Assembly: GCA_033763455.1 (NCBI GenBank)
Contig: JANRKO010000076.1
Coordinates: 1-64,000 of the forward strand
DNA from: Polyangiaceae bacterium
GTDB taxonomy: Bacteria > Myxococcota_A > Polyangia > Polyangiales > Polyangiaceae
Direction of reading: 5' to 3'
DNA: 64,000 nt
The notes beneath the pieces were generated by a model. That model saw only the letters and a list, made by a program, of their open reading frames with translations, was not told the origin of the DNA and ran no database searches. Positions 1 through 64,000 of the stretch are shown here, piece after piece; within the stretch, counting starts at the first letter, position 1, and each line of letters opens with the position of its first letter. The position numbers and the translations under genes were made by a program.

Positions 1-81
1 GACTTTGCAGAGCCGAACTGCCCCGGCTCTGAACTCCGGCGTGAACACTCGCCGTTTCCTTCGTTGATGTTTCTTGACCAT
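1..81 (-). CDS. IS3-family transposase OrfA, N-terminal part (partial)
   Basis: Manual translation MVKKHQRRKRRVFTPEFRAGAVRLCKV matches the RRxFxxEFKxxAV start of HTH_Tnp_1; RBS AGGAG upstream; absent from ORF track. Confidence 0.8.
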   Translation of the reverse strand, partial: MVKKHQRRKRRVFTPEFRAGAVRLCKV

Positions 82-141
82 GGATCACTCCTGGCGCATT
101 CTCGCGCTTTCTTGGGTGTCCACCAACTCGGGGGATCTTCA
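1..141 (-). mobile_element. Left end of an IS3-family insertion sequence (truncated by window edge)
   Basis: Minus strand begins TGAAGATCCCCCGAGTTGGTGGACAC at 141 (TG-start, IS3-type terminal IR), followed by RBS AGGAG and an OrfA-like reading frame. Confidence 0.75.
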
Positions 142-198
142 AAGCTCGGGGTTTTCCCGAATACCGAGTCTGCAGTCGCCGGGCTATCTGTTCGTTGA

Positions 199-1191
199 GT
201 GACAGATCCTGATTCAAAAGTCTTCCCCCACGATGCGCTAGTGCGCCGGATCTTTAGTGCACCAGAAAATGCAGCAGCGCAGTTTCGCGCGACGCTTCCG
301 GAAGGGCTCCTGGCCAACCTGGATTTGAGCACTCTCTCTGTCGAAGAGAGCAGCTTCGTTAGCCAGGAGTTGCGCGGCACTGTAGTAGACATGCTCTACA
401 GCGCTAAGTATCGCGGAAGGCCTGCGTACCTCTACGTGCTCTTCGAACACATGAGCACGGTGGATCCATTGATGCCCCTTCGCACCTTGGGCAGCGCCCT
501 ACAAGTTTGGGAACGCCACACAGAGAAGGCGCGCTCCGAAGGGGCACCGCTTTTGCCGTTGCCACTCGTGCTAGTGCAAGTGCTGCACCACAGTGAGCGT
601 GGTTGGACAGCAGCGACGCGCTTCGAAGGGCTTTTCGATCCTGAAGGTTTACAGGATCCAGAAGTGCGCGCCGCAACACCACACTGGGGATTTTTGCTAG
701 ATGACGTCAGCCGCGCAAGTGACGAAGACCTGCGACAGCGTGAGCTTGGGCCGATGCTAACGGTGGCCTTGGCGTTGTTGCGAGACAGCCGCCGGGGAGC
801 ACGCCTTTTGCGCACGATTGCGGCCTATACCAAGGAATTTGAGGCCATCCTAAAGCGCAGCGGAGGCCGCGAAGCCTTCCTAGTTTTCGTGCTATATGTG
901 TGGACAGTGACACAAGGCACGGTCGGGCAAGACGCGCTGGAAGCCTTGAAGGCGGTCAGCGGAGCAGGAGAAGCAGTCATGACATTCGCAGAGGAGTTGG
1001 AAGCACGAGGCGAGGCACGAGGCAAAGCCGAAGGCGTTAGGCTGGTTTTATTGAGCCAGCTGGAGGCAAAGTTCGGCTCCATCACCGACACCGTTCGGGA
1101 GCGCGTCAGTGGCGCCGGAGTTGCCGACTGCCTCCGTTGGTCCGCGAGGCTCCTTGAAGCACGCTCCGCGGGCGAAGTGTTTGGGGACTAG
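199..1191 (+). CDS. Rpn family recombination-promoting nuclease / YhgA-like PD-(D/E)XK protein
   Basis: PHDALVRRIF N-terminus, D-MLYS and LFEHMS..DPLMPLR motifs, C-terminal EARGEARGKAEG..LEAKFG (DUF4351-like) tail. Confidence 0.85.
   Translation: MTDPDSKVFPHDALVRRIFSAPENAAAQFRATLPEGLLANLDLSTLSVEESSFVSQELRGTVVDMLYSAKYRGRPAYLYVLFEHMSTVDPLMPLRTLGSALQVWERHTEKARSEGAPLLPLPLVLVQVLHHSERGWTAATRFEGLFDPEGLQDPEVRAATPHWGFLLDDVSRASDEDLRQRELGPMLTVALALLRDSRRGARLLRTIAAYTKEFEAILKRSGGREAFLVFVLYVWTVTQGTVGQDALEALKAVSGAGEAVMTFAEELEARGEARGKAEGVRLVLLSQLEAKFGSITDTVRERVSGAGVADCLRWSARLLEARSAGEVFGD
979..1191 (+). CDS. Putative intragenic small Rpn protein (RpnS-like antitoxin), 70 aa
   Basis: In-frame ATG at 979 preceded by AGGAGA (966-971) with 7-nt spacing, at the start of the C-terminal domain (MTFAEELEARG...). 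Confidence 0.6.
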   Translation: MTFAEELEARGEARGKAEGVRLVLLSQLEAKFGSITDTVRERVSGAGVADCLRWSARLLEARSAGEVFGD

Positions 1192-1198
1192 CGTCGCC

Positions 1199-2551
1199 TC
1201 ACACCAAATCACGATTCATGCAGCGATACCGTGCCCAGCCGATGGAAGCGGCGCACACCCCGAGGCACAGCACGCCAAGCCAGCGCGGGACGCTCAACGT
1301 CGCCCCAGAGATGATAAGGAAGGGAATTGCGAGGCCTGGCACGAGCACAAGCACCAAGACTCCTGCGCGCTGGTTAACCAGACGCATACCCAGCACCACA
1401 GCAAACGGGATGAACCACAAAGGCCAGGTACCAAGGAGCGCACGTGAGAGGCTCATGGGTCCCCACGGCGCGGCGGGGCCTTGTGAGAGCTTTGCGCCCA
1501 ACAAAGCGCCCAGCCCAACCAACAGAAACGACAGGGTAAACGCGAGCCCGGCGCGCACCAAGGCGATGGCTATCGCCTGTCGAAAGGCGTGCCGGCGGCT
1601 CACAGGTGATCGCCAGCGACTGAGTGCAGACTGCACCAAACCGGCAAGGCCAATGGAAATCATAACAGAGACCAGCGCGAACACCAAAGCCATCTTGGCT
1701 GCACCATCTCCGAAATGCGCGGGGGAGCTCCACCGCAGCCACGCAGCCGTGGTCAGGAAGAGAAGCAGTGCGGGTATGATCAAGGCGGTTAGCGGGCTGC
1801 GCAAACTGCGAGCTAGAAATAGCTCCGAGAGCAGCCACTTTTTCCAGCCCGAGGACGCTGCAAGCTTCTCCAGCAGCGCGGGCTGAGGCGCGCGCCCGAG
1901 GCTCTTGGTCTTCGCCCCCTCCGCCCCAATACGACGGTCGAACGGTGAACGAGTTCCACTAACGCTTCGCTGTAACTCATTCGAATCAGTTTTTCGCCAG
2001 ATAAAAACACCCAGAACCACGGCAACCAAGACGAATAGGGGCGCGAGCTGGCTGACTCGCAACCTCACGGCCTCCTCGGTTACCCAGTGGTTGCTGCTGT
2101 ATAGCCCCACAGAAAGCCATAGCTGATGCGGAAGTGAGCCAAGTCCGCTCCATTTGGGCTTTAGCACCATGAACCACGTTCCGAAGAGTACAATCGCAAA
2201 CGTAAGAGACACGTTTGCGATGAGGACGCGAGCGACAAACGCCGGCGTACCCACCCCAAGGTCTCGATACGAACCAAGCAGTGCCAGCAGAGCGCCGAGC
2301 CCAGCGCCGCCGAACAGGACCTGACGGACCAGCTGCCGGACGCGAGGAAGCGTGAAGCTGAAACGGCCGCCCAGCAGAGGCTGCAGCGATAGCGCCAGGG
2401 CGAATGCCAGAGCAAAGCCCATTGCGGGCAGGAACATGGTGCTAACCAGGGCAATAACGAAAAACGGAAACGCAATCCAAAAGTGCAGCGCCGCCACCCA
2501 CGGCGCGCCCTTAAACAGAGCGCTCAAAGGTGTCATCTTAGCCGGTGTCAC
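1199..2551 (-). CDS. ABC transporter permease-like integral membrane protein
   Basis: About 12 hydrophobic segments in two blocks; 4-nt overlap with upstream ABC ATPase. Confidence 0.65.
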   Translation of the reverse strand: MTPAKMTPLSALFKGAPWVAALHFWIAFPFFVIALVSTMFLPAMGFALAFALALSLQPLLGGRFSFTLPRVRQLVRQVLFGGAGLGALLALLGSYRDLGVGTPAFVARVLIANVSLTFAIVLFGTWFMVLKPKWSGLGSLPHQLWLSVGLYSSNHWVTEEAVRLRVSQLAPLFVLVAVVLGVFIWRKTDSNELQRSVSGTRSPFDRRIGAEGAKTKSLGRAPQPALLEKLAASSGWKKWLLSELFLARSLRSPLTALIIPALLLFLTTAAWLRWSSPAHFGDGAAKMALVFALVSVMISIGLAGLVQSALSRWRSPVSRRHAFRQAIAIALVRAGLAFTLSFLLVGLGALLGAKLSQGPAAPWGPMSLSRALLGTWPLWFIPFAVVLGMRLVNQRAGVLVLVLVPGLAIPFLIISGATLSVPRWLGVLCLGVCAASIGWARYRCMNRDLV

Positions 2552-3432
2552 CGTTGACGCCCTAACTCGTAACGATATATATCTTCAAACTTCACCGGTA
2601 CCACCCGCGCCTGAGCGTTGCCGCGAGCCGCCGCTTCGATCACGGCTGATTCGCTGGCGTTGCAAACCACCAAGCGCGATTGCTCGCCCGCGCGCGTGTG
2701 AGCCACAACGTTTCCAGGCAATAATCCCTGCGGATCTGGACCCCGCCACTCTACGTCGAGATACTCTTCACGTAAAGTGTCGAGCTCTGCGTCCCGAATC
2801 ACCTCGCCTTGCTTCATGATCAACACGCGATCCACCACCCGCTCGATGTCGCTCAAGATGTGGCTGGAGATGACGATGGTGCGTGCCGTGTCTTGAATCA
2901 GCTCCATCATGAGATCGAGAAACTCCGCGCGCGCCAGGGGATCCATGGCCGCGGCAGGCTCATCGAGCAGCAGAAGATCCGGGCGATGCCCAGAAGCCAG
3001 CAAGACGGCGAGGCGCTGGCGCATCCCCGTAGAAAGATCACGCACGCGTTTCTCGCGCGGCAATTCGAATCGCTGGATGTAGGCGTGGGTGTAATCCCAA
3101 TCATAACGCTCGTAAAAGGCAGCCACGTAAGCAATATGCTCATCAACCGTTAACCAGTCGAGCAAATCTCCCTCGGCATCCACAAAGCCGATCCGTGCGA
3201 GCTCAGCGTCCCCGAGCTCGTGCGCAGGCTTGCCGAAAGTGCGCACACTGCCTTCGGTGGGAATAAGCAGCCCGATAAAATGCCTGAGCAGCGTGGTCTT
3301 TCCCGCACCATTCGGCCCCAAAAGCCCTATTACCTGCCCCGAACCCAGCTCGAGATCGATCCCCGAAAGTGCGCGCGTCGAACCAAAGCGCTTTTGCAGC
3401 TTCTGTACCTCTACCAAGTTATCGTTTGCCAT
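2548..3432 (-). CDS. ABC transporter ATP-binding protein (ABC-2/YtrB-like)
   Basis: Walker A GPNGAGKTT, signature LSTGMRQR, Walker B LLLLDEP, SSH switch; likely ATG at 3432. Confidence 0.92.
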   Translation of the reverse strand: MANDNLVEVQKLQKRFGSTRALSGIDLELGSGQVIGLLGPNGAGKTTLLRHFIGLLIPTEGSVRTFGKPAHELGDAELARIGFVDAEGDLLDWLTVDEHIAYVAAFYERYDWDYTHAYIQRFELPREKRVRDLSTGMRQRLAVLLASGHRPDLLLLDEPAAAMDPLARAEFLDLMMELIQDTARTIVISSHILSDIERVVDRVLIMKQGEVIRDAELDTLREEYLDVEWRGPDPQGLLPGNVVAHTRAGEQSRLVVCNASESAVIEAAARGNAQARVVPVKFEDIYRYELGRQR

Positions 3433-3826
3433 CGCCTCGCCCTTTTGGTTCCAATTGCTCCCACACTTCACCCAGCAGCTTAACTACCTCTGTACGCTTC
3501 ACGTGTAGATTGAGTGCTTGCAAAACAACATCGCGCATCGGCCTTTCAAGCGCTCCGAGCCTGAGGCGCGCGCTCTTCAGCTCCACCCCCTCTGCTACAA
3601 AAAGCCCGATGCCGGGGCGGCGCTCGACCAAGCCCGAGAGCTCAAGCCGCGTGTAGACCTTACTCACCGTCATCGGGTTAACTTTCAGGTCACCCGCTAG
3701 CTGGCGTACGGACACGAGCTGTGCGCCGGGCGGCAGCTGCCCAGACGCGATGAGATGTTCCATTTGTTCAAGCATCTGTTTGTACACAGGCACGCCGGAG
3801 CGCGGATCGATCCGGGGGATCGGCAT
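3419..3826 (-). CDS. GntR family transcriptional regulator, YtrA subfamily
   Basis: PVYKQM..IASGQLPPGAQLVSVRQLA..VNPMTVSKVY..RPGIGLFV; short C-terminus; sits directly upstream of ABC genes. Confidence 0.9.
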   Translation of the reverse strand: MPIPRIDPRSGVPVYKQMLEQMEHLIASGQLPPGAQLVSVRQLAGDLKVNPMTVSKVYTRLELSGLVERRPGIGLFVAEGVELKSARLRLGALERPMRDVVLQALNLHVKRTEVVKLLGEVWEQLEPKGRGDGKR

Positions 3827-3900
3827 GGCTCGCAGCTCGGGAGGCAGCTCCGGTGGTTTCTGTGGGGACACGAAGTAGGCGTTGCTTTCCGCTGAATCTA

Positions 3901-3922
3901 GTGTATTACTTCACTAATACAC
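3901..3922. promoter_or_regulatory. YtrA-type operator palindrome GTGTATTA-N6-TAATACAC
   Basis: Perfect 8-bp inverted repeat with 6-nt spacer between the divergent gntR and 3925 genes; fits the TGTAnTA-N6-TAnTACA pattern of YtrA-subfamily sites. Confidence 0.8.
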
Positions 3923-3924
3923 CC

Positions 3925-4539
3925 ATGACCGCGCTTCGTCAACCAAAACTAAGAGCCCGACGTGTACTCGTATGGATACTTCCTGCCCCGCTGCTATTGA
4001 TCGGCATCGTCGCCGTCATAGCCACCGTGTCGCAGTCATCCGAGGGTAACGAACGGCGCATCGATAGCTTTCTGAAGATTGCCGATCCTTTGCAGCGTTG
4101 GCAAAACCTAGATGAGGTCGCTCAAGCCTGTTTCGAGGAAGAGCGGCCCTGTGCCGAACGCTACGGGCGTGAGGCAATGGAGAGCACACGACGAAGCGTC
4201 GAGGCCGGCCTTGCCAACGCCTGGGAGCTTGAAGCGTCTCACGACGGGCACGTCGTATTAGGGGAACTCGCGCTCGCGAAGGGCGATGTTACTCAAGCCA
4301 AGGAGCATCTGAGGCTTGCCTCTTCTTTTCGCACAGACGCCTTGGGAAACTCAAAAATGCCGTCCATGTTCATCCTCAACATGTCCCTCGCGAGTGCACT
4401 CATCCGCAAGGGCGAGCTCGATACAGTAATGCGCTATCTAGAGCGGCTCGATCAAAGGTGGGATCGACCTGAGATCAAAGATTGGAAAGGCTACGTGCCG
4501 CACGGCGCCGTTCCCCCTTTCGGTAAGTATACGGAATAG
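3925..4539 (+). CDS. Membrane-anchored helical (TPR-like) hypothetical protein
   Basis: N-terminal TM segment then helical repeats (GHVVLGELALAKGDVTQAKEHLRLA); start at ATG 3925 preferred. Confidence 0.55.
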   Translation: MTALRQPKLRARRVLVWILPAPLLLIGIVAVIATVSQSSEGNERRIDSFLKIADPLQRWQNLDEVAQACFEEERPCAERYGREAMESTRRSVEAGLANAWELEASHDGHVVLGELALAKGDVTQAKEHLRLASSFRTDALGNSKMPSMFILNMSLASALIRKGELDTVMRYLERLDQRWDRPEIKDWKGYVPHGAVPPFGKYTE

Positions 4540-4750
4540 GGGCCACCTCTCCAAAGCAGGGCGCCACGTCGCCCTCTGGTATTTCGAACCCCCGCTCCAC
4601 GCTTTAACCTGACCTCCAGACCGGTCGAAAGAACGCTACTACACGCCCTGATTGGCCGCGCGCAACACGCCAGCGAGCCCCTTCATTTCAGCCTGATCTG
4701 CACCTCCGCTGAAGTGACGGCCGAGATGTCCGTCTGGGAGAAGCAGCAGG

Positions 4751-7051
4751 ATGTCGGCAGAGCGAACCTTTGGTGCAAACCCCGCAACCGTGACAGTAGC
4801 TCTGGTTGATGGAGCCACCCACGTAGGCCAGCTGGTGCGCTTTAATCCTGCAACCCCAGATCTAAGCTTGAGCTTGCCACAGGGTCGCAAAGCGACGTTT
4901 GCTTCCGAACGAATTGCGTACCTTGGGTTTCACCGAAACCCAAGCGACCCGCCGCAACGTCCGAGCGCTCGCCGTGGCGAATTGAAGGTGCACGTTTCGA
5001 GCAGCGCGGCGTTTGTCGTCGACCCTGAACCCAACTCGGCGGAAGCTCTGGGATTTTACGCCAGGCCCGCTGAGCCCTCGAGCCCGTTTCGCGAGATCTT
5101 CTTCTACAACCACGGCATTCGTCTGCGCGAGGTCAACGAACCATTGGGCAGCATGCTCGTCAAGGACGGTAGGGTTGGCGCTGCGGGGTTAGAGAAGGGG
5201 CTGGATGCGCAGAAGACCGAACCACGGACGCCGATTGGGCAAATTCTTGTTCAACACCGGCGCGTGGAGCAGGGCGCGATCGATCAGGCAACGGCACTCC
5301 AGAAGCGCAAGGGCACCCGGCTGGGTGAGGTCTTGATTGAGGCCGGCTTGGCCGATGCGGCCGATATTGAATTTGCCCTGGCTGAACAACGAAGGCGGGG
5401 CGGCAAGCGAATCGGCCAAATCTTAGTGGAAATGAGCCTCGTTTCCAAGGTTGACCTTTCGAGCACGCTGGCAAAAAAGTTCCAGCTGCCGTTTGTGAAT
5501 CTTGATATCTGCGTGATTAACCTGGCAGCGGTGGAAGAGCTACCACGTGAGTTCATTCAAAAGCACAAGATCTTACCGCTCGATGTCGACGCCAAATCCC
5601 TCACTGTGGCTATGAGCGATCCGTTGGCTATCGACGCTATCGACGAGGTTCGCAAGCTCGCGCAGAAGCAGGTCCTCGAGGTAGTGGCAACTCCCAGCCA
5701 GCTTGAACGCTACATTCCCACTTACCTCGACCAGCTAGATTCTCGAAAAGTCGCCAATGAGATGGACGCGATCCTGAAGGGGCTCGCTTCTGACGACATC
5801 CAAGCCGTCGCAGACGTCGAACGCGATGAGGTGGGCGGTGTCAAAGAGTCTGATAATTCCATTATCAAGCTCGCCAATCAGATTGTGATCGACGGCTACC
5901 GCCAGGGAGCATCCGACATTCACATCGAACCCAACGGCAAGGAGCGCACGGTCACCGTGCGCTTTCGGATCGATGGGGATTGCATCGCCTATCAAGAAAT
6001 TCCGTCCAACTTTCGACTCCCGCTCGTGGCCCGTTTCAAGATCATGGCGCTACTCGACATCTCGGAACGCCGGAAGCCTCAAGACGGGAAAATCCGCTTC
6101 CGGGTGGGGGAAAAGCAGATCGAGTTGCGCGTTGCCACCATCCCGACTGTGAACAACAACGAGGATATCGTGTTGCGCATTTTGGCAGCCTCCAAGCCAC
6201 TGCCGCTTGAGCAAATGGGCATGAGCCCGCTCGTGCTCCAGAATCTAAAGTCGGTTATTACCAAGCCTTACGGCTTGGTGCTGTGTGTTGGCCCCACTGG
6301 CTCCGGCAAAACCACCACGCTCCACTCCGCACTTGGCTTCATCAACACCGTGGACATGAAGATTTGGACCGCCGAAGATCCCGTCGAAATTACCCAGGCT
6401 GGGCTCCGGCAGGTTCAGGTGAACCCCAAAATAGGCTTCACCTTCGCGCACGCTATGCGCGCGTTTTTGCGCGCGGATCCAGATGTCATAATGGTAGGCG
6501 AGATGCGCGATCTGGAGACGGCGGGCACCGCTGTGGAAGCCTCACTGACGGGCCACCTCGTGTTATCGACGCTTCACACGAATAGTGCACCCGAAACCGT
6601 GACGCGCTTGATCGACATGGGGCTCGATCCGTTCAGCTTTGCCGATGCACTGTTGGGCGTGCTGGCGCAGCGGCTAGCCCGTGGGTTGTGCAAGCAGTGC
6701 CGTCAGCAATATTCACCGAGCACCACTGAGATGGATGACCTGGGACAAGCTTATGGCCCCGAGGCGTTTGCTGCGCTCCTCGAGCGGGATCACCCCTTCG
6801 GGCTCAAATTGTGGAAGAGCCCTGGTTGCTCGGCGTGCGGAGGTTCCGGGTACAAGGGCCGAGTAGCACTCCACGAGCTTTTGGTGGGTAGCGACAACTT
6901 GAAGCGTGCAATCCAAAAGAAAGCCCCAGTTGACGACATTCGCAAGCTCGCGGCCGAAGGTGGCATGGTGACGCTTCTCCAAGACGGTGTGGAGAAGGTA
7001 CTGGCTGGCCTCACGGACTTGAAGCAAGTGCTCGCGGTTTGCAGTCGCTAG
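4751..7051 (+). CDS. GspE/PilB family secretion ATPase with tandem MshEN-like motifs
   Basis: ASDIHIEP, PQDG, Walker A GPTGSGKTT, AEDPVE, LRADPDVIMVGEMRD, LSTLHTN, CxxC...CxxC zinc motif. Confidence 0.93.
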   Translation: MSAERTFGANPATVTVALVDGATHVGQLVRFNPATPDLSLSLPQGRKATFASERIAYLGFHRNPSDPPQRPSARRGELKVHVSSSAAFVVDPEPNSAEALGFYARPAEPSSPFREIFFYNHGIRLREVNEPLGSMLVKDGRVGAAGLEKGLDAQKTEPRTPIGQILVQHRRVEQGAIDQATALQKRKGTRLGEVLIEAGLADAADIEFALAEQRRRGGKRIGQILVEMSLVSKVDLSSTLAKKFQLPFVNLDICVINLAAVEELPREFIQKHKILPLDVDAKSLTVAMSDPLAIDAIDEVRKLAQKQVLEVVATPSQLERYIPTYLDQLDSRKVANEMDAILKGLASDDIQAVADVERDEVGGVKESDNSIIKLANQIVIDGYRQGASDIHIEPNGKERTVTVRFRIDGDCIAYQEIPSNFRLPLVARFKIMALLDISERRKPQDGKIRFRVGEKQIELRVATIPTVNNNEDIVLRILAASKPLPLEQMGMSPLVLQNLKSVITKPYGLVLCVGPTGSGKTTTLHSALGFINTVDMKIWTAEDPVEITQAGLRQVQVNPKIGFTFAHAMRAFLRADPDVIMVGEMRDLETAGTAVEASLTGHLVLSTLHTNSAPETVTRLIDMGLDPFSFADALLGVLAQRLARGLCKQCRQQYSPSTTEMDDLGQAYGPEAFAALLERDHPFGLKLWKSPGCSACGGSGYKGRVALHELLVGSDNLKRAIQKKAPVDDIRKLAAEGGMVTLLQDGVEKVLAGLTDLKQVLAVCSR

Positions 7052-7101
7052 AATGCGACGACTGCTCAATGAGGGGCGGGAGTCGAGGAGCGATCTCCCC
7101 G

Positions 7102-7590
7102 TCAACCTCGCGTTAACCGCAACACAAGCTCTCGATGTTGCGGAAGCCGCGCGAAAAGTTCTTCCCGCGTGGGCATTGAAAAATCTGCGAAATCGAAACC
7201 TGGCGCAACGGTGCAACCAAACAGAGTAAAGCCTGAAGCTGACGCACACGTGGCCTGGAGCTCTCCCGCGCGAACCACGTGTTGCGGTCGCTCCCCCGAG
7301 ACAATGTTGGAGCCAAGCCGTACGGAGCGGTGGGTGCCACTCTCGTCAAAGCAATGAAGCTCAGCCGGTGCGCCCAGGTAGTGGTGCCAAACTTCATCCG
7401 AGCGAACGACGTGCAGCGCGGAAAATTCTCCCGAGCGAAGCAGATAATAGATGGCGGTGGAAGCTGCGCGTACGCCTCTTTCAGGAAGCTCGCAAGTGAG
7501 CGGCAGCGCCCGAAATGTCTCTACGTAATACCCGCCCTCGGGATGTGGCTGCATCGAAAGGGCGGATATGATCTGCTCGGCGGTGGGCAT
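7102..7590 (-). CDS. Cupin_5 (DUF985) family protein
   Basis: PHPEGGYY, STAIYYLL, SDEVWHHY, GCTVAPGFDFADF. Confidence 0.9.
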   Translation of the reverse strand: MPTAEQIISALSMQPHPEGGYYVETFRALPLTCELPERGVRAASTAIYYLLRSGEFSALHVVRSDEVWHHYLGAPAELHCFDESGTHRSVRLGSNIVSGERPQHVVRAGELQATCASASGFTLFGCTVAPGFDFADFSMPTREELFARLPQHRELVLRLTRG

Positions 7591-7666
7591 CCGAGGCTAA
7601 CATCTCACGTTCCGGGAACCAGAATCCAGGTCCGAAGCGCGGCGATAGCAACACCCGGCGACGATT

Positions 7667-8344
7667 TCAGAACGTAAGCCCAAGCGCCCCATCTAGGACA
7701 GGCGAAACGCCCGCAAGCTCGGTCTTGATGGTTTCGTCGCCCGACTTCGCGACGGCTTGAAAGGCCAGGAGCCCGCCGCCCAACCGCAACGTAAAGGGCT
7801 TCCAATGCCACTGGTGCCCGACGGTGGCCTCGACGCCCGCGAGGGTTGCCGATGCCGAGAATTCACCCAGCAGATCGTCTTCAATGCTGGCAGTGGAGTG
7901 AGCTACTTGCAGCACGGGCGACACGTACCAGCCTCGATACATTTCATCACCGAAGAAGTAACGCACGCCGCCCCCAAGGCCCCACGCCGTGGTCTTGAGG
8001 CCCAAAACATCGAAGCTCCAATACGAACCTTCGCCAACCACGGCCATGTTCTTGCTTACGGTTACATCCACTTCAGCGTCGATGAGCCCAAACAAGAGCC
8101 CAACCGGATTCACATAAACTGCCCCTGTAGCCGGGCTCGCCTTCTTGGCTGATTCGACCGCGCCGTCGGCCACGGGTGAACTCTGGTTCGCGCCTGAGGT
8201 GCTACGCGGGCTGCTACCGGGCGCCAGCTCATCCACCGAGGCAACTTCAGTGGCACTTGAGGCTTCGGCGGCTTCAGCTGCGTAGGCGTGGCAAACGAGG
8301 CAAAGAATAGGGAAAATGGACGATGCGGACACTTTGAGATTCAC
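7667..8344 (-). CDS. Exported outer-membrane beta-barrel protein (DUF3575-like)
   Basis: Signal peptide, low-complexity linker, alternating amphipathic strands, terminal Phe (LGLTF). Confidence 0.6.
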   Translation of the reverse strand: MNLKVSASSIFPILCLVCHAYAAEAAEASSATEVASVDELAPGSSPRSTSGANQSSPVADGAVESAKKASPATGAVYVNPVGLLFGLIDAEVDVTVSKNMAVVGEGSYWSFDVLGLKTTAWGLGGGVRYFFGDEMYRGWYVSPVLQVAHSTASIEDDLLGEFSASATLAGVEATVGHQWHWKPFTLRLGGGLLAFQAVAKSGDETIKTELAGVSPVLDGALGLTF

Positions 8345-8455
8345 GATATGTTCTCCTTGTGCCGCTCCGTTCGGCCGCTCCCGAGAGCGGTTGCGGAAAA
8401 AAGTACCCCGTGGTGCAATCTCTTGAGTGCAGCCCGGGGAGCATTTTGACGGAAC

Positions 8456-9031
8456 ATGAACGCACGTTCTTTCTTCAGGTACGCGGAGGGCCTAAGCCTT
8501 GGCGCTCTCATGTGCGCGTGCGGGGAGGGCGCTGGGCGTTACGGGCACGCGCGTTCCTACGTGCCGTACGCTGATGAAGCGGAGCTGACTTACCTTGAAT
8601 TTCGGCTCGCCGGAGCTCGCAACGATCCAGCCTCCTTTTTTCGCAACCGGGCGAGAATATTCGGCACGGTGGTTCGCAGGGTGTCAGCTCCAGGTGCGGT
8701 TACTCTGGTGCTGCGGCAGCGAGAGCTTGCGCCTGGAAACACTTGCATATCGAAGAACAAGGACGCGTGGATGCAGGAGGATAAACCCCCGGAGTCGACA
8801 TGCCGCGTTACCGTGACGGACGAACGCCTGCCGCTCATTCGCGCGGTCTTTGGGGAGGGGGCTGGGGCGGCACCAGAACTTCTGCCGGGCGATCTCGTCA
8901 TGTTGGTCGGATTGATCGACTACATGGACGGAGAACCAGTAATCGCCGCAAGTGCCTACCGCGCCTGGCCCAAGGGCGAATTCATAATGTGGGAGTCTAC
9001 CGCGCTTTCCCGGCTCGCCAGGTTCGATTGA
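8456..9031 (+). CDS. Hypothetical lipoprotein
   Basis: Lipobox-like LMCAC; stop/start overlap with next gene. Confidence 0.55.
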   Translation: MNARSFFRYAEGLSLGALMCACGEGAGRYGHARSYVPYADEAELTYLEFRLAGARNDPASFFRNRARIFGTVVRRVSAPGAVTLVLRQRELAPGNTCISKNKDAWMQEDKPPESTCRVTVTDERLPLIRAVFGEGAGAAPELLPGDLVMLVGLIDYMDGEPVIAASAYRAWPKGEFIMWESTALSRLARFD

Positions 9032-9648
9032 TGCGCCGGTTACAGCTCCCACTACTTGGTTGCCTGAGCGCGCTTGCTTGCGAACCGCAATGGCACCTTG
9101 TGCAGGTACAATCTGGCCGCCTCCGCGGGGAGTTCGTGCGCTCTTCGCCGTGTGTGGCTACCCCTGCCGCGAAAGCGCCACTTACCACCGGTGTTTATGT
9201 GGGGGAGAATCTGCGCAACGTGGGCGGCGATCGAATCATCCTTCGTTTCCTCGAAAATGGCGAAGTTTGGGCCTTTCTCACCTACACGCCCGGCGAAAAG
9301 GTGCGCTGTGAACCTGTAGATATTAAGCAAGCCGCACAGAGATCCAAGAGCCGCTGGCCGAAGCCCCTCCTCGCCCGCTACTGTGCAGGCGAACGAGAGC
9401 TCGAATTCGAGCTCCGTGGATTTAACCATCGAGAGGCCTCTCCGGTACGATATACGTTCACGGTGAGCGCCGACGCTCAGCAGCTACGCGGAGCTTCTGA
9501 CTACGACGAGAACATTGAGGCTCACTGGGTGGAATTTGAGAGTGTTTGCTTGGCCCCTGGTACTGAAGAGCCCGCCACGGAAAGCCCGTGCGCGCAGGGA
9601 GCGAAAGATCGCTCCCCCACCGCTGCCCACTACTCCTCGACGCGCTGA
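9031..9648 (+). CDS. Hypothetical lipoprotein
   Basis: ATG 9031 overlaps previous TGA; MRRLQLPLLGCLSALAC lipobox; stop codon lies inside dispersed repeat copy A. Confidence 0.55.
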   Translation: MRRLQLPLLGCLSALACEPQWHLVQVQSGRLRGEFVRSSPCVATPAAKAPLTTGVYVGENLRNVGGDRIILRFLENGEVWAFLTYTPGEKVRCEPVDIKQAAQRSKSRWPKPLLARYCAGERELEFELRGFNHREASPVRYTFTVSADAQQLRGASDYDENIEAHWVEFESVCLAPGTEEPATESPCAQGAKDRSPTAAHYSSTR

Positions 9649-9690
9649 GAAAGCACGATGTCAGCTGACGGAGAAGCGGGCGCGTCAGGC
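9606..9690 (+). repeat. Dispersed structured repeat, copy A
   Basis: Core TACTCCTCGACGCGCTGAGAAAGCACGATGTCAGCTGACGGAGAAGCGGGCG is 49/52 identical to copy C and 42/52 to copy B. Confidence 0.85.
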
Positions 9691-9721
9691 GCGTCGGCAC
9701 CCGAAGTGCGGCGATAGTCCG

Positions 9722-9817
9722 GTGGCTCTCATCACGGGCACAAGTAGCGGTTTTGGATTGGGAGCAGTAAACGCCTTGGCGGAAAAAGGCCACAAGGTAT
9801 TCCCAACCATGCGAGAA
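9722..9817 (+). pseudogene. Fragment of SDR oxidoreductase N-terminus
   Basis: VALITGTSSGFGLGAVNALAEKGHKVFPTMRE is a TGxxxGxG Rossmann start; the rest of the SDR is missing and the frame runs into the convergent gene. Confidence 0.7.
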
Positions 9818-9851
9818 CCGTGCAGGGCAACATTGAGCGCACTGCGGAGTT

Positions 9852-10121
9852 TCACAGCGGTTTCAAGTCGCGCTCCGCACGAAACGCAAAGGAATCCTGG
9901 TAATCGACTTCCACTACTGCCCCATTGGTCTCAAAGTAGTACGTTTGCCGAGAGAAGGTTCCCGTGAGTGTCAAGCTGGACTCTCCGATGTACTGAAACC
10001 GCTTAGGAGCGCGCTCTTTTTCGTGTTCAACTCCGCTCGGCTCAGCACGCGCTGCGTCCGGCGCTGGACCGCCTAGTGCTTCACGCTTCCATTGTGCACG
10101 CTTATTCCCGCAACAGCTCAT
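9852..10121 (-). CDS. Small hypothetical protein with N-terminal MSCCG motif (89 aa)
   Basis: ATG at 10121 (MSCCGNKRAQW), 10 nt after DUF1360 stop; last gene of a 3-gene operon. Confidence 0.7.
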   Translation of the reverse strand: MSCCGNKRAQWKREALGGPAPDAARAEPSGVEHEKERAPKRFQYIGESSLTLTGTFSRQTYYFETNGAVVEVDYQDSFAFRAERDLKPL

Positions 10122-10131
10122 GTTCTCGCTT

Positions 10132-10461
10132 TCAAGATGGGCGGTTAAAGGCCTTGAATAACAGGCTCGCGCCTCCAGAAAGCGCCAGCCAAACAACAAT
10201 GCCGGCCTGCCAGCTACTGCTCAAGTAGTACGCGAAGGGAACGGAAACCCAGATGCTAAGACAGTAGAAGCAGTCCAAAAGGTCGCCCCAGACGCTCTGA
10301 CCGAGGAACTTTCGAAAACGGACCACTATGTCGAATGGCCCGTCCTCGGCAGACAAAAGGTGCGTTACTCGCCACACTGCAAGTGTGGCGAGTAGGAACC
10401 CCAGTGGAGAGATCCGTTCTATGGGCTGAACCTTTCCAAGTAGATGCTGTGCCCCTGCCAA
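10132..10461 (-). CDS. DUF1360 family membrane protein (start uncertain)
   Basis: [18 protein letters not shown]...[15 protein letters not shown], the CxxC-W membrane pattern of DUF1360. Confidence 0.75.
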
Positions 10462-12728
10462 TATTGACCGCTAAGGCCGGTGTTGTACCCGTTGGTAACG
10501 CGCTTGTAGGCGGTGAGGGTGAACGAAAGAACGGTGAAATACTCCGAACTTTTGACCCAACCACCTTCTGAGGCGGCAGGCTGAAAATCGACCGTTATTA
10601 GCCCCGCGTCACTGAACTCCGCGAGCGTTCCGGTGTATCCGGGGCAGGCATTGTGAACGTTGATGGGAACGTGGGTTGCGGCACTTCCTGCCGAGAGCGT
10701 TGAAGCACCTGAGATCGTATCTGTGAGAGGCGGCGTCGGGGAATTCACCTTCAGGGCTAACATGGGTGCTGGGCAGCGGCCCATGGTGAGCGCGTAGGAG
10801 TCTACGAAGCCTTCCGGGTCATTGGCTTTGAACGAGAGCTGCATGGGCGTGTTCATCTGCGCCTCGGTCAGTCGGTAGAGGCCACACCCTGAATTGAGAA
10901 TCGACGGATCGGCGAAAGAGGGCCCGAGCAGTTGGAACGCTAACGGGCGATTGTGAATGTAGAGAGGGATGAGATCCGTCGCATTGGGGACAGGATTGCC
11001 GGCGGCGTCGTAGCCATCAATCCTCACGTAGAAGGTTCCCGGAGTTACCACCCCGGAAATGAGATCATAAAGACCGGTATTTAATTGCATGAAACGATCA
11101 AAGTTCGAAAATTCCCAATCCACCCCGTCAGCGAAGATTTCCCGCTGGATATTCTTGTAGGCGGCCACATTGGTGGCCGCGAGGCCGTCCACGTGCAGCG
11201 GGGTGATGAACGGCCCCACGTCGTCACCGATGTAATTGGGCAGGTTTCGTTTCGAGAACTTGGGGTGCTTGTAATTCTGGCTGACGAACGTCCAATTGGA
11301 AGTTCCTTGGCGTCGAATGCGAATAGTGTACCACTTGATAAGATTCTGATCAGCTGGCTTGGCGGAATCGTACATGCAACCTCGCATATCGATGACTCCA
11401 CCCCAGGCCGCGCATTCTACGTTGAAGAGGGCAAGCGAGCTCCCAACAGAAATCTTTCCGTTCGCCTCCAGATGATTGCCGTAGCCATAGCGGCGCAACG
11501 CAAGCGTGGTGGTCGATGCCGACGTATTTTGGTTACCACCGATAAAGACATTGCCTAGGCTGCCCAGGAGGTTGCCATTGAAGCAGGCTGCTGTTGCCGG
11601 GACGCTGGATTTGGGAAGGCACAGATTGATGCGCTTGAGATTTGGAACGTTGTAGTACGGGGCACTTTCATACAGCACCTCATAAGGCGCAAATCCGGTT
11701 ACTTTGACGATAATATCCGGGTAGGCCACCACATTGATGTCTTCCCCGGGGGCAATGTCCATCGAGTCTGAAATGCCAGGGAAAGTCATGTCGAACTTGA
11801 AACGGAAGATGTAGTTGCCAAATACATCGGTGATAGTGTCACCAAAAAGTTGGCGATTCCCCGTCCCTGTGTACGCACCTCCAGCTAGCTCTGCAGCGGT
11901 TCGATCGTACTCTTCGAAGGAGAGGGTAATATTGTCAGCCGGCTCAGTGGAACAACCCGCCAAGAGGCCATCGATCACGGAGGCCACGGCAATGTTGTCT
12001 GCTCGCTGCAGCGGGCCACCGGCTCTTTCGGCGGTAATGGCTGAGCGAAGTTGCGGAGCTTGAACCGTTTTTAACAACGAAAAGTTGTTGACGGAGAGCT
12101 CCTCTGTTTCCTTGCTGCGAGCTTCACCGGCCGAGACTCTCTGGAACACTTGGGCCATCTTGGGTTGAGTGGCCTCTGATGAGAGATCGAGAACCACGGG
12201 CTTGAAGGGGCCCGGATCTGGAGGGTTAGGGATGGGAAAGGGCACCCGCTCCGGATACAAACTCTCTATCAGGTCGCGCAGTTTTGCATTCTTCAATGCG
12301 TCGGACAGGCCAGCCGCAGTATCGATGACGAAGGGAAACCTCCGGCAGGGGTTAAAGATGCAACGACCGCTGTAGAGCGTTACGTTTCCGTACAGGATGA
12401 AATCGTTGATGGTGGCCGGTGTGGAGCACGTGAGCACCAGGTCGTTAAAATCGTCGTCGCCCGCGTCCTCAGAGCCTATCTCGAATACGTAGTTGCTCCC
12501 CACCTTGTGAGGAAATTTGATCTGAGCTTTGGAGAGCCGAAATCCGGTGCCAGGGTTGTTTTGCACCGCAATCGACCACTGGCTCCCTGTCACGTGAGCC
12601 GTGACTCCCACCGTGCCTGAATACGTTCCGTTTCCCGTGGCAGCACCGCTCACAATAAAGCGCTGATCGAACGAAGCGTTCTTAGATTTGACTGTGATTG
12701 TCCAATTTCCCTGCATGGAGATGATCAT
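10419..12728 (-). CDS. 769-aa protein with N-terminal LecB/PA-IIL-like lectin domain and uncharacterised beta-rich C-terminus
   Basis: ATG 12728 with [24 protein letters not shown] matches LecB GSEDGTDNDYNDAVV; no signal peptide. Confidence 0.7.
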
Positions 12729-13096
12729 GGTAAATCCTCTGGGTAATGCAGCGCAGCGACCTTCGAGCCCGTTTGCTCGTCGTTCGTGCAGCACAGCGCT
12801 CAGTAACAAGCGGGCGGAAGACAATCTATAGGTAATAAGTTGACGTTGCGCGCATCCGGGCGTTCGGTCGGCGGCGGGGCTAACAACCCACGATGCTTGC
12901 ACCTGGGCACACCCGGATGCATTCGCTCCGTCAATCCTTCGAAAAGCAAGACCCAACTTAACGCCGCTTGGTTACCCGACAACTTGCACCGGAAGCGTTG
13001 CCCTGAATTGACGAAGCCGGAACTGCTCTGGTGGGCTTGCTCGGTTTGCGACGCCACCGTTAATCGGCGTGGCGCAGCCCGCATTCAAGCTGGCTC

Positions 13097-14662
13097 TCAG
13101 TGCCGACGGCTGAGAGGATCCGCATCTGGCGCGGGTGTAGAGCTAAGAGCCCGCGCCTTCGCTTTCGGCTTCAGCCCTGGCTTTGCGGAGGGCAGAGGAA
13201 CTGCATCGAGTGTGGCACTTGGTTGTGGAAGGCCGATGAGAGGGCTCCCATCGGATTCGGTAGCGCGCGGATCCCGGATCGGTTGTTGACGGGAATGTTT
13301 CTCCGCTTTCGGAGCATTGGAGTTAACTTGGGCGGGCGCCGGGGACGACAGCGAACTACTCGGCCGTGTTCTTTGCCAAATAATGGCAGCCATCGCGCCA
13401 GCCAGGATCACTCCCAACACGAAGCCCCACATCAGGTGACGTCGACTGCCGGGGGCTGGATATTCGGCCACAACGTCCACGCCTCGCACCGGCCACACGT
13501 GGGCAAGTGCCAAGTCCGACTTAGCAACCTCGGTTGCCGAAATGAGTTCGGGCACGTTGCTTTTTGGCCAGGGGTGCTGATTCAGATCTTCTGAGGTTGG
13601 CTCGGGAGCTCGCGAGGGCTCCTCAATAGTGCGTTGCGAAGCGCTCGACACGTTTCGCCCAACTCGAAATGTCCCAGATTGGCTGTGGGCCGAGATTTCG
13701 CGAAGCAAGGCAGCGCGTTCCTTCAGCGTTTGCCCTGCTACGCTTTCGACCCAGAGCCCAACGTCCTTAGGCCGCGCAGGCTGTACGGCCTCCTCAAGGG
13801 CGACCGCAAACTCCTCGGCGGTTGCGAACCTGCGATTCGGATCTCTTTCCAGGGACTTCGCTACGACGGCATCGAGCGCCCCTGAGATATGTGGAACAAT
13901 CATCGAGGGTTTGCGGATTGGCATATTCAATACGCGATACAACATGGTTGCTGCATCGCTTTGGTTGCCGAAAACATGACGCCGGGTCAGCACGCGAAAC
14001 AGTGTTATCCCCATCGCAAAAATGTCCGAGCGCCGGTCAACCTTTTTGCCTCGCACTTGCTCGGGCGACATGTAACGAAATTTGCCCTTGAGCTGCTGCC
14101 CATCGGTGGAAAAAATTAAACCCTGAGCTTTGGCTATCCCAAAATCTAAAACGGCAGAACGCCCATCCGTGTCCACAACGATGTTTTCCGGGGAAATATC
14201 TCGATGGACGATGCCCAACGCTTGCCCGCTTTCGTCGGTAGCCTCGTGCGCCGCATGCAAGCCTCTAAGTGCGTTTGAAATAATGGCAATCCCGATGGGC
14301 TCGGGTACCCACTCGGTCGAGTGTCGAGCGGCCTTGAGCAGGTGCGCGAGCGTTTCCCCGTGAACGTACTCCATGACCAGTAGGAGTTCATTCGTATCGC
14401 GAACAACGTCGTACGTTTGCACTACGTTGGGGTGGTGAATATGCGATGCGAGGCGAGCCTCATTTACGAATTGCTGTACGAAGCTTTCGTCGCTCGCGTA
14501 TTGGGGATGTAGCCGCTTTACGGCAACCGTTCTTTGAAACCCCGCTTCCCCGATAAGGCGTGCAAATTGCACGACAGCCATGCCGCCGGATGCGATTTCG
14601 CCGTAAAGCGCGTAGCGACCCACAACTTGAGGGGCTAATAGCTGGCTCTCTGGTGCTGACAT
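13097..14662 (-). CDS. Membrane-bound Ser/Thr protein kinase (Hanks type)
   Basis: IASGGMA, VAVK, HRDISPEN, DFG, YMSPEQ, SDIFAMG; one TM helix and Pro-rich extracellular tail. Confidence 0.93.
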   Translation of the reverse strand: MSAPESQLLAPQVVGRYALYGEIASGGMAVVQFARLIGEAGFQRTVAVKRLHPQYASDESFVQQFVNEARLASHIHHPNVVQTYDVVRDTNELLLVMEYVHGETLAHLLKAARHSTEWVPEPIGIAIISNALRGLHAAHEATDESGQALGIVHRDISPENIVVDTDGRSAVLDFGIAKAQGLIFSTDGQQLKGKFRYMSPEQVRGKKVDRRSDIFAMGITLFRVLTRRHVFGNQSDAATMLYRVLNMPIRKPSMIVPHISGALDAVVAKSLERDPNRRFATAEEFAVALEEAVQPARPKDVGLWVESVAGQTLKERAALLREISAHSQSGTFRVGRNVSSASQRTIEEPSRAPEPTSEDLNQHPWPKSNVPELISATEVAKSDLALAHVWPVRGVDVVAEYPAPGSRRHLMWGFVLGVILAGAMAAIIWQRTRPSSSLSSPAPAQVNSNAPKAEKHSRQQPIRDPRATESDGSPLIGLPQPSATLDAVPLPSAKPGLKPKAKARALSSTPAPDADPLSRRH

Positions 14663-14673
14663 CGGCCAAACCC

Positions 14674-16242
14674 TCAGCTCCCCTTTACGCAAATGTTCTT
14701 GTCATTGCAGCGGCGCCCATTCTTGCAGCTTCCACAGCTGAGCATGCCGCCACAGCCATTCGATACGTTTCCGCACTGCGCGCCGAGCTGATCACAGAGC
14801 TTGGGTGTGCAACCACATTGATTGGGGAGCGGCCCGCCGCCGCACGTTTTGGGGGCTGTGCAGGTTCCGCAGAGCAGCGTTTTTCCGCATCCGTCAGCGA
14901 CAGAGCCGCATTTAGCTCCGAGCTCAGCACACGTCTTGGGAGTGCAGGGGGCAACCCCGCACTTATTGGGCCCGCCGCCTCCGCAGGTTTGCTCGGGGGC
15001 GCACTTGCCGCAATCTAGCATCTTGCCGCAACCATCCTGGATTTCACCGCAGGTAGCGTTCAGCTCAGCGCACGTTTTAGCTGTACAGACGCAGCGGTTT
15101 TGAGTGCACGCGGAGTCCCCTGAACACGTTCCACAGTCCAGTACCCCACCGCAACCATCGTCCCCTAGGCCGCACTGAGCACCAAGCTCAGAACACGTCT
15201 TCGGCTTGCATCCGCAGGTGTTAACCTCTCCCATGCCGCCACAGGTTGTAGGCGCTGCACAAGCCCCACAATTGAGGGTGCCACCGCACCCATCGGCTAC
15301 GGTGCCGCAACTGGCGCCGGCGGCGGCGCACGTCTTGGGAGTGCACCCGCATTTTCCGGCAACTCCAGCGCCCCCGCAGGATTCGGGGGCAGTGCAGCTA
15401 CCGCACTTGAGAATGGCACCGCACCCGTCAGTCGCCTCACCGCAACTCACCCCGAGCTCAGCACAGGTTTTGGGGGTGCAGGTTCCCGTTCCACATTGAT
15501 TAGGGCCGCCTGCACCGCACGTCTTGCCCTGCTCGCAAGCCCCGCAATCCAGGTGGACGCCACAGCTATCCACGATTTCGCCGCAACTCGCCCCCAATTC
15601 GGCACATGACTTTCTGCTGCAGCCACATTGATTGGCAACGCCCCCGCCACCACATTGTAGCGGGGATGGGCACGCCCCACACTGCAGGGTGCGCCCGCAG
15701 CCATCGTTGATTTCGCCGCAAGTGGCGCCGAGCTCCGCGCAGGTTTTTGGTGTACATCCGCACTGATCCCGCACAGGCCCACCTCCGCAGGTTTCCGGGA
15801 GTGTGCAGGTTCCACAGTTTATCGTGTTGCCGCAACCGTCAGAAACATCTCCGCAGGTGGCCTTAAGATCGGCACATGTTCTCGGCACGCACGGCACAAC
15901 CCCGCACATGTTGGGTCCACCACCGCCACAAAACATGCCTGAAGGGCAGGCGCCACAGTCCAAAATGCCTCCGCAGCCATCGCCAACGCGCCCGCAAGTG
16001 GCCTGCAAGAGCGAGCAGGTTGCCGGTTGGCACGCTTCTGGGCCACCGGATGGGCGCGGGGGACTTTCGGCTTCGGCGCTTGCACCGCCCGCCGCTTCGT
16101 GAAACTCCGAGAAATCATACTTGCCGGTGAACGTGCAAGCGTGGAGCAGTGGGGAGGCCGCAAGGGTTATGAAGAGGGCTAAAATGAAGGCTTTGACGGC
16201 GATGCCCCCAGGCGAGCGCACTCGCCTAGAATTGTGTTTCAT
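14674..16242 (-). CDS. Cys-rich repeat lipoprotein (10 repeats of about 43 aa)
   Basis: Lipobox LHAC; repeats CxPKTCAELGAxCGxxxDGCGxxLxCGxC typical of myxobacterial surface proteins. Confidence 0.85.
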   Translation of the reverse strand: MKHNSRRVRSPGGIAVKAFILALFITLAASPLLHACTFTGKYDFSEFHEAAGGASAEAESPPRPSGGPEACQPATCSLLQATCGRVGDGCGGILDCGACPSGMFCGGGGPNMCGVVPCVPRTCADLKATCGDVSDGCGNTINCGTCTLPETCGGGPVRDQCGCTPKTCAELGATCGEINDGCGRTLQCGACPSPLQCGGGGVANQCGCSRKSCAELGASCGEIVDSCGVHLDCGACEQGKTCGAGGPNQCGTGTCTPKTCAELGVSCGEATDGCGAILKCGSCTAPESCGGAGVAGKCGCTPKTCAAAGASCGTVADGCGGTLNCGACAAPTTCGGMGEVNTCGCKPKTCSELGAQCGLGDDGCGGVLDCGTCSGDSACTQNRCVCTAKTCAELNATCGEIQDGCGKMLDCGKCAPEQTCGGGGPNKCGVAPCTPKTCAELGAKCGSVADGCGKTLLCGTCTAPKTCGGGPLPNQCGCTPKLCDQLGAQCGNVSNGCGGMLSCGSCKNGRRCNDKNICVKGS

Positions 16243-17266
16243 AATCCACCCCGAGTGTCTCCTTGGTCAGCGTAATCGCTAGTGCAGGCACGCGCTCCTC
16301 TGGCTCGTCGCTCGCCACTGAGGTTAACCAATAGATGCCTCCGGTAAGGCCGAGCGCGGCTACGCCGAATGACACGGTGTTGACCGGAAGCAGCGTCCTT
16401 GTGCGTTTCACGGCGTCGAAGCCCTTGCTCGAGCACAATTTGCTCACGGAGTCACACTCACGTTCTACGGTGCTGCGATCCCTTTCTAAGAGGAATGTCG
16501 TCGCCACTGCGGCCCCAAGCCCAGCCCCGCCAACCCCTACGGTAACCCAGGGCCAGAGCGTAGAAGCGCGCGGGGCGCGGGTGTCCTCCTTGGTAAGCCC
16601 AGGGTGCTTTTGGGATACTTTCTGTCGAACACCGACATTCAGGCTCAGTGTTTCGGAACTGCCTTCCTTCGCCGTGATACTGTATTCGCGCGTATCGTAG
16701 CCGGGTGCTTGAACTCGGATCGTGTGTGGACCGGGATCGACTGGGATGGGTAAATTCATTCCCGCGTGGCCCAATTCCATCCCGTTCCTCGATACCTTCA
16801 CCCCTTTTGGCACCCCGCGTTCGAGGCGTAACGTTAGGTACGGCAGGCGAGGCAAGAGAAGATTGAGCTCACGGGTTGCAAAAGAGATGCGCGAGTCGCC
16901 GGGCGGCAGAATTTCTAGGGCCTCGCGCCAGAGGCTCCAAGCGCTCGCTAGGCGCCCGCGTTTTGACTCGCAGGCGGCAAGGTTGAGCAGTGTTCCAGTG
17001 GCTCGTTCAAGCTTGAGGCTATCCTGAAATTTCTCGCAAGCGGCATCTAGCTGTCCAGCAGCTAGGTCCGAACGGGCCGCTGAAAAAAGAGCCTCGGCGG
17101 CAGCTGCCTTAGAACCTGGAGTTGCGTCTTTGGCGAGGCAAACTCGCGGAAACACGAGACCTCCGACACTCACAAGGAGGATACCGAGTGCACACACCCA
17201 TCCATGAATCGCCCGCGCGGGCCTACGCGAATCTTGGAGATGAGAGAGCTCAAAGTTCACTCGCAT
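16226..17266 (-). CDS. TPR + PEGA domain protein
   Basis: AEALFSAAR..ACEKFQDS..GTLLNLAACE TPR, then PEGA-like VDPGPHTIRVQAPGY and C-terminal hydrophobic hairpin. Confidence 0.8.
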   Translation of the reverse strand: MRVNFELSHLQDSRRPARAIHGWVCALGILLVSVGGLVFPRVCLAKDATPGSKAAAAEALFSAARSDLAAGQLDAACEKFQDSLKLERATGTLLNLAACESKRGRLASAWSLWREALEILPPGDSRISFATRELNLLLPRLPYLTLRLERGVPKGVKVSRNGMELGHAGMNLPIPVDPGPHTIRVQAPGYDTREYSITAKEGSSETLSLNVGVRQKVSQKHPGLTKEDTRAPRASTLWPWVTVGVGGAGLGAAVATTFLLERDRSTVERECDSVSKLCSSKGFDAVKRTRTLLPVNTVSFGVAALGLTGGIYWLTSVASDEPEERVPALAITLTKETLGVDYETQF

Positions 17267-17314
17267 GATACGGATCCTTCCTAATTGAGCGGCGACTTAC
17301 GTGGAGGCTTAAGG

Positions 17315-17731
17315 TCAGAGGGGCGAATCAGTCGGCCTACCAGGCAAGAGGGCGCTGAGCATCGGAATGGCGTCCACGCGCTGCCACGTGCTCATTCCGG
17401 GACGCCACAACAGAGTCTCCGCAACTATGTGAGTTTGTTCGATGGCTGCTCTCAAATCGGGAAGGGTCATTTCCGCGTCGCGCTCTTTAAGACAGACGAC
17501 CCAATAGCTGGACTCAGACTCTGGGGGATTTACCGCCGAGACTGAATCCAGCGTCCCTCGCGTGAGCGCAACGGGTGCCTTCGCGGAGACCCGACCATCG
17601 ACCGCAATAGAAGCGTTGCAGTACTTGCACCGCGCCGTCGCCATGCGCCCCTTCACAAAGCGCTGGTACATTGCCTCAGGGATCTTGAAGCGCTTCCTGC
17701 ACGAATTGCAGCGTACGATTTGAGATGTCAT
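17315..17731 (-). CDS. Zinc-ribbon + GYF_2 (DUF4339) domain protein
   Basis: CNSC...CKYC zinc ribbon; TLLWRPGMSTWQRVDAIPML GYF_2 motif. Confidence 0.75.
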   Translation of the reverse strand: MTSQIVRCNSCRKRFKIPEAMYQRFVKGRMATARCKYCNASIAVDGRVSAKAPVALTRGTLDSVSAVNPPESESSYWVVCLKERDAEMTLPDLRAAIEQTHIVAETLLWRPGMSTWQRVDAIPMLSALLPGRPTDSPL

Positions 17732-17865
17732 GAACCACCACCCGCTCCGCTCGGCCAACTGGCCCACCACGACGGAACTCTCTTCATGAGAGGTGTTACG
17801 GTCGCGACCTCACGGTTCGAGAGGGAAAAAAACTTTTGACCCAAAAGAGCTCAACCGATGACTCT

Positions 17866-17930
17866 TACCTCTCGACGCACTGAGAAAGCACGATGTCGAC
17901 CGACGAAGAAGCAGCCAAGTCGGCCTTCTT
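17866..17930 (+). repeat. Dispersed structured repeat, copy B
   Basis: TACCTCTCGACGCACTGAGAAAGCACGATGTCGACCGACGAAGAAGCAGCCAAGTCGGCCTT. Confidence 0.8.
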
Positions 17931-18174
17931 TCAAGGCACGCCCAGAGAGCCCTCCATGCGTCAGTAGCCGTGGCGTTGCGCTCTCGGGGCATGACTGTTT
18001 CCACTCAACGATAGGTACTTTGCATGCTAAGCACCTCTCATTCCAAGAAACACCGCGCGCTGGAAGCCGAACGTGGGGTTGCCCCACGGAAACCGGACAC
18101 GTTAACTCGCTAACCTTTGCCCGCGCCCGTTTCAGCTCCGACGCTGGTAAAGCTTGGGGGAACTTGAACAGCGC

Positions 18175-19584
18175 TCAGGCGATGAACAGCTCCGCAAGTT
18201 TTCCGGTATTGCTTTCCGGTTTCCCAAACCTATCCATCGCAACTCCGAGCTTCGGAGCAACCGTCGCCCAGAAATCGTTCGTCGTGTGCCCGCTGTACTG
18301 AAGGCAACGGCCACCCTCATTTCCCAATGCCTGGCCGCCGATCATCAGCAGGGGAATATTGCGTGAATCATGCTGCGCGTTGAGGCCATCTCCCGTGATG
18401 GCTACTTCGCTGAAAAACACAATGAGCGTGTTATCAAGTAGCGTTCCGCCGCCTATGTCAGGTGTATTCGCCAAGCTTTGCACGAACCCGACCAGATGAT
18501 CCAAGTACCATCCGGTGATGAGGCGCATGTCGAGATTTTTTCCCTGATAGTCCACGTGCGTCACTTCGTGGACGTTCCCGCTCTGGCTTACGTTGGGCAG
18601 ATAGGATTGCTTCATATCGACCCAGTTGTGCCCGCTCGAAAACATGAAAGTTCCGACGCGGGTAAGATCCAATGCAAACCCAGCCTTCAAGATTGAAAAG
18701 AAGGAATTGATGATCTTTTCATGGTCCTCGGTGCTGTTCAGCATCAGATTCTGCATGGTCGCAGGATCTGGCAACACCACGCCGCTCGTATTCTGAGTAA
18801 CTAAGAGGCGCTGCTCCAGCTCGCGTAACCCCTGCAGGTGTGCATCGAGCTTCTGTTTCTCGTAGGCAGGGGCTCTCGCAATCATGCTGTTAATGCTCGC
18901 ATCCACAAAGTCGAGGACGCTTTTGTTCTGCGCGAGCTTGGCTGAAGCGGCCTGGGCGTCCCCGGGTGGGGAAGGAGCCGCGGCGACCCCCGAGAACAGC
19001 GACCGATACGCCTCATACGGGCTATTCTGCGGTTGGATGGGCTGCAGATTGTGATCGAATGAAATGATGTGAATACGGGTGCGTTCGCTTTCGCCGGTCG
19101 TATGAGCGGAAAGGGTCACCGAAGGAACAAGCTGCCCGGCTTTAAGAGTTGGTGAATCCTTCGCGAGGATTTGATCGACACTCGGGGAGAAGCTCCCTTC
19201 GGTATCCGATGGATCCACATCTCCAGACATGAAATGGATCTGAGAGGCGACGTGCGGATCGCCACCCGGCCGATCGATCCCGATCCCGTTCAGGATGGTG
19301 GTGTAATGTCTAATCGCCTCAAGTGGAGAGGAAGAGAGACCGTATTGGAACGCTTTGGCGTCGCCAGAAGCTTGCTGAACATTCCGCCCCCCCGTCGGCA
19401 CCCATTCGGGAAGCCACGTACAGTTGGGCATATCGATAACCAGTAGACGCTGCGGAGCTGCTGCCTGTGCGCGGCTCAAACGGGGATCCAGCAGGCGTGC
19501 CAAGGGCCAACCGAGGCCGGCGCCAGCCAAACCGCGAAGCAGGCTCCTTCGGGTGGATTCTAGGCGAGGATTCCTTCGTTGCAT
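18175..19584 (-). CDS. DUF1552 family protein, Tat-exported (copy 1)
   Basis: TRRSLLRG Tat signal; PNC..W.P, SVDQILA, SVLDFV, KLDAHLQGLRELE, TRVGT, HEVTH, TLLDNTLIVFFSE. Confidence 0.88.
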   Translation of the reverse strand: MQRRNPRLESTRRSLLRGLAGAGLGWPLARLLDPRLSRAQAAAPQRLLVIDMPNCTWLPEWVPTGGRNVQQASGDAKAFQYGLSSSPLEAIRHYTTILNGIGIDRPGGDPHVASQIHFMSGDVDPSDTEGSFSPSVDQILAKDSPTLKAGQLVPSVTLSAHTTGESERTRIHIISFDHNLQPIQPQNSPYEAYRSLFSGVAAAPSPPGDAQAASAKLAQNKSVLDFVDASINSMIARAPAYEKQKLDAHLQGLRELEQRLLVTQNTSGVVLPDPATMQNLMLNSTEDHEKIINSFFSILKAGFALDLTRVGTFMFSSGHNWVDMKQSYLPNVSQSGNVHEVTHVDYQGKNLDMRLITGWYLDHLVGFVQSLANTPDIGGGTLLDNTLIVFFSEVAITGDGLNAQHDSRNIPLLMIGGQALGNEGGRCLQYSGHTTNDFWATVAPKLGVAMDRFGKPESNTGKLAELFIA

Positions 19585-19585
19585 C

Positions 19586-21328
19586 TCAAGTTCCCTTCGT
19601 CCTTTGGAGGAAAAGTTGGCTACTCGTTAGCAAACGGAGGAGGTCATCCAGCCTTTTTGGGCCTTTCGTCCACGGTTCAACCAACTGTTTCACGGAGCAG
19701 GCCTGTTGGTCATCGAGCAGACGACCCAGCGCAAACGACGCTACCTTCTGCGAGAGGCAACTGGCTACGTCACTGCTTGTCGAAAAGCGACTGCTAAGCT
19801 CCAAGACACCGTCGAAGGGTCCGTCAACGTCTGTTCCTGTGATCACTCCAGTAGCGTTAACTGGTGCGCCATCGCGTTCGGTCAAATACGAGCCGATGAG
19901 ATCATAGTGCTCGAATGCAAGACCCAGCCCGTCGAACTGCGCATGACACGCGCTACACTCTGGCTTGGAGGCTCTCAGATCCGCGATCTCCCGCTCCGTG
20001 AGGTTCTGCGCGCGGAGGCTGTCAATTTGCGACTGCAGGGCAGCGGGTGGGGTGGGAACCTGCCGGCACAGGTAGCGTTCCAACAAGAAGAGGCCGCGGT
20101 GGACCGCCCGCGACCCGGGGCGAAGGCTGAGCAAGGTCCCTGCGCGGGTTAGAATTCCCGAACGCTGATTTGCCGGAAGATCTACGAGCTCGGGAGTTGT
20201 GGAAGCGCCCGCGGCGACCCCGTAAAACGCACGCAACTGGGCGTTGATCAGGCCGCGAGTGGAGGTAAACAAAGCGGGCAGTGAACCGGATCCCCAAACG
20301 TTTTCATTGACCAATTGGTTCACCTCCTCCGCCATGCTGCTCCTTAGAGCGGCGTCGAGTTGAGGAAAGAGGGCTGGGTCGCGCTCTGCAGTCAGTGACT
20401 TGTCTGCACCCAACACCTGAATCAAAAGGCGATTCATTCGAGCTTGCACGTCCGGCATCGCCATCAATCGCGCAATCTGCGCCTTTACCTGGTCCACGTT
20501 GGAGAGGGAGCCGAGCGATGCCGCCTGCAAGAGTTCGGCATCGGGACCGCGGTCAAGAAAGAAGAAGGAGAGAGAAGAAGCTACTTCATGCGGTGTGAGT
20601 GCCAACTCAGGTCCAGGCGCTGTCGCCTCGCCAAGCTCCGTGCGATAAATAAAGTCTGCTGACTGCAAGACGGCTTGCACCACGAGCTCAACACCGCGCG
20701 AAAAGGATTCAGCGGCACCCACCTCAAATACAGCTAGCAAAGCGGCTTCCTCGGCCGACGCTAGGGGCCGACGATAAGCACGCGGAGCGAAGGTCCGGAT
20801 GAAGTCTGTGGCACAAGAAGTTCGCGTGGCGATATCTGAAACGGCCGTAGAGCACGGCACCCATGCGCTCAACTGACGGACAACCTGCGCTGCAGTGTCG
20901 ACAGCGGCAAGGTAATACTGGTTCGCCAAGGGGCCTCGAACCACGAACTCGTCTGTATCTTTGAGCGTCGCGCTCTCGGCGCCCGGTGTGACAACCGCCA
21001 GGGGTGTTATCCCGGGAAAAAGATCCGACACCAGGTTTGCGTATTGCGCGTCCGTGACCTTCCGTACGCGCGCGGGGGCGAGCGCAGCCGTTGTGCACAG
21101 TCCGGGATTTGCAATTGGGGGCACCCCAGAACCTGGCCCGCCCGGCATCACGACTTCAGGAGGCAGCGGCTGCGCGGAGCCTGAAGGCCCATCTAACTGA
21201 CTGGAAGGCGCGCCTCCGGGGCCGGACCTGGGCACCTCTGTGCTGCATCCGAGGGACGACAACAGGAGCACCAAGGGCACGCTCCGGGATGGCTTGAGCC
21301 GCATTGAATCTTTCCTGGGTACAGGCAT
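19586..21328 (-). CDS. DUF1592/DUF1588/DUF1595/DUF1587/DUF1585 multidomain lipoprotein (copy 1)
   Basis: Lipobox LGC; RKVTDAQYANLVSDL, RAYRRPL, LQSADFIYRTE, RSGILT, HRG, CSACH, GLAFEHYDLIG. Confidence 0.9.
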   Translation of the reverse strand: MPVPRKDSMRLKPSRSVPLVLLLSSLGCSTEVPRSGPGGAPSSQLDGPSGSAQPLPPEVVMPGGPGSGVPPIANPGLCTTAALAPARVRKVTDAQYANLVSDLFPGITPLAVVTPGAESATLKDTDEFVVRGPLANQYYLAAVDTAAQVVRQLSAWVPCSTAVSDIATRTSCATDFIRTFAPRAYRRPLASAEEAALLAVFEVGAAESFSRGVELVVQAVLQSADFIYRTELGEATAPGPELALTPHEVASSLSFFFLDRGPDAELLQAASLGSLSNVDQVKAQIARLMAMPDVQARMNRLLIQVLGADKSLTAERDPALFPQLDAALRSSMAEEVNQLVNENVWGSGSLPALFTSTRGLINAQLRAFYGVAAGASTTPELVDLPANQRSGILTRAGTLLSLRPGSRAVHRGLFLLERYLCRQVPTPPAALQSQIDSLRAQNLTEREIADLRASKPECSACHAQFDGLGLAFEHYDLIGSYLTERDGAPVNATGVITGTDVDGPFDGVLELSSRFSTSSDVASCLSQKVASFALGRLLDDQQACSVKQLVEPWTKGPKRLDDLLRLLTSSQLFLQRTKGT

Positions 21329-21354
21329 GGCTGTGACTTCCGAACCCAGAGGAT

Positions 21355-21375
21355 ACGTTACCGGTAACGTTACCG
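21355..21375. promoter_or_regulatory. Overlapping palindromes, probable LacI-family operator
   Basis: ACGTTACCGGTAACGT (21355-21370) and CGGTAACGTTACCG (21362-21375) are both perfect palindromes with central CG, between divergent lacI and DUF1592 genes. Confidence 0.75.
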
Positions 21376-21508
21376 CAAGGCGTTTTCGCTATCCTTAGGG
21401 TGCCCGGCCGACTTGGGTTTGGGGCGCACTCGTGGCAGCCGCTACGGCTGGGGTTTCCGAGGCGGGGAGACAGTTTTCGGCAACTGTGGATCGTGGCATG
21501 TGGACTGC

Positions 21509-22465
21509 GTGGGCATCGGAATTCCCGAGATCGCCAAGCTTTGCGGGGTCTCCATCGCCACGGTGGACCGCGCACTGCACAATCGTCCCGGTATTTCAGA
21601 GGCTACTCGCGCCAAGATCCTCGCCTGCGCCAAGAACAACTCCTACCAACCCAACCTGAGTGCACGTGCCCTTTCGCGCGGTGCATCGTTCGTTGGGGCC
21701 CTCGTGTTCGCAGGTGCTCTGGCGACCCCGAATGAACTCCAGGTTATCCTAGGTGCTCGGAAGGAACTTCGAGCCCACGAATATCCATTGTTCATTGTTC
21801 CCTACGCGACGGATGCTGAGTTTCGCGCGGCGTTTTCTGATCTTGAGCAACTAAATTGTGCTGCCCTCATTCTCGTTGGCATCGGTAAGACAAAGATCCC
21901 CGAGACTTCGACACCCGTCGTTGCTGCGATTCACCACTTGCAGGGAACGAATGCGTTTGGCGTAGCCCCCAATGAAGAACGAACCGGACGAACTGCCGTA
22001 GAGTACCTGAGGGGAATGGGGCATCGCCGGATCGCTTTCCTCGACCATAATGCCACTCTTTGGGCGAATCTGGAACGCAAGCGCGGATTCATGCTCGGCG
22101 CACAGGAGCTCGGCGTAAGTGTCGTTTCAGGGGTTGCAACAGACCTTCCTGAGCTTGTCCAGAGAGAGCAAGTCACCGCTGCCTTCTGTCACAATGACGG
22201 ATTAGCGATTCAGGCCATCCGTGCGGTCGAGTCTCACGGTATGTCCGTACCCGAAGACGTTTCCGTCCTAGGGGTCGACGATAGGACTGATCTCCCGTTC
22301 CTGCAGCCCAACCTCACAACACTGCGTTACGACTTTGAGTATCTTGGGGCGCTCGCTGGTCGCCGCGTCCTTGCTCTACTCAGCGGACAACCCTTCAACG
22401 AGCAGATGCCAGATCTGCCAATTATCGAGCGCGGCACCGTGAAACGCATTGCGCCGGGGATCTGA
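21509..22465 (+). CDS. LacI family transcriptional regulator (start approximate)
   Basis: IPEIAKLCGVSIATVDRALHNRPGISEATR HTH, YQPNLSARAL hinge, VPEDVSVLGVDD, PNLTT. Confidence 0.92.
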   Translation: MGIGIPEIAKLCGVSIATVDRALHNRPGISEATRAKILACAKNNSYQPNLSARALSRGASFVGALVFAGALATPNELQVILGARKELRAHEYPLFIVPYATDAEFRAAFSDLEQLNCAALILVGIGKTKIPETSTPVVAAIHHLQGTNAFGVAPNEERTGRTAVEYLRGMGHRRIAFLDHNATLWANLERKRGFMLGAQELGVSVVSGVATDLPELVQREQVTAAFCHNDGLAIQAIRAVESHGMSVPEDVSVLGVDDRTDLPFLQPNLTTLRYDFEYLGALAGRRVLALLSGQPFNEQMPDLPIIERGTVKRIAPGI

Positions 22466-22575
22466 AAGCTGATCGTCGCGTTTGAGGGGTTCAGTTGCGA
22501 GCGAGTCGTGCCCTTCCTCCAAGCGAAGCATTCCCAGGCTTGAGCCGGAGGAAACTCCGACTCTCACCGAGGTGC

Positions 22576-22666
22576 AGATCACTCCCCCACCACTCGGCTC
22601 TACTTCTCGACGCGCTGAGAAAGCACAATGTCAGCCGACGGAGAAGCGGGCGACTCGGCCTTTTCC
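22576..22666 (+). repeat. Dispersed structured repeat, copy C
   Basis: Shares the core and the upstream AGATCrCTCCCCCACC extension with copy A. Confidence 0.85.
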
Positions 22667-22906
22667 ACGCTAACCGTGAGGTCGAACGCCACCTCAGGCA
22701 CTGACCCGCTTAGCTTTGCCTCACGCGAACCCTCATGGTATTTGAAAGCCCCTACTCGAGCCCACACGCTTGCCGAGCTCTTGCGATATCAAGCAACAAA
22801 GCTCGTTGCGCCCAGGTCGAGCATGGCGGTGTCGAGCTCCACTGGATTTTCAAGCCCGCAAAGAATACGCTGCGTTCCAATCGAATAGGCGCTCACGAGG
22901 TAGAAG

Positions 22907-23077
22907 ATGGAACAACTCATCGAAGGTCTGGTTGCAAAAGTTGGATTGAGCAAAGAGCAAGCCGCCCAAGTAGTGGCGTTCCTTAAAGAGCACGCACACG
23001 AGGTGCCCGGTTGGCTAGGGCTCGACGTCAACGCACTCAAAGACAAACTTCCGGGCGGGCTTGGGAAATTGTTCTAA
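22907..23077 (+). CDS. Small helical protein, 56 aa (not in ORF track)
   Basis: RBS GAGG; MEQLIEGLVAKVGLSKEQAAQVVAFLKEHAHEVPGWLGLDVNALKDKLPGGLGKLF*; resembles small DUF2267/DUF2780-like proteins ending GGLGKLF. Confidence 0.7.
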   Translation: MEQLIEGLVAKVGLSKEQAAQVVAFLKEHAHEVPGWLGLDVNALKDKLPGGLGKLF

Positions 23078-23132
23078 GTCCATTGGATGCGAATGCGATG
23101 CTGCGGTCCGGTGCGACCGCCATGCGGAGCAG

Positions 23133-24512
23133 TTATAGCAACTGGCTGAGCGGACCCTGCGCGGGCACGTTGGGGCCGAGGCCGTCTGGGTGCGTGCCAA
23201 AGGCCGCTGGAGGCACGCTGAGTGCAGCGCCGAGTGTCGAGTAAAGATCAACCAAGGGTCGATTGTCCGCGTCCGGATAACGCACGAAGCGGCCGTCGAG
23301 CTTGAGTGACCCCGCAGAGCCCGCAAGCAGCACCGGCCAACGCCTATGTTGCGAGTTGTAGGCTTCGCCATTGTCGCTCGTGAGCATGGCCAGGGCACTT
23401 ACGGCGCCAGGCAGCTTGGCAAACTCATCCAGATTGGAGGCGATCTTGCCGCTCAACCACGCGTAGAGGTTCCGCATCGCCGGCGCTTGGATGCTGGGAT
23501 CGGCGCGGCCAAGATCGGCGAGGCTCGTCGCTGAGCCCGTAACTCCACGTAGCCCAGGCGCGTTGTCGTGCGGATTACCACTGCCTATGTCCACACCGAT
23601 CACGTTCGTTATCCCACACACAAGTGCCAGGCTGGCCAAAGCATGCAGCGCGTCGAAGACAGCTTCTGGATCGCCGGTTTGAGTTAAGGTGGGCCGCTGC
23701 CCTGGACCACAAAAAAAGTCGACAATGGGCTGAAGCGCCTTTTCGTAGGTCTCCATGCTCGCCAGATACTTGGAAAGCTTGTCACGCTCGGGCGCGGCAA
23801 ACTGAGATTCCAACTGGTGAATATCCGCTCGCATCGCATCGAAAATGAATCGAGACGTTGGCTTCGCGGGCAGTTGGCTCCCAAACAGATCTTCAAACAA
23901 GAGCGCGGGGCTCTGATAGGCCCCTATTTTTTGATCAGATCCGGCGGCGAACAACTCACTCCTCATCGCCAAATCCGTGTGACTCGAAATTCCGATCAAC
24001 ACAGACTTGCGCGGCGCGTTCGCACTCAGGGTTCCCGCGACGTGCTGGTCGAACGTGAGGTTCCCCGGCATGGTGTGATCGACGTCCGTTCCGGGTACGC
24101 AGCTCAACGCCATATGAGAGCACCCGTAGTTTGCCGGGGCGCCCTTTCTCGGGTGATTCTTTAGCCCATCCACCAGCAACAATTGGCTTCGATACGCTTG
24201 CAGAGGTGCAAAGGCTGGGGGCAAAGTGAACGCCGCAGAATCCACCAGCGCGCCCTGAATAGGGGCCGGCAACTGTGGATCGACCCCCGTGAGATCTTCT
24301 GCAAACTCAGGCGGCGTGAAGACCCAATAGGGATTCAACCCGCCGCATGCGAAGTAAAACATCGCCACCTGCCGCCCCACAGCTTGACCGTTGGCTTCCT
24401 TGAGAATGTTCTTGGCGAGCGGGGCAAGCAGCGCAGCTCCAGCTCCAAACCCCATTTTCTGCACAAATGAGCGCCTGCTGAACGAAACTGACCTTCGGCT
24501 ATAGTTCGTCAT
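23133..24512 (-). CDS. DUF1552 family protein, Tat-exported (copy 2, divergent)
   Basis: SRRSFVQ Tat signal; LLLVDGL, TFDQHVA, PALLFEDLFG, KLSKYLASM, WPVLLAG; RBS AGGAGG. Confidence 0.8.
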   Translation of the reverse strand: MTNYSRRSVSFSRRSFVQKMGFGAGAALLAPLAKNILKEANGQAVGRQVAMFYFACGGLNPYWVFTPPEFAEDLTGVDPQLPAPIQGALVDSAAFTLPPAFAPLQAYRSQLLLVDGLKNHPRKGAPANYGCSHMALSCVPGTDVDHTMPGNLTFDQHVAGTLSANAPRKSVLIGISSHTDLAMRSELFAAGSDQKIGAYQSPALLFEDLFGSQLPAKPTSRFIFDAMRADIHQLESQFAAPERDKLSKYLASMETYEKALQPIVDFFCGPGQRPTLTQTGDPEAVFDALHALASLALVCGITNVIGVDIGSGNPHDNAPGLRGVTGSATSLADLGRADPSIQAPAMRNLYAWLSGKIASNLDEFAKLPGAVSALAMLTSDNGEAYNSQHRRWPVLLAGSAGSLKLDGRFVRYPDADNRPLVDLYSTLGAALSVPPAAFGTHPDGLGPNVPAQGPLSQLL

Positions 24513-24522
24513 AAGGCCTCCT

Positions 24523-26325
24523 TTAGAAGCTCCGGTTGAGAAAAGGATCTGAAGCGGCGAGCGCTGCTACGAACTCCACGTAGCTGCCACTTGCAGCATA
24601 GGCATTCGCCGCATTCAGGAGAGCACACGAATCCTGTGCCCCCTCCATCCGGCCAAGGAAGTAGCGAAAAGCGTTGCGCATCACGCACTCTTGCACGCGC
24701 CGTGTGTTGGCAAGCTTCATCGAAAGATCAGCGCCATCCGTGAACGAAACGCTGGCATCATCCACACCCGTCAATGCGCCGCTGGCATCGATGACTTTGC
24801 CTGATTCCATGGTTCGATAGGCGCCGACCGTGTCATAGTTTTCAAACGCAAGGCCGGGCGGATCTAAGAGCGCGTGGCAGGGTCGGCACGAACTGTTTGG
24901 CGCCGCGTGGGCCGCGAACCTCTCACGCATCGTGAGAGATGGGTCATCGCCAAGAGGCGGTACTGAAGAAGGATCCATCTCAGGAATATCTGTGCACAAG
25001 ACGTCCTCCGTGATGAAGAGGCCACGCCTGACCGGCTTCGTCTCGTCACGGGTGGCCATGGCCCCGAGCCAGGCAGGATTGGTGAGAAAGCCGGCGCGTT
25101 GCCCCGGCAGGGCCAGCATTTTGGCAGGTGGGCCAGTATCTGGCGGAGCTCCCGTTAACCCGTAAAGATTCTGGGAGCCGCAATCCACGAACACATTCTG
25201 TGTGGTGAACAGCGTACTTATGAAGTTGCTTTGGTAGTTGGATTGATAGACATCCTCCACCAACGCCTCAGCCTGAAGAACTAACCGATCTTTGTTGTAA
25301 CCGCAGGCAGCAGGGGCCCCCGGTTGCGCGTCCTTGGCCACGCCACGAATGGCTCGCAGCTTGAAGTACTCGGTCACGAAGTTACGCGCTCCTGCGGCCG
25401 CGGGTAAGCTCATCAAACGCACTACTTGCGCCTTGATTTGATCTGGGGTGTTCAACGCCCCATTGCTGGCCGCATTCCAGAGCTCCACATCTGGCGGAGC
25501 CATTGTCAAAGCATAAGCGAGCATGGCAGCCACCTCATACGGCGTAAGCTTGTAAACGGATTGGATGCCCGCGTTCACGCCGATTTCTGGCTTGAATAGG
25601 AATTGCGGCGCCATCAGCATGGCTTGAAAGGCGGCAGCCAGGGAGGTGTCCGCGTCCGCCTCAAGATGCGTATCGGTAGCGACCTTGAGATAGCGCGCCG
25701 CTTCCTCGGGCAACAACGGCCGACGAAAGAGGATGGCACCCTTCTCTTGAAGCAATGTGGAGACACAACTTTCAAACGCCAGTGCGCTATCGGTGGCCCA
25801 GCAACTGCCTGTCTTCAAGTTTTGCACAAGCAACGAAGCGATATCCGCGGACGTTCGAAACACGCCACGCATTTCGGGGTCCGAAAGCGTGACCGCCCCC
25901 GACGTCGTTGTGTACCTTGCATCAGGCTCCGAAAGCGGATTCTCGAAGGTGCTTGGCATAGGCACCACCGGAGCCGAACCTTGCCTACGACCGTTCAGAA
26001 AAGCGCCAACTGTGTTGGCGTATTCTACCGGAGTTAACCGCCACAGGCGCCTTGGCGCCGGCGCAGATCCATTCTGAGAGTCGAATGAGCAACGAGGCGG
26101 CGGTGGTTCCACGATGCCACCCGTGCCTCCAGACGCAGCTTCCGAACCGGCGCCACCAGTTGCGACATTCCCGCTGCCTCCGAGGCCTCGGCCACCTAAG
26201 CTAGACATTCCGCCGAGCGCTTCCCGACCTCCTGAGCTCGAACTTTCGCCGAAAGCTCCGTCGTACTCCGTTCGGCCGCAGCCCAGCGCAACAGCGACAC
26301 ACGTAGTTAGCAGCAGGAAACGCAT
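24523..26325 (-). CDS. DUF1592/DUF1588 multidomain lipoprotein (copy 2)
   Basis: Lipobox ALGC, Gly-rich linker, WRLTPVEYANTV, FRRPL, PQFLFKPE, RAGFLT, PVRRG, CRPCH, GLAFENYDTVG. Confidence 0.9.
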   Translation of the reverse strand: MRFLLLTTCVAVALGCGRTEYDGAFGESSSSGGREALGGMSSLGGRGLGGSGNVATGGAGSEAASGGTGGIVEPPPPRCSFDSQNGSAPAPRRLWRLTPVEYANTVGAFLNGRRQGSAPVVPMPSTFENPLSEPDARYTTTSGAVTLSDPEMRGVFRTSADIASLLVQNLKTGSCWATDSALAFESCVSTLLQEKGAILFRRPLLPEEAARYLKVATDTHLEADADTSLAAAFQAMLMAPQFLFKPEIGVNAGIQSVYKLTPYEVAAMLAYALTMAPPDVELWNAASNGALNTPDQIKAQVVRLMSLPAAAGARNFVTEYFKLRAIRGVAKDAQPGAPAACGYNKDRLVLQAEALVEDVYQSNYQSNFISTLFTTQNVFVDCGSQNLYGLTGAPPDTGPPAKMLALPGQRAGFLTNPAWLGAMATRDETKPVRRGLFITEDVLCTDIPEMDPSSVPPLGDDPSLTMRERFAAHAAPNSSCRPCHALLDPPGLAFENYDTVGAYRTMESGKVIDASGALTGVDDASVSFTDGADLSMKLANTRRVQECVMRNAFRYFLGRMEGAQDSCALLNAANAYAASGSYVEFVAALAASDPFLNRSF

Positions 26326-26908
26326 GCGGTACTCTCCGTCATCCAAGTGAGGCCAAGCCCCGGACGTTGCTAAGCAAAGCTACGGGGTTTTCTCCCGCTA
26401 TGTCAAATGAAAAGCAAGAATTCCAATGTTCGTATGCCGCACTTATTCGCGCCTAACCGCCACGGCACGAAAAAGGTACCGCAGCCGCGAAATGGTACGC
26501 CTCCGTACCGAGGGTAGCGAGTACGCACTCGTAATGTTCTCCACAGATTACCTTCTAAACCAACCCAATCCCCCACGCAGGCCAAGTGGTAGTTACCTTG
26601 AACTCGCGTCAACGACACGCTCCCGTAGCCGGCGCTCTCTCTGCGTGAATCCGAGATTGATCAAAGGTGAAGTCGCGAGGTTCTCGTAGCGAAGCGGCTG
26701 CCACACGTGTGCGGGCTCTGCGGAAAGGTCGACGTGGTCCAGCTCAAGGAAGCGCGGGGTGAGGCGCGTGCTAACGAAATTGTTCCGCGGGCGAAGGAGC
26801 CGCCCGGCGAATCGTGCGTGCGGCGTGGAGGGTTCAGGCGCACTACGGCATGGTATGAATGCTGCGTCTCCGTGCTTCGGTTAATTCTAGGCTGTAAGGA
26901 GTTGTGAA

Positions 26909-27697
26909 ATGGGTGGCAACCTACGCTTGAACAGGACGTTGTGGATCCTAAATGGTGTCCTTGCATTCGCGGCTGCGGCTGGCGGTGTGATTAAGCGCGA
27001 CATCTATACGGGGCTGTTCCCTGAAGACTTTCTGCCCGGGGCATTCCCGCAGGACATTCTGACGATGTTGATGAGCGTGCTGCTCGTGCTGCTCGCGCTG
27101 AGTACCCGCGCGGGCGACGTCCGCAAGCAAGTTGTGATCACGGGGCTAATCGGCTCGCTCTTTTACCTCTATGGGATCTTCACCATCGAGAGAGTCTACA
27201 ACGGGCTTTATCTCCTCTATGCGGCAATTTTTGCCCTTTCATTCTGGACGCTCATCAGCACGCTTGCCAAAGTTCGTTCCGCTTCTTTTTCCAAGCTGCG
27301 TGTTCCCAAGGCAATTCTGAAAACGACAGCTGTCACGTCGATCATAATTGCAGGTGTCTTCACGGTGTTGTGGACGGCCGCCCTGATCCCTCTGATGAGA
27401 GACCACCATCGAATCGAGTTCATGTATTCGATCTACATACTTGATTTGTGCTTCATCATGCCTGCGTTCGTCATCACAGCCGTAATGAGCCTGCGCGGCA
27501 TGCCGCTCGGCATTCTCATGGGGCCCGCGATCATGATTCTCGGCTTCTTCGTGATCTTCCCGCTCGGGCTGAATGAGCTGGCCAAGCCATCCTGGGGCAT
27601 GCCGATCAACGTCGGGCCCATGGTTGTGTCGTTCGCCTTCGCCGCGGCGATGTTGACCATCGGGGGGCTTCAGATCGGGAAGATGCACGTCGATTGA
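26909..27697 (+). CDS. Integral membrane protein of unknown function
   Basis: RBS AAGGAG; about 8 TM segments. Confidence 0.7.
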   Translation: MGGNLRLNRTLWILNGVLAFAAAAGGVIKRDIYTGLFPEDFLPGAFPQDILTMLMSVLLVLLALSTRAGDVRKQVVITGLIGSLFYLYGIFTIERVYNGLYLLYAAIFALSFWTLISTLAKVRSASFSKLRVPKAILKTTAVTSIIIAGVFTVLWTAALIPLMRDHHRIEFMYSIYILDLCFIMPAFVITAVMSLRGMPLGILMGPAIMILGFFVIFPLGLNELAKPSWGMPINVGPMVVSFAFAAAMLTIGGLQIGKMHVD

Positions 27698-27842
27698 AGG
27701 ACGCCCGAAAGAGCGACATCCCTCGGGCCAAGACCAGCTTCCCCGCGTCCAAACCGCCCCCCCGCCGTGCCCCCGCCGCTTATTCGCCCTACAATTGGGC
27801 CCAAACCACAAAATTGGTTACCCTCGGTAAAGGAAGGCCCGT

Positions 27843-28484
27843 GTGATCCGAGGACTGATTCGATTCTTGCTGTGGACCGCTATCCTTTTGGGAGCGCTCG
27901 TGGCTGCGCTGCGTTTCACGGCCATTCGCTGGTGGCGCGTGCCGGACGCCGATCCTTTTTTGGAGGCCTCCATCGCTCCTACGTTGCGCGCGGGCGATTT
28001 GGTGTTGCTGTGGCGTTTTACGCCGCCGAAATTTGGGGACTTGGTGTTGTGTCCCGAGCCGAATGCGCCGGAACGCGTGGTGATTGGTCGGCTCGTGGGT
28101 GAAGCGGGCGACGAACTTTCCGTGAACGGCCAGGAAGTACGGGTCAACAATCGTGCGATGTCTACCGAACGGCGTTGCGAACCAAGGAGCTTCAGCGTGA
28201 TCGACCCCGACGTAGGCACCGAAGTAACTCAAGATTGCGACGTGGAAGCCCTCGGTGGCCACCTTCACATGCGCGGCTCAACGTCAGGGCACCTCGCGCC
28301 TAAGCCCTTCTCTAAGACCATATCCGAAGGGATGGCGTTTTTGCTGAGCGACAACCGCCTCTACCCGTACGACTCCCGCGATTACGGAAGTGTGGAACGC
28401 ATCACCTGCAAAGAGACCGTCATCTTCCGAATTGCCCCCAAAGAGGGCTTCAACAGCCCCCGCCGCCTCACTTTTATCCAGTAG
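27843..28484 (+). CDS. Signal peptidase I (S26) homolog, catalytic Lys apparently replaced
   Basis: SIAPTLRAGD box B, VIGRLVG in place of IKRxxG, LSDNR..DSRDYG box E. Confidence 0.8.
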   Translation: MIRGLIRFLLWTAILLGALVAALRFTAIRWWRVPDADPFLEASIAPTLRAGDLVLLWRFTPPKFGDLVLCPEPNAPERVVIGRLVGEAGDELSVNGQEVRVNNRAMSTERRCEPRSFSVIDPDVGTEVTQDCDVEALGGHLHMRGSTSGHLAPKPFSKTISEGMAFLLSDNRLYPYDSRDYGSVERITCKETVIFRIAPKEGFNSPRRLTFIQ

Positions 28485-28667
28485 CGGGGAGCGGGCCAAA
28501 GGCTGTCTGCCCACGGGCCTAACGACAATTCAGCTCCCCAAGGTCGGCGCTTGTGGCTACCATCCAAGCCCCGGCAAACATCAGCCGTTTGAACCTTGCC
28601 CCCGGCCCCTGGCCGGCCTCTGCCTAGCCCCTCGCCAGCCCCCCCGCAGCCCTTCAAGGAAGCGACC

Positions 28668-29450
28668 ATGGACCAAGCTAAATTCTATGTTTGCGACTCG
28701 TGCATGACGCCGGTGCCCACTGGGCACAAGTTCTGCGGTCGCTGTGGTGCTCCGATCCCCGACGCCGTGTTGCACATGCACTCGAAGTACTTCAGCGACA
28801 TGCAAGATCCATTGAAGGCACGGCTGATATTGATCCGTGGCGATGGCATGGATGGGTTGAGCTACCACCTGAAAGCTGAGCAACACGTTGTGGGCCGCAG
28901 CGGGCAGCTTGAGTTCCCCGATGATCCGTTCGTTTCCCCACGCCATGCGAACTTCTTCTATCGCGACGGCCATCTCGTAATTCGCGATGAAGGCTCGCTC
29001 AATGGCGTGTACGTCCGGGTGCGCGGCACCGTGGAGATTGCCGCGGGCGATACCTTTATGGTGGGCGAAGAGCTCTTCCGTTTGGATCGCGAACCGGCAG
29101 CGTCGGATGCGGCCGGCCAAGATGGAACCTTCTTCTACTCGTCGCCCCGCTATCCCAGCATCTTCCGGGTAAACCAAGTGCTGGAGGGTGGAAGCCCAGG
29201 CATCACCGTATGTGCGCGCCTATCGACCCTCAAGATTGGCCGCGAAAACTGCGACGTGAACTTCCCCGAAGACGTGTTTCTCTCGGCAGAACACTGCAGC
29301 ATCGAGCTCAATGGTGATCGCTTCTTCCTCACGGATCACGATTCGAAGAATGGCACCTACGTGCGTATCAAGAGCGAGCGTCCGCTCACGCATGGGGATT
29401 ACCTCTTCATCGGGCGCAAGCTTCTGCGCGTTGAGCTGAACAGCAACTGA
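28668..29450 (+). CDS. Zinc-ribbon + double FHA domain protein
   Basis: CDSC..CGRCG; two FHA domains (VGR..SPRHA..SLNG; IGR..SAEHC..SKNGTY); RBS AAGGA. Confidence 0.88.
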   Translation: MDQAKFYVCDSCMTPVPTGHKFCGRCGAPIPDAVLHMHSKYFSDMQDPLKARLILIRGDGMDGLSYHLKAEQHVVGRSGQLEFPDDPFVSPRHANFFYRDGHLVIRDEGSLNGVYVRVRGTVEIAAGDTFMVGEELFRLDREPAASDAAGQDGTFFYSSPRYPSIFRVNQVLEGGSPGITVCARLSTLKIGRENCDVNFPEDVFLSAEHCSIELNGDRFFLTDHDSKNGTYVRIKSERPLTHGDYLFIGRKLLRVELNSN

Positions 29451-29627
29451 ACCGACGGCGCGCTTCGACTACGCGGACCCTGTAGCCCTAGCGATAAGCA
29501 CTTTGTACGCAAAGTACTTCGTTTCGGGCCTGAACCCCCTCGCGCGCCAACGTTAGGTACTTCGCATACCAAGTACTTCCCAAGCGCCTGTACCCCCTCT
29601 CCGCGTTCACCGAACCCGCGCGCGCGT

Positions 29628-30995
29628 TCACGCCGCTGGAACTGCAGACTTTTTACGGCTGCGGCGACGCGCTGTTCTCTTCTTCGGAGGTGCCTCTTCA
29701 GCTTCAGGCTGCGCACGCTGCACATCCATAGCCTCTTGCCGGATGTCCTGAACCTGCTGAGCGAGCTCGTACAAGCCGCTCCGTGCCACGCGGCCCCCGC
29801 GGCCCGCTTCAAGCTTCGGCAACACACCCACAATGCGGCGCACTGCATCGGCGATACGGCGCGGCATATTCAGGCGATCTACCAGAGGTTCCAGAAAATC
29901 TAACGCCGCGTTCACGCGATCACGCGCACCCTGGCAGGCCTCATTGAGAGGCCCAAGGAGCAACACCGTCCAAAGCACCGCGTCGTCCAATGGGGGGCCC
30001 CCGCGGGCCACGCGCTTATCGACGGCGGAGAGCATTCGCCAGGCGGTGCCGTCGTCCGCATCCGACAGATAGGCGGATAATTCGGGCAAAAGCACATCCA
30101 AGACGCCTGTTTCCCAACACAGCCAGAGGGCTCGATGGGCCGCAGCGCTGCGCATAAGCCGCAAGAGCTCTTCAAATAGGCGCGGCTTAGCGGCTTGTGA
30201 GAGCGAACCGCGGCAAAACACGATCGCATCGTACACCTCAGGAGCAATGCCAAGATCGAGCCGAGCGCTGAACTTGATGGCTCGGAGGATGCGCACCGGA
30301 TCTTCAAAGAAGCGCACAATCGGATCCCCAATAGTACGCACGGTGCGCGCCTCGATATCAGGCATGCCCCCGATCCAATCGAGCACCTGTTTGGCTTCTA
30401 CGTCGTAAAACAGGCCGTTGATCGTAAAGTCGCGTCGTTGCGCGTCTTCGTGCGCTTCACCAAAGGCATTGTCGCTGCGAATGAGAAGCGTAGGGCCCCC
30501 CTGCTCGCTTTGACGCGGAGCACTACGAAACGTGGCCGTTTCGATAACTTTTCCGGCCCCAAACAAAATGTGCACTAAGCGAAACCTACGCCCAATAATG
30601 CGCGAGTTTCGAAAGAGCTTCCGAATGTCTTCAGGGCGAGCGCTCGTTGCTACGTCGAAATCTTTTGGCCGCATGCCAACTAAAAGATCGCGCACGCAGC
30701 CGCCCACTAAGTAGCCTTCAAAGCCGTGCCGCGTGAGGCGTTGCACCACTTTGACAGCGTCGGGATCGATGCGAGCTTCATCCAGCTCAACGTTGTGCAG
30801 CGTAGGTTCAGGCTGCTCGTCGTCGAACGCATCGTCGAACGCGTCGTCGCGCTCGCGCAAAGCGCGCCCTTCACGGCTATCGTCTGCATCGTCATCCCAC
30901 AGCGACCGCTGTGCCGTTTCCGTGACTCGACCCCCTGCGGATGCAGAGCGACCCGAGTGAAATGAACGAGAGCTTGGAGGAGCGGACCGACCCAT
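29628..30995 (-). CDS. pcnB: Poly(A) polymerase I
   Basis: GYLVGGCVRDLL..KDFD, PAP-specific IIGRRFRLVHI, RRDFTINGL, EDPVRILRA, basic C-tail. Confidence 0.9.
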   Translation of the reverse strand: MGRSAPPSSRSFHSGRSASAGGRVTETAQRSLWDDDADDSREGRALRERDDAFDDAFDDEQPEPTLHNVELDEARIDPDAVKVVQRLTRHGFEGYLVGGCVRDLLVGMRPKDFDVATSARPEDIRKLFRNSRIIGRRFRLVHILFGAGKVIETATFRSAPRQSEQGGPTLLIRSDNAFGEAHEDAQRRDFTINGLFYDVEAKQVLDWIGGMPDIEARTVRTIGDPIVRFFEDPVRILRAIKFSARLDLGIAPEVYDAIVFCRGSLSQAAKPRLFEELLRLMRSAAAHRALWLCWETGVLDVLLPELSAYLSDADDGTAWRMLSAVDKRVARGGPPLDDAVLWTVLLLGPLNEACQGARDRVNAALDFLEPLVDRLNMPRRIADAVRRIVGVLPKLEAGRGGRVARSGLYELAQQVQDIRQEAMDVQRAQPEAEEAPPKKRTARRRSRKKSAVPAA

Positions 30996-31178
30996 GGACC
31001 TTTCGATAACCCGGAGTGTGGGCCCGAACCCTAACCCGCTTTGCCTGGCACGGTGGAAGAATAGAGGCGCCGGGGCGATCTCTTTGGGCCAATCGGGCGT
31101 TTTCTTGGTCAAGAAGTGAGGGAATGGGCGGCGAGGACGCTTTTTCGCCGCGCCCACGGCCGGTGCAATGCCCCGAGC

Positions 31179-31607
31179 TCAGCCGAGGGGGTGGCGGTGC
31201 CGCAGCCCAGGGAAACGGCCGAAATCGCTATCGGCGGTGATGAACTCGCAGCCGTGCTCTATGGCAAGGGCGGCGTGATAGGCATCAGCAACCAGCTTGC
31301 CGCGGGCCCGAGCGGCTAGGCAAAGCTTCACGAAAATATCCCAACTCGCTGGGCCGTGTGTGAGGAGCCGTGCATTCGACCTCTGACGAAGCCTCCGAAC
31401 GAACTCAAGCGCATCTTCAAGCGGCGTAGGGTTTTCCCAAATCCGCGAGTTGGTAACGATGCGAACAAAACCGGAGGCACTCAACTCCGAAAGCGCGAAC
31501 GGCTCCGGCCCCTCTGCGAGCCGAACCAACCATTCAGCGTAGCGCGTGTGCTCCGGCGATTCGCTCCGGTGTGCGTAAACAAAAACGTTTACATCAGGGA
31601 GCTGCAC
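31179..31607 (-). CDS. vapC: VapC PIN-domain toxin
   Basis: PDVNVFVYA, FVRIVTN, VADAYHAALAIEHG, TADSDFGRFPGL. Confidence 0.9.
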   Translation of the reverse strand: MQLPDVNVFVYAHRSESPEHTRYAEWLVRLAEGPEPFALSELSASGFVRIVTNSRIWENPTPLEDALEFVRRLRQRSNARLLTHGPASWDIFVKLCLAARARGKLVADAYHAALAIEHGCEFITADSDFGRFPGLRHRHPLG

Positions 31608-31869
31608 GGCGCCTCAGCCCCAGAACCGCCAGGCTCGCGACATCTTCCTCTTCTTCCGCCGCGAGGATTTCGGCCTGTGTGGGGAACCTACTCAGGCTAT
31701 CGCCGCGAACCAAAAGCTCAAAGGGCTCATCCTTCACCGCAGACTTTCGACCCCCAAGGTATCCAGCCAGTGCCCGATTCACGACAGACCCCAATGTCTG
31801 CCGCTCCTTCAGCGCGAGCTTTTTGGCGCGCTCCAGCAAGGCGTCGTCAATATCCACCGTTGTGCGCAT
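31594..31869 (-). CDS. vapB: VapB-type ribbon-helix-helix antitoxin
   Basis: MRTTVDIDDALLERAK; overlaps downstream PIN gene. Confidence 0.85.
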   Translation of the reverse strand: MRTTVDIDDALLERAKKLALKERQTLGSVVNRALAGYLGGRKSAVKDEPFELLVRGDSLSRFPTQAEILAAEEEEDVASLAVLGLRRRAAP

Positions 31870-31889
31870 ACGAGCAATTTAGCATGTAC

Positions 31890-31944
31890 GCATCAACTCG
31901 CAAGCTTTGATGCCATCGACATCATATACCGCATCACCGCATCA
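31890..31944. promoter_or_regulatory. Probable vapBC autoregulatory boxes (GCATCA repeats)
   Basis: GCATCAA-N10-TTGATGC inverted repeat (31890-31913) plus tandem CCGCATCA x2 (31929-31944) just upstream of vapB. Confidence 0.55.
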
Positions 31945-32199
31945 CTACCCCTGGGAACCATGCAATATCCGCGTTACGTGGTCGTTTTTCGCTGGCGGAG
32001 AGGCCGGGTGGAAACCCGATATTGGCCCAGCCGACCTGGGCGCCGCCTTGACACGTTCCAGCGGCAGCGCGTTAGGCTGCAGCGATGGGCTCATTCAGTC
32101 TGATCCACTGGCTTATGGTACTCGTTCTTGTCGTCGCGACATGGATCGCCCCAGCGGCCAGCCTGATCAAAAAAAATACTGACGCCACTTGAGCTGGAA

Positions 32200-32694
32200 G
32201 TGGTGGCTCACACCGTGCTCATCGTTCTCGGTTGCCGGCTAGCACCGGGCGCAGGGGTGCAGGGAGCCATACTTCGACGTTTGGAACGCGCTCTTGCCGC
32301 CTACACATTTGGCTCTGAAGCTCAGTTCGTCGTGAGCGGAGGCGCAGTTTGGCATGGCGTAACCGAGGCGCAGGCGATGGGGGATTGGTTGCGCTCAAAA
32401 GGGGTGCCAAAAAGCGCCATCTTGATGGAGGCGCATTCCAAGAACACTTTTGAAAATGCACAGCGAGTGGCCGAGCTTCTGCGCCAAACCCACGATCAAC
32501 CCACCGAGCTCGCCCTGGCCACCTGTGCTTGGCATATGCCACGCGCATTGCGCGCGTTTCGTCGCTATGGGTTGCACCCGGTGGCACTGCCCGCAGTGTC
32601 CGCAGAGCCTGCGCGATTTTCAAACAATTTCCGGGTCGTTCGTGAGTTGATAGCCACGGGCGTCGACACTCTACGCGGTTGGGCGGCGCCATGA
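32200..32694 (+). CDS. YdcF/DUF218 family protein
   Basis: IVLG, VSGG, TEAQAM, EAHSKNTFENA, TCAWHMPRA. Confidence 0.88.
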   Translation: MVAHTVLIVLGCRLAPGAGVQGAILRRLERALAAYTFGSEAQFVVSGGAVWHGVTEAQAMGDWLRSKGVPKSAILMEAHSKNTFENAQRVAELLRQTHDQPTELALATCAWHMPRALRAFRRYGLHPVALPAVSAEPARFSNNFRVVRELIATGVDTLRGWAAP

Positions 32695-34853
32695 ACTGGT
32701 GTTGGCGTGCGCGAAAAGTGCGAATCCTTAAACTGCCGGCAGCTCTCGCAATAGTTGTCCTCAGCGCCTGCACCTCCAACGCTCCAACCAGCACGAGCCC
32801 TCAGCCCGGCACCCCCAATGCTAACGTGGCGCGAGCCAAGCGAGATGCGCTAGCGCCGATTCTGAAAAAGTGGGTCACCCTTGAAGCTCAGCAGGGCCAC
32901 CCCAAGCTTGAGCTATCATCGCTTGCAGCCGCCGATAAAGACGAACGGCGCCTCCTTTCCCGCAGCATTTCCCGCCTGGCGAGCCCGGGTGCACGCTCGC
33001 TCACCGAGGCCCTCCTTCTCGACGAAGATCCGGAGGTGGCCGGCTGGGCGGCTTTCGGCCTTGGCCAGAATTGCACGGGCCGAGAAACTGCAGCGGTTGG
33101 CAGCCTAACACTCCGAGTTGCACGGGAGTCAAAAGAGCACGCTCGGGTGAATCCGTTCTTTGCCGATGCAGCCTCCGACGCCATCGCGCGTTGCGGCGGA
33201 CCAAAAGCCGAAGCTGTACTTAGAAGTTGGCTTGAAACAGATCTATCGGAGAGCGCCACTCGCGCATTATTTCGCTTAGCCACGGCCAATGGCACATTAG
33301 AAGAACCAACGCTCGTAGCCTTGCTGGGTCGCGCTCCCGAGCACCCCTCCGCAATCCTGCCCTTCGCACGCCTGCACATCCAAAGCTCCAACATCTGCCG
33401 TCGCTTGATTGCGCTCACCCGGGATCTGGTTGCCAGCCGCGACCCATTGAAGGCGTTGCCGGCAGCGCGCGCACTGGGAGCCTGTGGTGGCGCAGCCACC
33501 GCTCAATTGCAGTCGCTCTTGCTGGATCAAGCCGCCGGGGTGCCCGCACGCAGCGAAGCGCTGCGCAGTCTGCTGAAAGTTCAAAAAGCCGCCGCTCCAG
33601 CGGTTATTCTGCTGCTTGAGCCGTTAGCTGCGCGCGGAGCCTTTGCCGACTTGGCGTTCTTGAATTCACCCGAGTTCGGGTTGGCCAAAGCCGCCTTGGC
33701 GGGCCTCTCCGAAGTTCCAAAAGGCAAGGAGCAGCTATTGCAAACGCTTTCGCAGCTTCCCTTGACGCCCGGAGAAGGCAAGTCACCGAGCCCGCTAGAT
33801 CTTCGAAAGATCTGGCTCCGTTGCCAAGCAGCAGAGCTTTTGGCGCATGCACGCGGGACGCTTCCCAACAATTGCGCCCAAGGCCACCACACAGATCTCG
33901 AAGCGTTAGCCAAGCTGGAGGTGCTTGCTCAACGAGATCTCGACAAGAAAGCCGAAACACTCTTGGAAGCCTCGCTGCGATCAGAACACCTCACGGTTCG
34001 TGAACGAGCGCTGCAGGTATTGAGCCGCCACCGCGATCTGAAAGCCACCGAGCGCGCACTCATAGCAGCCCTCACCTCCGAATCTTCAGGCATGATCACC
34101 GAGGCCGCCTACGCTCTCACCGCCAGCGCAGGGACCGAGCGGACCTTGGATGAGCCGCGCCCGAGTGCCTCGCCCGCGCTAGCAAAAGCGCTCACTTCAG
34201 CGTTTTCATCGCTCGATGCTGGAGCCTCGGAGGGGCGAATCGCCTTGATTGAAGCAGCCGCTGCCTACGGTGTGTTGAGCTTCGTCCCAAGCCTAGAAAA
34301 GCTTTGCACGTCGCCCATATTCGCACTGCGCACCAGCGCCGAACGTCAACTGCGGATCTTGGGTGACAGCACGCGCTCTTGCACCAAGTGGCAGGCGGCT
34401 CCGGCTCCAGCCGAGCTCGCATCGCTTCCTCAAGCGCCCGTCACAGTGAAGCTCGAAACGGACCAGGGTGAGCTCAGGCTCATCCTGGATCCTCGCGTGG
34501 CTCCACTCGCCGTGGCGCGTATTATTCGGTTAGTCGAGCAGGGCGCGTGGAACGGTATCCAAGTGCAACGCGTTGTACCCGGCTTTGTCGTGCAGTTTGG
34601 GGACGTGGACGGCGACGGGTATCAGGGGCCGAGCCTTCCGCCTCTTCACTCCGAGCTCTCACCGGTGCCATTTGGTTCGCTTGAAGTGGGTATGGCACTC
34701 GCGGGGCGCGACACCGGCACCAACGAGGTATTCGTAACGCTGGCCCCCGCACCGCACCTGCTCGGTGATTTTCCGTGGGTGGGGCGCGCAGAGGGGGCGT
34801 TTTCCTCGTTGATAGAAGGCGATCGCATTCAGAAGGCCAGTATTTTGCGCTGA
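32679..34853 (+). CDS. HEAT-repeat lipoprotein with C-terminal cyclophilin-type PPIase domain
   Basis: Lipobox LSAC; Ala/Leu helical repeats; RVVPGFVVQ.GD, VGMALAGRDTG, APHL. Confidence 0.8.
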   Translation: MGGAMNWCWRARKVRILKLPAALAIVVLSACTSNAPTSTSPQPGTPNANVARAKRDALAPILKKWVTLEAQQGHPKLELSSLAAADKDERRLLSRSISRLASPGARSLTEALLLDEDPEVAGWAAFGLGQNCTGRETAAVGSLTLRVARESKEHARVNPFFADAASDAIARCGGPKAEAVLRSWLETDLSESATRALFRLATANGTLEEPTLVALLGRAPEHPSAILPFARLHIQSSNICRRLIALTRDLVASRDPLKALPAARALGACGGAATAQLQSLLLDQAAGVPARSEALRSLLKVQKAAAPAVILLLEPLAARGAFADLAFLNSPEFGLAKAALAGLSEVPKGKEQLLQTLSQLPLTPGEGKSPSPLDLRKIWLRCQAAELLAHARGTLPNNCAQGHHTDLEALAKLEVLAQRDLDKKAETLLEASLRSEHLTVRERALQVLSRHRDLKATERALIAALTSESSGMITEAAYALTASAGTERTLDEPRPSASPALAKALTSAFSSLDAGASEGRIALIEAAAAYGVLSFVPSLEKLCTSPIFALRTSAERQLRILGDSTRSCTKWQAAPAPAELASLPQAPVTVKLETDQGELRLILDPRVAPLAVARIIRLVEQGAWNGIQVQRVVPGFVVQFGDVDGDGYQGPSLPPLHSELSPVPFGSLEVGMALAGRDTGTNEVFVTLAPAPHLLGDFPWVGRAEGAFSSLIEGDRIQKASILR

Positions 34854-34911
34854 GGCCACCTCGAGGAAAAACAGTCGCGCCAGCCTCAACCCGAGCCGCT
34901 ATAAAGCCCAC

Positions 34912-35682
34912 ATGCTGCTCGCGATCGACATCGGAAACACCAATATCGTGCTCGGCCTGTATGACGGCAAGGAACTCAAGCACACCTTCCGCATCTCCAC
35001 CCAGCTCGAAAGAACGCTCGATGAACATTATGTCTTGCTCTCGCAGCTCGTGGCGCTGCGTGGCATCCCGGCTGACAAAGTTAGCGCGGCCATCATTGCG
35101 AGCGTAGTGCCCAGCGTCACCGAAGTGGTCGCAGGTTCGGTGCGGCGAGCCTTCGCTCGAGAGCCTCTGGTGGTAGGTGGCCCAGGGCTGAAGACGGGCA
35201 TTGCCGTGCGCTACCATAGCCCCCAAGATGTGGGCGCTGACCGCATTGTGAATGCTGTGGCGGCATTTGAGCGTTTCGGCGCGGGCGCCATCGTTGTAGA
35301 TTTTGGTACGGCCACCACCTTCGATTGCATCTCGGAAAAGGCCGAATACCTCGGCGGCGTGATCGTTCCGGGAGTGCACGTAGCCCTAAACGGCCTCCTA
35401 GCGCACACCGCCAAGCTCACCCGCGTGGAGATTGCCGCGCCGCCTGCCGTGCTCGGCAAAAGCACGCCGCATGCACTTCAATCAGGCATCGTGCACGGCC
35501 ATGCGGCCCTGGTAGATGGCCTGGTCGACCGCCTTGTGAAAGAGCTGGGCTTCCCCTGCAAAGTGATTGCCACCGGCGGCCTCGCCAAGCTCATTGTGCA
35601 GCACACCACCCGCGTCGACGTAACCGACGAAAACCTAACGCTCGAAGGGCTCCGCGTGCTCCACGAACGCAATAGTTCGTAG
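34912..35682 (+). CDS. coaX: Type III pantothenate kinase
   Basis: LAIDIGNTN, ASVVP, VGADR, VVDFGTATT, GGVIVPG, ATGG. Confidence 0.95.
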   Translation: MLLAIDIGNTNIVLGLYDGKELKHTFRISTQLERTLDEHYVLLSQLVALRGIPADKVSAAIIASVVPSVTEVVAGSVRRAFAREPLVVGGPGLKTGIAVRYHSPQDVGADRIVNAVAAFERFGAGAIVVDFGTATTFDCISEKAEYLGGVIVPGVHVALNGLLAHTAKLTRVEIAAPPAVLGKSTPHALQSGIVHGHAALVDGLVDRLVKELGFPCKVIATGGLAKLIVQHTTRVDVTDENLTLEGLRVLHERNSS

Positions 35683-35717
35683 AGCACCACGGGAACTGAG
35701 CTGCAGAAGCAGCGATT

Positions 35718-36572
35718 TTACTTCTCGTACAGCTGAGCAGCGGCGAGGCCTTGGCCTGCAGCCACTTGCACCACCAGCTTTACGGATGCCGCAAATGGCA
35801 GCGACCAACGGTAGCAATTCGGCTTCTTGCCGAGCACTGCCTGGGGCCCGGTGTCCTGATCTTGAGCGAGGGTCGGAGCGGTGCCCGGAATCGGCATCAC
35901 AGCTACGAGCTGCAGATTGAGCTCAGTGACCGTAGGAACGGCTGCGCCCACTACGGAATAGCACTTACCGGGCTGCATTTGCGCCTGAACCTCCAGCGTT
36001 TGGCCAGCCTGGAAGTTCCCCACAATTGCGGAGCCCACGGCTTTGGCACCTGGAGGGATCTGACCACTAGCTAACTGCGAAATTACGTTGGTTACGATAC
36101 CAGCAGCCGCCGGATCGAGCGGCTGCGCACTGCCACCCGAAGCACCAGGAGCGGGAGCTGCGCCCGGGGCAGGAAAGCCTGGGATCCCAGGAAAACCGGG
36201 CGGGGCAGGCTGTGCGGCGGGAGGGGGCTGACCCGGAGCCGGTGGCGGAGCTTGAGGCGCTGGCTGCGGTGGTGGGTAACCAGGCTGCTGCGGTGGCGGG
36301 TAGCCAGGCTGAGCCTGCTGCGGAGGCGGATAACCAGGCTGCGGCGCGTAACCTGGAGGAGGCTGCTGACCATAACCCGGTTGGCCCGGAGGGGGCTGAC
36401 CGTAACCAGGCTGCTGACCATAACCCGGCTGGCCCGGAGGGGGCTGACCGTAACCAGGCTGGCCCTGCTGGTAACCTGCGGTGTTTACCTCTTCGTCCTG
36501 CTTTTTGCAGCCACCTAACGCGAGTGCCGCGGCGACCAAAGTGCATGCTGTAAGCTCAGTATAACGCTTCAT
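35718..36572 (-). CDS. Pro/Gln/Gly-rich lipoprotein
   Basis: Lipobox LGGC; PGYGQ(Q/P)P repeats; globular C-terminal domain with two Cys. Confidence 0.75.
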   Translation of the reverse strand: MKRYTELTACTLVAAALALGGCKKQDEEVNTAGYQQGQPGYGQPPPGQPGYGQQPGYGQPPPGQPGYGQQPPPGYAPQPGYPPPQQAQPGYPPPQQPGYPPPQPAPQAPPPAPGQPPPAAQPAPPGFPGIPGFPAPGAAPAPGASGGSAQPLDPAAAGIVTNVISQLASGQIPPGAKAVGSAIVGNFQAGQTLEVQAQMQPGKCYSVVGAAVPTVTELNLQLVAVMPIPGTAPTLAQDQDTGPQAVLGKKPNCYRWSLPFAASVKLVVQVAAGQGLAAAQLYEK

Positions 36573-36798
36573 AAAGTCTTCGTTTCATCAGGCCCCAATG
36601 GGCGGTCCCAAGTCAAAGTGCACCCAGGCTATACGTCCCCGGGCCTCGAATCCACCCCCACTAGCTTCACTTCGGCGCGAAAAGCACCGAAACGGTGGCT
36701 CTCCAGGCTATTGCGGGTGCGCCTTCCCACCGGACACGCGGTTACAACGCCGAGCTTCCCGAACAAGCCGCTCATTGGCGCCGAAGCGCTCGTGACAA

Positions 36799-37554
36799 AT
36801 GTTAGCCTCGCTTGCACACATGCTTCCACGTTCCAGTCGTGCAAGGATCTTTTGTCTGGCGCTGGCTGCTCGTGTAGTTTCGCTGCCTCTCGCACTCCTA
36901 CTAGAGGTGCGCTGCGTTCCTCAGGATGGTTGGGGGGAGTCCGCACCCGAGCCCGAATTGCCAGCGCCGGTCAACGCCGCGTGGGCAGATAACTACGAGC
37001 GGAGAACATTGGGCGCGAACTACCTGCCAACCTATCCCGCCTATCGCCTAGTGAACGGTGAGCTGTGCGTGGCGGGCTCCAAGAACCACCCACTCTGGCT
37101 CAAGCGGCCCTTGCCAGAAAACGTGCGGATTGAATTCGATGCTCGTAGCGACACGTCCGAAGGCGACATTAAGGTCGAGCTGTTCGGGGATGGGCGGAGC
37201 TTTGCTCGAACAAGTTCCTACACGGACGCCTCAGGCTACCTCATTATCTTCGGCGGGTGGCGGAACCGCTTTCATGTCTTGGCCCGCCAAAACGAGCATG
37301 CCCCTGAGCGCTTGGAGCAGCGCCTCACGCTTGGGGCAGAAAATCCAGCATTTGTGCCACTCAGAGCGGGCCGCAGTTATCACATCCGGCTGGAGCGCCG
37401 TGGCGGAAGAACACTCCGCGTCTGGCTAGATGGCGCCCTTGTGTTTACCTTGGTGGATCGGAATCCCCTTACTGGAAAAGGCCACCAACATTTTGCTTTT
37501 AACAACTGGGAAGCGCCCGTGTGCTTCGATAATCTGAAGATCGCACCCCTTTGA
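36799..37554 (+). CDS. Exported ConA/LamG-like beta-sandwich protein
   Basis: N-terminal hydrophobic segment; VRIEFDA, GDIKVELFGDG, FGGW, FDNLKI strands. Confidence 0.55.
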   Translation: MLASLAHMLPRSSRARIFCLALAARVVSLPLALLLEVRCVPQDGWGESAPEPELPAPVNAAWADNYERRTLGANYLPTYPAYRLVNGELCVAGSKNHPLWLKRPLPENVRIEFDARSDTSEGDIKVELFGDGRSFARTSSYTDASGYLIIFGGWRNRFHVLARQNEHAPERLEQRLTLGAENPAFVPLRAGRSYHIRLERRGGRTLRVWLDGALVFTLVDRNPLTGKGHQHFAFNNWEAPVCFDNLKIAPL

Positions 37555-37563
37555 AGGTCCACC

Positions 37564-38850
37564 TTGCAGGCTGAGGAACTGGAACTTGAAATCGATGAAC
37601 TCGAGCAACGCCTTGAGCGGCTGCGCGCGTTGTACGAGCAGTACTTCATCGGTATCGAAAAGATGGAGCCGGCGATCCCGCGGAAAGATGTGGACAGGCG
37701 CATCTGGATGCTCCGGCGCGAGAAGATCCGAAATACGGCCAAGCGCTTCAAGCTGCAAACCATCATCCAGCGCTACAACACATATCAGCAGTATTGGCAT
37801 CGCGTTTTGCGCGAGATCGAGCTTGGCACCTTCCGGCGGCACGTGCGAAAGGCCGAGCTTATAACCGGTGAAGATTTGCTCACCATCCGGAGCCGCCACC
37901 GCCATCGGCACACGCTGAAAGCCCAAGAAGAGGCACGCCAGCTAGAGGCCTCCCAGGCCGCTGCTCAGGCTACGGCACAAGAGTCCGCCGAGGCACGCGA
38001 ATCAACCTTTCCCCGCCCGGCACCCGTGCCTTCGCCACACCCGAGGGCCAGCCGTCCGCCACCGGACGCCGGCATTTTACCCCGCCCAGGCGTGAGCACA
38101 GGTAAACGCCCAAGCCAAGCACCCGAGGCGCTCCCAGGTCAACGCCCGCAGACGTTGCCCGGCACGACACTGAGTGCGCTATTAGCTCAAGCCGCCGCGC
38201 CGAACGCCCCGGCGCCGGCAAATTCCCCACTCCGACGCGCACCGCTGCCCACCCAGCCCGGCGCACGCCCAGCTCTCGGCGCCGAACCACCTGCCGCGCC
38301 AGTTGCCCCGCCCCCTGTACCGCCAGCACGCAGGGCGCCTCCCGCGAATCTACCGCCCCCCGCAGCCGCTCGAGCCCAGGCGCAGGCCCAGCAGCGAGAA
38401 GCTCCTAAGCCTTCACCGCCGTTTTCTCCTCCCCTCGCAGCCGCCGCTCCTAAGCCAGCTTCACCACGCGTCGCGGCTCCCGCCCCTAAGCCTACGCCAC
38501 AGGTTTCTCCACCACTCGCAGCTCCCGCTCCAAAGCCAGCCTCTCCGCCCGTTGCAGCTTCCGCTCCGAAGCCAGCGGCGCCGGCACCGCGGCAGCCTCA
38601 AGCCTCCACTGTGGCCGCAGAAGCCCTCAGCGAAGCTCGCATTCAGCAGCTGCACGAACGCCTCGTTGCCACGCGCCGCCAAGCTGGGGACACCACCGAA
38701 ACCACCCTCGCAGGGCTTGCCCGTTCGTTACGCGCCACAGAGGCCAAGCTTCGGGAACAGCACAAGGGTCGCGCCATTGACTTCGATATCACCGTGAAAG
38801 ACGGCAAGGCCGTCCTGCGGCCCGTCCTTAAGAAATCCACTACCCAATAG
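37564..38850 (+). CDS. MXAN_5187 C-terminal-domain-like protein with long Pro/Ala linker
   Basis: LERLRALYEQYFIGIEKMEP..RNTAKRFK..YW N-domain; FDITVKDGKAVLRP C-domain. Confidence 0.75.
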   Translation: MQAEELELEIDELEQRLERLRALYEQYFIGIEKMEPAIPRKDVDRRIWMLRREKIRNTAKRFKLQTIIQRYNTYQQYWHRVLREIELGTFRRHVRKAELITGEDLLTIRSRHRHRHTLKAQEEARQLEASQAAAQATAQESAEARESTFPRPAPVPSPHPRASRPPPDAGILPRPGVSTGKRPSQAPEALPGQRPQTLPGTTLSALLAQAAAPNAPAPANSPLRRAPLPTQPGARPALGAEPPAAPVAPPPVPPARRAPPANLPPPAAARAQAQAQQREAPKPSPPFSPPLAAAAPKPASPRVAAPAPKPTPQVSPPLAAPAPKPASPPVAASAPKPAAPAPRQPQASTVAAEALSEARIQQLHERLVATRRQAGDTTETTLAGLARSLRATEAKLREQHKGRAIDFDITVKDGKAVLRPVLKKSTTQ

Positions 38851-38994
38851 GCTGACGTATGCGCGGCGAAGCGTCGCGGTGCCTGAGGTGAGTGAGCTTT
38901 TATGGAGGAGCGCTCTGATGCTTTTGTCTCTGCCGCAGAAGTCGAGTTTACTTCGGGAAATTGGCCACCGCCCAAACTCCTCAAAGGGGTGCGA

Positions 38995-39720
38995 TCAGCC
39001 CCGTTCGAAAGCGGCGTCTTGCCCTGTGTTCGGCCAGGCTATTGCGGCGAGAACAAGTGCTGGTGTCACGCAGTACCGGCCGGTGAGCGCCGGTAGCGCG
39101 CAGAGGGCGTCCTTCGTTTTCGGTTCGCGTTCTGCATCTGAAAGGTTCGAAACCCGAGCCCTAAACTGGGAGCTGGCTAGGTCGAATTCCACTTCTACCT
39201 CAGTGAAGCCGAGGAACGCCCGCGTCGTGAGGTATTGGCATTTGTAGAAGGCTTCCTTCGCGCAAAAAACAATCTTCGCCATCAGGCCCGCGTCCGTCGC
39301 GGGGGTAGCCTGGAGCCAGCGCAGCTCGCTACTTCCCAGCACCCGGCTCCAGAGCTCGGTTCTGAGCGGCGTAGAGTCTTCAGCATCGATTCCGATGCCG
39401 CGCCAATGCTCGGCACGGCCGACGGCAGCACCGCACCATCCCTGGTGCCCCTTTCCGGTATGCGCAATGCTTCCTACCACACCTTGTGGCCAACGGGGCG
39501 AGCGATCTTCATTGGCTAACAGCGGAGCGGCAGAGAGCCCAAGCTCCGCAAGCGCCCTTCGTGCGCAGGTGCGACCCGCACTGAACTCATGACGCCGGCT
39601 CTCAACTGCGCGCGCCACGGCCGCCGCTTCCTCAGGAAATAGCGCCTCGGCTTCTTGTGCCAGCGTCATTTCCTGACAGAAAACGCCACGGGGTACTATC
39701 TGAGAAAGCAAACGCGACAC
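38995..39720 (-). CDS. 4'-phosphopantetheinyl transferase (EntD/Npt type)
   Basis: RRHEFSAGRTCARRAL, PRWPQGVVGSIAHT, GIGIDAE, FCAKEAFYK. Confidence 0.92.
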   Translation of the reverse strand: MSRLLSQIVPRGVFCQEMTLAQEAEALFPEEAAAVARAVESRRHEFSAGRTCARRALAELGLSAAPLLANEDRSPRWPQGVVGSIAHTGKGHQGWCGAAVGRAEHWRGIGIDAEDSTPLRTELWSRVLGSSELRWLQATPATDAGLMAKIVFCAKEAFYKCQYLTTRAFLGFTEVEVEFDLASSQFRARVSNLSDAEREPKTKDALCALPALTGRYCVTPALVLAAIAWPNTGQDAAFERG

Positions 39721-39772
39721 ACCGGAGTCGCTCTAGCAGAAGCGGTGACCGCCCACTATGCTCTTCCGAAAC

Positions 39773-40585
39773 ATGAACAAATTCCAAGCCGCTGTTGCCC
39801 AGTTGACGTCTACGGAGGACGTGGAAGCCAACTTGCGAGCTTCAGGTCAGGCTATCGCCGAGGCCCGGGAGAGGGGCGCACAAGTTGTACTTCTCCCTGA
39901 GAACTTCGCTTTCATGGGGTCGGAAGCAACGCGAGCCCAGATCGCTGAAAGCGTGGGAGGCGGAGGTCGGATCCATGAGTTTCTTCGCGCTTCAGCGAAG
40001 CAACACCAGATCGCCATCGTTGCCGGCGGAATGCCCGAGCAGAGCGACGATGCGCGCCGGCCCTACAATGCGAGTGTTGTTTACGGCAGCGACGGATCCA
40101 TCCTGGCTCACTACAGGAAAGTGCATCTGTTCGACGTCGACTTGCCGGACGGCACCACGCTCTGCGAATCCGCTTCCACCAAGCCGGGCAGCTCCCCGGT
40201 GGTCTGCCAACTCGGCGAAGTGCGCTTGGGCGTTTCTATCTGTTATGACCTGCGCTTCCCTGAGCTCTACCGACTCTTGGTGGGTCAAGGTGCCACGGTC
40301 CTTGCGGTAACGGCCGCCTTTACGTTGCACACGGGGAGAGACCATTGGGAAGTTCTGCTCCGCGCGCGCGCCATTGAGTCGCAGTGTTGGGTATTGGCAG
40401 CGGCACAGTGGGGGCGTCATTCACCGACGCGAACGACGTACGGGCGCTCCATGATCGTGGATCCTTGGGGTACGGTGGTGGCGCAGGCTTCAGACGGCAA
40501 CGGGGTGGTTGTGGCGGATGTCGATCTAGAGCACCAGGCCCGCATTCGCTCAGCGCTCCCGTGCTTGTTGCATCGGCGACTGTAA
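39773..40585 (+). CDS. Carbon-nitrogen hydrolase (Nit1/deaminated glutathione amidase-like)
   Basis: LPENF, YRKVHLFD, ICYDLRFPE, HWEVLLRARAIE, IVDPWG. Confidence 0.92.
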   Translation: MNKFQAAVAQLTSTEDVEANLRASGQAIAEARERGAQVVLLPENFAFMGSEATRAQIAESVGGGGRIHEFLRASAKQHQIAIVAGGMPEQSDDARRPYNASVVYGSDGSILAHYRKVHLFDVDLPDGTTLCESASTKPGSSPVVCQLGEVRLGVSICYDLRFPELYRLLVGQGATVLAVTAAFTLHTGRDHWEVLLRARAIESQCWVLAAAQWGRHSPTRTTYGRSMIVDPWGTVVAQASDGNGVVVADVDLEHQARIRSALPCLLHRRL

Positions 40586-40734
40586 TTCCGCTCAGGTGAG
40601 CCTACATCCGACACATCATTGGTCATTTTTGCAAACACGCTCAATCCCAAGCCTTCCTTGCCGTTGGCTAGTTGGCAGCATTTCGGAGGGGTGGGGAATT
40701 GAAAGATCGTGTGCCAGGCAGTATCCGAGAAAGT

Positions 40735-42009
40735 ATGGCTACAAGTACGCTTTGCCTAGGTAAACGTCGCAGCCGCCTGGCGCTCCTCGCTGGGCTGAGC
40801 TTCGCGGCGTGCGCCCAGATCGAGCGTGATGGCCCGCGTATCGCTGAGGTTCAGCCTGGAGTGGTTCCGCTGGGCGTTACCAGCGCCCTGGCGATCCACG
40901 GCGTAAACTTCTATGCGCGTCCAGAGGTCAGGCTCTCCAGTCAGGATGCCGTGAAGATCCATTGGGATTTTCAGGTGTTCATTGATCGAGCTCCCCTCGC
41001 TCCCGGCATGGTCAAAGTTGAAAGCTCCCGCATTATCCGCGTTCAGAGCCCTGCCAACTTGGCGCTCGGGCCTCATGCGGTCACCGTGAAGACGCCTGAG
41101 GGGCTCTCGGACACGCTCGAGAACGCGTTCGTGGTGGCCGTGCCCGACACGGACACTGGCGCGGGAGGAAGCGGGGCGACCGGAGGAGCTCCGTCGACCC
41201 AGGCCGGGGGCAATGGCACAGGCTCCGCGCAGAACGTAGAACCTGCGCCAACGCTCGCGAGTGGCGGCAGCACCAACCTGAGCTCCGGCGGGAGCCCAGC
41301 GAACACGGGCCTTGGTACGGGAGGCGCCTTGGTCGGTGCAGGTGGTAGCGCGCTCGGGAGTGCTGGTGGCGCTGGTGCTACCGGGGGCAGCGGAACCGGA
41401 GGCTCCCCGGGCTTGGTAAACGGCTGCAACGAATTGGACCCGGTGACTGGCAAATGCATTCACACATGCGCCATCAAGCCAGGAGGCGCGATAGACTATT
41501 GCACACGGCACTTTTTCGCCAAGACCGCCGATTGTGTCTACTCCGTGAACCCCAATCCTGATACCTGCGCGGCGGAGGCGGGGCCCGGAGAGATCGCGGT
41601 GGGTCTCGACCGACCAAGTGTCGGCTCGAATGCGCACGCATATTACTACTTCGAATTAGACAAGGCTCTCTACCCCGGTGCGATTGTCGATGCGGTCTAT
41701 CTGGTCGCGCGCTCGACCAAAAACGCTGTTGCCGGGTCTGACGCCACCGGCACCGTGTGGTTCAGCGAACGTTTTCAGCGCTCAGATCTTTTTTCTAAAC
41801 TTCCCCTGCAAATCGGAAGCGCTCCCATCGCTCAGGATTCAGGTTTGATACGGGTCGACGAGGATGTTTACTGGCCGCTGCCTCGTGCAGCGTTCACGTT
41901 CCCGAGCCAGGTGTTCATGACCGTCGTGCCCACGAGTGCCGATGCGGTGCACTACTTTGGTATGCAGGAGCCCAGCGCGCAGGCCTACATTCAGGTGGAT
42001 TACCACTGA
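40735..42009 (+). CDS. Exported lipoprotein: IPT/TIG-like domain, Gly-rich linker, C-terminal beta-domain
   Basis: Lipobox FAAC; GPHAVTVKTPEG..LENAF Ig-like motif; GTGG/GAGG linker; Cys cluster. Confidence 0.6.
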   Translation: MATSTLCLGKRRSRLALLAGLSFAACAQIERDGPRIAEVQPGVVPLGVTSALAIHGVNFYARPEVRLSSQDAVKIHWDFQVFIDRAPLAPGMVKVESSRIIRVQSPANLALGPHAVTVKTPEGLSDTLENAFVVAVPDTDTGAGGSGATGGAPSTQAGGNGTGSAQNVEPAPTLASGGSTNLSSGGSPANTGLGTGGALVGAGGSALGSAGGAGATGGSGTGGSPGLVNGCNELDPVTGKCIHTCAIKPGGAIDYCTRHFFAKTADCVYSVNPNPDTCAAEAGPGEIAVGLDRPSVGSNAHAYYYFELDKALYPGAIVDAVYLVARSTKNAVAGSDATGTVWFSERFQRSDLFSKLPLQIGSAPIAQDSGLIRVDEDVYWPLPRAAFTFPSQVFMTVVPTSADAVHYFGMQEPSAQAYIQVDYH

Positions 42010-42016
42010 GCGTGAG

Positions 42017-44215
42017 TTACTGAACCTGAGCGCTCTGCACAGAGTAGATTTGGCCAAGCCCGGTGATGTCGTTCACCCACGTCAATGCCCCGCTCACGGG
42101 ATCGATCGACCAGGTGCTGAGCCGACCATTCAAATCGCCGACGTGGAGATGGCTGCCGCTCGGAGAAAGCGCGAACACCCGTGCTTGAGCATTGAGTACA
42201 GCGCGACTACCCCAAACCAAGCTGTGATCGGCGTTCACACGAAATGTAACGATGTCCTGGTTGTAGCGGTTGATGGCGAAAACGAATTTGCCGTTTTGCG
42301 AAACATGCAAATCTGAGCTGTGAGCCCAAGATCCACCGCTGACGGCGGCGATGACCTGCCGTGCGGGGGTGATCAGAGTACCCGTCGTCTGATTGATATC
42401 GAAGACGTACACCTGACTGCTTGATTGAGTAAGGACGTAGAGCGCAGATCCGTCGGGGTGGAAGTCCATGAATCGTGGGCCGCCGCTCACGCTCACTTGG
42501 GGAACTACCTGGGGAGTGAGAATGCCGCTGGTGCCATCGAACGCGAACTGCTTAACCAGCCCTGCGTCGAGCGCCGTTACAAATGCCCAGCGATTGTTGG
42601 GATGAATCACCGTTTGGTGCGTACCCGCGCCAGGTTGGTAGACGGTAGAGGCGCCGAGCACGCCGTTGATAAACGGGACGCCCGAAAGCTTGCCTGCGGA
42701 GTAATGGGTGGTGAATACGTGGCGGCCCGTGGGGCTAATCGCCACGTGGCTTGCGGGCCCCGCGGTGGCCGCCATGCTGCCCAAGCTCAATGTTCCAGCG
42801 AGCGGGTTGAAGTTGTACTCGCGCAACTCATTGCCCCAATACCCACCGAATAACGTGAGGCCATCAGAGGCTACCGCGGCCCACCCGAGGCCATTCGGTG
42901 TGGCCAAAGTGGTCACCCAAGTGAGCTGCCCGGTGCCTTCGTTGACTGAATAGATTCTAATGTTGCCGTCGTAGCTCCCGACGTAGAGGTACGTAACGCG
43001 CGAGGTTGTGCACTCCAAACCGTCCGCCCACTGTCCCTCGGAGCAGACTTGCTTCAGACTTCCCTCGTTGTTGCTGCCACACGGGGTGGTCCCTCGTTGC
43101 GTTGAGCCATTCGTGCACACGTCAGGGTCGGTGCAAGTGGCTCCGTCTACCCACTCACCTGCGGCACAAACGCGCACCAAGGTACCGTTTTGGTTCAAAC
43201 CACAGGCGGTCGAACCGCTTTGCGAGCTGCCGTTCACGCAAACGTCAGTGTCCACGCACTGCGAGCTGTCCACCCACTGTCCGCTAGAGCAGATTTGTTG
43301 AAATCCGCCTGCGAGGTTGATTCCACACTTCGTCGAACCCACGCGGTTGGTGCCGTTCTCGCAGACGTCTGGATCGGCACAGGATGCCGCAAGCGCCCAC
43401 TGGCCGGCCACGCAACTATCGAGCTTGGTGCCGTTGTTGTTGAGCCCGCAGGTGCCGCTGCCGGGGCGGCTGCTGCCGTTCACGCAAGCATCCGGATCGG
43501 TGCAAATACCGTTCGAAACCCACTGCCCTGCGGTGCACGTCTCGCCGAGCGTGCCGTTGTTGTTGAGGCCGCAGGCGGCTCCTGTGCGCGTGGCGCCTTC
43601 GACGCAGGTGCTAGCGACTGCGCCCAACTGGAAATCATCAAGGTAGTAAGTTCCGGGCGCTGCAGCCGTCCATGTGATCGTGAACTTCAGATCGCTGAAA
43701 GGTTTGGCGAGCGCGTTGGACACCGTGGCGGGCACCTGAAACGACGCCCGTTGATACACATCACGCGGCCAGCTGCTGAGATCCTTCTGACCGAGGGTGA
43801 CCGACCAAAGGTTCAAGGTCGGTGAGTTCACCTGAAGCTTCAGCGTTCCGGCGGGATTCGCCATAGCGGGAGCCTTGAAGAGAAAACTGACTTCACTCGG
43901 TGTGCCAATGCGATTGTCCACCTTGACGTGAGTGACGCCAGCGGACGCGTAGTTCATGACGACTTTAAGCGCCTTGGTGCCCTGCGCGGCTTCCGAAGAC
44001 GCTGAGAGCTGGGACCAGTACCAAGTGGCCGCCCAATCGGAGGTGGGGTTCTCAAAACCCATGATCCTATCCACTTCGGCTTGCGTGAGGGCCGCAGACA
44101 ACGTGCTCGTGTCTTCTGTGTCCCCCACCGACCCACCGCTACAACCAGCGGCGCCGAGCAACAAAGCCGCCAACCATGCACCCGCCCTGCACATTCCGAA
44201 GCCAGACTGTTTCAT
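42017..44215 (-). CDS. Lipoprotein with five Cys-rich repeats and C-terminal lactonase (Pgl/YbhE-type) beta-propeller
   Basis: Lipobox AAGC; YLYVGSY, GPRFMDFHPDG, SSDLHVSQNGKFVFAINR; repeats CxNGxxxxGxxxCGxNxxGxxxxxCxxGQW. Confidence 0.8.
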   Translation of the reverse strand: MKQSGFGMCRAGAWLAALLLGAAGCSGGSVGDTEDTSTLSAALTQAEVDRIMGFENPTSDWAATWYWSQLSASSEAAQGTKALKVVMNYASAGVTHVKVDNRIGTPSEVSFLFKAPAMANPAGTLKLQVNSPTLNLWSVTLGQKDLSSWPRDVYQRASFQVPATVSNALAKPFSDLKFTITWTAAAPGTYYLDDFQLGAVASTCVEGATRTGAACGLNNNGTLGETCTAGQWVSNGICTDPDACVNGSSRPGSGTCGLNNNGTKLDSCVAGQWALAASCADPDVCENGTNRVGSTKCGINLAGGFQQICSSGQWVDSSQCVDTDVCVNGSSQSGSTACGLNQNGTLVRVCAAGEWVDGATCTDPDVCTNGSTQRGTTPCGSNNEGSLKQVCSEGQWADGLECTTSRVTYLYVGSYDGNIRIYSVNEGTGQLTWVTTLATPNGLGWAAVASDGLTLFGGYWGNELREYNFNPLAGTLSLGSMAATAGPASHVAISPTGRHVFTTHYSAGKLSGVPFINGVLGASTVYQPGAGTHQTVIHPNNRWAFVTALDAGLVKQFAFDGTSGILTPQVVPQVSVSGGPRFMDFHPDGSALYVLTQSSSQVYVFDINQTTGTLITPARQVIAAVSGGSWAHSSDLHVSQNGKFVFAINRYNQDIVTFRVNADHSLVWGSRAVLNAQARVFALSPSGSHLHVGDLNGRLSTWSIDPVSGALTWVNDITGLGQIYSVQSAQVQ

Positions 44216-44397
44216 AGATCCTCTACACGTACATTGGGACCGGCCAGCGACTCAATAGTTAATTGTATGCAGGGCGCATCCAATCTCTCCCGCTCCGGCC
44301 GGACGGGCATGGCCGGGCTTGTTCCAATGTGAGAATCAGGCTAGCCTTTGGCGATTTTTTACAGATGGGCGTGGGGTTTAGAAAGCGAGAATTCCGA

Positions 44398-45198
44398 ATG
44401 AAAAAGGCACTTTCATGGAGGGCAGCTCTGCTTGCCACGATGGCCGTTACGGGCGCAGGTTTCGGTGCGGCGGCGTGCTCTAGTGACTCAGACTCGGCAG
44501 CCGGCGCTTCTGGGGCCGGCCTGGGCGGTGCCTCAGCAAGCTCCGGCGGAAGTAGCTCGAATGCCTCTTCCGGTGGGACTGCCCAGAATCCCTCTTCCGG
44601 CGGGGCTACCCAAAATCCTTCTTCCGGCGGAGCTAACCCCGCTGCTGCGGTTGGCGGAGTTAGCTCCTCCGCAGCCGGGGGAACAGCGTCGGCAGCAGGC
44701 GGCGCGACCAGCAACGGAACGGCTCCCGCCAAGTTCGCTCTCTGTGCCGCGTGTCACGGCGCAACCGGGGAGGGTACGGCGCTGGCACCCGAGGCCCTCC
44801 ACCCCGATGCGGCGTACGCGGAGTGGCTCGTGCGCAACGGAATGCCAGCGCGCAACGGCTGGATGGCCATGCTTGCGATGGACGAGAGCGTAATTACAGG
44901 TCCGGAGCTTCAGGAGATCATCGCGTTTCTCAACGCCCCGCCCCGCCCAACCGAAGGCAAAGCCATGTATGAGGACTACTGCATTCATTGCCACGGCAGC
45001 AAAGCCGAGGCGGGAGGCGGTGGCTTGAGCGACGCATACATCAAGGGCTTGGACGCCGGTCTCTTCCTGGAGGGCGTGCGTAAGGGTGACGTGACGGGAA
45101 CGCCGGCGACTCGAAACGTGTATATGCCCCCGTTCCCTAGCAACTTGATCTCGGATGCGGATGTAGAAAAGATCCGCGTGTACACACAGGGCCTTTGA
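44398..45198 (+). CDS. Di-haem c-type cytochrome lipoprotein
   Basis: Lipobox AAAC; Ser/Gly linker; CAACH and CIHCH, each followed by a candidate distal Met. Confidence 0.85.
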   Translation: MKKALSWRAALLATMAVTGAGFGAAACSSDSDSAAGASGAGLGGASASSGGSSSNASSGGTAQNPSSGGATQNPSSGGANPAAAVGGVSSSAAGGTASAAGGATSNGTAPAKFALCAACHGATGEGTALAPEALHPDAAYAEWLVRNGMPARNGWMAMLAMDESVITGPELQEIIAFLNAPPRPTEGKAMYEDYCIHCHGSKAEAGGGGLSDAYIKGLDAGLFLEGVRKGDVTGTPATRNVYMPPFPSNLISDADVEKIRVYTQGL

Positions 45199-46145
45199 GC
45201 TGCGTGGGGAGCTTCCACGTTAACGCTAAAGCCGCGTTGAGGTTGGGTTGGGTGCTGGCCCTACTTCTAGGGCCTGCATGCCGTCCGGACTCGCAGCAGA
45301 CCTTGCCCGTAGCGCCCGCGTCGGCTTCAGCCGTTGCTCCTGGTGTGCGCGTGGCGAATACGGCGAATACGGCGAATACGGCACCCGCTCGATCGCCCTC
45401 CCCAGCACCTGGGCCAGTGCGGCGCCCAACTCAAAAACCTCCGAAGCGCGTTCTCTTTGTGGGTAACAGCTTTGTGCACTCCGGACCCCTCCCGGAAGTG
45501 CTGGGGCTCCTGGTGAAGAGTGCACAGATTTCAGATGTTAGCCTGGAAATGAGTGCTGAAAGCGGTTGGTCCTTGGCTGATCACCGCAAGAGCCAAGCTA
45601 CTCTCGCCAGCCTCGACAAGCCCGGCTGGGACGTGGTGGTCTTGCAGGATCAGTCGACGCGCCCCACCGCCAAGATGGGTAAGCCGGAAGAATTTCGCGA
45701 CGATGCTTTGTGGCTCATCGAGCGCTTGCGCCAGAAGAGCCCAAAGGCGCGTGTGGTGCTGTTTCAGACCTGGGCTCAGCACCCGAGTGCTTGGGTCTAC
45801 CAAGAGCACTATAAGGATTTCGCGTCGATGACGGAGGATCTCCGGCGTGGCTATGTTGGCGTCGTGGAAGCTTACGTTCGCAAGTTTGGCACGGAAGAGC
45901 CGCAACTCGTACCGGCGCTAGCCCGCGTGGGCGACGCTTGGGAGCGTTATCTGGCGCAACCTGGGGCTTTGCGTCTTCATGGGCAGGACGGCGTCCATCC
46001 GAGTGATGCGGGTAAATACCTGAACGCCCTGGTATTTTTTCGAGTGCTCTATCAGCGCCCAACGGCCAAGCTAGTAGGCTGGACACTTCCGCAGGCAGAC
46101 GCTGCTGCATTACAGGCGCTTGCAGATAGCCTGCCTGACGAGTAG
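45195..46145 (+). CDS. SGNH-hydrolase-like lipoprotein (DUF4886-like)
   Basis: VLFVGNSF, WDVVVLQDQS, QTWA, DGVHPS. Confidence 0.78.
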   Translation: MSCVGSFHVNAKAALRLGWVLALLLGPACRPDSQQTLPVAPASASAVAPGVRVANTANTANTAPARSPSPAPGPVRRPTQKPPKRVLFVGNSFVHSGPLPEVLGLLVKSAQISDVSLEMSAESGWSLADHRKSQATLASLDKPGWDVVVLQDQSTRPTAKMGKPEEFRDDALWLIERLRQKSPKARVVLFQTWAQHPSAWVYQEHYKDFASMTEDLRRGYVGVVEAYVRKFGTEEPQLVPALARVGDAWERYLAQPGALRLHGQDGVHPSDAGKYLNALVFFRVLYQRPTAKLVGWTLPQADAAALQALADSLPDE

Positions 46146-46173
46146 CAACGTATCGCCTGCAGTCGCACACGCC

Positions 46174-47706
46174 CTAGGCGTTCTCTTTACGCGCACGCTT
46201 ACTGAGTGCTCCGCGCGCCAGGCGTATCAATTCGGAAGCGTGGTTCCGGGCGACCCAAAAAGCCGTTGCCACGTACGCAGCGGCGCCGGCACCAATTTCC
46301 AAACCGAGCCTTAACAAGGCGTTCAGATCAGAAGGCACGAGGTAACGCACGCCCCACACGGCAGCGGCAAGCGGGACGCACGCCAAGAGCGGACGGAGCA
46401 TCGGGCCGATCAGGTCCGTGGGCGAGATGTTGTCGGCGCGTCGGACCAACAGGGAAGCCGCTAGGGCATGCGCGCCAAAAGCCAAACCCACCGCGGCACA
46501 CGCGGCGAGCTCACCCATGGGTGAAAGCAATGCAATGAAACCCACGATGCCCAGCGCCTTGATGGCTTGGAGTGCGAAGATCTGCCCTGTTCGAGCGCCC
46601 GCGAGAAGGTACGAAGAAAGCAGCCAACCCAATGGGCGGACCACGGATAGAACCGAGAGCACCATCAACAGGGGAGCTATTCCCTGCCACTTGGCATCAA
46701 ACAGAGTCTCTACGAGCGTGGCCGCCACAGCCCCCAGCCCTACGGCTAGCGGAAACACCAAAAGGGCCAGCAGGCCCCCTGCGCGAACGAGACCACGCTT
46801 ACGCTCCTCAGGATCGGTCATGCGAGAGAACGATGGCAACAACACGTCGCCGATGTGCTCCCCGACTTGAGCGGCCGGAACGTCCGCGAGGTTGTAGGCC
46901 AAGCTATAACGCCCAGCTGCGTCCGTCCCAAAAAGGGCTGCGAACATCAGATTGTCCCAGCGCCGTGAGCCGATATCTAGGACCGCTGAGCCACCGAAGG
47001 GAAGGCCGAATCGCAACAGCTTCTTCACTTCCTCGAGCCGAAGCCGGACGGGAGTTAACCAGTCAGCAAAATTGACTGAAAAGGTTACGATCGCAGCAAC
47101 TAGAATGTCCCGCCCGAGCGCTGCTACCACCAGGCTCATCGCCCCAAACTGATTGAAGGCCAGCAGTAGGGCTGAGGCAGCATAGGTGAATTCCCCTGCC
47201 ACTTGGCTCAGGCCAATAACCCTGAACCTCATGTCTCGAACCAACAGGCGCGTGGGGATCCCCCCGATTCTTTGGCAGGCGATCCCTGCGGCGAACCAGG
47301 GGATGTACTCGGTAACGCCAGGCTCTCCGAACCAAGCGCCCAACGGTGCGGCCAGCGCGCACGCGCACGCGACGGCCAAGGCCGCCGCACTCAAGTAGAT
47401 AACGCTCGCGTGGAAAGCGACGTCTCGCCCGGCCTTGGGGAAAGCCACCAGATAGTGGCCGACGCCAAGTGTGGAAACGCTGTTGACGGTCAGCAAGATG
47501 ACCGACGCCACCGAAACGGCGCCGAACGCCGAGGGCTCGATGAAGCGGGTAAGGACCAGCGTACTTGCTAGGCCAACTGCCCGGGATCCGATGCTACTCG
47601 TGATGGTCCACATAGCACCGAGAGCCGCCTTGTAGCCGAGTGACACGAGTTGCAGTCCTAACGCATAGGCGCGCAGAGAGCTATACGCCAGCGCGGGTGG
47701 TACCAT
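46174..47706 (-). CDS. Wzx-type polysaccharide flippase (start uncertain)
   Basis: LTRFIEPSAFG, RDMRFR, FG..W++WLA, LLRFGLP, AGRYSLAYNL; many TM segments. Confidence 0.88.
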   Translation of the reverse strand: MVPPALAYSSLRAYALGLQLVSLGYKAALGAMWTITSSIGSRAVGLASTLVLTRFIEPSAFGAVSVASVILLTVNSVSTLGVGHYLVAFPKAGRDVAFHASVIYLSAAALAVACACALAAPLGAWFGEPGVTEYIPWFAAGIACQRIGGIPTRLLVRDMRFRVIGLSQVAGEFTYAASALLLAFNQFGAMSLVVAALGRDILVAAIVTFSVNFADWLTPVRLRLEEVKKLLRFGLPFGGSAVLDIGSRRWDNLMFAALFGTDAAGRYSLAYNLADVPAAQVGEHIGDVLLPSFSRMTDPEERKRGLVRAGGLLALLVFPLAVGLGAVAATLVETLFDAKWQGIAPLLMVLSVLSVVRPLGWLLSSYLLAGARTGQIFALQAIKALGIVGFIALLSPMGELAACAAVGLAFGAHALAASLLVRRADNISPTDLIGPMLRPLLACVPLAAAVWGVRYLVPSDLNALLRLGLEIGAGAAAYVATAFWVARNHASELIRLARGALSKRARKENA

Positions 47707-47980
47707 TCACGACGGTCGCTGAAAAGGCGCGCGGCGCAGCTCACACCTTAAATAGGACGACAGCTCCTCCCCTGATCCGGCGGTAAGGCGCGGCACTGGT
47801 GTGTAAGTGATCAAAAGAGCTCCATAGTTATTGAAAGAGGTCGTCACCTTATTGGTTGGATGCCCACCCCGGATTAGGGTCCACACAGACCGATTGCTCT
47901 TGAAGGAAGGACCCGCTATTTACCGAAGGCGGCTGTCCCTCGCGCAGAGTGCGACCAAGCGGCAACAAGGAAGGCATAAC

Positions 47981-48922
47981 GTGCGAATATTGGTAACCGG
48001 TGGGGCAGGTTTTATTGGGAGCCACGTTGCTGAGCAGGCGAAGGAGGCTGGCCACGAGGTTGCAGTGCTCGACAATCTCTCGACAGGGAAACGCGCGAAT
48101 GTCCCGGCGGGCGTCGAGCTTCTGGAGGTCGATCTGCGCGATCGAGAGGCAACTCGAAACGCGGTGCTGAAATTCAAACCCCAGGCTGTCAGCCACCAAG
48201 CCGCTCAAGCCAGCGTAAGCGTGAGCGTGCGTGAACCCAAGCTCGATGCGGATGTCAACATCAGCGGCGGCTTGAACCTGCTTGACGCTTGCGCCGAGGC
48301 TGGCGTCGAGCGAGTGGTGTTTGCTAGTACTGGTGGCGCCATCTACGGGGAGGTGCCGGAAGGGTCCCGGGCCACGGAGCAAACGCAGCCTTCCCCCATC
48401 AGCCCCTATGCCATCAGCAAGCTAACGCTCGAGCATTACCTCGGGTTCTACGAAGCCTACCGCAAGATCCAGCGGGTGATCCTGCGGTACGCCAACGTTT
48501 ACGGGCCACGCCAAGATGCGCACGGGGAAGCCGGAGTGATTGCGATTTTTCTCGAACGTGCCTTGCACGGCGAAGCTCTTCAAGTGAACGCCATGCGAGA
48601 AGAGGGCGATGCGGGTTGCGTTCGCGACTATACCTACGTGACGGACGTTGCTCGCGCCAACGTATTGGGCTTGTTGGGTAAGCTCGAGGCCAATGTCATG
48701 AATATCGGCACCGGTGTGCCCACTACGACGCTTGAGCTCGCACGCGTAGCGTTTCAGGCTGCAGGTCGCACCTGTAAGGTCGTCCATGCCAGCAAACGCG
48801 CTGGCGATATTGAGCGATCTTTGCTCGACCCAACGTTGTGTCAGCGTGCACTCGGCGAGCTGGTCGGGCTCGGCGTTGGCTTGACTGCCACCGCGGAATG
48901 GTACCGAAGCCAGGCCGGGTGA
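47981..48922 (+). CDS. NAD-dependent epimerase/dehydratase (UDP-glucose 4-epimerase-like)
   Basis: ILVTGGAGFIGSH, STGGAIYG, YAISK, LRYANVYGPRQ, RDYTYV; GTG start with RBS GGAAGG. Confidence 0.92.
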   Translation: MRILVTGGAGFIGSHVAEQAKEAGHEVAVLDNLSTGKRANVPAGVELLEVDLRDREATRNAVLKFKPQAVSHQAAQASVSVSVREPKLDADVNISGGLNLLDACAEAGVERVVFASTGGAIYGEVPEGSRATEQTQPSPISPYAISKLTLEHYLGFYEAYRKIQRVILRYANVYGPRQDAHGEAGVIAIFLERALHGEALQVNAMREEGDAGCVRDYTYVTDVARANVLGLLGKLEANVMNIGTGVPTTTLELARVAFQAAGRTCKVVHASKRAGDIERSLLDPTLCQRALGELVGLGVGLTATAEWYRSQAG

Positions 48923-48943
48923 CGCCTGGCTAGCCTCATCGGC

Positions 48944-49975
48944 TTAGGTTCGTGATTCCACCAGCAACCGCTCGATAATCTGGATCACGGGCATCGGATA
49001 GAGCTCACGCCCGCGATCGTAGTGGTGGTGCATTCCGGGTGTTGTGTTCACCTCGTTGATAGCACCCCTCGTTTCAGCCAAGGGCAGCTCAATATCGGTC
49101 GTGATCACGTCCACGCCGAGCAGGCGTGAGCCGACCACCTGCGCCGCTTGCTCCACCTGCTTTACTAGGCTTGGATGGACATGGTTGACGGTGTAGTCGT
49201 AGACAGTTCTTAAGCTGGGGCCCACGCGTTCTGCGCTTGGGATACCCCTTGCCAGTACGGAACCTGGAGCAGGTACGCTCGAAAGATCGAGCTTTTGCGC
49301 ACGTAGCGTGAAGTCGCAGTTGGCATCTTTCGGTATGCCTGCTTGCTCCAGCAAGGTTTCGACGCGGGTATGTCCGTCGGCCCTTAATCGCAGCCCAGTG
49401 CGTCGTCGCGTGTGTACGAGCCGTCCGTCAAATACGAGTAAGCGAAAGCACTCACCGGGTATCATCTCTTCAATCATCAACTGCTGGCCGTGGATGGAGG
49501 CCAGTACCGCTGCCGGGCGTACCTGGGCGGGTTCGGTGACGTGCAGTGTGACGCCCTGCCCGCCATAGCCGTCTGCGGGCTTGATGACACAGCCGAGAGC
49601 GTGTTTTGCGAGAAAGGAGCGGGCCGCGTCCAACTGGTTCAGATCGAAGGCCAGGTGCGCCGGCACGGGGAGCCCTTCTGCCTGGAGCAGCCGATGCACG
49701 AGGGGCTTTCTTACCGCCAGTTCTAGGACCACCGGATGGTCGATCGGCAGTAGCTCTCCTACGAGCCGTAGGCGTTGTTGCCCACGCCTCAACTCCCAAA
49801 TATCGGGACCGAGCTCCAAAAACTCCGCGTGGACGGCCGTCGCGACAGCACGCCAAAGCGCACGGTACTCATCCACCCGGTCGTACACGTAACCTGTACC
49901 GCGCAAGTCGCGAATCTGTTTTTGAAGGCGGCGCGCGAGCCTTTCAGCCTGGAGAATGCGGCGCGTTTCGAACAT
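48944..49975 (-). CDS. ATP-grasp ligase, cyanophycin-synthetase/GshB-like subtype
   Basis: GLPVP, VIKPADGYGGQGV, IEEMIPG..FRLLV, LGVDVIT, INEVNTTPG. Confidence 0.82.
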   Translation of the reverse strand: MFETRRILQAERLARRLQKQIRDLRGTGYVYDRVDEYRALWRAVATAVHAEFLELGPDIWELRRGQQRLRLVGELLPIDHPVVLELAVRKPLVHRLLQAEGLPVPAHLAFDLNQLDAARSFLAKHALGCVIKPADGYGGQGVTLHVTEPAQVRPAAVLASIHGQQLMIEEMIPGECFRLLVFDGRLVHTRRRTGLRLRADGHTRVETLLEQAGIPKDANCDFTLRAQKLDLSSVPAPGSVLARGIPSAERVGPSLRTVYDYTVNHVHPSLVKQVEQAAQVVGSRLLGVDVITTDIELPLAETRGAINEVNTTPGMHHHYDRGRELYPMPVIQIIERLLVESRT

Positions 49976-49999
49976 CTCAGAGCTTTAACCCGCAGCGAA

Positions 50000-51178
50000 T
50001 CAAGCCGTACCGCGAACTGACTTGAGCATCCACAGCGCCATCTTCTTGGCGAAGCGTTGACCACACACGAGGCCAGGCAAAGGATCCGCTGGGTTCATCC
50101 AGGCCGTTTCTTGAACGGTGCCGTAAGACTTCACCCACTTGAGGACGTCCAGCGTGCCTTCTTTGTAGTAGTTCAAACTGGAGACCAGATCGAAATCCTC
50201 GATTACCCAGCGCCGCCCTTCGATGGCGGGGCTCTCGGGTACGGCTTGGCCTGTAAGATCGAGGTAAAGGGCCCTCGCTACGTCCATGCCATTTTCGGCA
50301 ACGAAGATCCTCATCGCCTGGCCGAGCCGTGGATTGATATCCAAGACTTTGTATTGGCCGTCACGTGGATCTAGCCGATAGCCAATATCGAGGATGCCCT
50401 GGTAGCCCACCGCCTGCATGAGCCGGATGGTTTGATCGGCAACCGTTTGGTTGGTGCGGCACTCCCCGAGTGATGCGCAGCCTTTGTGCACCGGGAATTG
50501 GCGCAGCTTGTGGCCTGTATAGCCAGCCAAACACTTGCTCTGCGCGTTGAAGTACCCGTTGAAGATGTACACCTGGTCGTCATCCCCAGGGATCATTTCC
50601 TGCAGCATTAGGTTGGGGACTTCCGGGTCTTCGTACTTCTCATACTCCGAGACCAAATCCTCCCGCGCAGCAACGGGCACCATGCGCTCGCCCGTGCGCT
50701 CCTGCATGCGATCCCCGCGGATGCCTTTCAGCATGACGGGAAAGCGAAGGTCGTCGAGCGCCGCGATGACATCTTCGACGTTCTGAGGAAAAAGCGTGGT
50801 CGGCACGGGAACTTGGTGCTCGAGCGCAAGCTCATACATCCGGCGCTTGTCGGCCAAGCCATGCACCAAATCCCCAGAATTATACGGGAAGATGAAGTGC
50901 TCTCGAAGGGCTTCCCGGTTGCGCGCGACGAAGATCGAAAGCTCGTCGGACGTCGGAATGAGGATCGCTTTTCGCCCGATGTCGCGAGCGATTCGCAGCA
51001 GCAGCGCCAAGTAATCCTCGGGGGCGTTGCGATTGAACTGCTGGATATAGCTCTGCTTGCAGTAGCGCGAACGCAACGCGGGCGAGTCCGGATCGGCCTC
51101 AACAGCGTACAGATCAATACCATACGGCCCCAGGCTACGCAGGATAGCGTAGCCTCCGAGTTGACAGCAGATGATCAC
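50000..51178 (-). CDS. ATP-grasp carboxylate-amine ligase (D-aspartate ligase-like)
   Basis: AILRSLG, SRY, LIPTSD, DKRRMY, FPVMLK, QEMIPG, KLRQFP, DPRDGQYKVLDINPR. Confidence 0.85.
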   Translation of the reverse strand: MIICCQLGGYAILRSLGPYGIDLYAVEADPDSPALRSRYCKQSYIQQFNRNAPEDYLALLLRIARDIGRKAILIPTSDELSIFVARNREALREHFIFPYNSGDLVHGLADKRRMYELALEHQVPVPTTLFPQNVEDVIAALDDLRFPVMLKGIRGDRMQERTGERMVPVAAREDLVSEYEKYEDPEVPNLMLQEMIPGDDDQVYIFNGYFNAQSKCLAGYTGHKLRQFPVHKGCASLGECRTNQTVADQTIRLMQAVGYQGILDIGYRLDPRDGQYKVLDINPRLGQAMRIFVAENGMDVARALYLDLTGQAVPESPAIEGRRWVIEDFDLVSSLNYYKEGTLDVLKWVKSYGTVQETAWMNPADPLPGLVCGQRFAKKMALWMLKSVRGTA

Positions 51179-51240
51179 AACTGGGGTAGTTGTGTCGGCA
51201 ATGGGCGGTCGCTTGGAAGTCAGAGTGGGCTCTATTTGGC

Positions 51241-51978
51241 TTAGGATGCGTTGACGTCGACCATCGCTCCGCCCTTGAATATGGGCACCAGCTTAAGATC
51301 GTCGATGTTGCTCAGGACGAATTCAAGGTCGAAAACCTGACCTGAACGCCGCAAGTAGTCTGCGCTTTTGCCTTCGCGAATTGGTTGCAGATCGGAGTTG
51401 TGCCAACGGTCCACCAAGGCACGCGTTTTGTCGTCTTCAGCTTCGAATCCGGCAGCCAATAGCTTCTCTGCAATCCAGGCGCAACCAAGTTGATCTTCGC
51501 GTCGGAACTCGCCGCGTGTACCGGCACCGATAAGAGCCACCCGATCGTGGTGCCTTGCCAGGTGCTCGGCCATGGCGCTGTAGTTGCGTAGGCACCCGGC
51601 GTAGGTGGCGTCGCTATTCTTGGCGTCCAGCAGCAAAGGTACCCCAGAGGAAGAGGTCAAGATGATCGGCCGCTCCGGAGCCGTGAAAGCCCCACCGTTG
51701 ACGGTACTCAAAGCGGTTACCAAGACTGGGCTGTTGGTAAGATCATACCCGTACGGAACGTTCCCGCCGAGCTCACCGACGAGCAGCGGCTTATCGAGCA
51801 ACCGAGCCATGGCGGCGGCTTCATCGGTCGATCTCGCGGGATAGATGCGGCGACCCAGACTGAGGGCAGTTAGAAGAGTGGTCGTGGCGCGGATAACGTC
51901 CACGGCGACTACTGCGCAGCCTTTGCCATACTTTTCGGCACTGGCAGCGAAGCAGTCAATAACGACGGTGCGAGCCAT
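51241..51978 (-). CDS. comB: 2-phosphosulfolactate phosphatase
   Basis: VAVDVIRATTT, GELGG, YDLTNSP, LTSSSG, GCLRN, EDQLGC; directly downstream of comA. Confidence 0.85.
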   Translation of the reverse strand: MARTVVIDCFAASAEKYGKGCAVVAVDVIRATTTLLTALSLGRRIYPARSTDEAAAMARLLDKPLLVGELGGNVPYGYDLTNSPVLVTALSTVNGGAFTAPERPIILTSSSGVPLLLDAKNSDATYAGCLRNYSAMAEHLARHHDRVALIGAGTRGEFRREDQLGCAWIAEKLLAAGFEAEDDKTRALVDRWHNSDLQPIREGKSADYLRRSGQVFDLEFVLSNIDDLKLVPIFKGGAMVDVNAS

Positions 51979-52010
51979 ACAGCTAATTCCCTTGTGTTTC
52001 GAGTAGCGCG

Positions 52011-52820
52011 TTACTTCTTCGGACCGAGCGGCCGCAGGTTATCGCGTCGGAATGCATCAGAGTGTAGGCCGCGACGATAGATCTCCACGCGCAGCAGCTC
52101 TTCCAGCCGAATGTTGCACAAGCCCACTTCCGGACCGAAGTGATCCAGCAACGCGAACTGGCTGCGCTTGTTGGGAGCTTCGAACATGAGCTTGCTCATC
52201 CCAAGCGCCTCTACTAGCTCGTCCGCGCCGGCAGCGTTAAACTTCCCGGTGCTGTCGAAAAGGCCTACATCTTGCGCACTTTCGCGAGCTTCTACGACAA
52301 GCTCCACAGCGCCCGCACCCAGCCACTCTTTACCCTCTTCGATCAGCTCCTTGAGCTGTGCGGGGGTCATGGGCCCGGTGTGCTTCTCGCCGATTTCATA
52401 CTGCACCTCGAGGCCGATCTTCTCGCCCAGCCGACAGATCTCTGCGGGCTTGAGATTGGTGTGCGTGAAGCCTTGGCCGGCCTCAAAGCGCGTGAGGCCA
52501 ACGTCCTTGCACAACTCGAGGTACTTTTCGACGACGCCGAAGGTTGCGGCAACCTCAAAGGGCCCGCCGCCCGCGCAGGTCTTCACGCCCAGTCGATTGG
52601 CGGCTGCGATCTTCTTGCGAGTGGCAGCTTCGCCAGCGATTTGCCAGCACGCCATGGAGATCTTGAGCACCGACATGAGATGCGCGCTTTGCTCCAGATG
52701 GCTCTCCGTGGTCGCTGGATCGTACCCGGGGTCGAATGGGCTGGTCCGCTTCGGGAGCGACCGAACGCCAATCAATTGCAAGTAGGAGTTGAGACTGCCG
52801 GTATTGGTGGGTGATGTCAT
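52011..52820 (-). CDS. comA: Phosphosulfolactate synthase (divergent)
   Basis: DPG, GGGPFE, EIGEK, VVEARES, FEAPNKRSQ..FGPEVGLCNI, E.YRRGL.SD. Confidence 0.85.
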   Translation of the reverse strand: MTSPTNTGSLNSYLQLIGVRSLPKRTSPFDPGYDPATTESHLEQSAHLMSVLKISMACWQIAGEAATRKKIAAANRLGVKTCAGGGPFEVAATFGVVEKYLELCKDVGLTRFEAGQGFTHTNLKPAEICRLGEKIGLEVQYEIGEKHTGPMTPAQLKELIEEGKEWLGAGAVELVVEARESAQDVGLFDSTGKFNAAGADELVEALGMSKLMFEAPNKRSQFALLDHFGPEVGLCNIRLEELLRVEIYRRGLHSDAFRRDNLRPLGPKK

Positions 52821-52985
52821 GGTGTTACTCGACGAATCGGTGTTGCAAGGTCAGTGTCGCAGAGCGAAAGGAAGACCCAAGCTCGCGACGTACCATACGG
52901 CGACGCAGGCGGAGGACGCAAGAGCCACAACACGTGTGTACAAATGCGGCTTGCCAAGGATCGCGCCATGGAGCAGCCTCGTGAT

Positions 52986-53021
52986 GATAGGCTCGGGATA
53001 GAAAGAAGATAGGCTCGGGAT
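52986..53021. promoter_or_regulatory. 14-bp direct repeat GATAGGCTCGGGAT x2 (22-bp period) in divergent intergenic region
   Basis: Perfect copies at 52986-52999 and 53008-53021. Confidence 0.5.
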
Positions 53022-53046
53022 GAAACAGGCGCTGGTCGGCTAACAG

Positions 53047-54168
53047 ATGTCACGAGTTCTCTTGTTAAGTGATGAAGAAGCCAGGGGGCTTCTTTGGTGC
53101 GCCAAGTCCGGCGGCCACACCGTCTTCGTCGCGGGGGATGCGGCCAGGAACCGGGCACTTTCGGTGAGCCCCAAGTGCGACGGCTTCTTCGGGCTCCCGC
53201 CCGAGCTGTCGTTTGCCGAAGCCTCCCCGGAGCTGGCCGAGGAAGTGTTGCGGGTGGTTCTCCGCGAAAACATCGAGGTCGTCGTTCCGTCCAGCTTCGA
53301 AAGCTTGAAGTTCCTCGTCCTTCACCGCGCGCGCTTCGAACAGGTCACACGCCTAGTACCCCTGAGCGACCTAAGTATTATCGAAACCCTGGACGACAAG
53401 TTCAAGTTCTATGAGTTCTGCGTCGAGCACGGTCTACCGCACCCGCGCTCGCTCCTATTAGCAAGCGCCGAGGATCTCGAGAGCGGGCAGATTGAGAGCC
53501 TGGAGTTTCCGTTGCTGTCAAAGCCGTTGCTCGGTGCGGGGGAAAAAGGAATTGAGAAGTTCGAATCGCTTTCCGCCCTGCGTTCACGCGTCAAGAACGC
53601 GGAGCCTGGTTTTTTCCCGGTGCTGATTCAGGAATGGTTTGAAGGCGAGGACATCGACTTCAATGGCTACGCCCTGCACGGAAAGGTGGCCGTGTGGTCG
53701 GTCATGAAGACGACCTATTTCGGCCCATCGGCAGAGCCCGTTCGCTTGACGCAATTCGTGCGCAACGAACGCGTGGAAGCCCTGGGTCGGCAGATCGTCG
53801 AGCGGGCAGGGTTCACGGGCCCACTCAACGTGGACATGCGCATTCGCAAGAGTGATGGGCAGGTCCTTCTTATCGAAGTCAATCCGCGATTTTGGCACCG
53901 GAGCGTCACCTCGCTCATCGACGGGCTCAATTTCGTGGATGCTGCGATTCGGCTCAGCACCGATCCGGCGTGGCGTGCCAGTTCCAAGTGCGAAGAGGTC
54001 GAGTGGGCGTCGAGTATCGGGTTGTTGCTGCGCTCCGCGATACTGCAGCGGAACAAGGAGGCCTGGCAGCATTTGTCCCGGTTGAGCGGCGTGCAGCTCA
54101 GGTATCAGTTGCATGATAAGGCCGTGAACCTGTTGGCTCGGGCACGCGCGACGCTGCGACCGGCGTAG
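53047..54168 (+). CDS. ATP-grasp domain protein
   Basis: LDDKFKFYEF..GLPHP, FPLLSKPLLGAGEKGI, IQEWFEG, NVDMR, LLIEVNPRF. Confidence 0.85.
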   Translation: MSRVLLLSDEEARGLLWCAKSGGHTVFVAGDAARNRALSVSPKCDGFFGLPPELSFAEASPELAEEVLRVVLRENIEVVVPSSFESLKFLVLHRARFEQVTRLVPLSDLSIIETLDDKFKFYEFCVEHGLPHPRSLLLASAEDLESGQIESLEFPLLSKPLLGAGEKGIEKFESLSALRSRVKNAEPGFFPVLIQEWFEGEDIDFNGYALHGKVAVWSVMKTTYFGPSAEPVRLTQFVRNERVEALGRQIVERAGFTGPLNVDMRIRKSDGQVLLIEVNPRFWHRSVTSLIDGLNFVDAAIRLSTDPAWRASSKCEEVEWASSIGLLLRSAILQRNKEAWQHLSRLSGVQLRYQLHDKAVNLLARARATLRPA

Positions 54169-54179
54169 GCATTGGCTAT

Positions 54180-55304
54180 TTGAGGATGCGATCCGCTTTC
54201 GTGGGCAGAGCACTGACAGTCTTTCAGCGGTTGATGACCGCATTGGAGCGAGTGAGCGCGCCCGGGCTGCTGTTCACCGCCGCAGCCTTTCTACTGCTCA
54301 CGTTGTTTCCTTGGATGCCCTTGAATCCGTTCGCCGCTTCGCGCTTCGAGGAGGTGCCGGGCGGCGGTATTAGCTTCGAGAAGCCCAGCCTCTTTCGCTC
54401 GGCGTGGGCGCCTGATTTTGCGCGATCCGCCGCTATGCGCGAGGGCCGGCTCAGCGTGGAGTTCGATGTTCTGCCAACGTTCTTCGAGCAAGATGAGTCC
54501 TCGCGCATCCTTTCGTACTCCGCGGACGAGGCGAACCCCATCTTCACGATAGCCCAGCGCCGGGGCGATCTGCTGTTGGGCTACAAGAACGACAGCAATT
54601 ACGTGCTCGGCCTTTTCGAGTCGAACGTTCGCCATCACTACGTCCTAGTCCTCGAAGGTGGCCGCGTTCACGTTTACGTAGATGGGGCGCATTGGCGCAC
54701 CGAGCCGTTCTACGGGAAAGACATTCCTTGGGGTGAAGGCTTCATCTCCCTGGCCAATGAGATCACCGGGGATCGGCCATTCGTGGGGAACATCTATGGC
54801 CTGCGCCTGTTCGATCGGCCGCTGACGCCCACGGAGGCCTCGGGCCTTTTCCGCCGGGAGGTACCTCCGGTACCGCACCTGGCGCTACGGCATGATGTGA
54901 ATGGTCAGAAGCTGACCTTCGTAGGGTCAGGCCTCGCTGATCTTCCGCTCGAAGTTGAAGCTTGGCCGTTTATCTGGAAGTGGCGCTTGCCCCTGCCAGC
55001 GCCTGTCACCAATGCGCAATATTGGCTCGACGTTGTGCTCAATGTCATTGCAACCATGCCTGTCGGCGCCTGGGGCTTGGCATGGCTACTCCGGCGGGGT
55101 CGACCAGCCTGGCAAGGGATCCTGATGGCATCTGGGTTTCAGTTCGTGCTTTCGCTCCTGGCCGAAGCGTCCCAGTTCTTCTCCATGGGCTTCCGCTTTG
55201 GGAGCTGGCTCGACGTTGTAGTCAACGTGAGCGGCGCAGTGCTAGGAGGCGTGCTCTGGTTAGGCCTGACGCGAGGGCTCGCTCGATCCGAAGGCACCCG
55301 TTAG
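54180..55304 (+). CDS. VanZ-like membrane protein with inserted LamG-like domain
   Basis: TLFPW..; HHYVLV..VYVDG..LANE..F.G.I..LRLFDRPLT LamG; DVVLNVIATMPVG..AEASQ..DVVVNVSG VanZ. Confidence 0.75.
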   Translation: MRMRSAFVGRALTVFQRLMTALERVSAPGLLFTAAAFLLLTLFPWMPLNPFAASRFEEVPGGGISFEKPSLFRSAWAPDFARSAAMREGRLSVEFDVLPTFFEQDESSRILSYSADEANPIFTIAQRRGDLLLGYKNDSNYVLGLFESNVRHHYVLVLEGGRVHVYVDGAHWRTEPFYGKDIPWGEGFISLANEITGDRPFVGNIYGLRLFDRPLTPTEASGLFRREVPPVPHLALRHDVNGQKLTFVGSGLADLPLEVEAWPFIWKWRLPLPAPVTNAQYWLDVVLNVIATMPVGAWGLAWLLRRGRPAWQGILMASGFQFVLSLLAEASQFFSMGFRFGSWLDVVVNVSGAVLGGVLWLGLTRGLARSEGTR

Positions 55305-55316
55305 CGGAGGTAGAAC

Positions 55317-56234
55317 GTGGGTTGGAAACGAAAGTGGGCACAAGATACCTTGAAGGCGGCGCTGCCGTTTCAAGACTCATTGAGGCAGCTCAAACGCCGC
55401 CTCCTTCCATATCAGACCCATCCGGGCTTTGACGAGTTCACCTTCGAGCAGGGGCTTGAGCAGGTGCGGCTTTTGGCGGAGGCAGGTGCGCCGCTCGCGG
55501 GTAGAACGGTGCTTGAGTTGGGCACTGGCTGGCAACCTCTAATCCCTCTGCTGTACCGAGTTGCTGGCGCCGCGCACGTAACGCTCACCGATCAGGAGCG
55601 TTTGATGGACCCCCACACTGTGGCCAATGCCGCGGCCTTCTTGCGGCAGCGCCGTGCTCGAATCATCGAATGTCTTGGCTTGACGGAGGTGGACTTCGAA
55701 AAGCGGCTTCAGCTGCCTACCACCACGGATCTGAGCTCGCTGCTCGATCACCTCGACATGAGCTACCTGGTTCCGTACGAGATCGACCGTACGCCGACCG
55801 CTTCGGTGGACGTGGTGACCTCTCGCGCCGTGTTGGAGCATATTCCACCGAAGGTGATCGAGGGGCTCTTGGTCGGCTTCCGGAGGATTTTGAAGCCGGA
55901 GGGTGTCACCTGCCATATCGTCGATAATTCCGACCACTGGGAACACAAAGACAAGAGCATATCGCGCGTCAATTTCCTCAAGTTCGACGACTGGATGATC
56001 GGCGTCTTGGGCCTGAATGTGCAGAATTACCAGAACCGGTTGCGGCACTTCGAGTACTTGGAGTTGGTGCGTCGCGCGGGGTACGATGTGATCAAAGAGG
56101 TGGGTGTCGTAGATGAATCCGCGCTTGCCGCCGTCTCGGGTCTGAAGTTATGTGCGCGCTACGCTGACCGTTCGCCACAAGAGCTTGCGATTCTCACGTC
56201 TTACATCGTGGCACGGGTGCGCCCGCAAGCATGA
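55317..56234 (+). CDS. Class I SAM-dependent methyltransferase
   Basis: VLELGTGW, VDVVTSRAVLEHI, ILKPEG, VDNSDH, NRLR. Confidence 0.85.
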   Translation: MGWKRKWAQDTLKAALPFQDSLRQLKRRLLPYQTHPGFDEFTFEQGLEQVRLLAEAGAPLAGRTVLELGTGWQPLIPLLYRVAGAAHVTLTDQERLMDPHTVANAAAFLRQRRARIIECLGLTEVDFEKRLQLPTTTDLSSLLDHLDMSYLVPYEIDRTPTASVDVVTSRAVLEHIPPKVIEGLLVGFRRILKPEGVTCHIVDNSDHWEHKDKSISRVNFLKFDDWMIGVLGLNVQNYQNRLRHFEYLELVRRAGYDVIKEVGVVDESALAAVSGLKLCARYADRSPQELAILTSYIVARVRPQA

Positions 56235-56247
56235 GCCTACGACGGCG

Positions 56248-57279
56248 TTAGCCCATGTTGGGCAAGGTCAGCCGGGCCTGAAATAGTGCGAGCGGCTCAC
56301 TCTTATCCATAGCGAGCCTTTGGATGCCGAAGCGTTGCCCTCGCTGCAACCTACGGTTTATCCCGGTGTCGTTGCTGAAGCCGGCGCCGTAGCCGGCGTT
56401 GGCTACAGCCTGGCACAAGTCCGGACGCTCATCGATCACAAACCCGACAGGGTACGCAAGCGTGCGCACGGGTTTCCCCAATTCGCTCTCCAGCTTCATT
56501 CGGCAACCCAAGAGCTCTTCGCTCAGCTCGGTTGGCGTGAGGGTTTGCAGGACGCGATGGCTGCGGGTGTGGCCCTCCACGTCCATTCCCGCACTTGAGA
56601 GCTCACGAATCTCGTCCCAAGTCATGATAAGCTCGTCGGCGAGAATGCGTTCTCGCTCCCGGTCGAGCGGCACCTTCGCGCGTTCAGCAAGGTGTGTGAC
56701 GAAGGTGCGCACGTCGATGCCGTAGGTTTCTTTTGCCAACCGGAGCAGGAGCGCAATGCTGGCCGTCCGGTCGCTCAAGTCGAGCCGCAGCGGATTCGGG
56801 TAGCTCAACTCGATAGCCGCCTCAGTGGTGCTCTTGAAGACGTAATGGATGATGTCCCACCAGAAGAGGCGCCGTTCCTCGACGTAATCGGTGGCAATAA
56901 AGAACGTCGCAGGCAGCCCGTGGCGTTGCAGCAGGGGAAATGCGACTTTGTGGCAGCTTTTGTAGCCGTCATCGAACGTAATGAGCACAGCGTTGGGTGG
57001 GAGCCGGCCGCCCCCAAGCGCAGAAAGTACGTCGTCTATCCGAACCACACTGCAGTGTTTGCGCAGTATCCTAAGCTGTGCGTCGAAGCTTTCGGCGGTC
57101 GCGTCCACAACTTCCGGGTCAAAGGGGTAATCGGGCCTAACCGTCCCCACGCTGTGGTACGTGAGCACCGTCAGGGATTGCGCGCCGCTCAGCCGCCGAA
57201 GACGAAAAGCGGCGTCGAGCGCCCCGAGTCGACCCAAAGTTGTGGCCAAGAGTGCTTTTTTTCCTCTGATCGGGGGCAT
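56248..57279 (-). CDS. Polysaccharide deacetylase (NodB/IcaB-like)
   Basis: LTYH, LITFDDGY, MTWDEIREL, GHTRSH, LAYPVG. Confidence 0.9.
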   Translation of the reverse strand: MPPIRGKKALLATTLGRLGALDAAFRLRRLSGAQSLTVLTYHSVGTVRPDYPFDPEVVDATAESFDAQLRILRKHCSVVRIDDVLSALGGGRLPPNAVLITFDDGYKSCHKVAFPLLQRHGLPATFFIATDYVEERRLFWWDIIHYVFKSTTEAAIELSYPNPLRLDLSDRTASIALLLRLAKETYGIDVRTFVTHLAERAKVPLDRERERILADELIMTWDEIRELSSAGMDVEGHTRSHRVLQTLTPTELSEELLGCRMKLESELGKPVRTLAYPVGFVIDERPDLCQAVANAGYGAGFSNDTGINRRLQRGQRFGIQRLAMDKSEPLALFQARLTLPNMG

Positions 57280-57416
57280 GGAATTTCATGGTTATAGCGG
57301 TTTTTTCGAGCGCCGTAGCCCCCATGAGGCTCGGCTTGGATACCCGAATGCAAAGAAATCCACGCGGTGACTTCGTGTGAATCCTCCCTTGCAGCGCAAA
57401 AGTCGCCGTACTAACG

Positions 57417-59210
57417 ATGTTAAGGATGGCGCAGGATGTTCCGAGCACAAGTCGGCGGCCTCCGCCCGTGCAGGTGCTTGGTGAGCGGCTCGGGGGAGGC
57501 AAGAGGCATCGCGCATTTCTTGAAGTTCGCAGCGATGCGAACAACGAGCAAAGCGTGGTCGGCTTGGTGCCTGGCCGCCATGTGGTTGGGCGCAACGCGG
57601 ATCTCCACATTCATCTTCCGCACCATAGCGTGTCTCGAATCCATGCCGAGTTCGTTTCCGATCCATCCGAACGCTGGTGGATTCATGACCTTGGGAGCAC
57701 CAACGGCACCTACGTGAATGGAACGCCGATCGGGCAACGGCTGCTCAGTCCGGGTGACGTTATCGTGGTTGGCGAATACACCCTCCGCTACCGAGTTCCG
57801 TCCGAGGAGGGCCAGGACATCAATCGAACCATGCCGCCACCCGGCCTGGGTCATGACATGACCCCGGCTACCATGCGGTTCAGAGCTGTCAGCGAGACGG
57901 ATTTGGCTGGCCTGAGACTGCTGACTGCCAGCGAATTCGCGAGAGAGGTGATTGAGCTTGAGGACAAACGTGCGCGCCTGAAGCGCCTTTGCGAGTACAT
58001 GATTGGGGACACGTTGAGTGGCTTGTGTGCTTGTGTTGCACGGCTCCGCCAGGGGGCCCGGCCGCAGATCCATACTGGCCCCTACAATCGGCCGCTGGTG
58101 GTCAGCGAGGGTTCGATGAGAACTCGGAGCCAGCTGGAAGATATGCTGGCGATTGACCAGGAAGAATTCTTTCGCCAGCCCAACGTTACCCACCCCCTCT
58201 CCACCAGAACGGGTGCGGCAGGCAGCATTCTCATCCTAGGCTGCACCATTGATGCGGTCGATGAGGGCTACGATGTGCTGTTTGTGGAGCTCCAGGGCTT
58301 CTGCATCGCCTCGGAATGGAGCCCTCTTCTGAGCTTGTTCGCCGATAGCTACCGTCAGGCCAATGTGGTCTGGGAAATGCGGCAGCATGCGCGGCTGACC
58401 GCCATGGTGGATCGCGAATTGGAAATGGCACGCCAGATCCAGGAAAGCCTCGTCCCCAAAGCGCCACATATCGAAGGCTTGGATCTTTCGATTGGGTTTG
58501 AGCCCTGCCAGTGGGTGGGGGGAGATTACGTGGACGCCGTGCGACTGGCAGACGGTCGGGTGCTGCTCATCATGGCGGACGTTTGCGGCAAGGGCCTTCA
58601 AGCGTCGCTCATTGCTTCAAGCTTGCACACGTTTGTCCATGCGCTCTCGGATGCAGATCTACAGCTGCCGGAGCTCGTGGACAGGATGAATAAATATCTT
58701 TGCCACTACCTGCCGGAACACTCCTTCGTTACCGCGGTGTGCATTGCGTTCGATTCCAAGAGCGGTCGGCTTGAGTGCCTGAATGCCGGGCATCCGCCCG
58801 CTATCCTCGTCTCATCCACAGGTAGCGTTCGGTTCTTGCAGTCTGGCGACAACGTCGCCCTGGGCATGATGGAGGACATGCGGCCCGTCGCCGAAAGCTA
58901 CGATATGGACTTTGGTGACGTCCTCTTACTTTACACCGACGGCGTAACCGAAGCTGAGGATTCGAACCGAGCACCGTTGGGTGGGAACCGGATAGCGACT
59001 GAATTCGCGCGTATCGTGTCCGATCTTCCGGATGCCCCTGCCGATACCATGCAGCGTCGCCTTTCCCAGACGGTGACGATGCATCGCGGCTCCTCCATGG
59101 CGGCCGATGACACCACCTTGCTCATTGCCAGGCGCAGCCGCCCAAGCGGGGCGCCCCGCGCGAGCAACCAAGAAGGCCGTACCAGTCGGCCCCCACCCAA
59201 GCCGCTGTAG
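57417..59210 (+). CDS. FHA + PP2C (SpoIIE/RsbU-type) phosphatase
   Basis: VGR..SVSRIHA..DLGSTNGT; ELEMARQIQ, VGGDYVD, ADVCGKG, NAGHPP, LYTDGVTE, DDTT. Confidence 0.9.
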   Translation: MLRMAQDVPSTSRRPPPVQVLGERLGGGKRHRAFLEVRSDANNEQSVVGLVPGRHVVGRNADLHIHLPHHSVSRIHAEFVSDPSERWWIHDLGSTNGTYVNGTPIGQRLLSPGDVIVVGEYTLRYRVPSEEGQDINRTMPPPGLGHDMTPATMRFRAVSETDLAGLRLLTASEFAREVIELEDKRARLKRLCEYMIGDTLSGLCACVARLRQGARPQIHTGPYNRPLVVSEGSMRTRSQLEDMLAIDQEEFFRQPNVTHPLSTRTGAAGSILILGCTIDAVDEGYDVLFVELQGFCIASEWSPLLSLFADSYRQANVVWEMRQHARLTAMVDRELEMARQIQESLVPKAPHIEGLDLSIGFEPCQWVGGDYVDAVRLADGRVLLIMADVCGKGLQASLIASSLHTFVHALSDADLQLPELVDRMNKYLCHYLPEHSFVTAVCIAFDSKSGRLECLNAGHPPAILVSSTGSVRFLQSGDNVALGMMEDMRPVAESYDMDFGDVLLLYTDGVTEAEDSNRAPLGGNRIATEFARIVSDLPDAPADTMQRRLSQTVTMHRGSSMAADDTTLLIARRSRPSGAPRASNQEGRTSRPPPKPL

Positions 59211-59258
59211 CGAAATCGCGCGTGCGCACTGGAGCAGACACACCTAGGCTCCGTTTCC

Positions 59259-60968
59259 ATGTCGCCGCCGCCCTCTGAAGCCCCCTCCACCCACCCACCG
59301 CTGATCTCCGTGGTGACCTTGACCTGGAATAGCGCACGCTACATCCCGGCAATGCTCGACACCTTGATTCGGGACGCCGAAAGGAGCGAGCTTTGCATCG
59401 AGGTGCTCTTCGTGGACAACGGCTCCACAGACGAATCCCTCGTGCTGCTGGATCGTTACCAGCAACGCCACGATTTCATTCACGTCGTCCCGCTGAGCGA
59501 GAATCGCGGCACCACCGTCCCACGGAATATTGCGCTGCGCATGGCGCGGGGCAAATACGTTTTCATTCTGGACAGCGATACGGAAATTCCGGCGGGAGCG
59601 TTGCTCGGGCTGGTTCGCGCTGCAGAATCGTTAACAGAAGTGGGCATTATCTGCCCCAGGCTCATTTATCCGTCCGGAGATTTTCAAGAATCCGCTCGGC
59701 GCTTCCCCACTCTCAAGACCAAGGCCTACCGCTTGTTGGGTATGGAGAAGCTCCGAAAGGAAGATGAAAGCGTCGGAGACGTGCTGGAAAGCAAGACGGT
59801 TCCAGTTGATTTTGCGATGTCAGCGGCGTGGTTCTTGCCGCGTAGCGTGCTGGAGCGCGTGGGCTTGCTCGACGAACGTATTTTTTATGCGCCCGAAGAC
59901 GTTGAATATTGCGCACGTGTTTGGAAGAGCGGCCTCAAGGTTTGGTACTACCCAGACGTGAGCATCGTGCACAATTGGCAGCGCATCACCAACAAGAAGC
60001 CGCTATCACGCCTGGGCCTGAGCCACACCAAAGGCCTGATGCGCTACTTCTGGGAGTACGACTCATTTCTCCGGCGCCCCGCCGTCAACTCGAGCTCCCA
60101 GGCCGCGGCTGCACCTACTAGCGCCCAAGCCTCCGTTTCCGGAGGACCCAAGCCTGCATACCCCAAGGCCTCGTTTCGTGCCGCTCGAGAGCCACAGGGC
60201 AACGGCCTTCCTCCGCTTCGAATCCTATTCGTCACCGAAGACGATCCGCTCTACGTGCTCAAGTTCTTTGAGGTCTTCTTCGCACAATACCCCAAGGATG
60301 AGTTTTCGATCGTCGGGGTAACGGTGGACGCCGCCTTCCACGAACCTCTCACGAAGACGGCCGAACGAATGTTGAAATTCTACGGGCCTGTCGACTTCGC
60401 TCGCATGGGATTGCGCTTTGCCGAAGCCAAAGCTGAAGGACGGTCCATCGCGGCGCTTGCGCGGGAAGCCTCCGTTCCCCTCGTACCCACTCGTTCCGTG
60501 AATAGTGACGAATACGTGGCACGCGTTCGAGCGCTCGCTCCGGACGTGCTCGTTTCAGTAGCTGCGCCGGAGATATTCAAAGAACCGATCCTGAGCGTCC
60601 CCCGGCTCGGTTGTATCAACATTCACTCTGGCCGCCTCCCCGTTTACCGTGGCATGATGCCTAATTTTTGGCAGATGCGTCATGGTGAAACCTCCGCAAC
60701 CATTACCGTACACGAGATGGTTCCAAAGATAGATGCCGGGAGGATCTTGGCCACTTTGGATTTTCCCCTCCGCGAGCGTGACACCTTGGATCGCGTCATC
60801 ACGGAGACGAAGCGCGAGGGTGCACTTCTCATGATGGATGTGCTGCGAAAGCTCCGTGCCGGTAGCCTCACCCCGACACCGATAGACATGTCGACGAAGA
60901 AGTACTTCTCTTTTCCTAAGCCCGAAGACGTTTCCGCGTTCCGGGCGCGGGGGCACAGGCTCCTATGA
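59259..60968 (+). CDS. GT2 glycosyltransferase fused to N-formyltransferase domain
   Basis: [27 protein letters not shown]; then [13 protein letters not shown] and [10 protein letters not shown]. Confidence 0.88.
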
Positions 60969-61813
60969 CCGCTTTTTCCCCCACCGCCGCCCGCCTCGCC
61001 CTTTCGATCGACGTCGAGGATTGGTTTCAGGTCGAAAATCTACGTGCGGCAGTGCCAGCTTCCAGCTGGTCCCAACGGGAATTGCGTGTTGAACAAAACA
61101 CAGCTCGGATGTTGCAAGCGCTCTCCGAACAGAATGTGCGCGGTACCTTTTTCGTGTTGGGCTGGGTTGCGGAGCGTTGCCCCGAGCTCGTACGTCGCAT
61201 CGTAGCGTCCGGCCACGAGTTGGGCTGTCATGGCTACGGGCACGACCTGTTGAACAAACTCACGCCGGACGCATTTCGGGAAGACCTAAAGCGTGCCAAG
61301 GGCCTGCTGGAGGAGCACACAGGCTCGCGCGTGCTCGGCTATCGCGCGCCCAGCTTTTCCATCACCGATTGGGCCATTGATGTGTTGAAGGAGGAGGGGT
61401 TTGCTTATGATTCCTCTGCCTTCGCGACAGTGGCTCATGATCGTTACGGAAAGCTGCAAGGCTTGGAGCGAGGGGAACCGATTACCGAGCTTCGGGACGA
61501 TTTCTACGAGGTCTCTATCTCCAGCTTGAACGTATTCGGACACAGCTTGCCCTGGGGAGGTGGAGGTTACTTTCGACTCCTTCCGTACGCAGTGTTCAAG
61601 ACTGGCATTCGCGAGATCCTGCGGCGAGGCGACCCTTACATTTTCTATATCCATCCGTGGGAGATTGATCCGGCTCAACCGCGCGTCCAGGTGAGAGCAA
61701 GCTACGCGTTTCGCCACTACCTCAATTTGGATCGCTGCTTCGCTCGCTTCCAGGCGCTGCTCTCTGACTTTCGCTGGGGTACCATCCGAGAGCTCCTGCC
61801 GGCCGAGCGTTAG
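60965..61813 (+). CDS. Polysaccharide deacetylase, PEP-CTERM/XrtA-locus subfamily (DUF3473)
   Basis: [56 protein letters not shown]. Confidence 0.9.
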
Positions 61814-61882
61814 CCCCCCATTAGCCCCCCGAGCTTGCTTGACACCCCCCCCACTTTCCGTTCACATCACGCCAATTCTCGC

Positions 61883-62629
61883 ATGCCTGCCGACTCGGTC
61901 AAACGCCTGCTCCGCCCCATCTTAAGGCGGCTGCCGTATGCAACCGTGGAGCCGGGCCCCTTGCTGCGCCCCTTGTACGCCAGCCTTTTTCGCGCGCAGT
62001 GGGTATCGCGTGAGCTTTTGGAATGGGCCGAGCGCGCCCTAATTGCAACTCCAGCTTTCCTGGCTCGCTGTGCGTCACACGGTACGGACATCACCTGTGA
62101 CAGGCTTCCGTACTTGATTGGTAACGTGTCCATCTATCTGGGTAGCCAGATACGGATCTCCGGCAAACTCGATATTATCAGTCCCCATTCGGGTGCACCG
62201 GTATTGAGGATCGGCAACGGAGTATTCATTGGGCATGGAACGGCACTCAGTGTCGCGCGTTCCGTCGAAATCGGGGACTACGTGTCGATTGGCGCCGGCT
62301 CCTCGATCGCGGATACCGAAGGCCACAACACCTACAATCCCATGCGCCCCATTTGGGAGGTGCCAGCGGGCCCCGACGATGTGGAGTCTGTTGTCATTGA
62401 AGATAATGTGCAAATCGGCAAGAAGGTAACGATTCTCAAGGGTGTGCGCATCGGTGCTCGTTCAGTGATTGGTGCAGGCGCCGTAGTTCGCAGCAATATT
62501 CCCGCCGATTCGGTGGTTATGGGGAATCCGGGGCGCGTCGTTCGCAGCCTGAAGCCCGCCGCTAGCCAATCTTCCCCAAATCTTGCGGCAACATCGGGGG
62601 AAGCCGCCGCTAAGGAGGCACTGTCATGA
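61883..62629 (+). CDS. Hexapeptide-repeat (LbH) acyltransferase
   Basis: IGNGVFIG, IGDYVSIG, IEDNVQIG, IGARSVIGAGAVV..GNPGR. Confidence 0.88.
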   Translation: MPADSVKRLLRPILRRLPYATVEPGPLLRPLYASLFRAQWVSRELLEWAERALIATPAFLARCASHGTDITCDRLPYLIGNVSIYLGSQIRISGKLDIISPHSGAPVLRIGNGVFIGHGTALSVARSVEIGDYVSIGAGSSIADTEGHNTYNPMRPIWEVPAGPDDVESVVIEDNVQIGKKVTILKGVRIGARSVIGAGAVVRSNIPADSVVMGNPGRVVRSLKPAASQSSPNLAATSGEAAAKEALS

Positions 62630-63873
62630 TGAATTGGGGCGCGCACGATCTCACCAACATCGCCGAAAAATACGGTACTCCGTATTACCTCTACGACCTT
62701 GATGCCGCTCGGGTGCACCTGGCTGCCCTGCGCGAGCATCTACCCGGAAACGTGGAGGTGCTTTACTGCGTGAAGGCCAACCCCAACCCCCGCATCATCA
62801 CGGCTTTTCAAGAGCTGGTGCCAGGCCTGGATATCTCATCCGGTGGCGAAGTGGAGCTGGCTTGCGCGGCTGGCTGGTCGCCCAGCAAGATGAGTTTTGC
62901 GGGTCCCGGAAAAACCGAGAGCGAGCTGCGGTTATCTATTAGCCGTGGGCTTGGCTCTATCAGCATTGAGTCGGTTACCGAGCTCAATCGAATCTCCGCG
63001 CTCGCGCTGGAGCAGAAGCGCACTGTGCGTTGCCTGTTGCGCATTAATCCAGCAAGCGCGCCCAAGGGCTTTGCGATGAAAATGGGGGGCCTGGCTTCTC
63101 AATTCGGTGTTCAGGAGGAAGATAGCGCAGCCGTCTTCAAGCAGGCTCTCAATGCTCCTGGGATCAAGCTTGCAGGCATTCACATCTTTTCTGGCACGCA
63201 ATGTCTAGAGCTTCCAGCTCTGGTGGAGAATGTCGAGCAAACGCTGGGAATAGCCGCAAGCTTAGCTACGGCCAATAACGTGACGCTTGAGGAGATCAAT
63301 CTCGGGGGTGGCATTGGCGTCGCGTATTTCCCCGGCCAAGAAGATCTCTCCCCCACACAGGTATCGCGCGCCCTTGCAGACTCCATTCTTGCTTTTAGAA
63401 CTAGGCACCCGCGCTTTGTGCAAACCAAGATTGTGGTGGAGCTTGGGCGCTACCTAATCGCACGTTTTGGCGTCTACGTGACGCGAGTGGTGGATGCCAA
63501 GCTCACGCGCGACCGTCGGTTTGTGATCATGGACGGCGGCATGAATCACTGTTTCCCAGCGACGGGCAACTTTGGCCAGCTGGTTAAGAAGAACTACCCT
63601 GTCGAGAACCTTTCTCGCTCCGTAGCAGAGAACGAATGGGTGCCCCAGGAGCTCGTGGGCCCACTGTGTACGCCCCTGGATTCAATGGCACGCAACGTCG
63701 CTTTGCCGCTCTGCGAGACGGGTGACCTCATCGCCGTCAAGAATTGCGGAGCGTACTCCTTCAGTGCGAGCCCGTTGATGTTTCTGAGCCACGCCACGCC
63801 GCTTGAGTTGCTCTCCTTCAAAGGTGAGCTGAGCGTGGCCAGACGCCGTATCCTCGCCAGCGAGTTTGTTTGA
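62626..63873 (+). CDS. PLP-dependent group IV decarboxylase (DAP-decarboxylase-like, exosortase-locus-associated type)
   Basis: YCVKANP, DISSGGE, FAGPGK, LRINP, HIFSGTQ, NLGGG, ELGRY, DGGMNH, GPLCTPLD. Confidence 0.88.
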   Translation: MMNWGAHDLTNIAEKYGTPYYLYDLDAARVHLAALREHLPGNVEVLYCVKANPNPRIITAFQELVPGLDISSGGEVELACAAGWSPSKMSFAGPGKTESELRLSISRGLGSISIESVTELNRISALALEQKRTVRCLLRINPASAPKGFAMKMGGLASQFGVQEEDSAAVFKQALNAPGIKLAGIHIFSGTQCLELPALVENVEQTLGIAASLATANNVTLEEINLGGGIGVAYFPGQEDLSPTQVSRALADSILAFRTRHPRFVQTKIVVELGRYLIARFGVYVTRVVDAKLTRDRRFVIMDGGMNHCFPATGNFGQLVKKNYPVENLSRSVAENEWVPQELVGPLCTPLDSMARNVALPLCETGDLIAVKNCGAYSFSASPLMFLSHATPLELLSFKGELSVARRRILASEFV

Positions 63874-63935
63874 GCTTTCGTTTAGATTTGCCTCAAATCC
63901 CCACTTACCACATTGTTGTTCAGGACCCCCGCACC

Positions 63936-64000
63936 ATGAATGAATCTGAAGTCCGCCGTAGAGTTCGGCAGTTCATCGAGAGCACCTTCCTCGGAGAGAT
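63936..64000 (+). CDS. Probable acyl carrier protein, N-terminus (partial)
   Basis: MNESEVRRRVRQFIESTFLGD resembles helix 1 of stand-alone ACPs; RBS AGGA; the Ser motif lies beyond the window. Confidence 0.55.
   Translation, partial: MNESEVRRRVRQFIESTFLGE

Follow-up and report, generated by a model that had tools for sequence, protein, structure and literature searches.

A comA–comB–ATP-grasp cassette in an exopolysaccharide locus as a candidate route to sulfolactyl-decorated glycans

Within the window, the 64,000-nt stretch of DNA analysed here, four genes form a tight minus-strand operon with intergenic gaps of 32, 62 and 24 bp. These are comA (52011–52820; 269 aa), encoding a phosphosulfolactate synthase homolog (PF02679); comB (51241–51978; 245 aa), a member of the 2-phosphosulfolactate phosphatase family (PF04029); AG2 (50000–51178; 392 aa), an ATP-grasp ligase gene (CPSase_L_D2); and AG1 (48944–49975; 343 aa), encoding a second ATP-grasp ligase that matches the ATP-grasp part of NF010623. 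The gene for a third ATP-grasp ligase, AG3 (53047–54168, plus strand; 373 aa; ATP-grasp_3), is transcribed divergently, across a gap of 226 bp. The reported coordinates of all five genes coincide with real open reading frames, and the family matches agree with this layout, which had been described in the initial annotation.

That annotation also placed the block between a Wzx/epimerase pair and deacetylase and glycosyltransferase genes, and the profile matches of the flanking genes bear this out. On one side lie a Wzx-type MOP flippase (46174–47706, minus strand; PF13440, E 9.5e-45; 8 hydrophobic segments) and an SDR sugar epimerase/dehydratase (47831–48922, plus strand; PF01370, E 1.1e-57), which is GalE-like, with a score below the cut-off. 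On the other side, Pfam matches identify a LamG+VanZ membrane protein (54180–55304) and a class I methyltransferase (55317–56234), both on the plus strand and co-oriented with AG3; neither has orthologs (E 1e-5) in the loci of the best 80 of 298 ComA relatives. These are followed by a polysaccharide deacetylase (56248–57279, minus strand; 343 aa; PF01522, E 1.8e-22), a GT2-formyltransferase fusion (59259–60968, plus strand; PF00535 and PF00551) and, overlapping the latter, an XrtA-type deacetylase (60965–61813, plus strand). A PLP decarboxylase of the generic, TIGR03099-like exosortase-A-associated type occupies 62626–63873. The cassette is embedded in an exopolysaccharide locus that is probably XrtA-type; this call is based on the deacetylase, which scores 336.5 bits against TIGR03006 (cut-off 276.2), while the other exosortase-A-associated profiles stay below their cut-offs (TIGR03099, 411 vs 478; TIGR03098, 454 vs 592; also TIGR03100 and TIGR03101). 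NRPS/PKS genes are found 15 kb downstream on the same contig.

In the coenzyme M pathway, ComA adds sulfite to phosphoenolpyruvate (PEP) to give phosphosulfolactate, from which ComB releases sulfolactate. The ComA homolog encoded here, the only one matched in the genome, scores 148.1 bits against PF02679 in a Pfam search (cut-off 25.2; E 3.8e-43) and 146.3 bits against TIGR03849 in an NCBIfam search, under the equivalog cut-off of 280; judged by its sequence, it is a family member that falls outside the curated archaeal equivalog. It aligns full-length to Methanocaldococcus jannaschii ComA (1qwg; E 2.6e-24, residues 28–258), and the residues invariant in its clade (K53, E89, E113, E142, K146, E177, R179, E180, E214, K218 and Q221) are identical in this alignment, including K146, presumably the catalytic lysine. 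Its match to Bacillus subtilis YitD (1u83) is partial and weaker (E 4.9e-13). ComB behaves similarly, with 124.3 bits against PF04029 (Pfam; cut-off 26.4; E 5.4e-36) and 86.8 bits against TIGR00298 (NCBIfam; under the cut-off of 175); it aligns to PDB entries 2yyv and 1vr0 at about 1e-13, with D27, R30, E69, S83-P84 and E161-D162 conserved.

Linkage was assessed in the loci of the best 80 of 298 ComA relatives, and the resulting counts hold for this clade only. comB adjoins comA in 79 of the best 80, and an AG2-like ligase is present in 74 (at least 39% identity in 70), the prevailing order being comA–comB–AG2. In the reciprocal search, both comA and comB were found in 13 of 15 AG2 loci. This linkage is far beyond chance. 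The record titles of the best 80 name about 12 phylum-level groups, among them Nitrospira, Acidobacteriota, Chloroflexota and sulfur-oxidising Gammaproteobacteria. As ComA and an AG2 ortholog are absent from all 40 relatives of the source genome, the cassette was probably acquired horizontally. Paper searches yielded no description of a sulfolactate-attaching cassette.

The scores below both NCBIfam equivalog cut-offs, and an identity of only about one third to the characterised archaeal enzymes, leave some room for ComA and ComB of this clade to have drifted to another nucleophile or substrate, such that the ligated acid would not be sulfolactate. This is very unlikely, given the full-length alignments, the clade-invariant polar residues that are identical in archaeal ComA, the near-constant pairing of the two genes, as a two-step sulfolactate route requires, and a linked LarA that resembles malate racemases (see below).

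ComA and ComB also open the archaeal coenzyme M pathway, and Bacillus subtilis YitD/YitC reportedly make spore sulfolactate; a role in coenzyme M synthesis, or in accumulating sulfolactate as Bacillus spores do, might therefore be considered. The initial annotation noted the lack of comC and comD in the window, and this extends to the whole 93.7%-complete genome, in which searches with PF02615 (ComC) and TIGR03845 (ComD) gave no match. ComD exceeds its family cut-off in only 2 of 40 cassette-carrying genomes. The missing ComC and ComD matches argue against coenzyme M synthesis, and the tight linkage of comA and comB to glycan genes and to a ligase of their own, together with the weaker similarity to YitD than to archaeal ComA, makes either function scarcely credible. 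No support was found for a spore-coat role, which had been among the earlier suggestions.

The conserved ligase of the cassette is AG2. It scores 27 bits against CPSase_L_D2 (PF02786; cut-off 19.8), and its AF2 model (pLDDT 92) has an ATP-grasp fold that Foldseek matches with probability 1.0 to biotin carboxylase and PurK, the best solved folds, at 12–18% identity. Searches by sequence and by fold revealed no characterised close relative, and no characterised ligase matches AG2 significantly in sequence, so that homology does not disclose its substrates. Source annotations name the family carboxylate-amine ligase, and many relatives carry the automatic JGI label 'D-aspartate ligase'. AG2 has no hydrophobic segments. 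It is proposed here to be the core sulfolactate-amine ligase, with substrates suggested by linkage and fusions only.

Three ligases had been assigned to the pathway at the outset; AG2 and AG1 keep their places, as core and as frequent accessory, while AG3 loses its own. AG1 occurs in 28 of the best 80 loci, in some of which it separates comA from comB. It matches the cyanophycin synthetase profile NF010623 (E 4e-35; 121 bits vs a cut-off of 877) over positions 209–453 of 871, and PDB 7lgm with E 8.6e-21. A cyanophycin synthetase proper, which combines an ATP-grasp G domain with a Mur-ligase-like M domain in about 870 aa, was rejected, as AG1 has 343 aa and matches only the ATP-grasp part of the profile; it resembles the ATP-grasp module of that enzyme, probably works in a similar way, and is predicted to add an amino acid. 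AG3 matches ATP-grasp_3 (E 1.5e-8) and PDB 2pn1 (E 6.6e-11). Its sole ortholog found (50% identity) lies in a Hyphomicrobiaceae MAG, in a locus that also has comA, comB, AG1, AG2 and Wzx; AG3 is a rare add-on outside the conserved core.

Natural fusions of AG2 orthologs (39–57% identity to AG2) provide further clues to function. One such protein, P0162, joins AG2 (45% identity over 379 residues, E 2e-113) to a polysaccharide deacetylase domain (residues 485–606). In others, the partner is AG1 (P0016; 37% identity over the full length of AG1), UDP-glucose dehydrogenase (P0145), a FemAB-like PF13480 domain, LarA, or a Wzz/GNVR/kinase (Wzc-type) co-polymerase, whose first membrane segment leaves AG2 facing the cytoplasm. 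SAM methyltransferases, the commonest partner, are hard to place in the proposed pathway, which counts against it; the methyltransferase at 55317–56234 is unrelated to them. The AG2–AG1 and AG2–FemAB-like fusions lend support to the earlier idea of an amino-acid spacer.

The acceptor amines had been attributed to both deacetylases of the window. The AG2–deacetylase fusions favour this for the one at 56248–57279, two segments of which are 32–35% identical to the deacetylase portion of P0162, whereas the XrtA-type enzyme is general to such loci and not cassette-specific. Neither deacetylase has hydrophobic segments, and the one at 56248–57279 is for this reason probably cytoplasmic; it is the candidate for unmasking the acceptor amine. 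Most members of the AG2-adjacent deacetylase family come as fusions with formyltransferases or FemAB-like transferases, deacetylase–formyltransferase fusions being the commonest long relatives. Such fusions follow a deacetylate-then-re-acylate logic, and the GT2-formyltransferase and XrtA-type deacetylase are a second pair of this kind in the locus.

An ester instead of an amide would require O-sulfolactylation of a sugar hydroxyl, or esterification of the 2-hydroxyl of sulfolactate to a uronic acid. Some ATP-grasp enzymes, such as the microviridin ligases, do form esters, and UDP-glucose dehydrogenase, besides its fusion to AG2 in P0145, is found near the cassette in 13 of the best 80 loci. 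A deacetylase, DegT or FemAB-like gene occurs in 32 of these 80; no amine-making gene accompanies the cassette everywhere, and many loci have none within 10 kb. The deacetylase and FemAB-like fusions nevertheless point to an amine acceptor, as does the family name in the source annotations, and ester formation is considered improbable.

For the LarA homologs linked to the cassette, the best-scoring matches are nickel-dependent malate racemases. Malate and sulfolactate are analogues, with a sulfonate in the latter, and a malate-racemase-like LarA agrees with a 2-hydroxy acid that bears a distal anion; its fusion to AG2 speaks for use of the hydroxy acid itself by the ligase. This bears on the possibility that sulfolactate is only an intermediate, converted by oxidation and transamination to cysteate, or to taurine, whose amine the ATP-grasp enzymes would link to uronic acid carboxylates. 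Some capsules are known to contain uronic acids amidated with taurine, D-2-hydroxyacid dehydrogenases adjoin the cassette in 6 and DegT aminotransferases in 10 of the best 80 loci, and the window has its PLP decarboxylase. The conserved core, however, contains neither dehydrogenase nor aminotransferase, no ComC-type sulfolactate dehydrogenase was found in window or genome, and the decarboxylase is of a generic type. Along with the LarA fusion, this renders such a detour highly doubtful.

Genomic context was counted in the 65 loci of at least 12 kb among the best 80. The combination of comA, comB and ATP-grasp with glycan genes, which the initial annotation had suggested looking for, recurs: glycan genes are present in 61 of the 65, recurrent ones in 54, with 7 of the remaining 11 recognised by Pfam. 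The cassette usually runs in the same direction as the genes for priming transferases, glycosyltransferases, Wzx and exporters. The other four loci (L013, L058, L061 and L077) showed neither a glycosyltransferase nor a flippase nor an exporter.

These data also bear on a soluble product, a sulfolactyl-amino acid or short peptide that would serve as solute, signal or chelator and leave the cell through the MOP transporter, unattached to polysaccharide. It would suit the resemblance of AG1 to ligases that form dipeptides or polyamides (N-acetylglutaminylglutamine synthetase, cyanophycin synthetase), the downstream NRPS/PKS genes, the absence of visible glycosyltransferases from L013, L058 and L077, and two minimal loci (L026 and L036) in which comA–comB–AG2 is accompanied by genes for a MOP transporter, LarA and a methyltransferase, while the rest of the neighbourhood is unrelated to glycans. 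It is less easily reconciled with the prevalence of glycan genes, the usual position inside co-directional glycan operons, and the fusions of AG2 to polysaccharide deacetylase, Wzc-type co-polymerase and UDP-glucose dehydrogenase, and is regarded as unlikely.

The preferred reading, to which a probability of roughly 55% is assigned, is that comA–comB–AG2–AG1 is an acquired copy of a widespread glycan-tailoring cassette, by which sulfolactate is ligated, in an ATP-dependent manner, as an amide to an amine of a glycan intermediate. The observations behind it are family assignments, gene linkage, fusions and the absence of later coenzyme M genes. ComA would convert sulfite and PEP to phosphosulfolactate, and ComB would remove the phosphate to yield 3-sulfolactate. 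AG2, as a cytoplasmic ATP-grasp carboxylate-amine ligase, would then activate the sulfolactate carboxylate and link it as an amide to the amine of a cytoplasmic polysaccharide intermediate. This amine would most likely belong to an amino sugar that a polysaccharide deacetylase has unmasked, or to an amino-acid spacer carried by such a sugar. AG1 may add or lengthen this spacer. Flipping of the decorated unit by Wzx would give an exopolysaccharide with carbon-bonded sulfonate, made without PAPS or sulfotransferases. The acceptor and all other substrates are predicted, as are the amide bond and the sequence in which AG2 and AG1 act.

More tentatively, at a little short of an even chance, this may represent a PAPS-independent route to carbon-sulfonated exopolysaccharides in at least a dozen phylum-level groups, in which N-(3-sulfolactyl) groups are written by a dedicated ATP-grasp ligase on de-N-acetylated amino sugars of lipid-linked repeat units, at the Wzc/Wzx machinery, with optional racemisation by LarA, methylation and amino-acid spacing. 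To our knowledge, the only routes to sulfur-bearing glycans are PAPS-dependent sulfotransferases and sulfoquinovose. If true, the sulfolactyl amide would be a sulfonate decoration of a new type, resistant to hydrolysis and obtained straight from sulfite and PEP. Sulfolactate would then have a structural function besides those in coenzyme M and spores, and soils, sediments and nitrifying sludge would gain both a sink for organosulfonates and a source of them. How biofilms bind metals, hydrate, aggregate and withstand phages and grazers is governed by strongly anionic polymers. With three to four genes, the cassette is small and portable.

Archaeal coenzyme M synthesis, as in M. jannaschii, uses the same two enzyme families in the same reaction order, with full-length alignment and polar residues kept; the cassette differs in lacking ComC and ComD, in continuing with dedicated ATP-grasp ligases inside polysaccharide operons, and in scoring below the equivalog cut-offs. 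B. subtilis YitD/YitC, said to be a bacterial ComA/ComB pair with sulfolactate as its end product, not serving coenzyme M, show a weaker, partial similarity; we know of no linked ligase or glycan context there, whereas the product of the cassette is predicted to be covalently attached. ATP-grasp amide ligases of envelope polymers include the Enterococcus D-aspartate ligase Aslfm and the Campylobacter jejuni capsule amidoligase Cj1438. Like these, AG2 would attach a small charged molecule to a precursor of the cell envelope through an amide bond, but it has no significant match to a characterised ligase, and its proposed acid is a sulfonate. The deacetylate-then-re-acylate tailoring of amino sugars is known from NodB/NodA of Nod factors. 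There, as proposed for the cassette, a cytoplasmic Polysacc_deac_1 enzyme frees an amine that a fused or adjacent partner N-acylates; the proposed acyl donor of the cassette, in contrast, is neither an acyl carrier nor formyl-folate nor aminoacyl-tRNA, but a free hydroxy acid bearing a sulfonate, which an ATP-grasp ligase would activate.

The core of the locus is a compact minus-strand operon with the order comA-comB-AG2-AG1, in which AG2 and AG1 encode ATP-grasp ligases. The coordinates given for comA, comB and the ATP-grasp genes in the initial annotation are confirmed, and the ORFs match. comA lies at 52011-52820 (PF02679, E 3.8e-43) and comB at 51241-51978 (PF04029, E 5.4e-36). AG2 (50000-51178) has weak matches to CPSase_L_D2 and to a 'carbamoyl phosphate synthase-like protein', while the second ATP-grasp gene, AG1 (48944-49975), matches cyanophycin synthetase and N-acetylglutaminylglutamine synthetase over the ATP-grasp module only. 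The spacings inside the operon are 32, 62 and 24 bp. The third ATP-grasp gene, AG3 (53047-54168), is divergent from the comA operon, with a gap of 226 bp between them. On the same strand and downstream of AG3 follow a single membrane protein with a LamG/concanavalin-like domain and a VanZ domain (54180-55304), and then a methyltransferase gene; a VanZ gene is also found near the cassette in L058, a ComA-bearing locus from another genome. A scan of 48700-53300 for promoters and terminators gave counts not above those in shuffled sequence. In the divergent intergenic region, immediately before the AG3 start, the 14-bp sequence GATAGGCTCGGGAT occurs as a direct repeat at 52986-52999 and 53008-53021, with the copies 22 bp apart. 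This repeat may be a regulator binding site.

The surroundings of these genes are a polysaccharide locus. This comprises a Wzx flippase (46174-47706), an SDR epimerase (47831-48922), a deacetylase (56248-57279), a GT2-formyltransferase fusion (59259-60968) and an XrtA-system deacetylase (60965-61813; TIGR03006, over cut-off), together with a hexapeptide acyltransferase and a PLP decarboxylase of the exosortase-A type. The GT2-formyltransferase and XrtA-type deacetylase genes overlap by 4 bp (59259-61813), which suggests a second decoration, namely N-formylation of a de-N-acetylated sugar. An FHA-PP2C (SpoIIE-type) phosphatase is also encoded within the EPS locus (57417-59210), and a Ser/Thr kinase and a double-FHA protein occur elsewhere in the window (13097-14692 and 28596-29450); the EPS locus may perhaps be under phospho-signalling control.

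ComA and ComB both look functional. ComA aligns over residues 28-258 with M. jannaschii ComA (1qwg; E 2.6e-24), and more weakly with the ComA-type protein YitD of B. subtilis (1u83; E 4.9e-13). ComB aligns with 2yyv and 1vr0. In clade alignments of 62 ComA and 64 ComB sequences, the invariant polar ComA residues K53, E89, E113, E142, K146, E177, R179, E180, E214, K218 and Q221 are identical in the alignment with 1qwg, and the ComB residues D27, R30, E69, S83, P84, R159, E161 and D162 are identical in the pairwise alignments with 2yyv/1vr0. Neither protein reaches its NCBIfam equivalog cut-off, and by these scores the two are best classed as family members and not as curated equivalogs. The genome (93.7% complete) contains a single ComA and a single ComB, and neither ComC (PF02615) nor ComD (TIGR03845), the later coenzyme M steps, has a match in it; among 40 genomes that carry the cassette, just 2 have a ComD score above the cut-off. 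The predicted role of the cassette is thus one other than coenzyme M synthesis. The two ComD-type (sulfopyruvate/phosphonopyruvate decarboxylase) matches, G004:C8:61277-61747 and G010:C12:180264-180734, belong to the Nitrospirota genomes of loci L011 and L020, and the ORFs are each ~400 aa long. Sulfite is plausibly available to ComA, because PAPS/APS reductase homologs are found in the genome.

With one genome taken per species, a survey yielded 298 ComA relatives, and the best 80 loci (55-66% identity) were examined; these best-scoring loci represent one ComA clade and are mostly MAG contigs. By their record titles, which we take to group into phyla as follows, they come from Acidobacteriota, Nitrospirota, Chloroflexota, Gamma- and Alphaproteobacteria, Desulfobacterota/'Deltaproteobacteria', Gemmatimonadota, Zixibacteria, Actinomycetota, Planctomycetota, Bacteroidota and Binatota, and include one 4.4-kb contig labelled Bathyarchaeota. 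In tblastn searches of these best 80 of 298 loci with the window proteins, comB is present in 79 and an AG2-like ligase in 74, with at least 39% identity in 70; among the ten that lack AG2 at this level, four contigs (L018, L037, L043 and L068) stop no more than 0.8 kb from comA or comB. Most often the genes run in the order comA-comB-AG2. AG1 is present in 28 of the 80 loci, in some of them between comA and comB. The reciprocal search with AG2 as query returned 15 loci, of which 13 hold both comA and comB; of the remaining two, a 3-kb contig has comB alone and the second locus has neither gene. AG3 cannot be shown to be a core member, as the search for its relatives found one locus only: a true ortholog (50% identity) occurs just once, in the Hyphomicrobiaceae MAG that also provides L056, alongside comA, comB, AG1, AG2, a CapA-like gene and Wzx. 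The CapA/PGA_cap (poly-gamma-glutamate capsule) homolog of L056 (10189-11280) lies directly 3' of AG1-AG2, which would fit a side chain of polyamide or peptide type at that locus.

The context of the cassette is glycan biosynthesis. ORFs of the 80 loci were called crudely and clustered, and representatives of recurrent neighbours were annotated with Pfam and NCBIfam; in the resulting cluster view, opposite-strand ORFs displaced comA or comB in some loci. Recurrent neighbours are SAM methyltransferases (25 and 14 of 80 loci, or 39 when taken together), priming sugar transferases (21), GT4 glycosyltransferases (19), polysaccharide deacetylases (19, plus 11 of XrtA type), LarA-N homologs (15), NusG-like proteins (14), UDP-glucose dehydrogenase and polysaccharide exporters (13 each), DegT aminotransferases and UDP-GlcNAc 2-epimerase (10 each), and FemAB-like transferases (9 and 6). 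At least one recurrent glycan family is found in 54 of the 65 loci of at least 12 kb. Pfam searches of the other 11 detected glycan genes in seven (L006, L025, L026, L032, L036, L042 and L048), a FemAB-like gene alone in L061, and none in L013, L058 and L077, which brings the total to 61 of 65. Gene-order strings show that the cassette sits within co-directional operons.

Natural fusions connect AG2 with its partners. Of 139 longer AG2 relatives, the best 120 (41-57% identity) were analysed, and about 107 of these have a class I SAM methyltransferase attached. The window methyltransferase (55317-56234) has no real similarity to the fused ones. Other partners are a second ATP-grasp domain (P0006, P0007, P0013 and P0014, with P0007 checked separately), a FemAB-like PF13480 domain (P0018, P0025, P0031 and P0073) and a LarA-N domain (P0043 and P0124, the latter with a methyltransferase too). 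P0016 is an AG2-AG1 fusion, whose C-terminal half is 37% identical to the window AG1 over the full AG1 length. When a Gemmatimonadota AG2 served as query instead, the search revealed eleven clusters (1214-1241 aa) in which AG2 is fused to a Wzz/GNVR/AAA_31 tyrosine-kinase co-polymerase, as well as fusions to UDP-glucose dehydrogenase, adenylation-carrier modules and flavin monooxygenases. In the co-polymerase fusions, the AG2 part precedes the first membrane segment, and the hydropathy prediction places it on the cytoplasmic side.

In both Gemmatimonadota loci, a deacetylase directly follows AG2. The longer relatives of this deacetylase include three proteins of 680-685 aa (P0151, P0153 and P0162). 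In P0162, a cluster of 21 sequences, the N-terminal part matches the window AG2 at 45% identity over 379 residues (E 2e-113), a Polysacc_deac_1 domain spans residues 485-606, and hydropathy analysis found no hydrophobic segment. This deacetylase half has a homolog in the 343-aa deacetylase of the window. Most other long relatives of the AG2-adjacent deacetylase have a formyltransferase or a FemAB-like transferase fused on, which points to a general logic: the acetyl group is taken off and another acyl group is put on. The ESM Atlas, searched by structure, also gave pointers to methyltransferase and deacetylase fusions of AG2.

AG2 itself is modelled with a pLDDT of 92, and a fold search matched only generic ATP-grasp enzymes (biotin carboxylase, PurK) at 12-18% identity, which gives no clue to its substrates. 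The best PDB sequence match has an E value of 0.0014, and neither search returned a characterised close relative. Many AG2 relatives carry the automatic JGI label 'D-aspartate ligase'. The most economical reading is a five-step sulfolactyl-amide route, which draws on observed family assignments, linkage and fusions and on predicted localisation, and for which we infer all substrates and the amide bond. ComA and ComB would generate 3-sulfolactate; AG2 would use ATP to activate its carboxylate and would then form an amide with an amine of a cytoplasmic glycan intermediate. This amine could be that of an amino sugar freed by a deacetylase, or of an amino acid that AG1 or a FemAB-like enzyme has placed there. 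A LarA homolog might, in some lineages, first alter the configuration at C2. A methyltransferase would add a methyl group. Sulfolactate is the sulfonate analogue of malate, and the LarA homologs of cassettes score best, below cut-off, against nickel-dependent malate racemases. The present genome has two Lar_N matches, both on contigs other than C76, the contig of the window. The stronger, on C27, was considered as a cassette LarA; it shows no tblastn similarity at 1e-8 to cassette LarA, to the cassette or to window genes, and is hence not linked to this locus.

The comparison covered 40 relatives, 3 from the genus of this organism, 21 from its family and 16 from its order; for 29 of these genomes, completeness is 90% or more and contamination 5% or less. 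Neither a ComA match nor an AG2 ortholog turned up in any of the 40, and one 30%-identical AG2 paralog is the only related protein. Over 40000-59999, the same-genus genomes share only a nitrilase-family gene and part of the epimerase (66-72% DNA identity). Since the two proteins are absent from these relatives and the region is hardly shared within the genus, the cassette, and with it the whole locus, is probably accessory and acquired. The sequencing runs listed as containing the sequence are DNA runs of sediment metagenomes, the best of which may be the source sample, and no RNA run is among them.

Past the window, the contig (G000:C76:64200-81000; L003 2200-18951) encodes an exosortase-A-associated-type acyl-CoA ligase, an NRPS-PKS hybrid of 3253 aa that includes an aminotransferase-like region, two hydrolases of XrtA-associated type and a 1124-aa NRPS. 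This block separates the EPS genes from a second Wzx, and may produce a lipid or peptide moiety made beside the polymer. A match over cut-off to the MXAN_5187 C-terminal domain, taken with the gene content, makes the Myxococcota the probable phylum of the organism. Elsewhere in the window, two tandem pairs of DUF1552 (HXXSHH) and DUF1592/1588/1595/1585 (PSD/PSCyt) genes, at 18175-21328 and 23133-26346, flank a LacI-type regulator, and a YhgA-like (Transposase_31) gene stands at the window start (199-1191).

A description of the cassette was not found in the open-access literature (Creative Commons PMC and bioRxiv), a body that leaves subscription journals mostly outside; in PMC11796062, PMC7324677, PMC4641369 and PMC13685921, the passages on the search term do not concern it. 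The component families are known, as is the logic of deacetylation followed by re-acylation. The predicted sulfolactyl-decorated polysaccharide is not a known product, and the present analysis adds the fusion and localisation evidence for the cassette.
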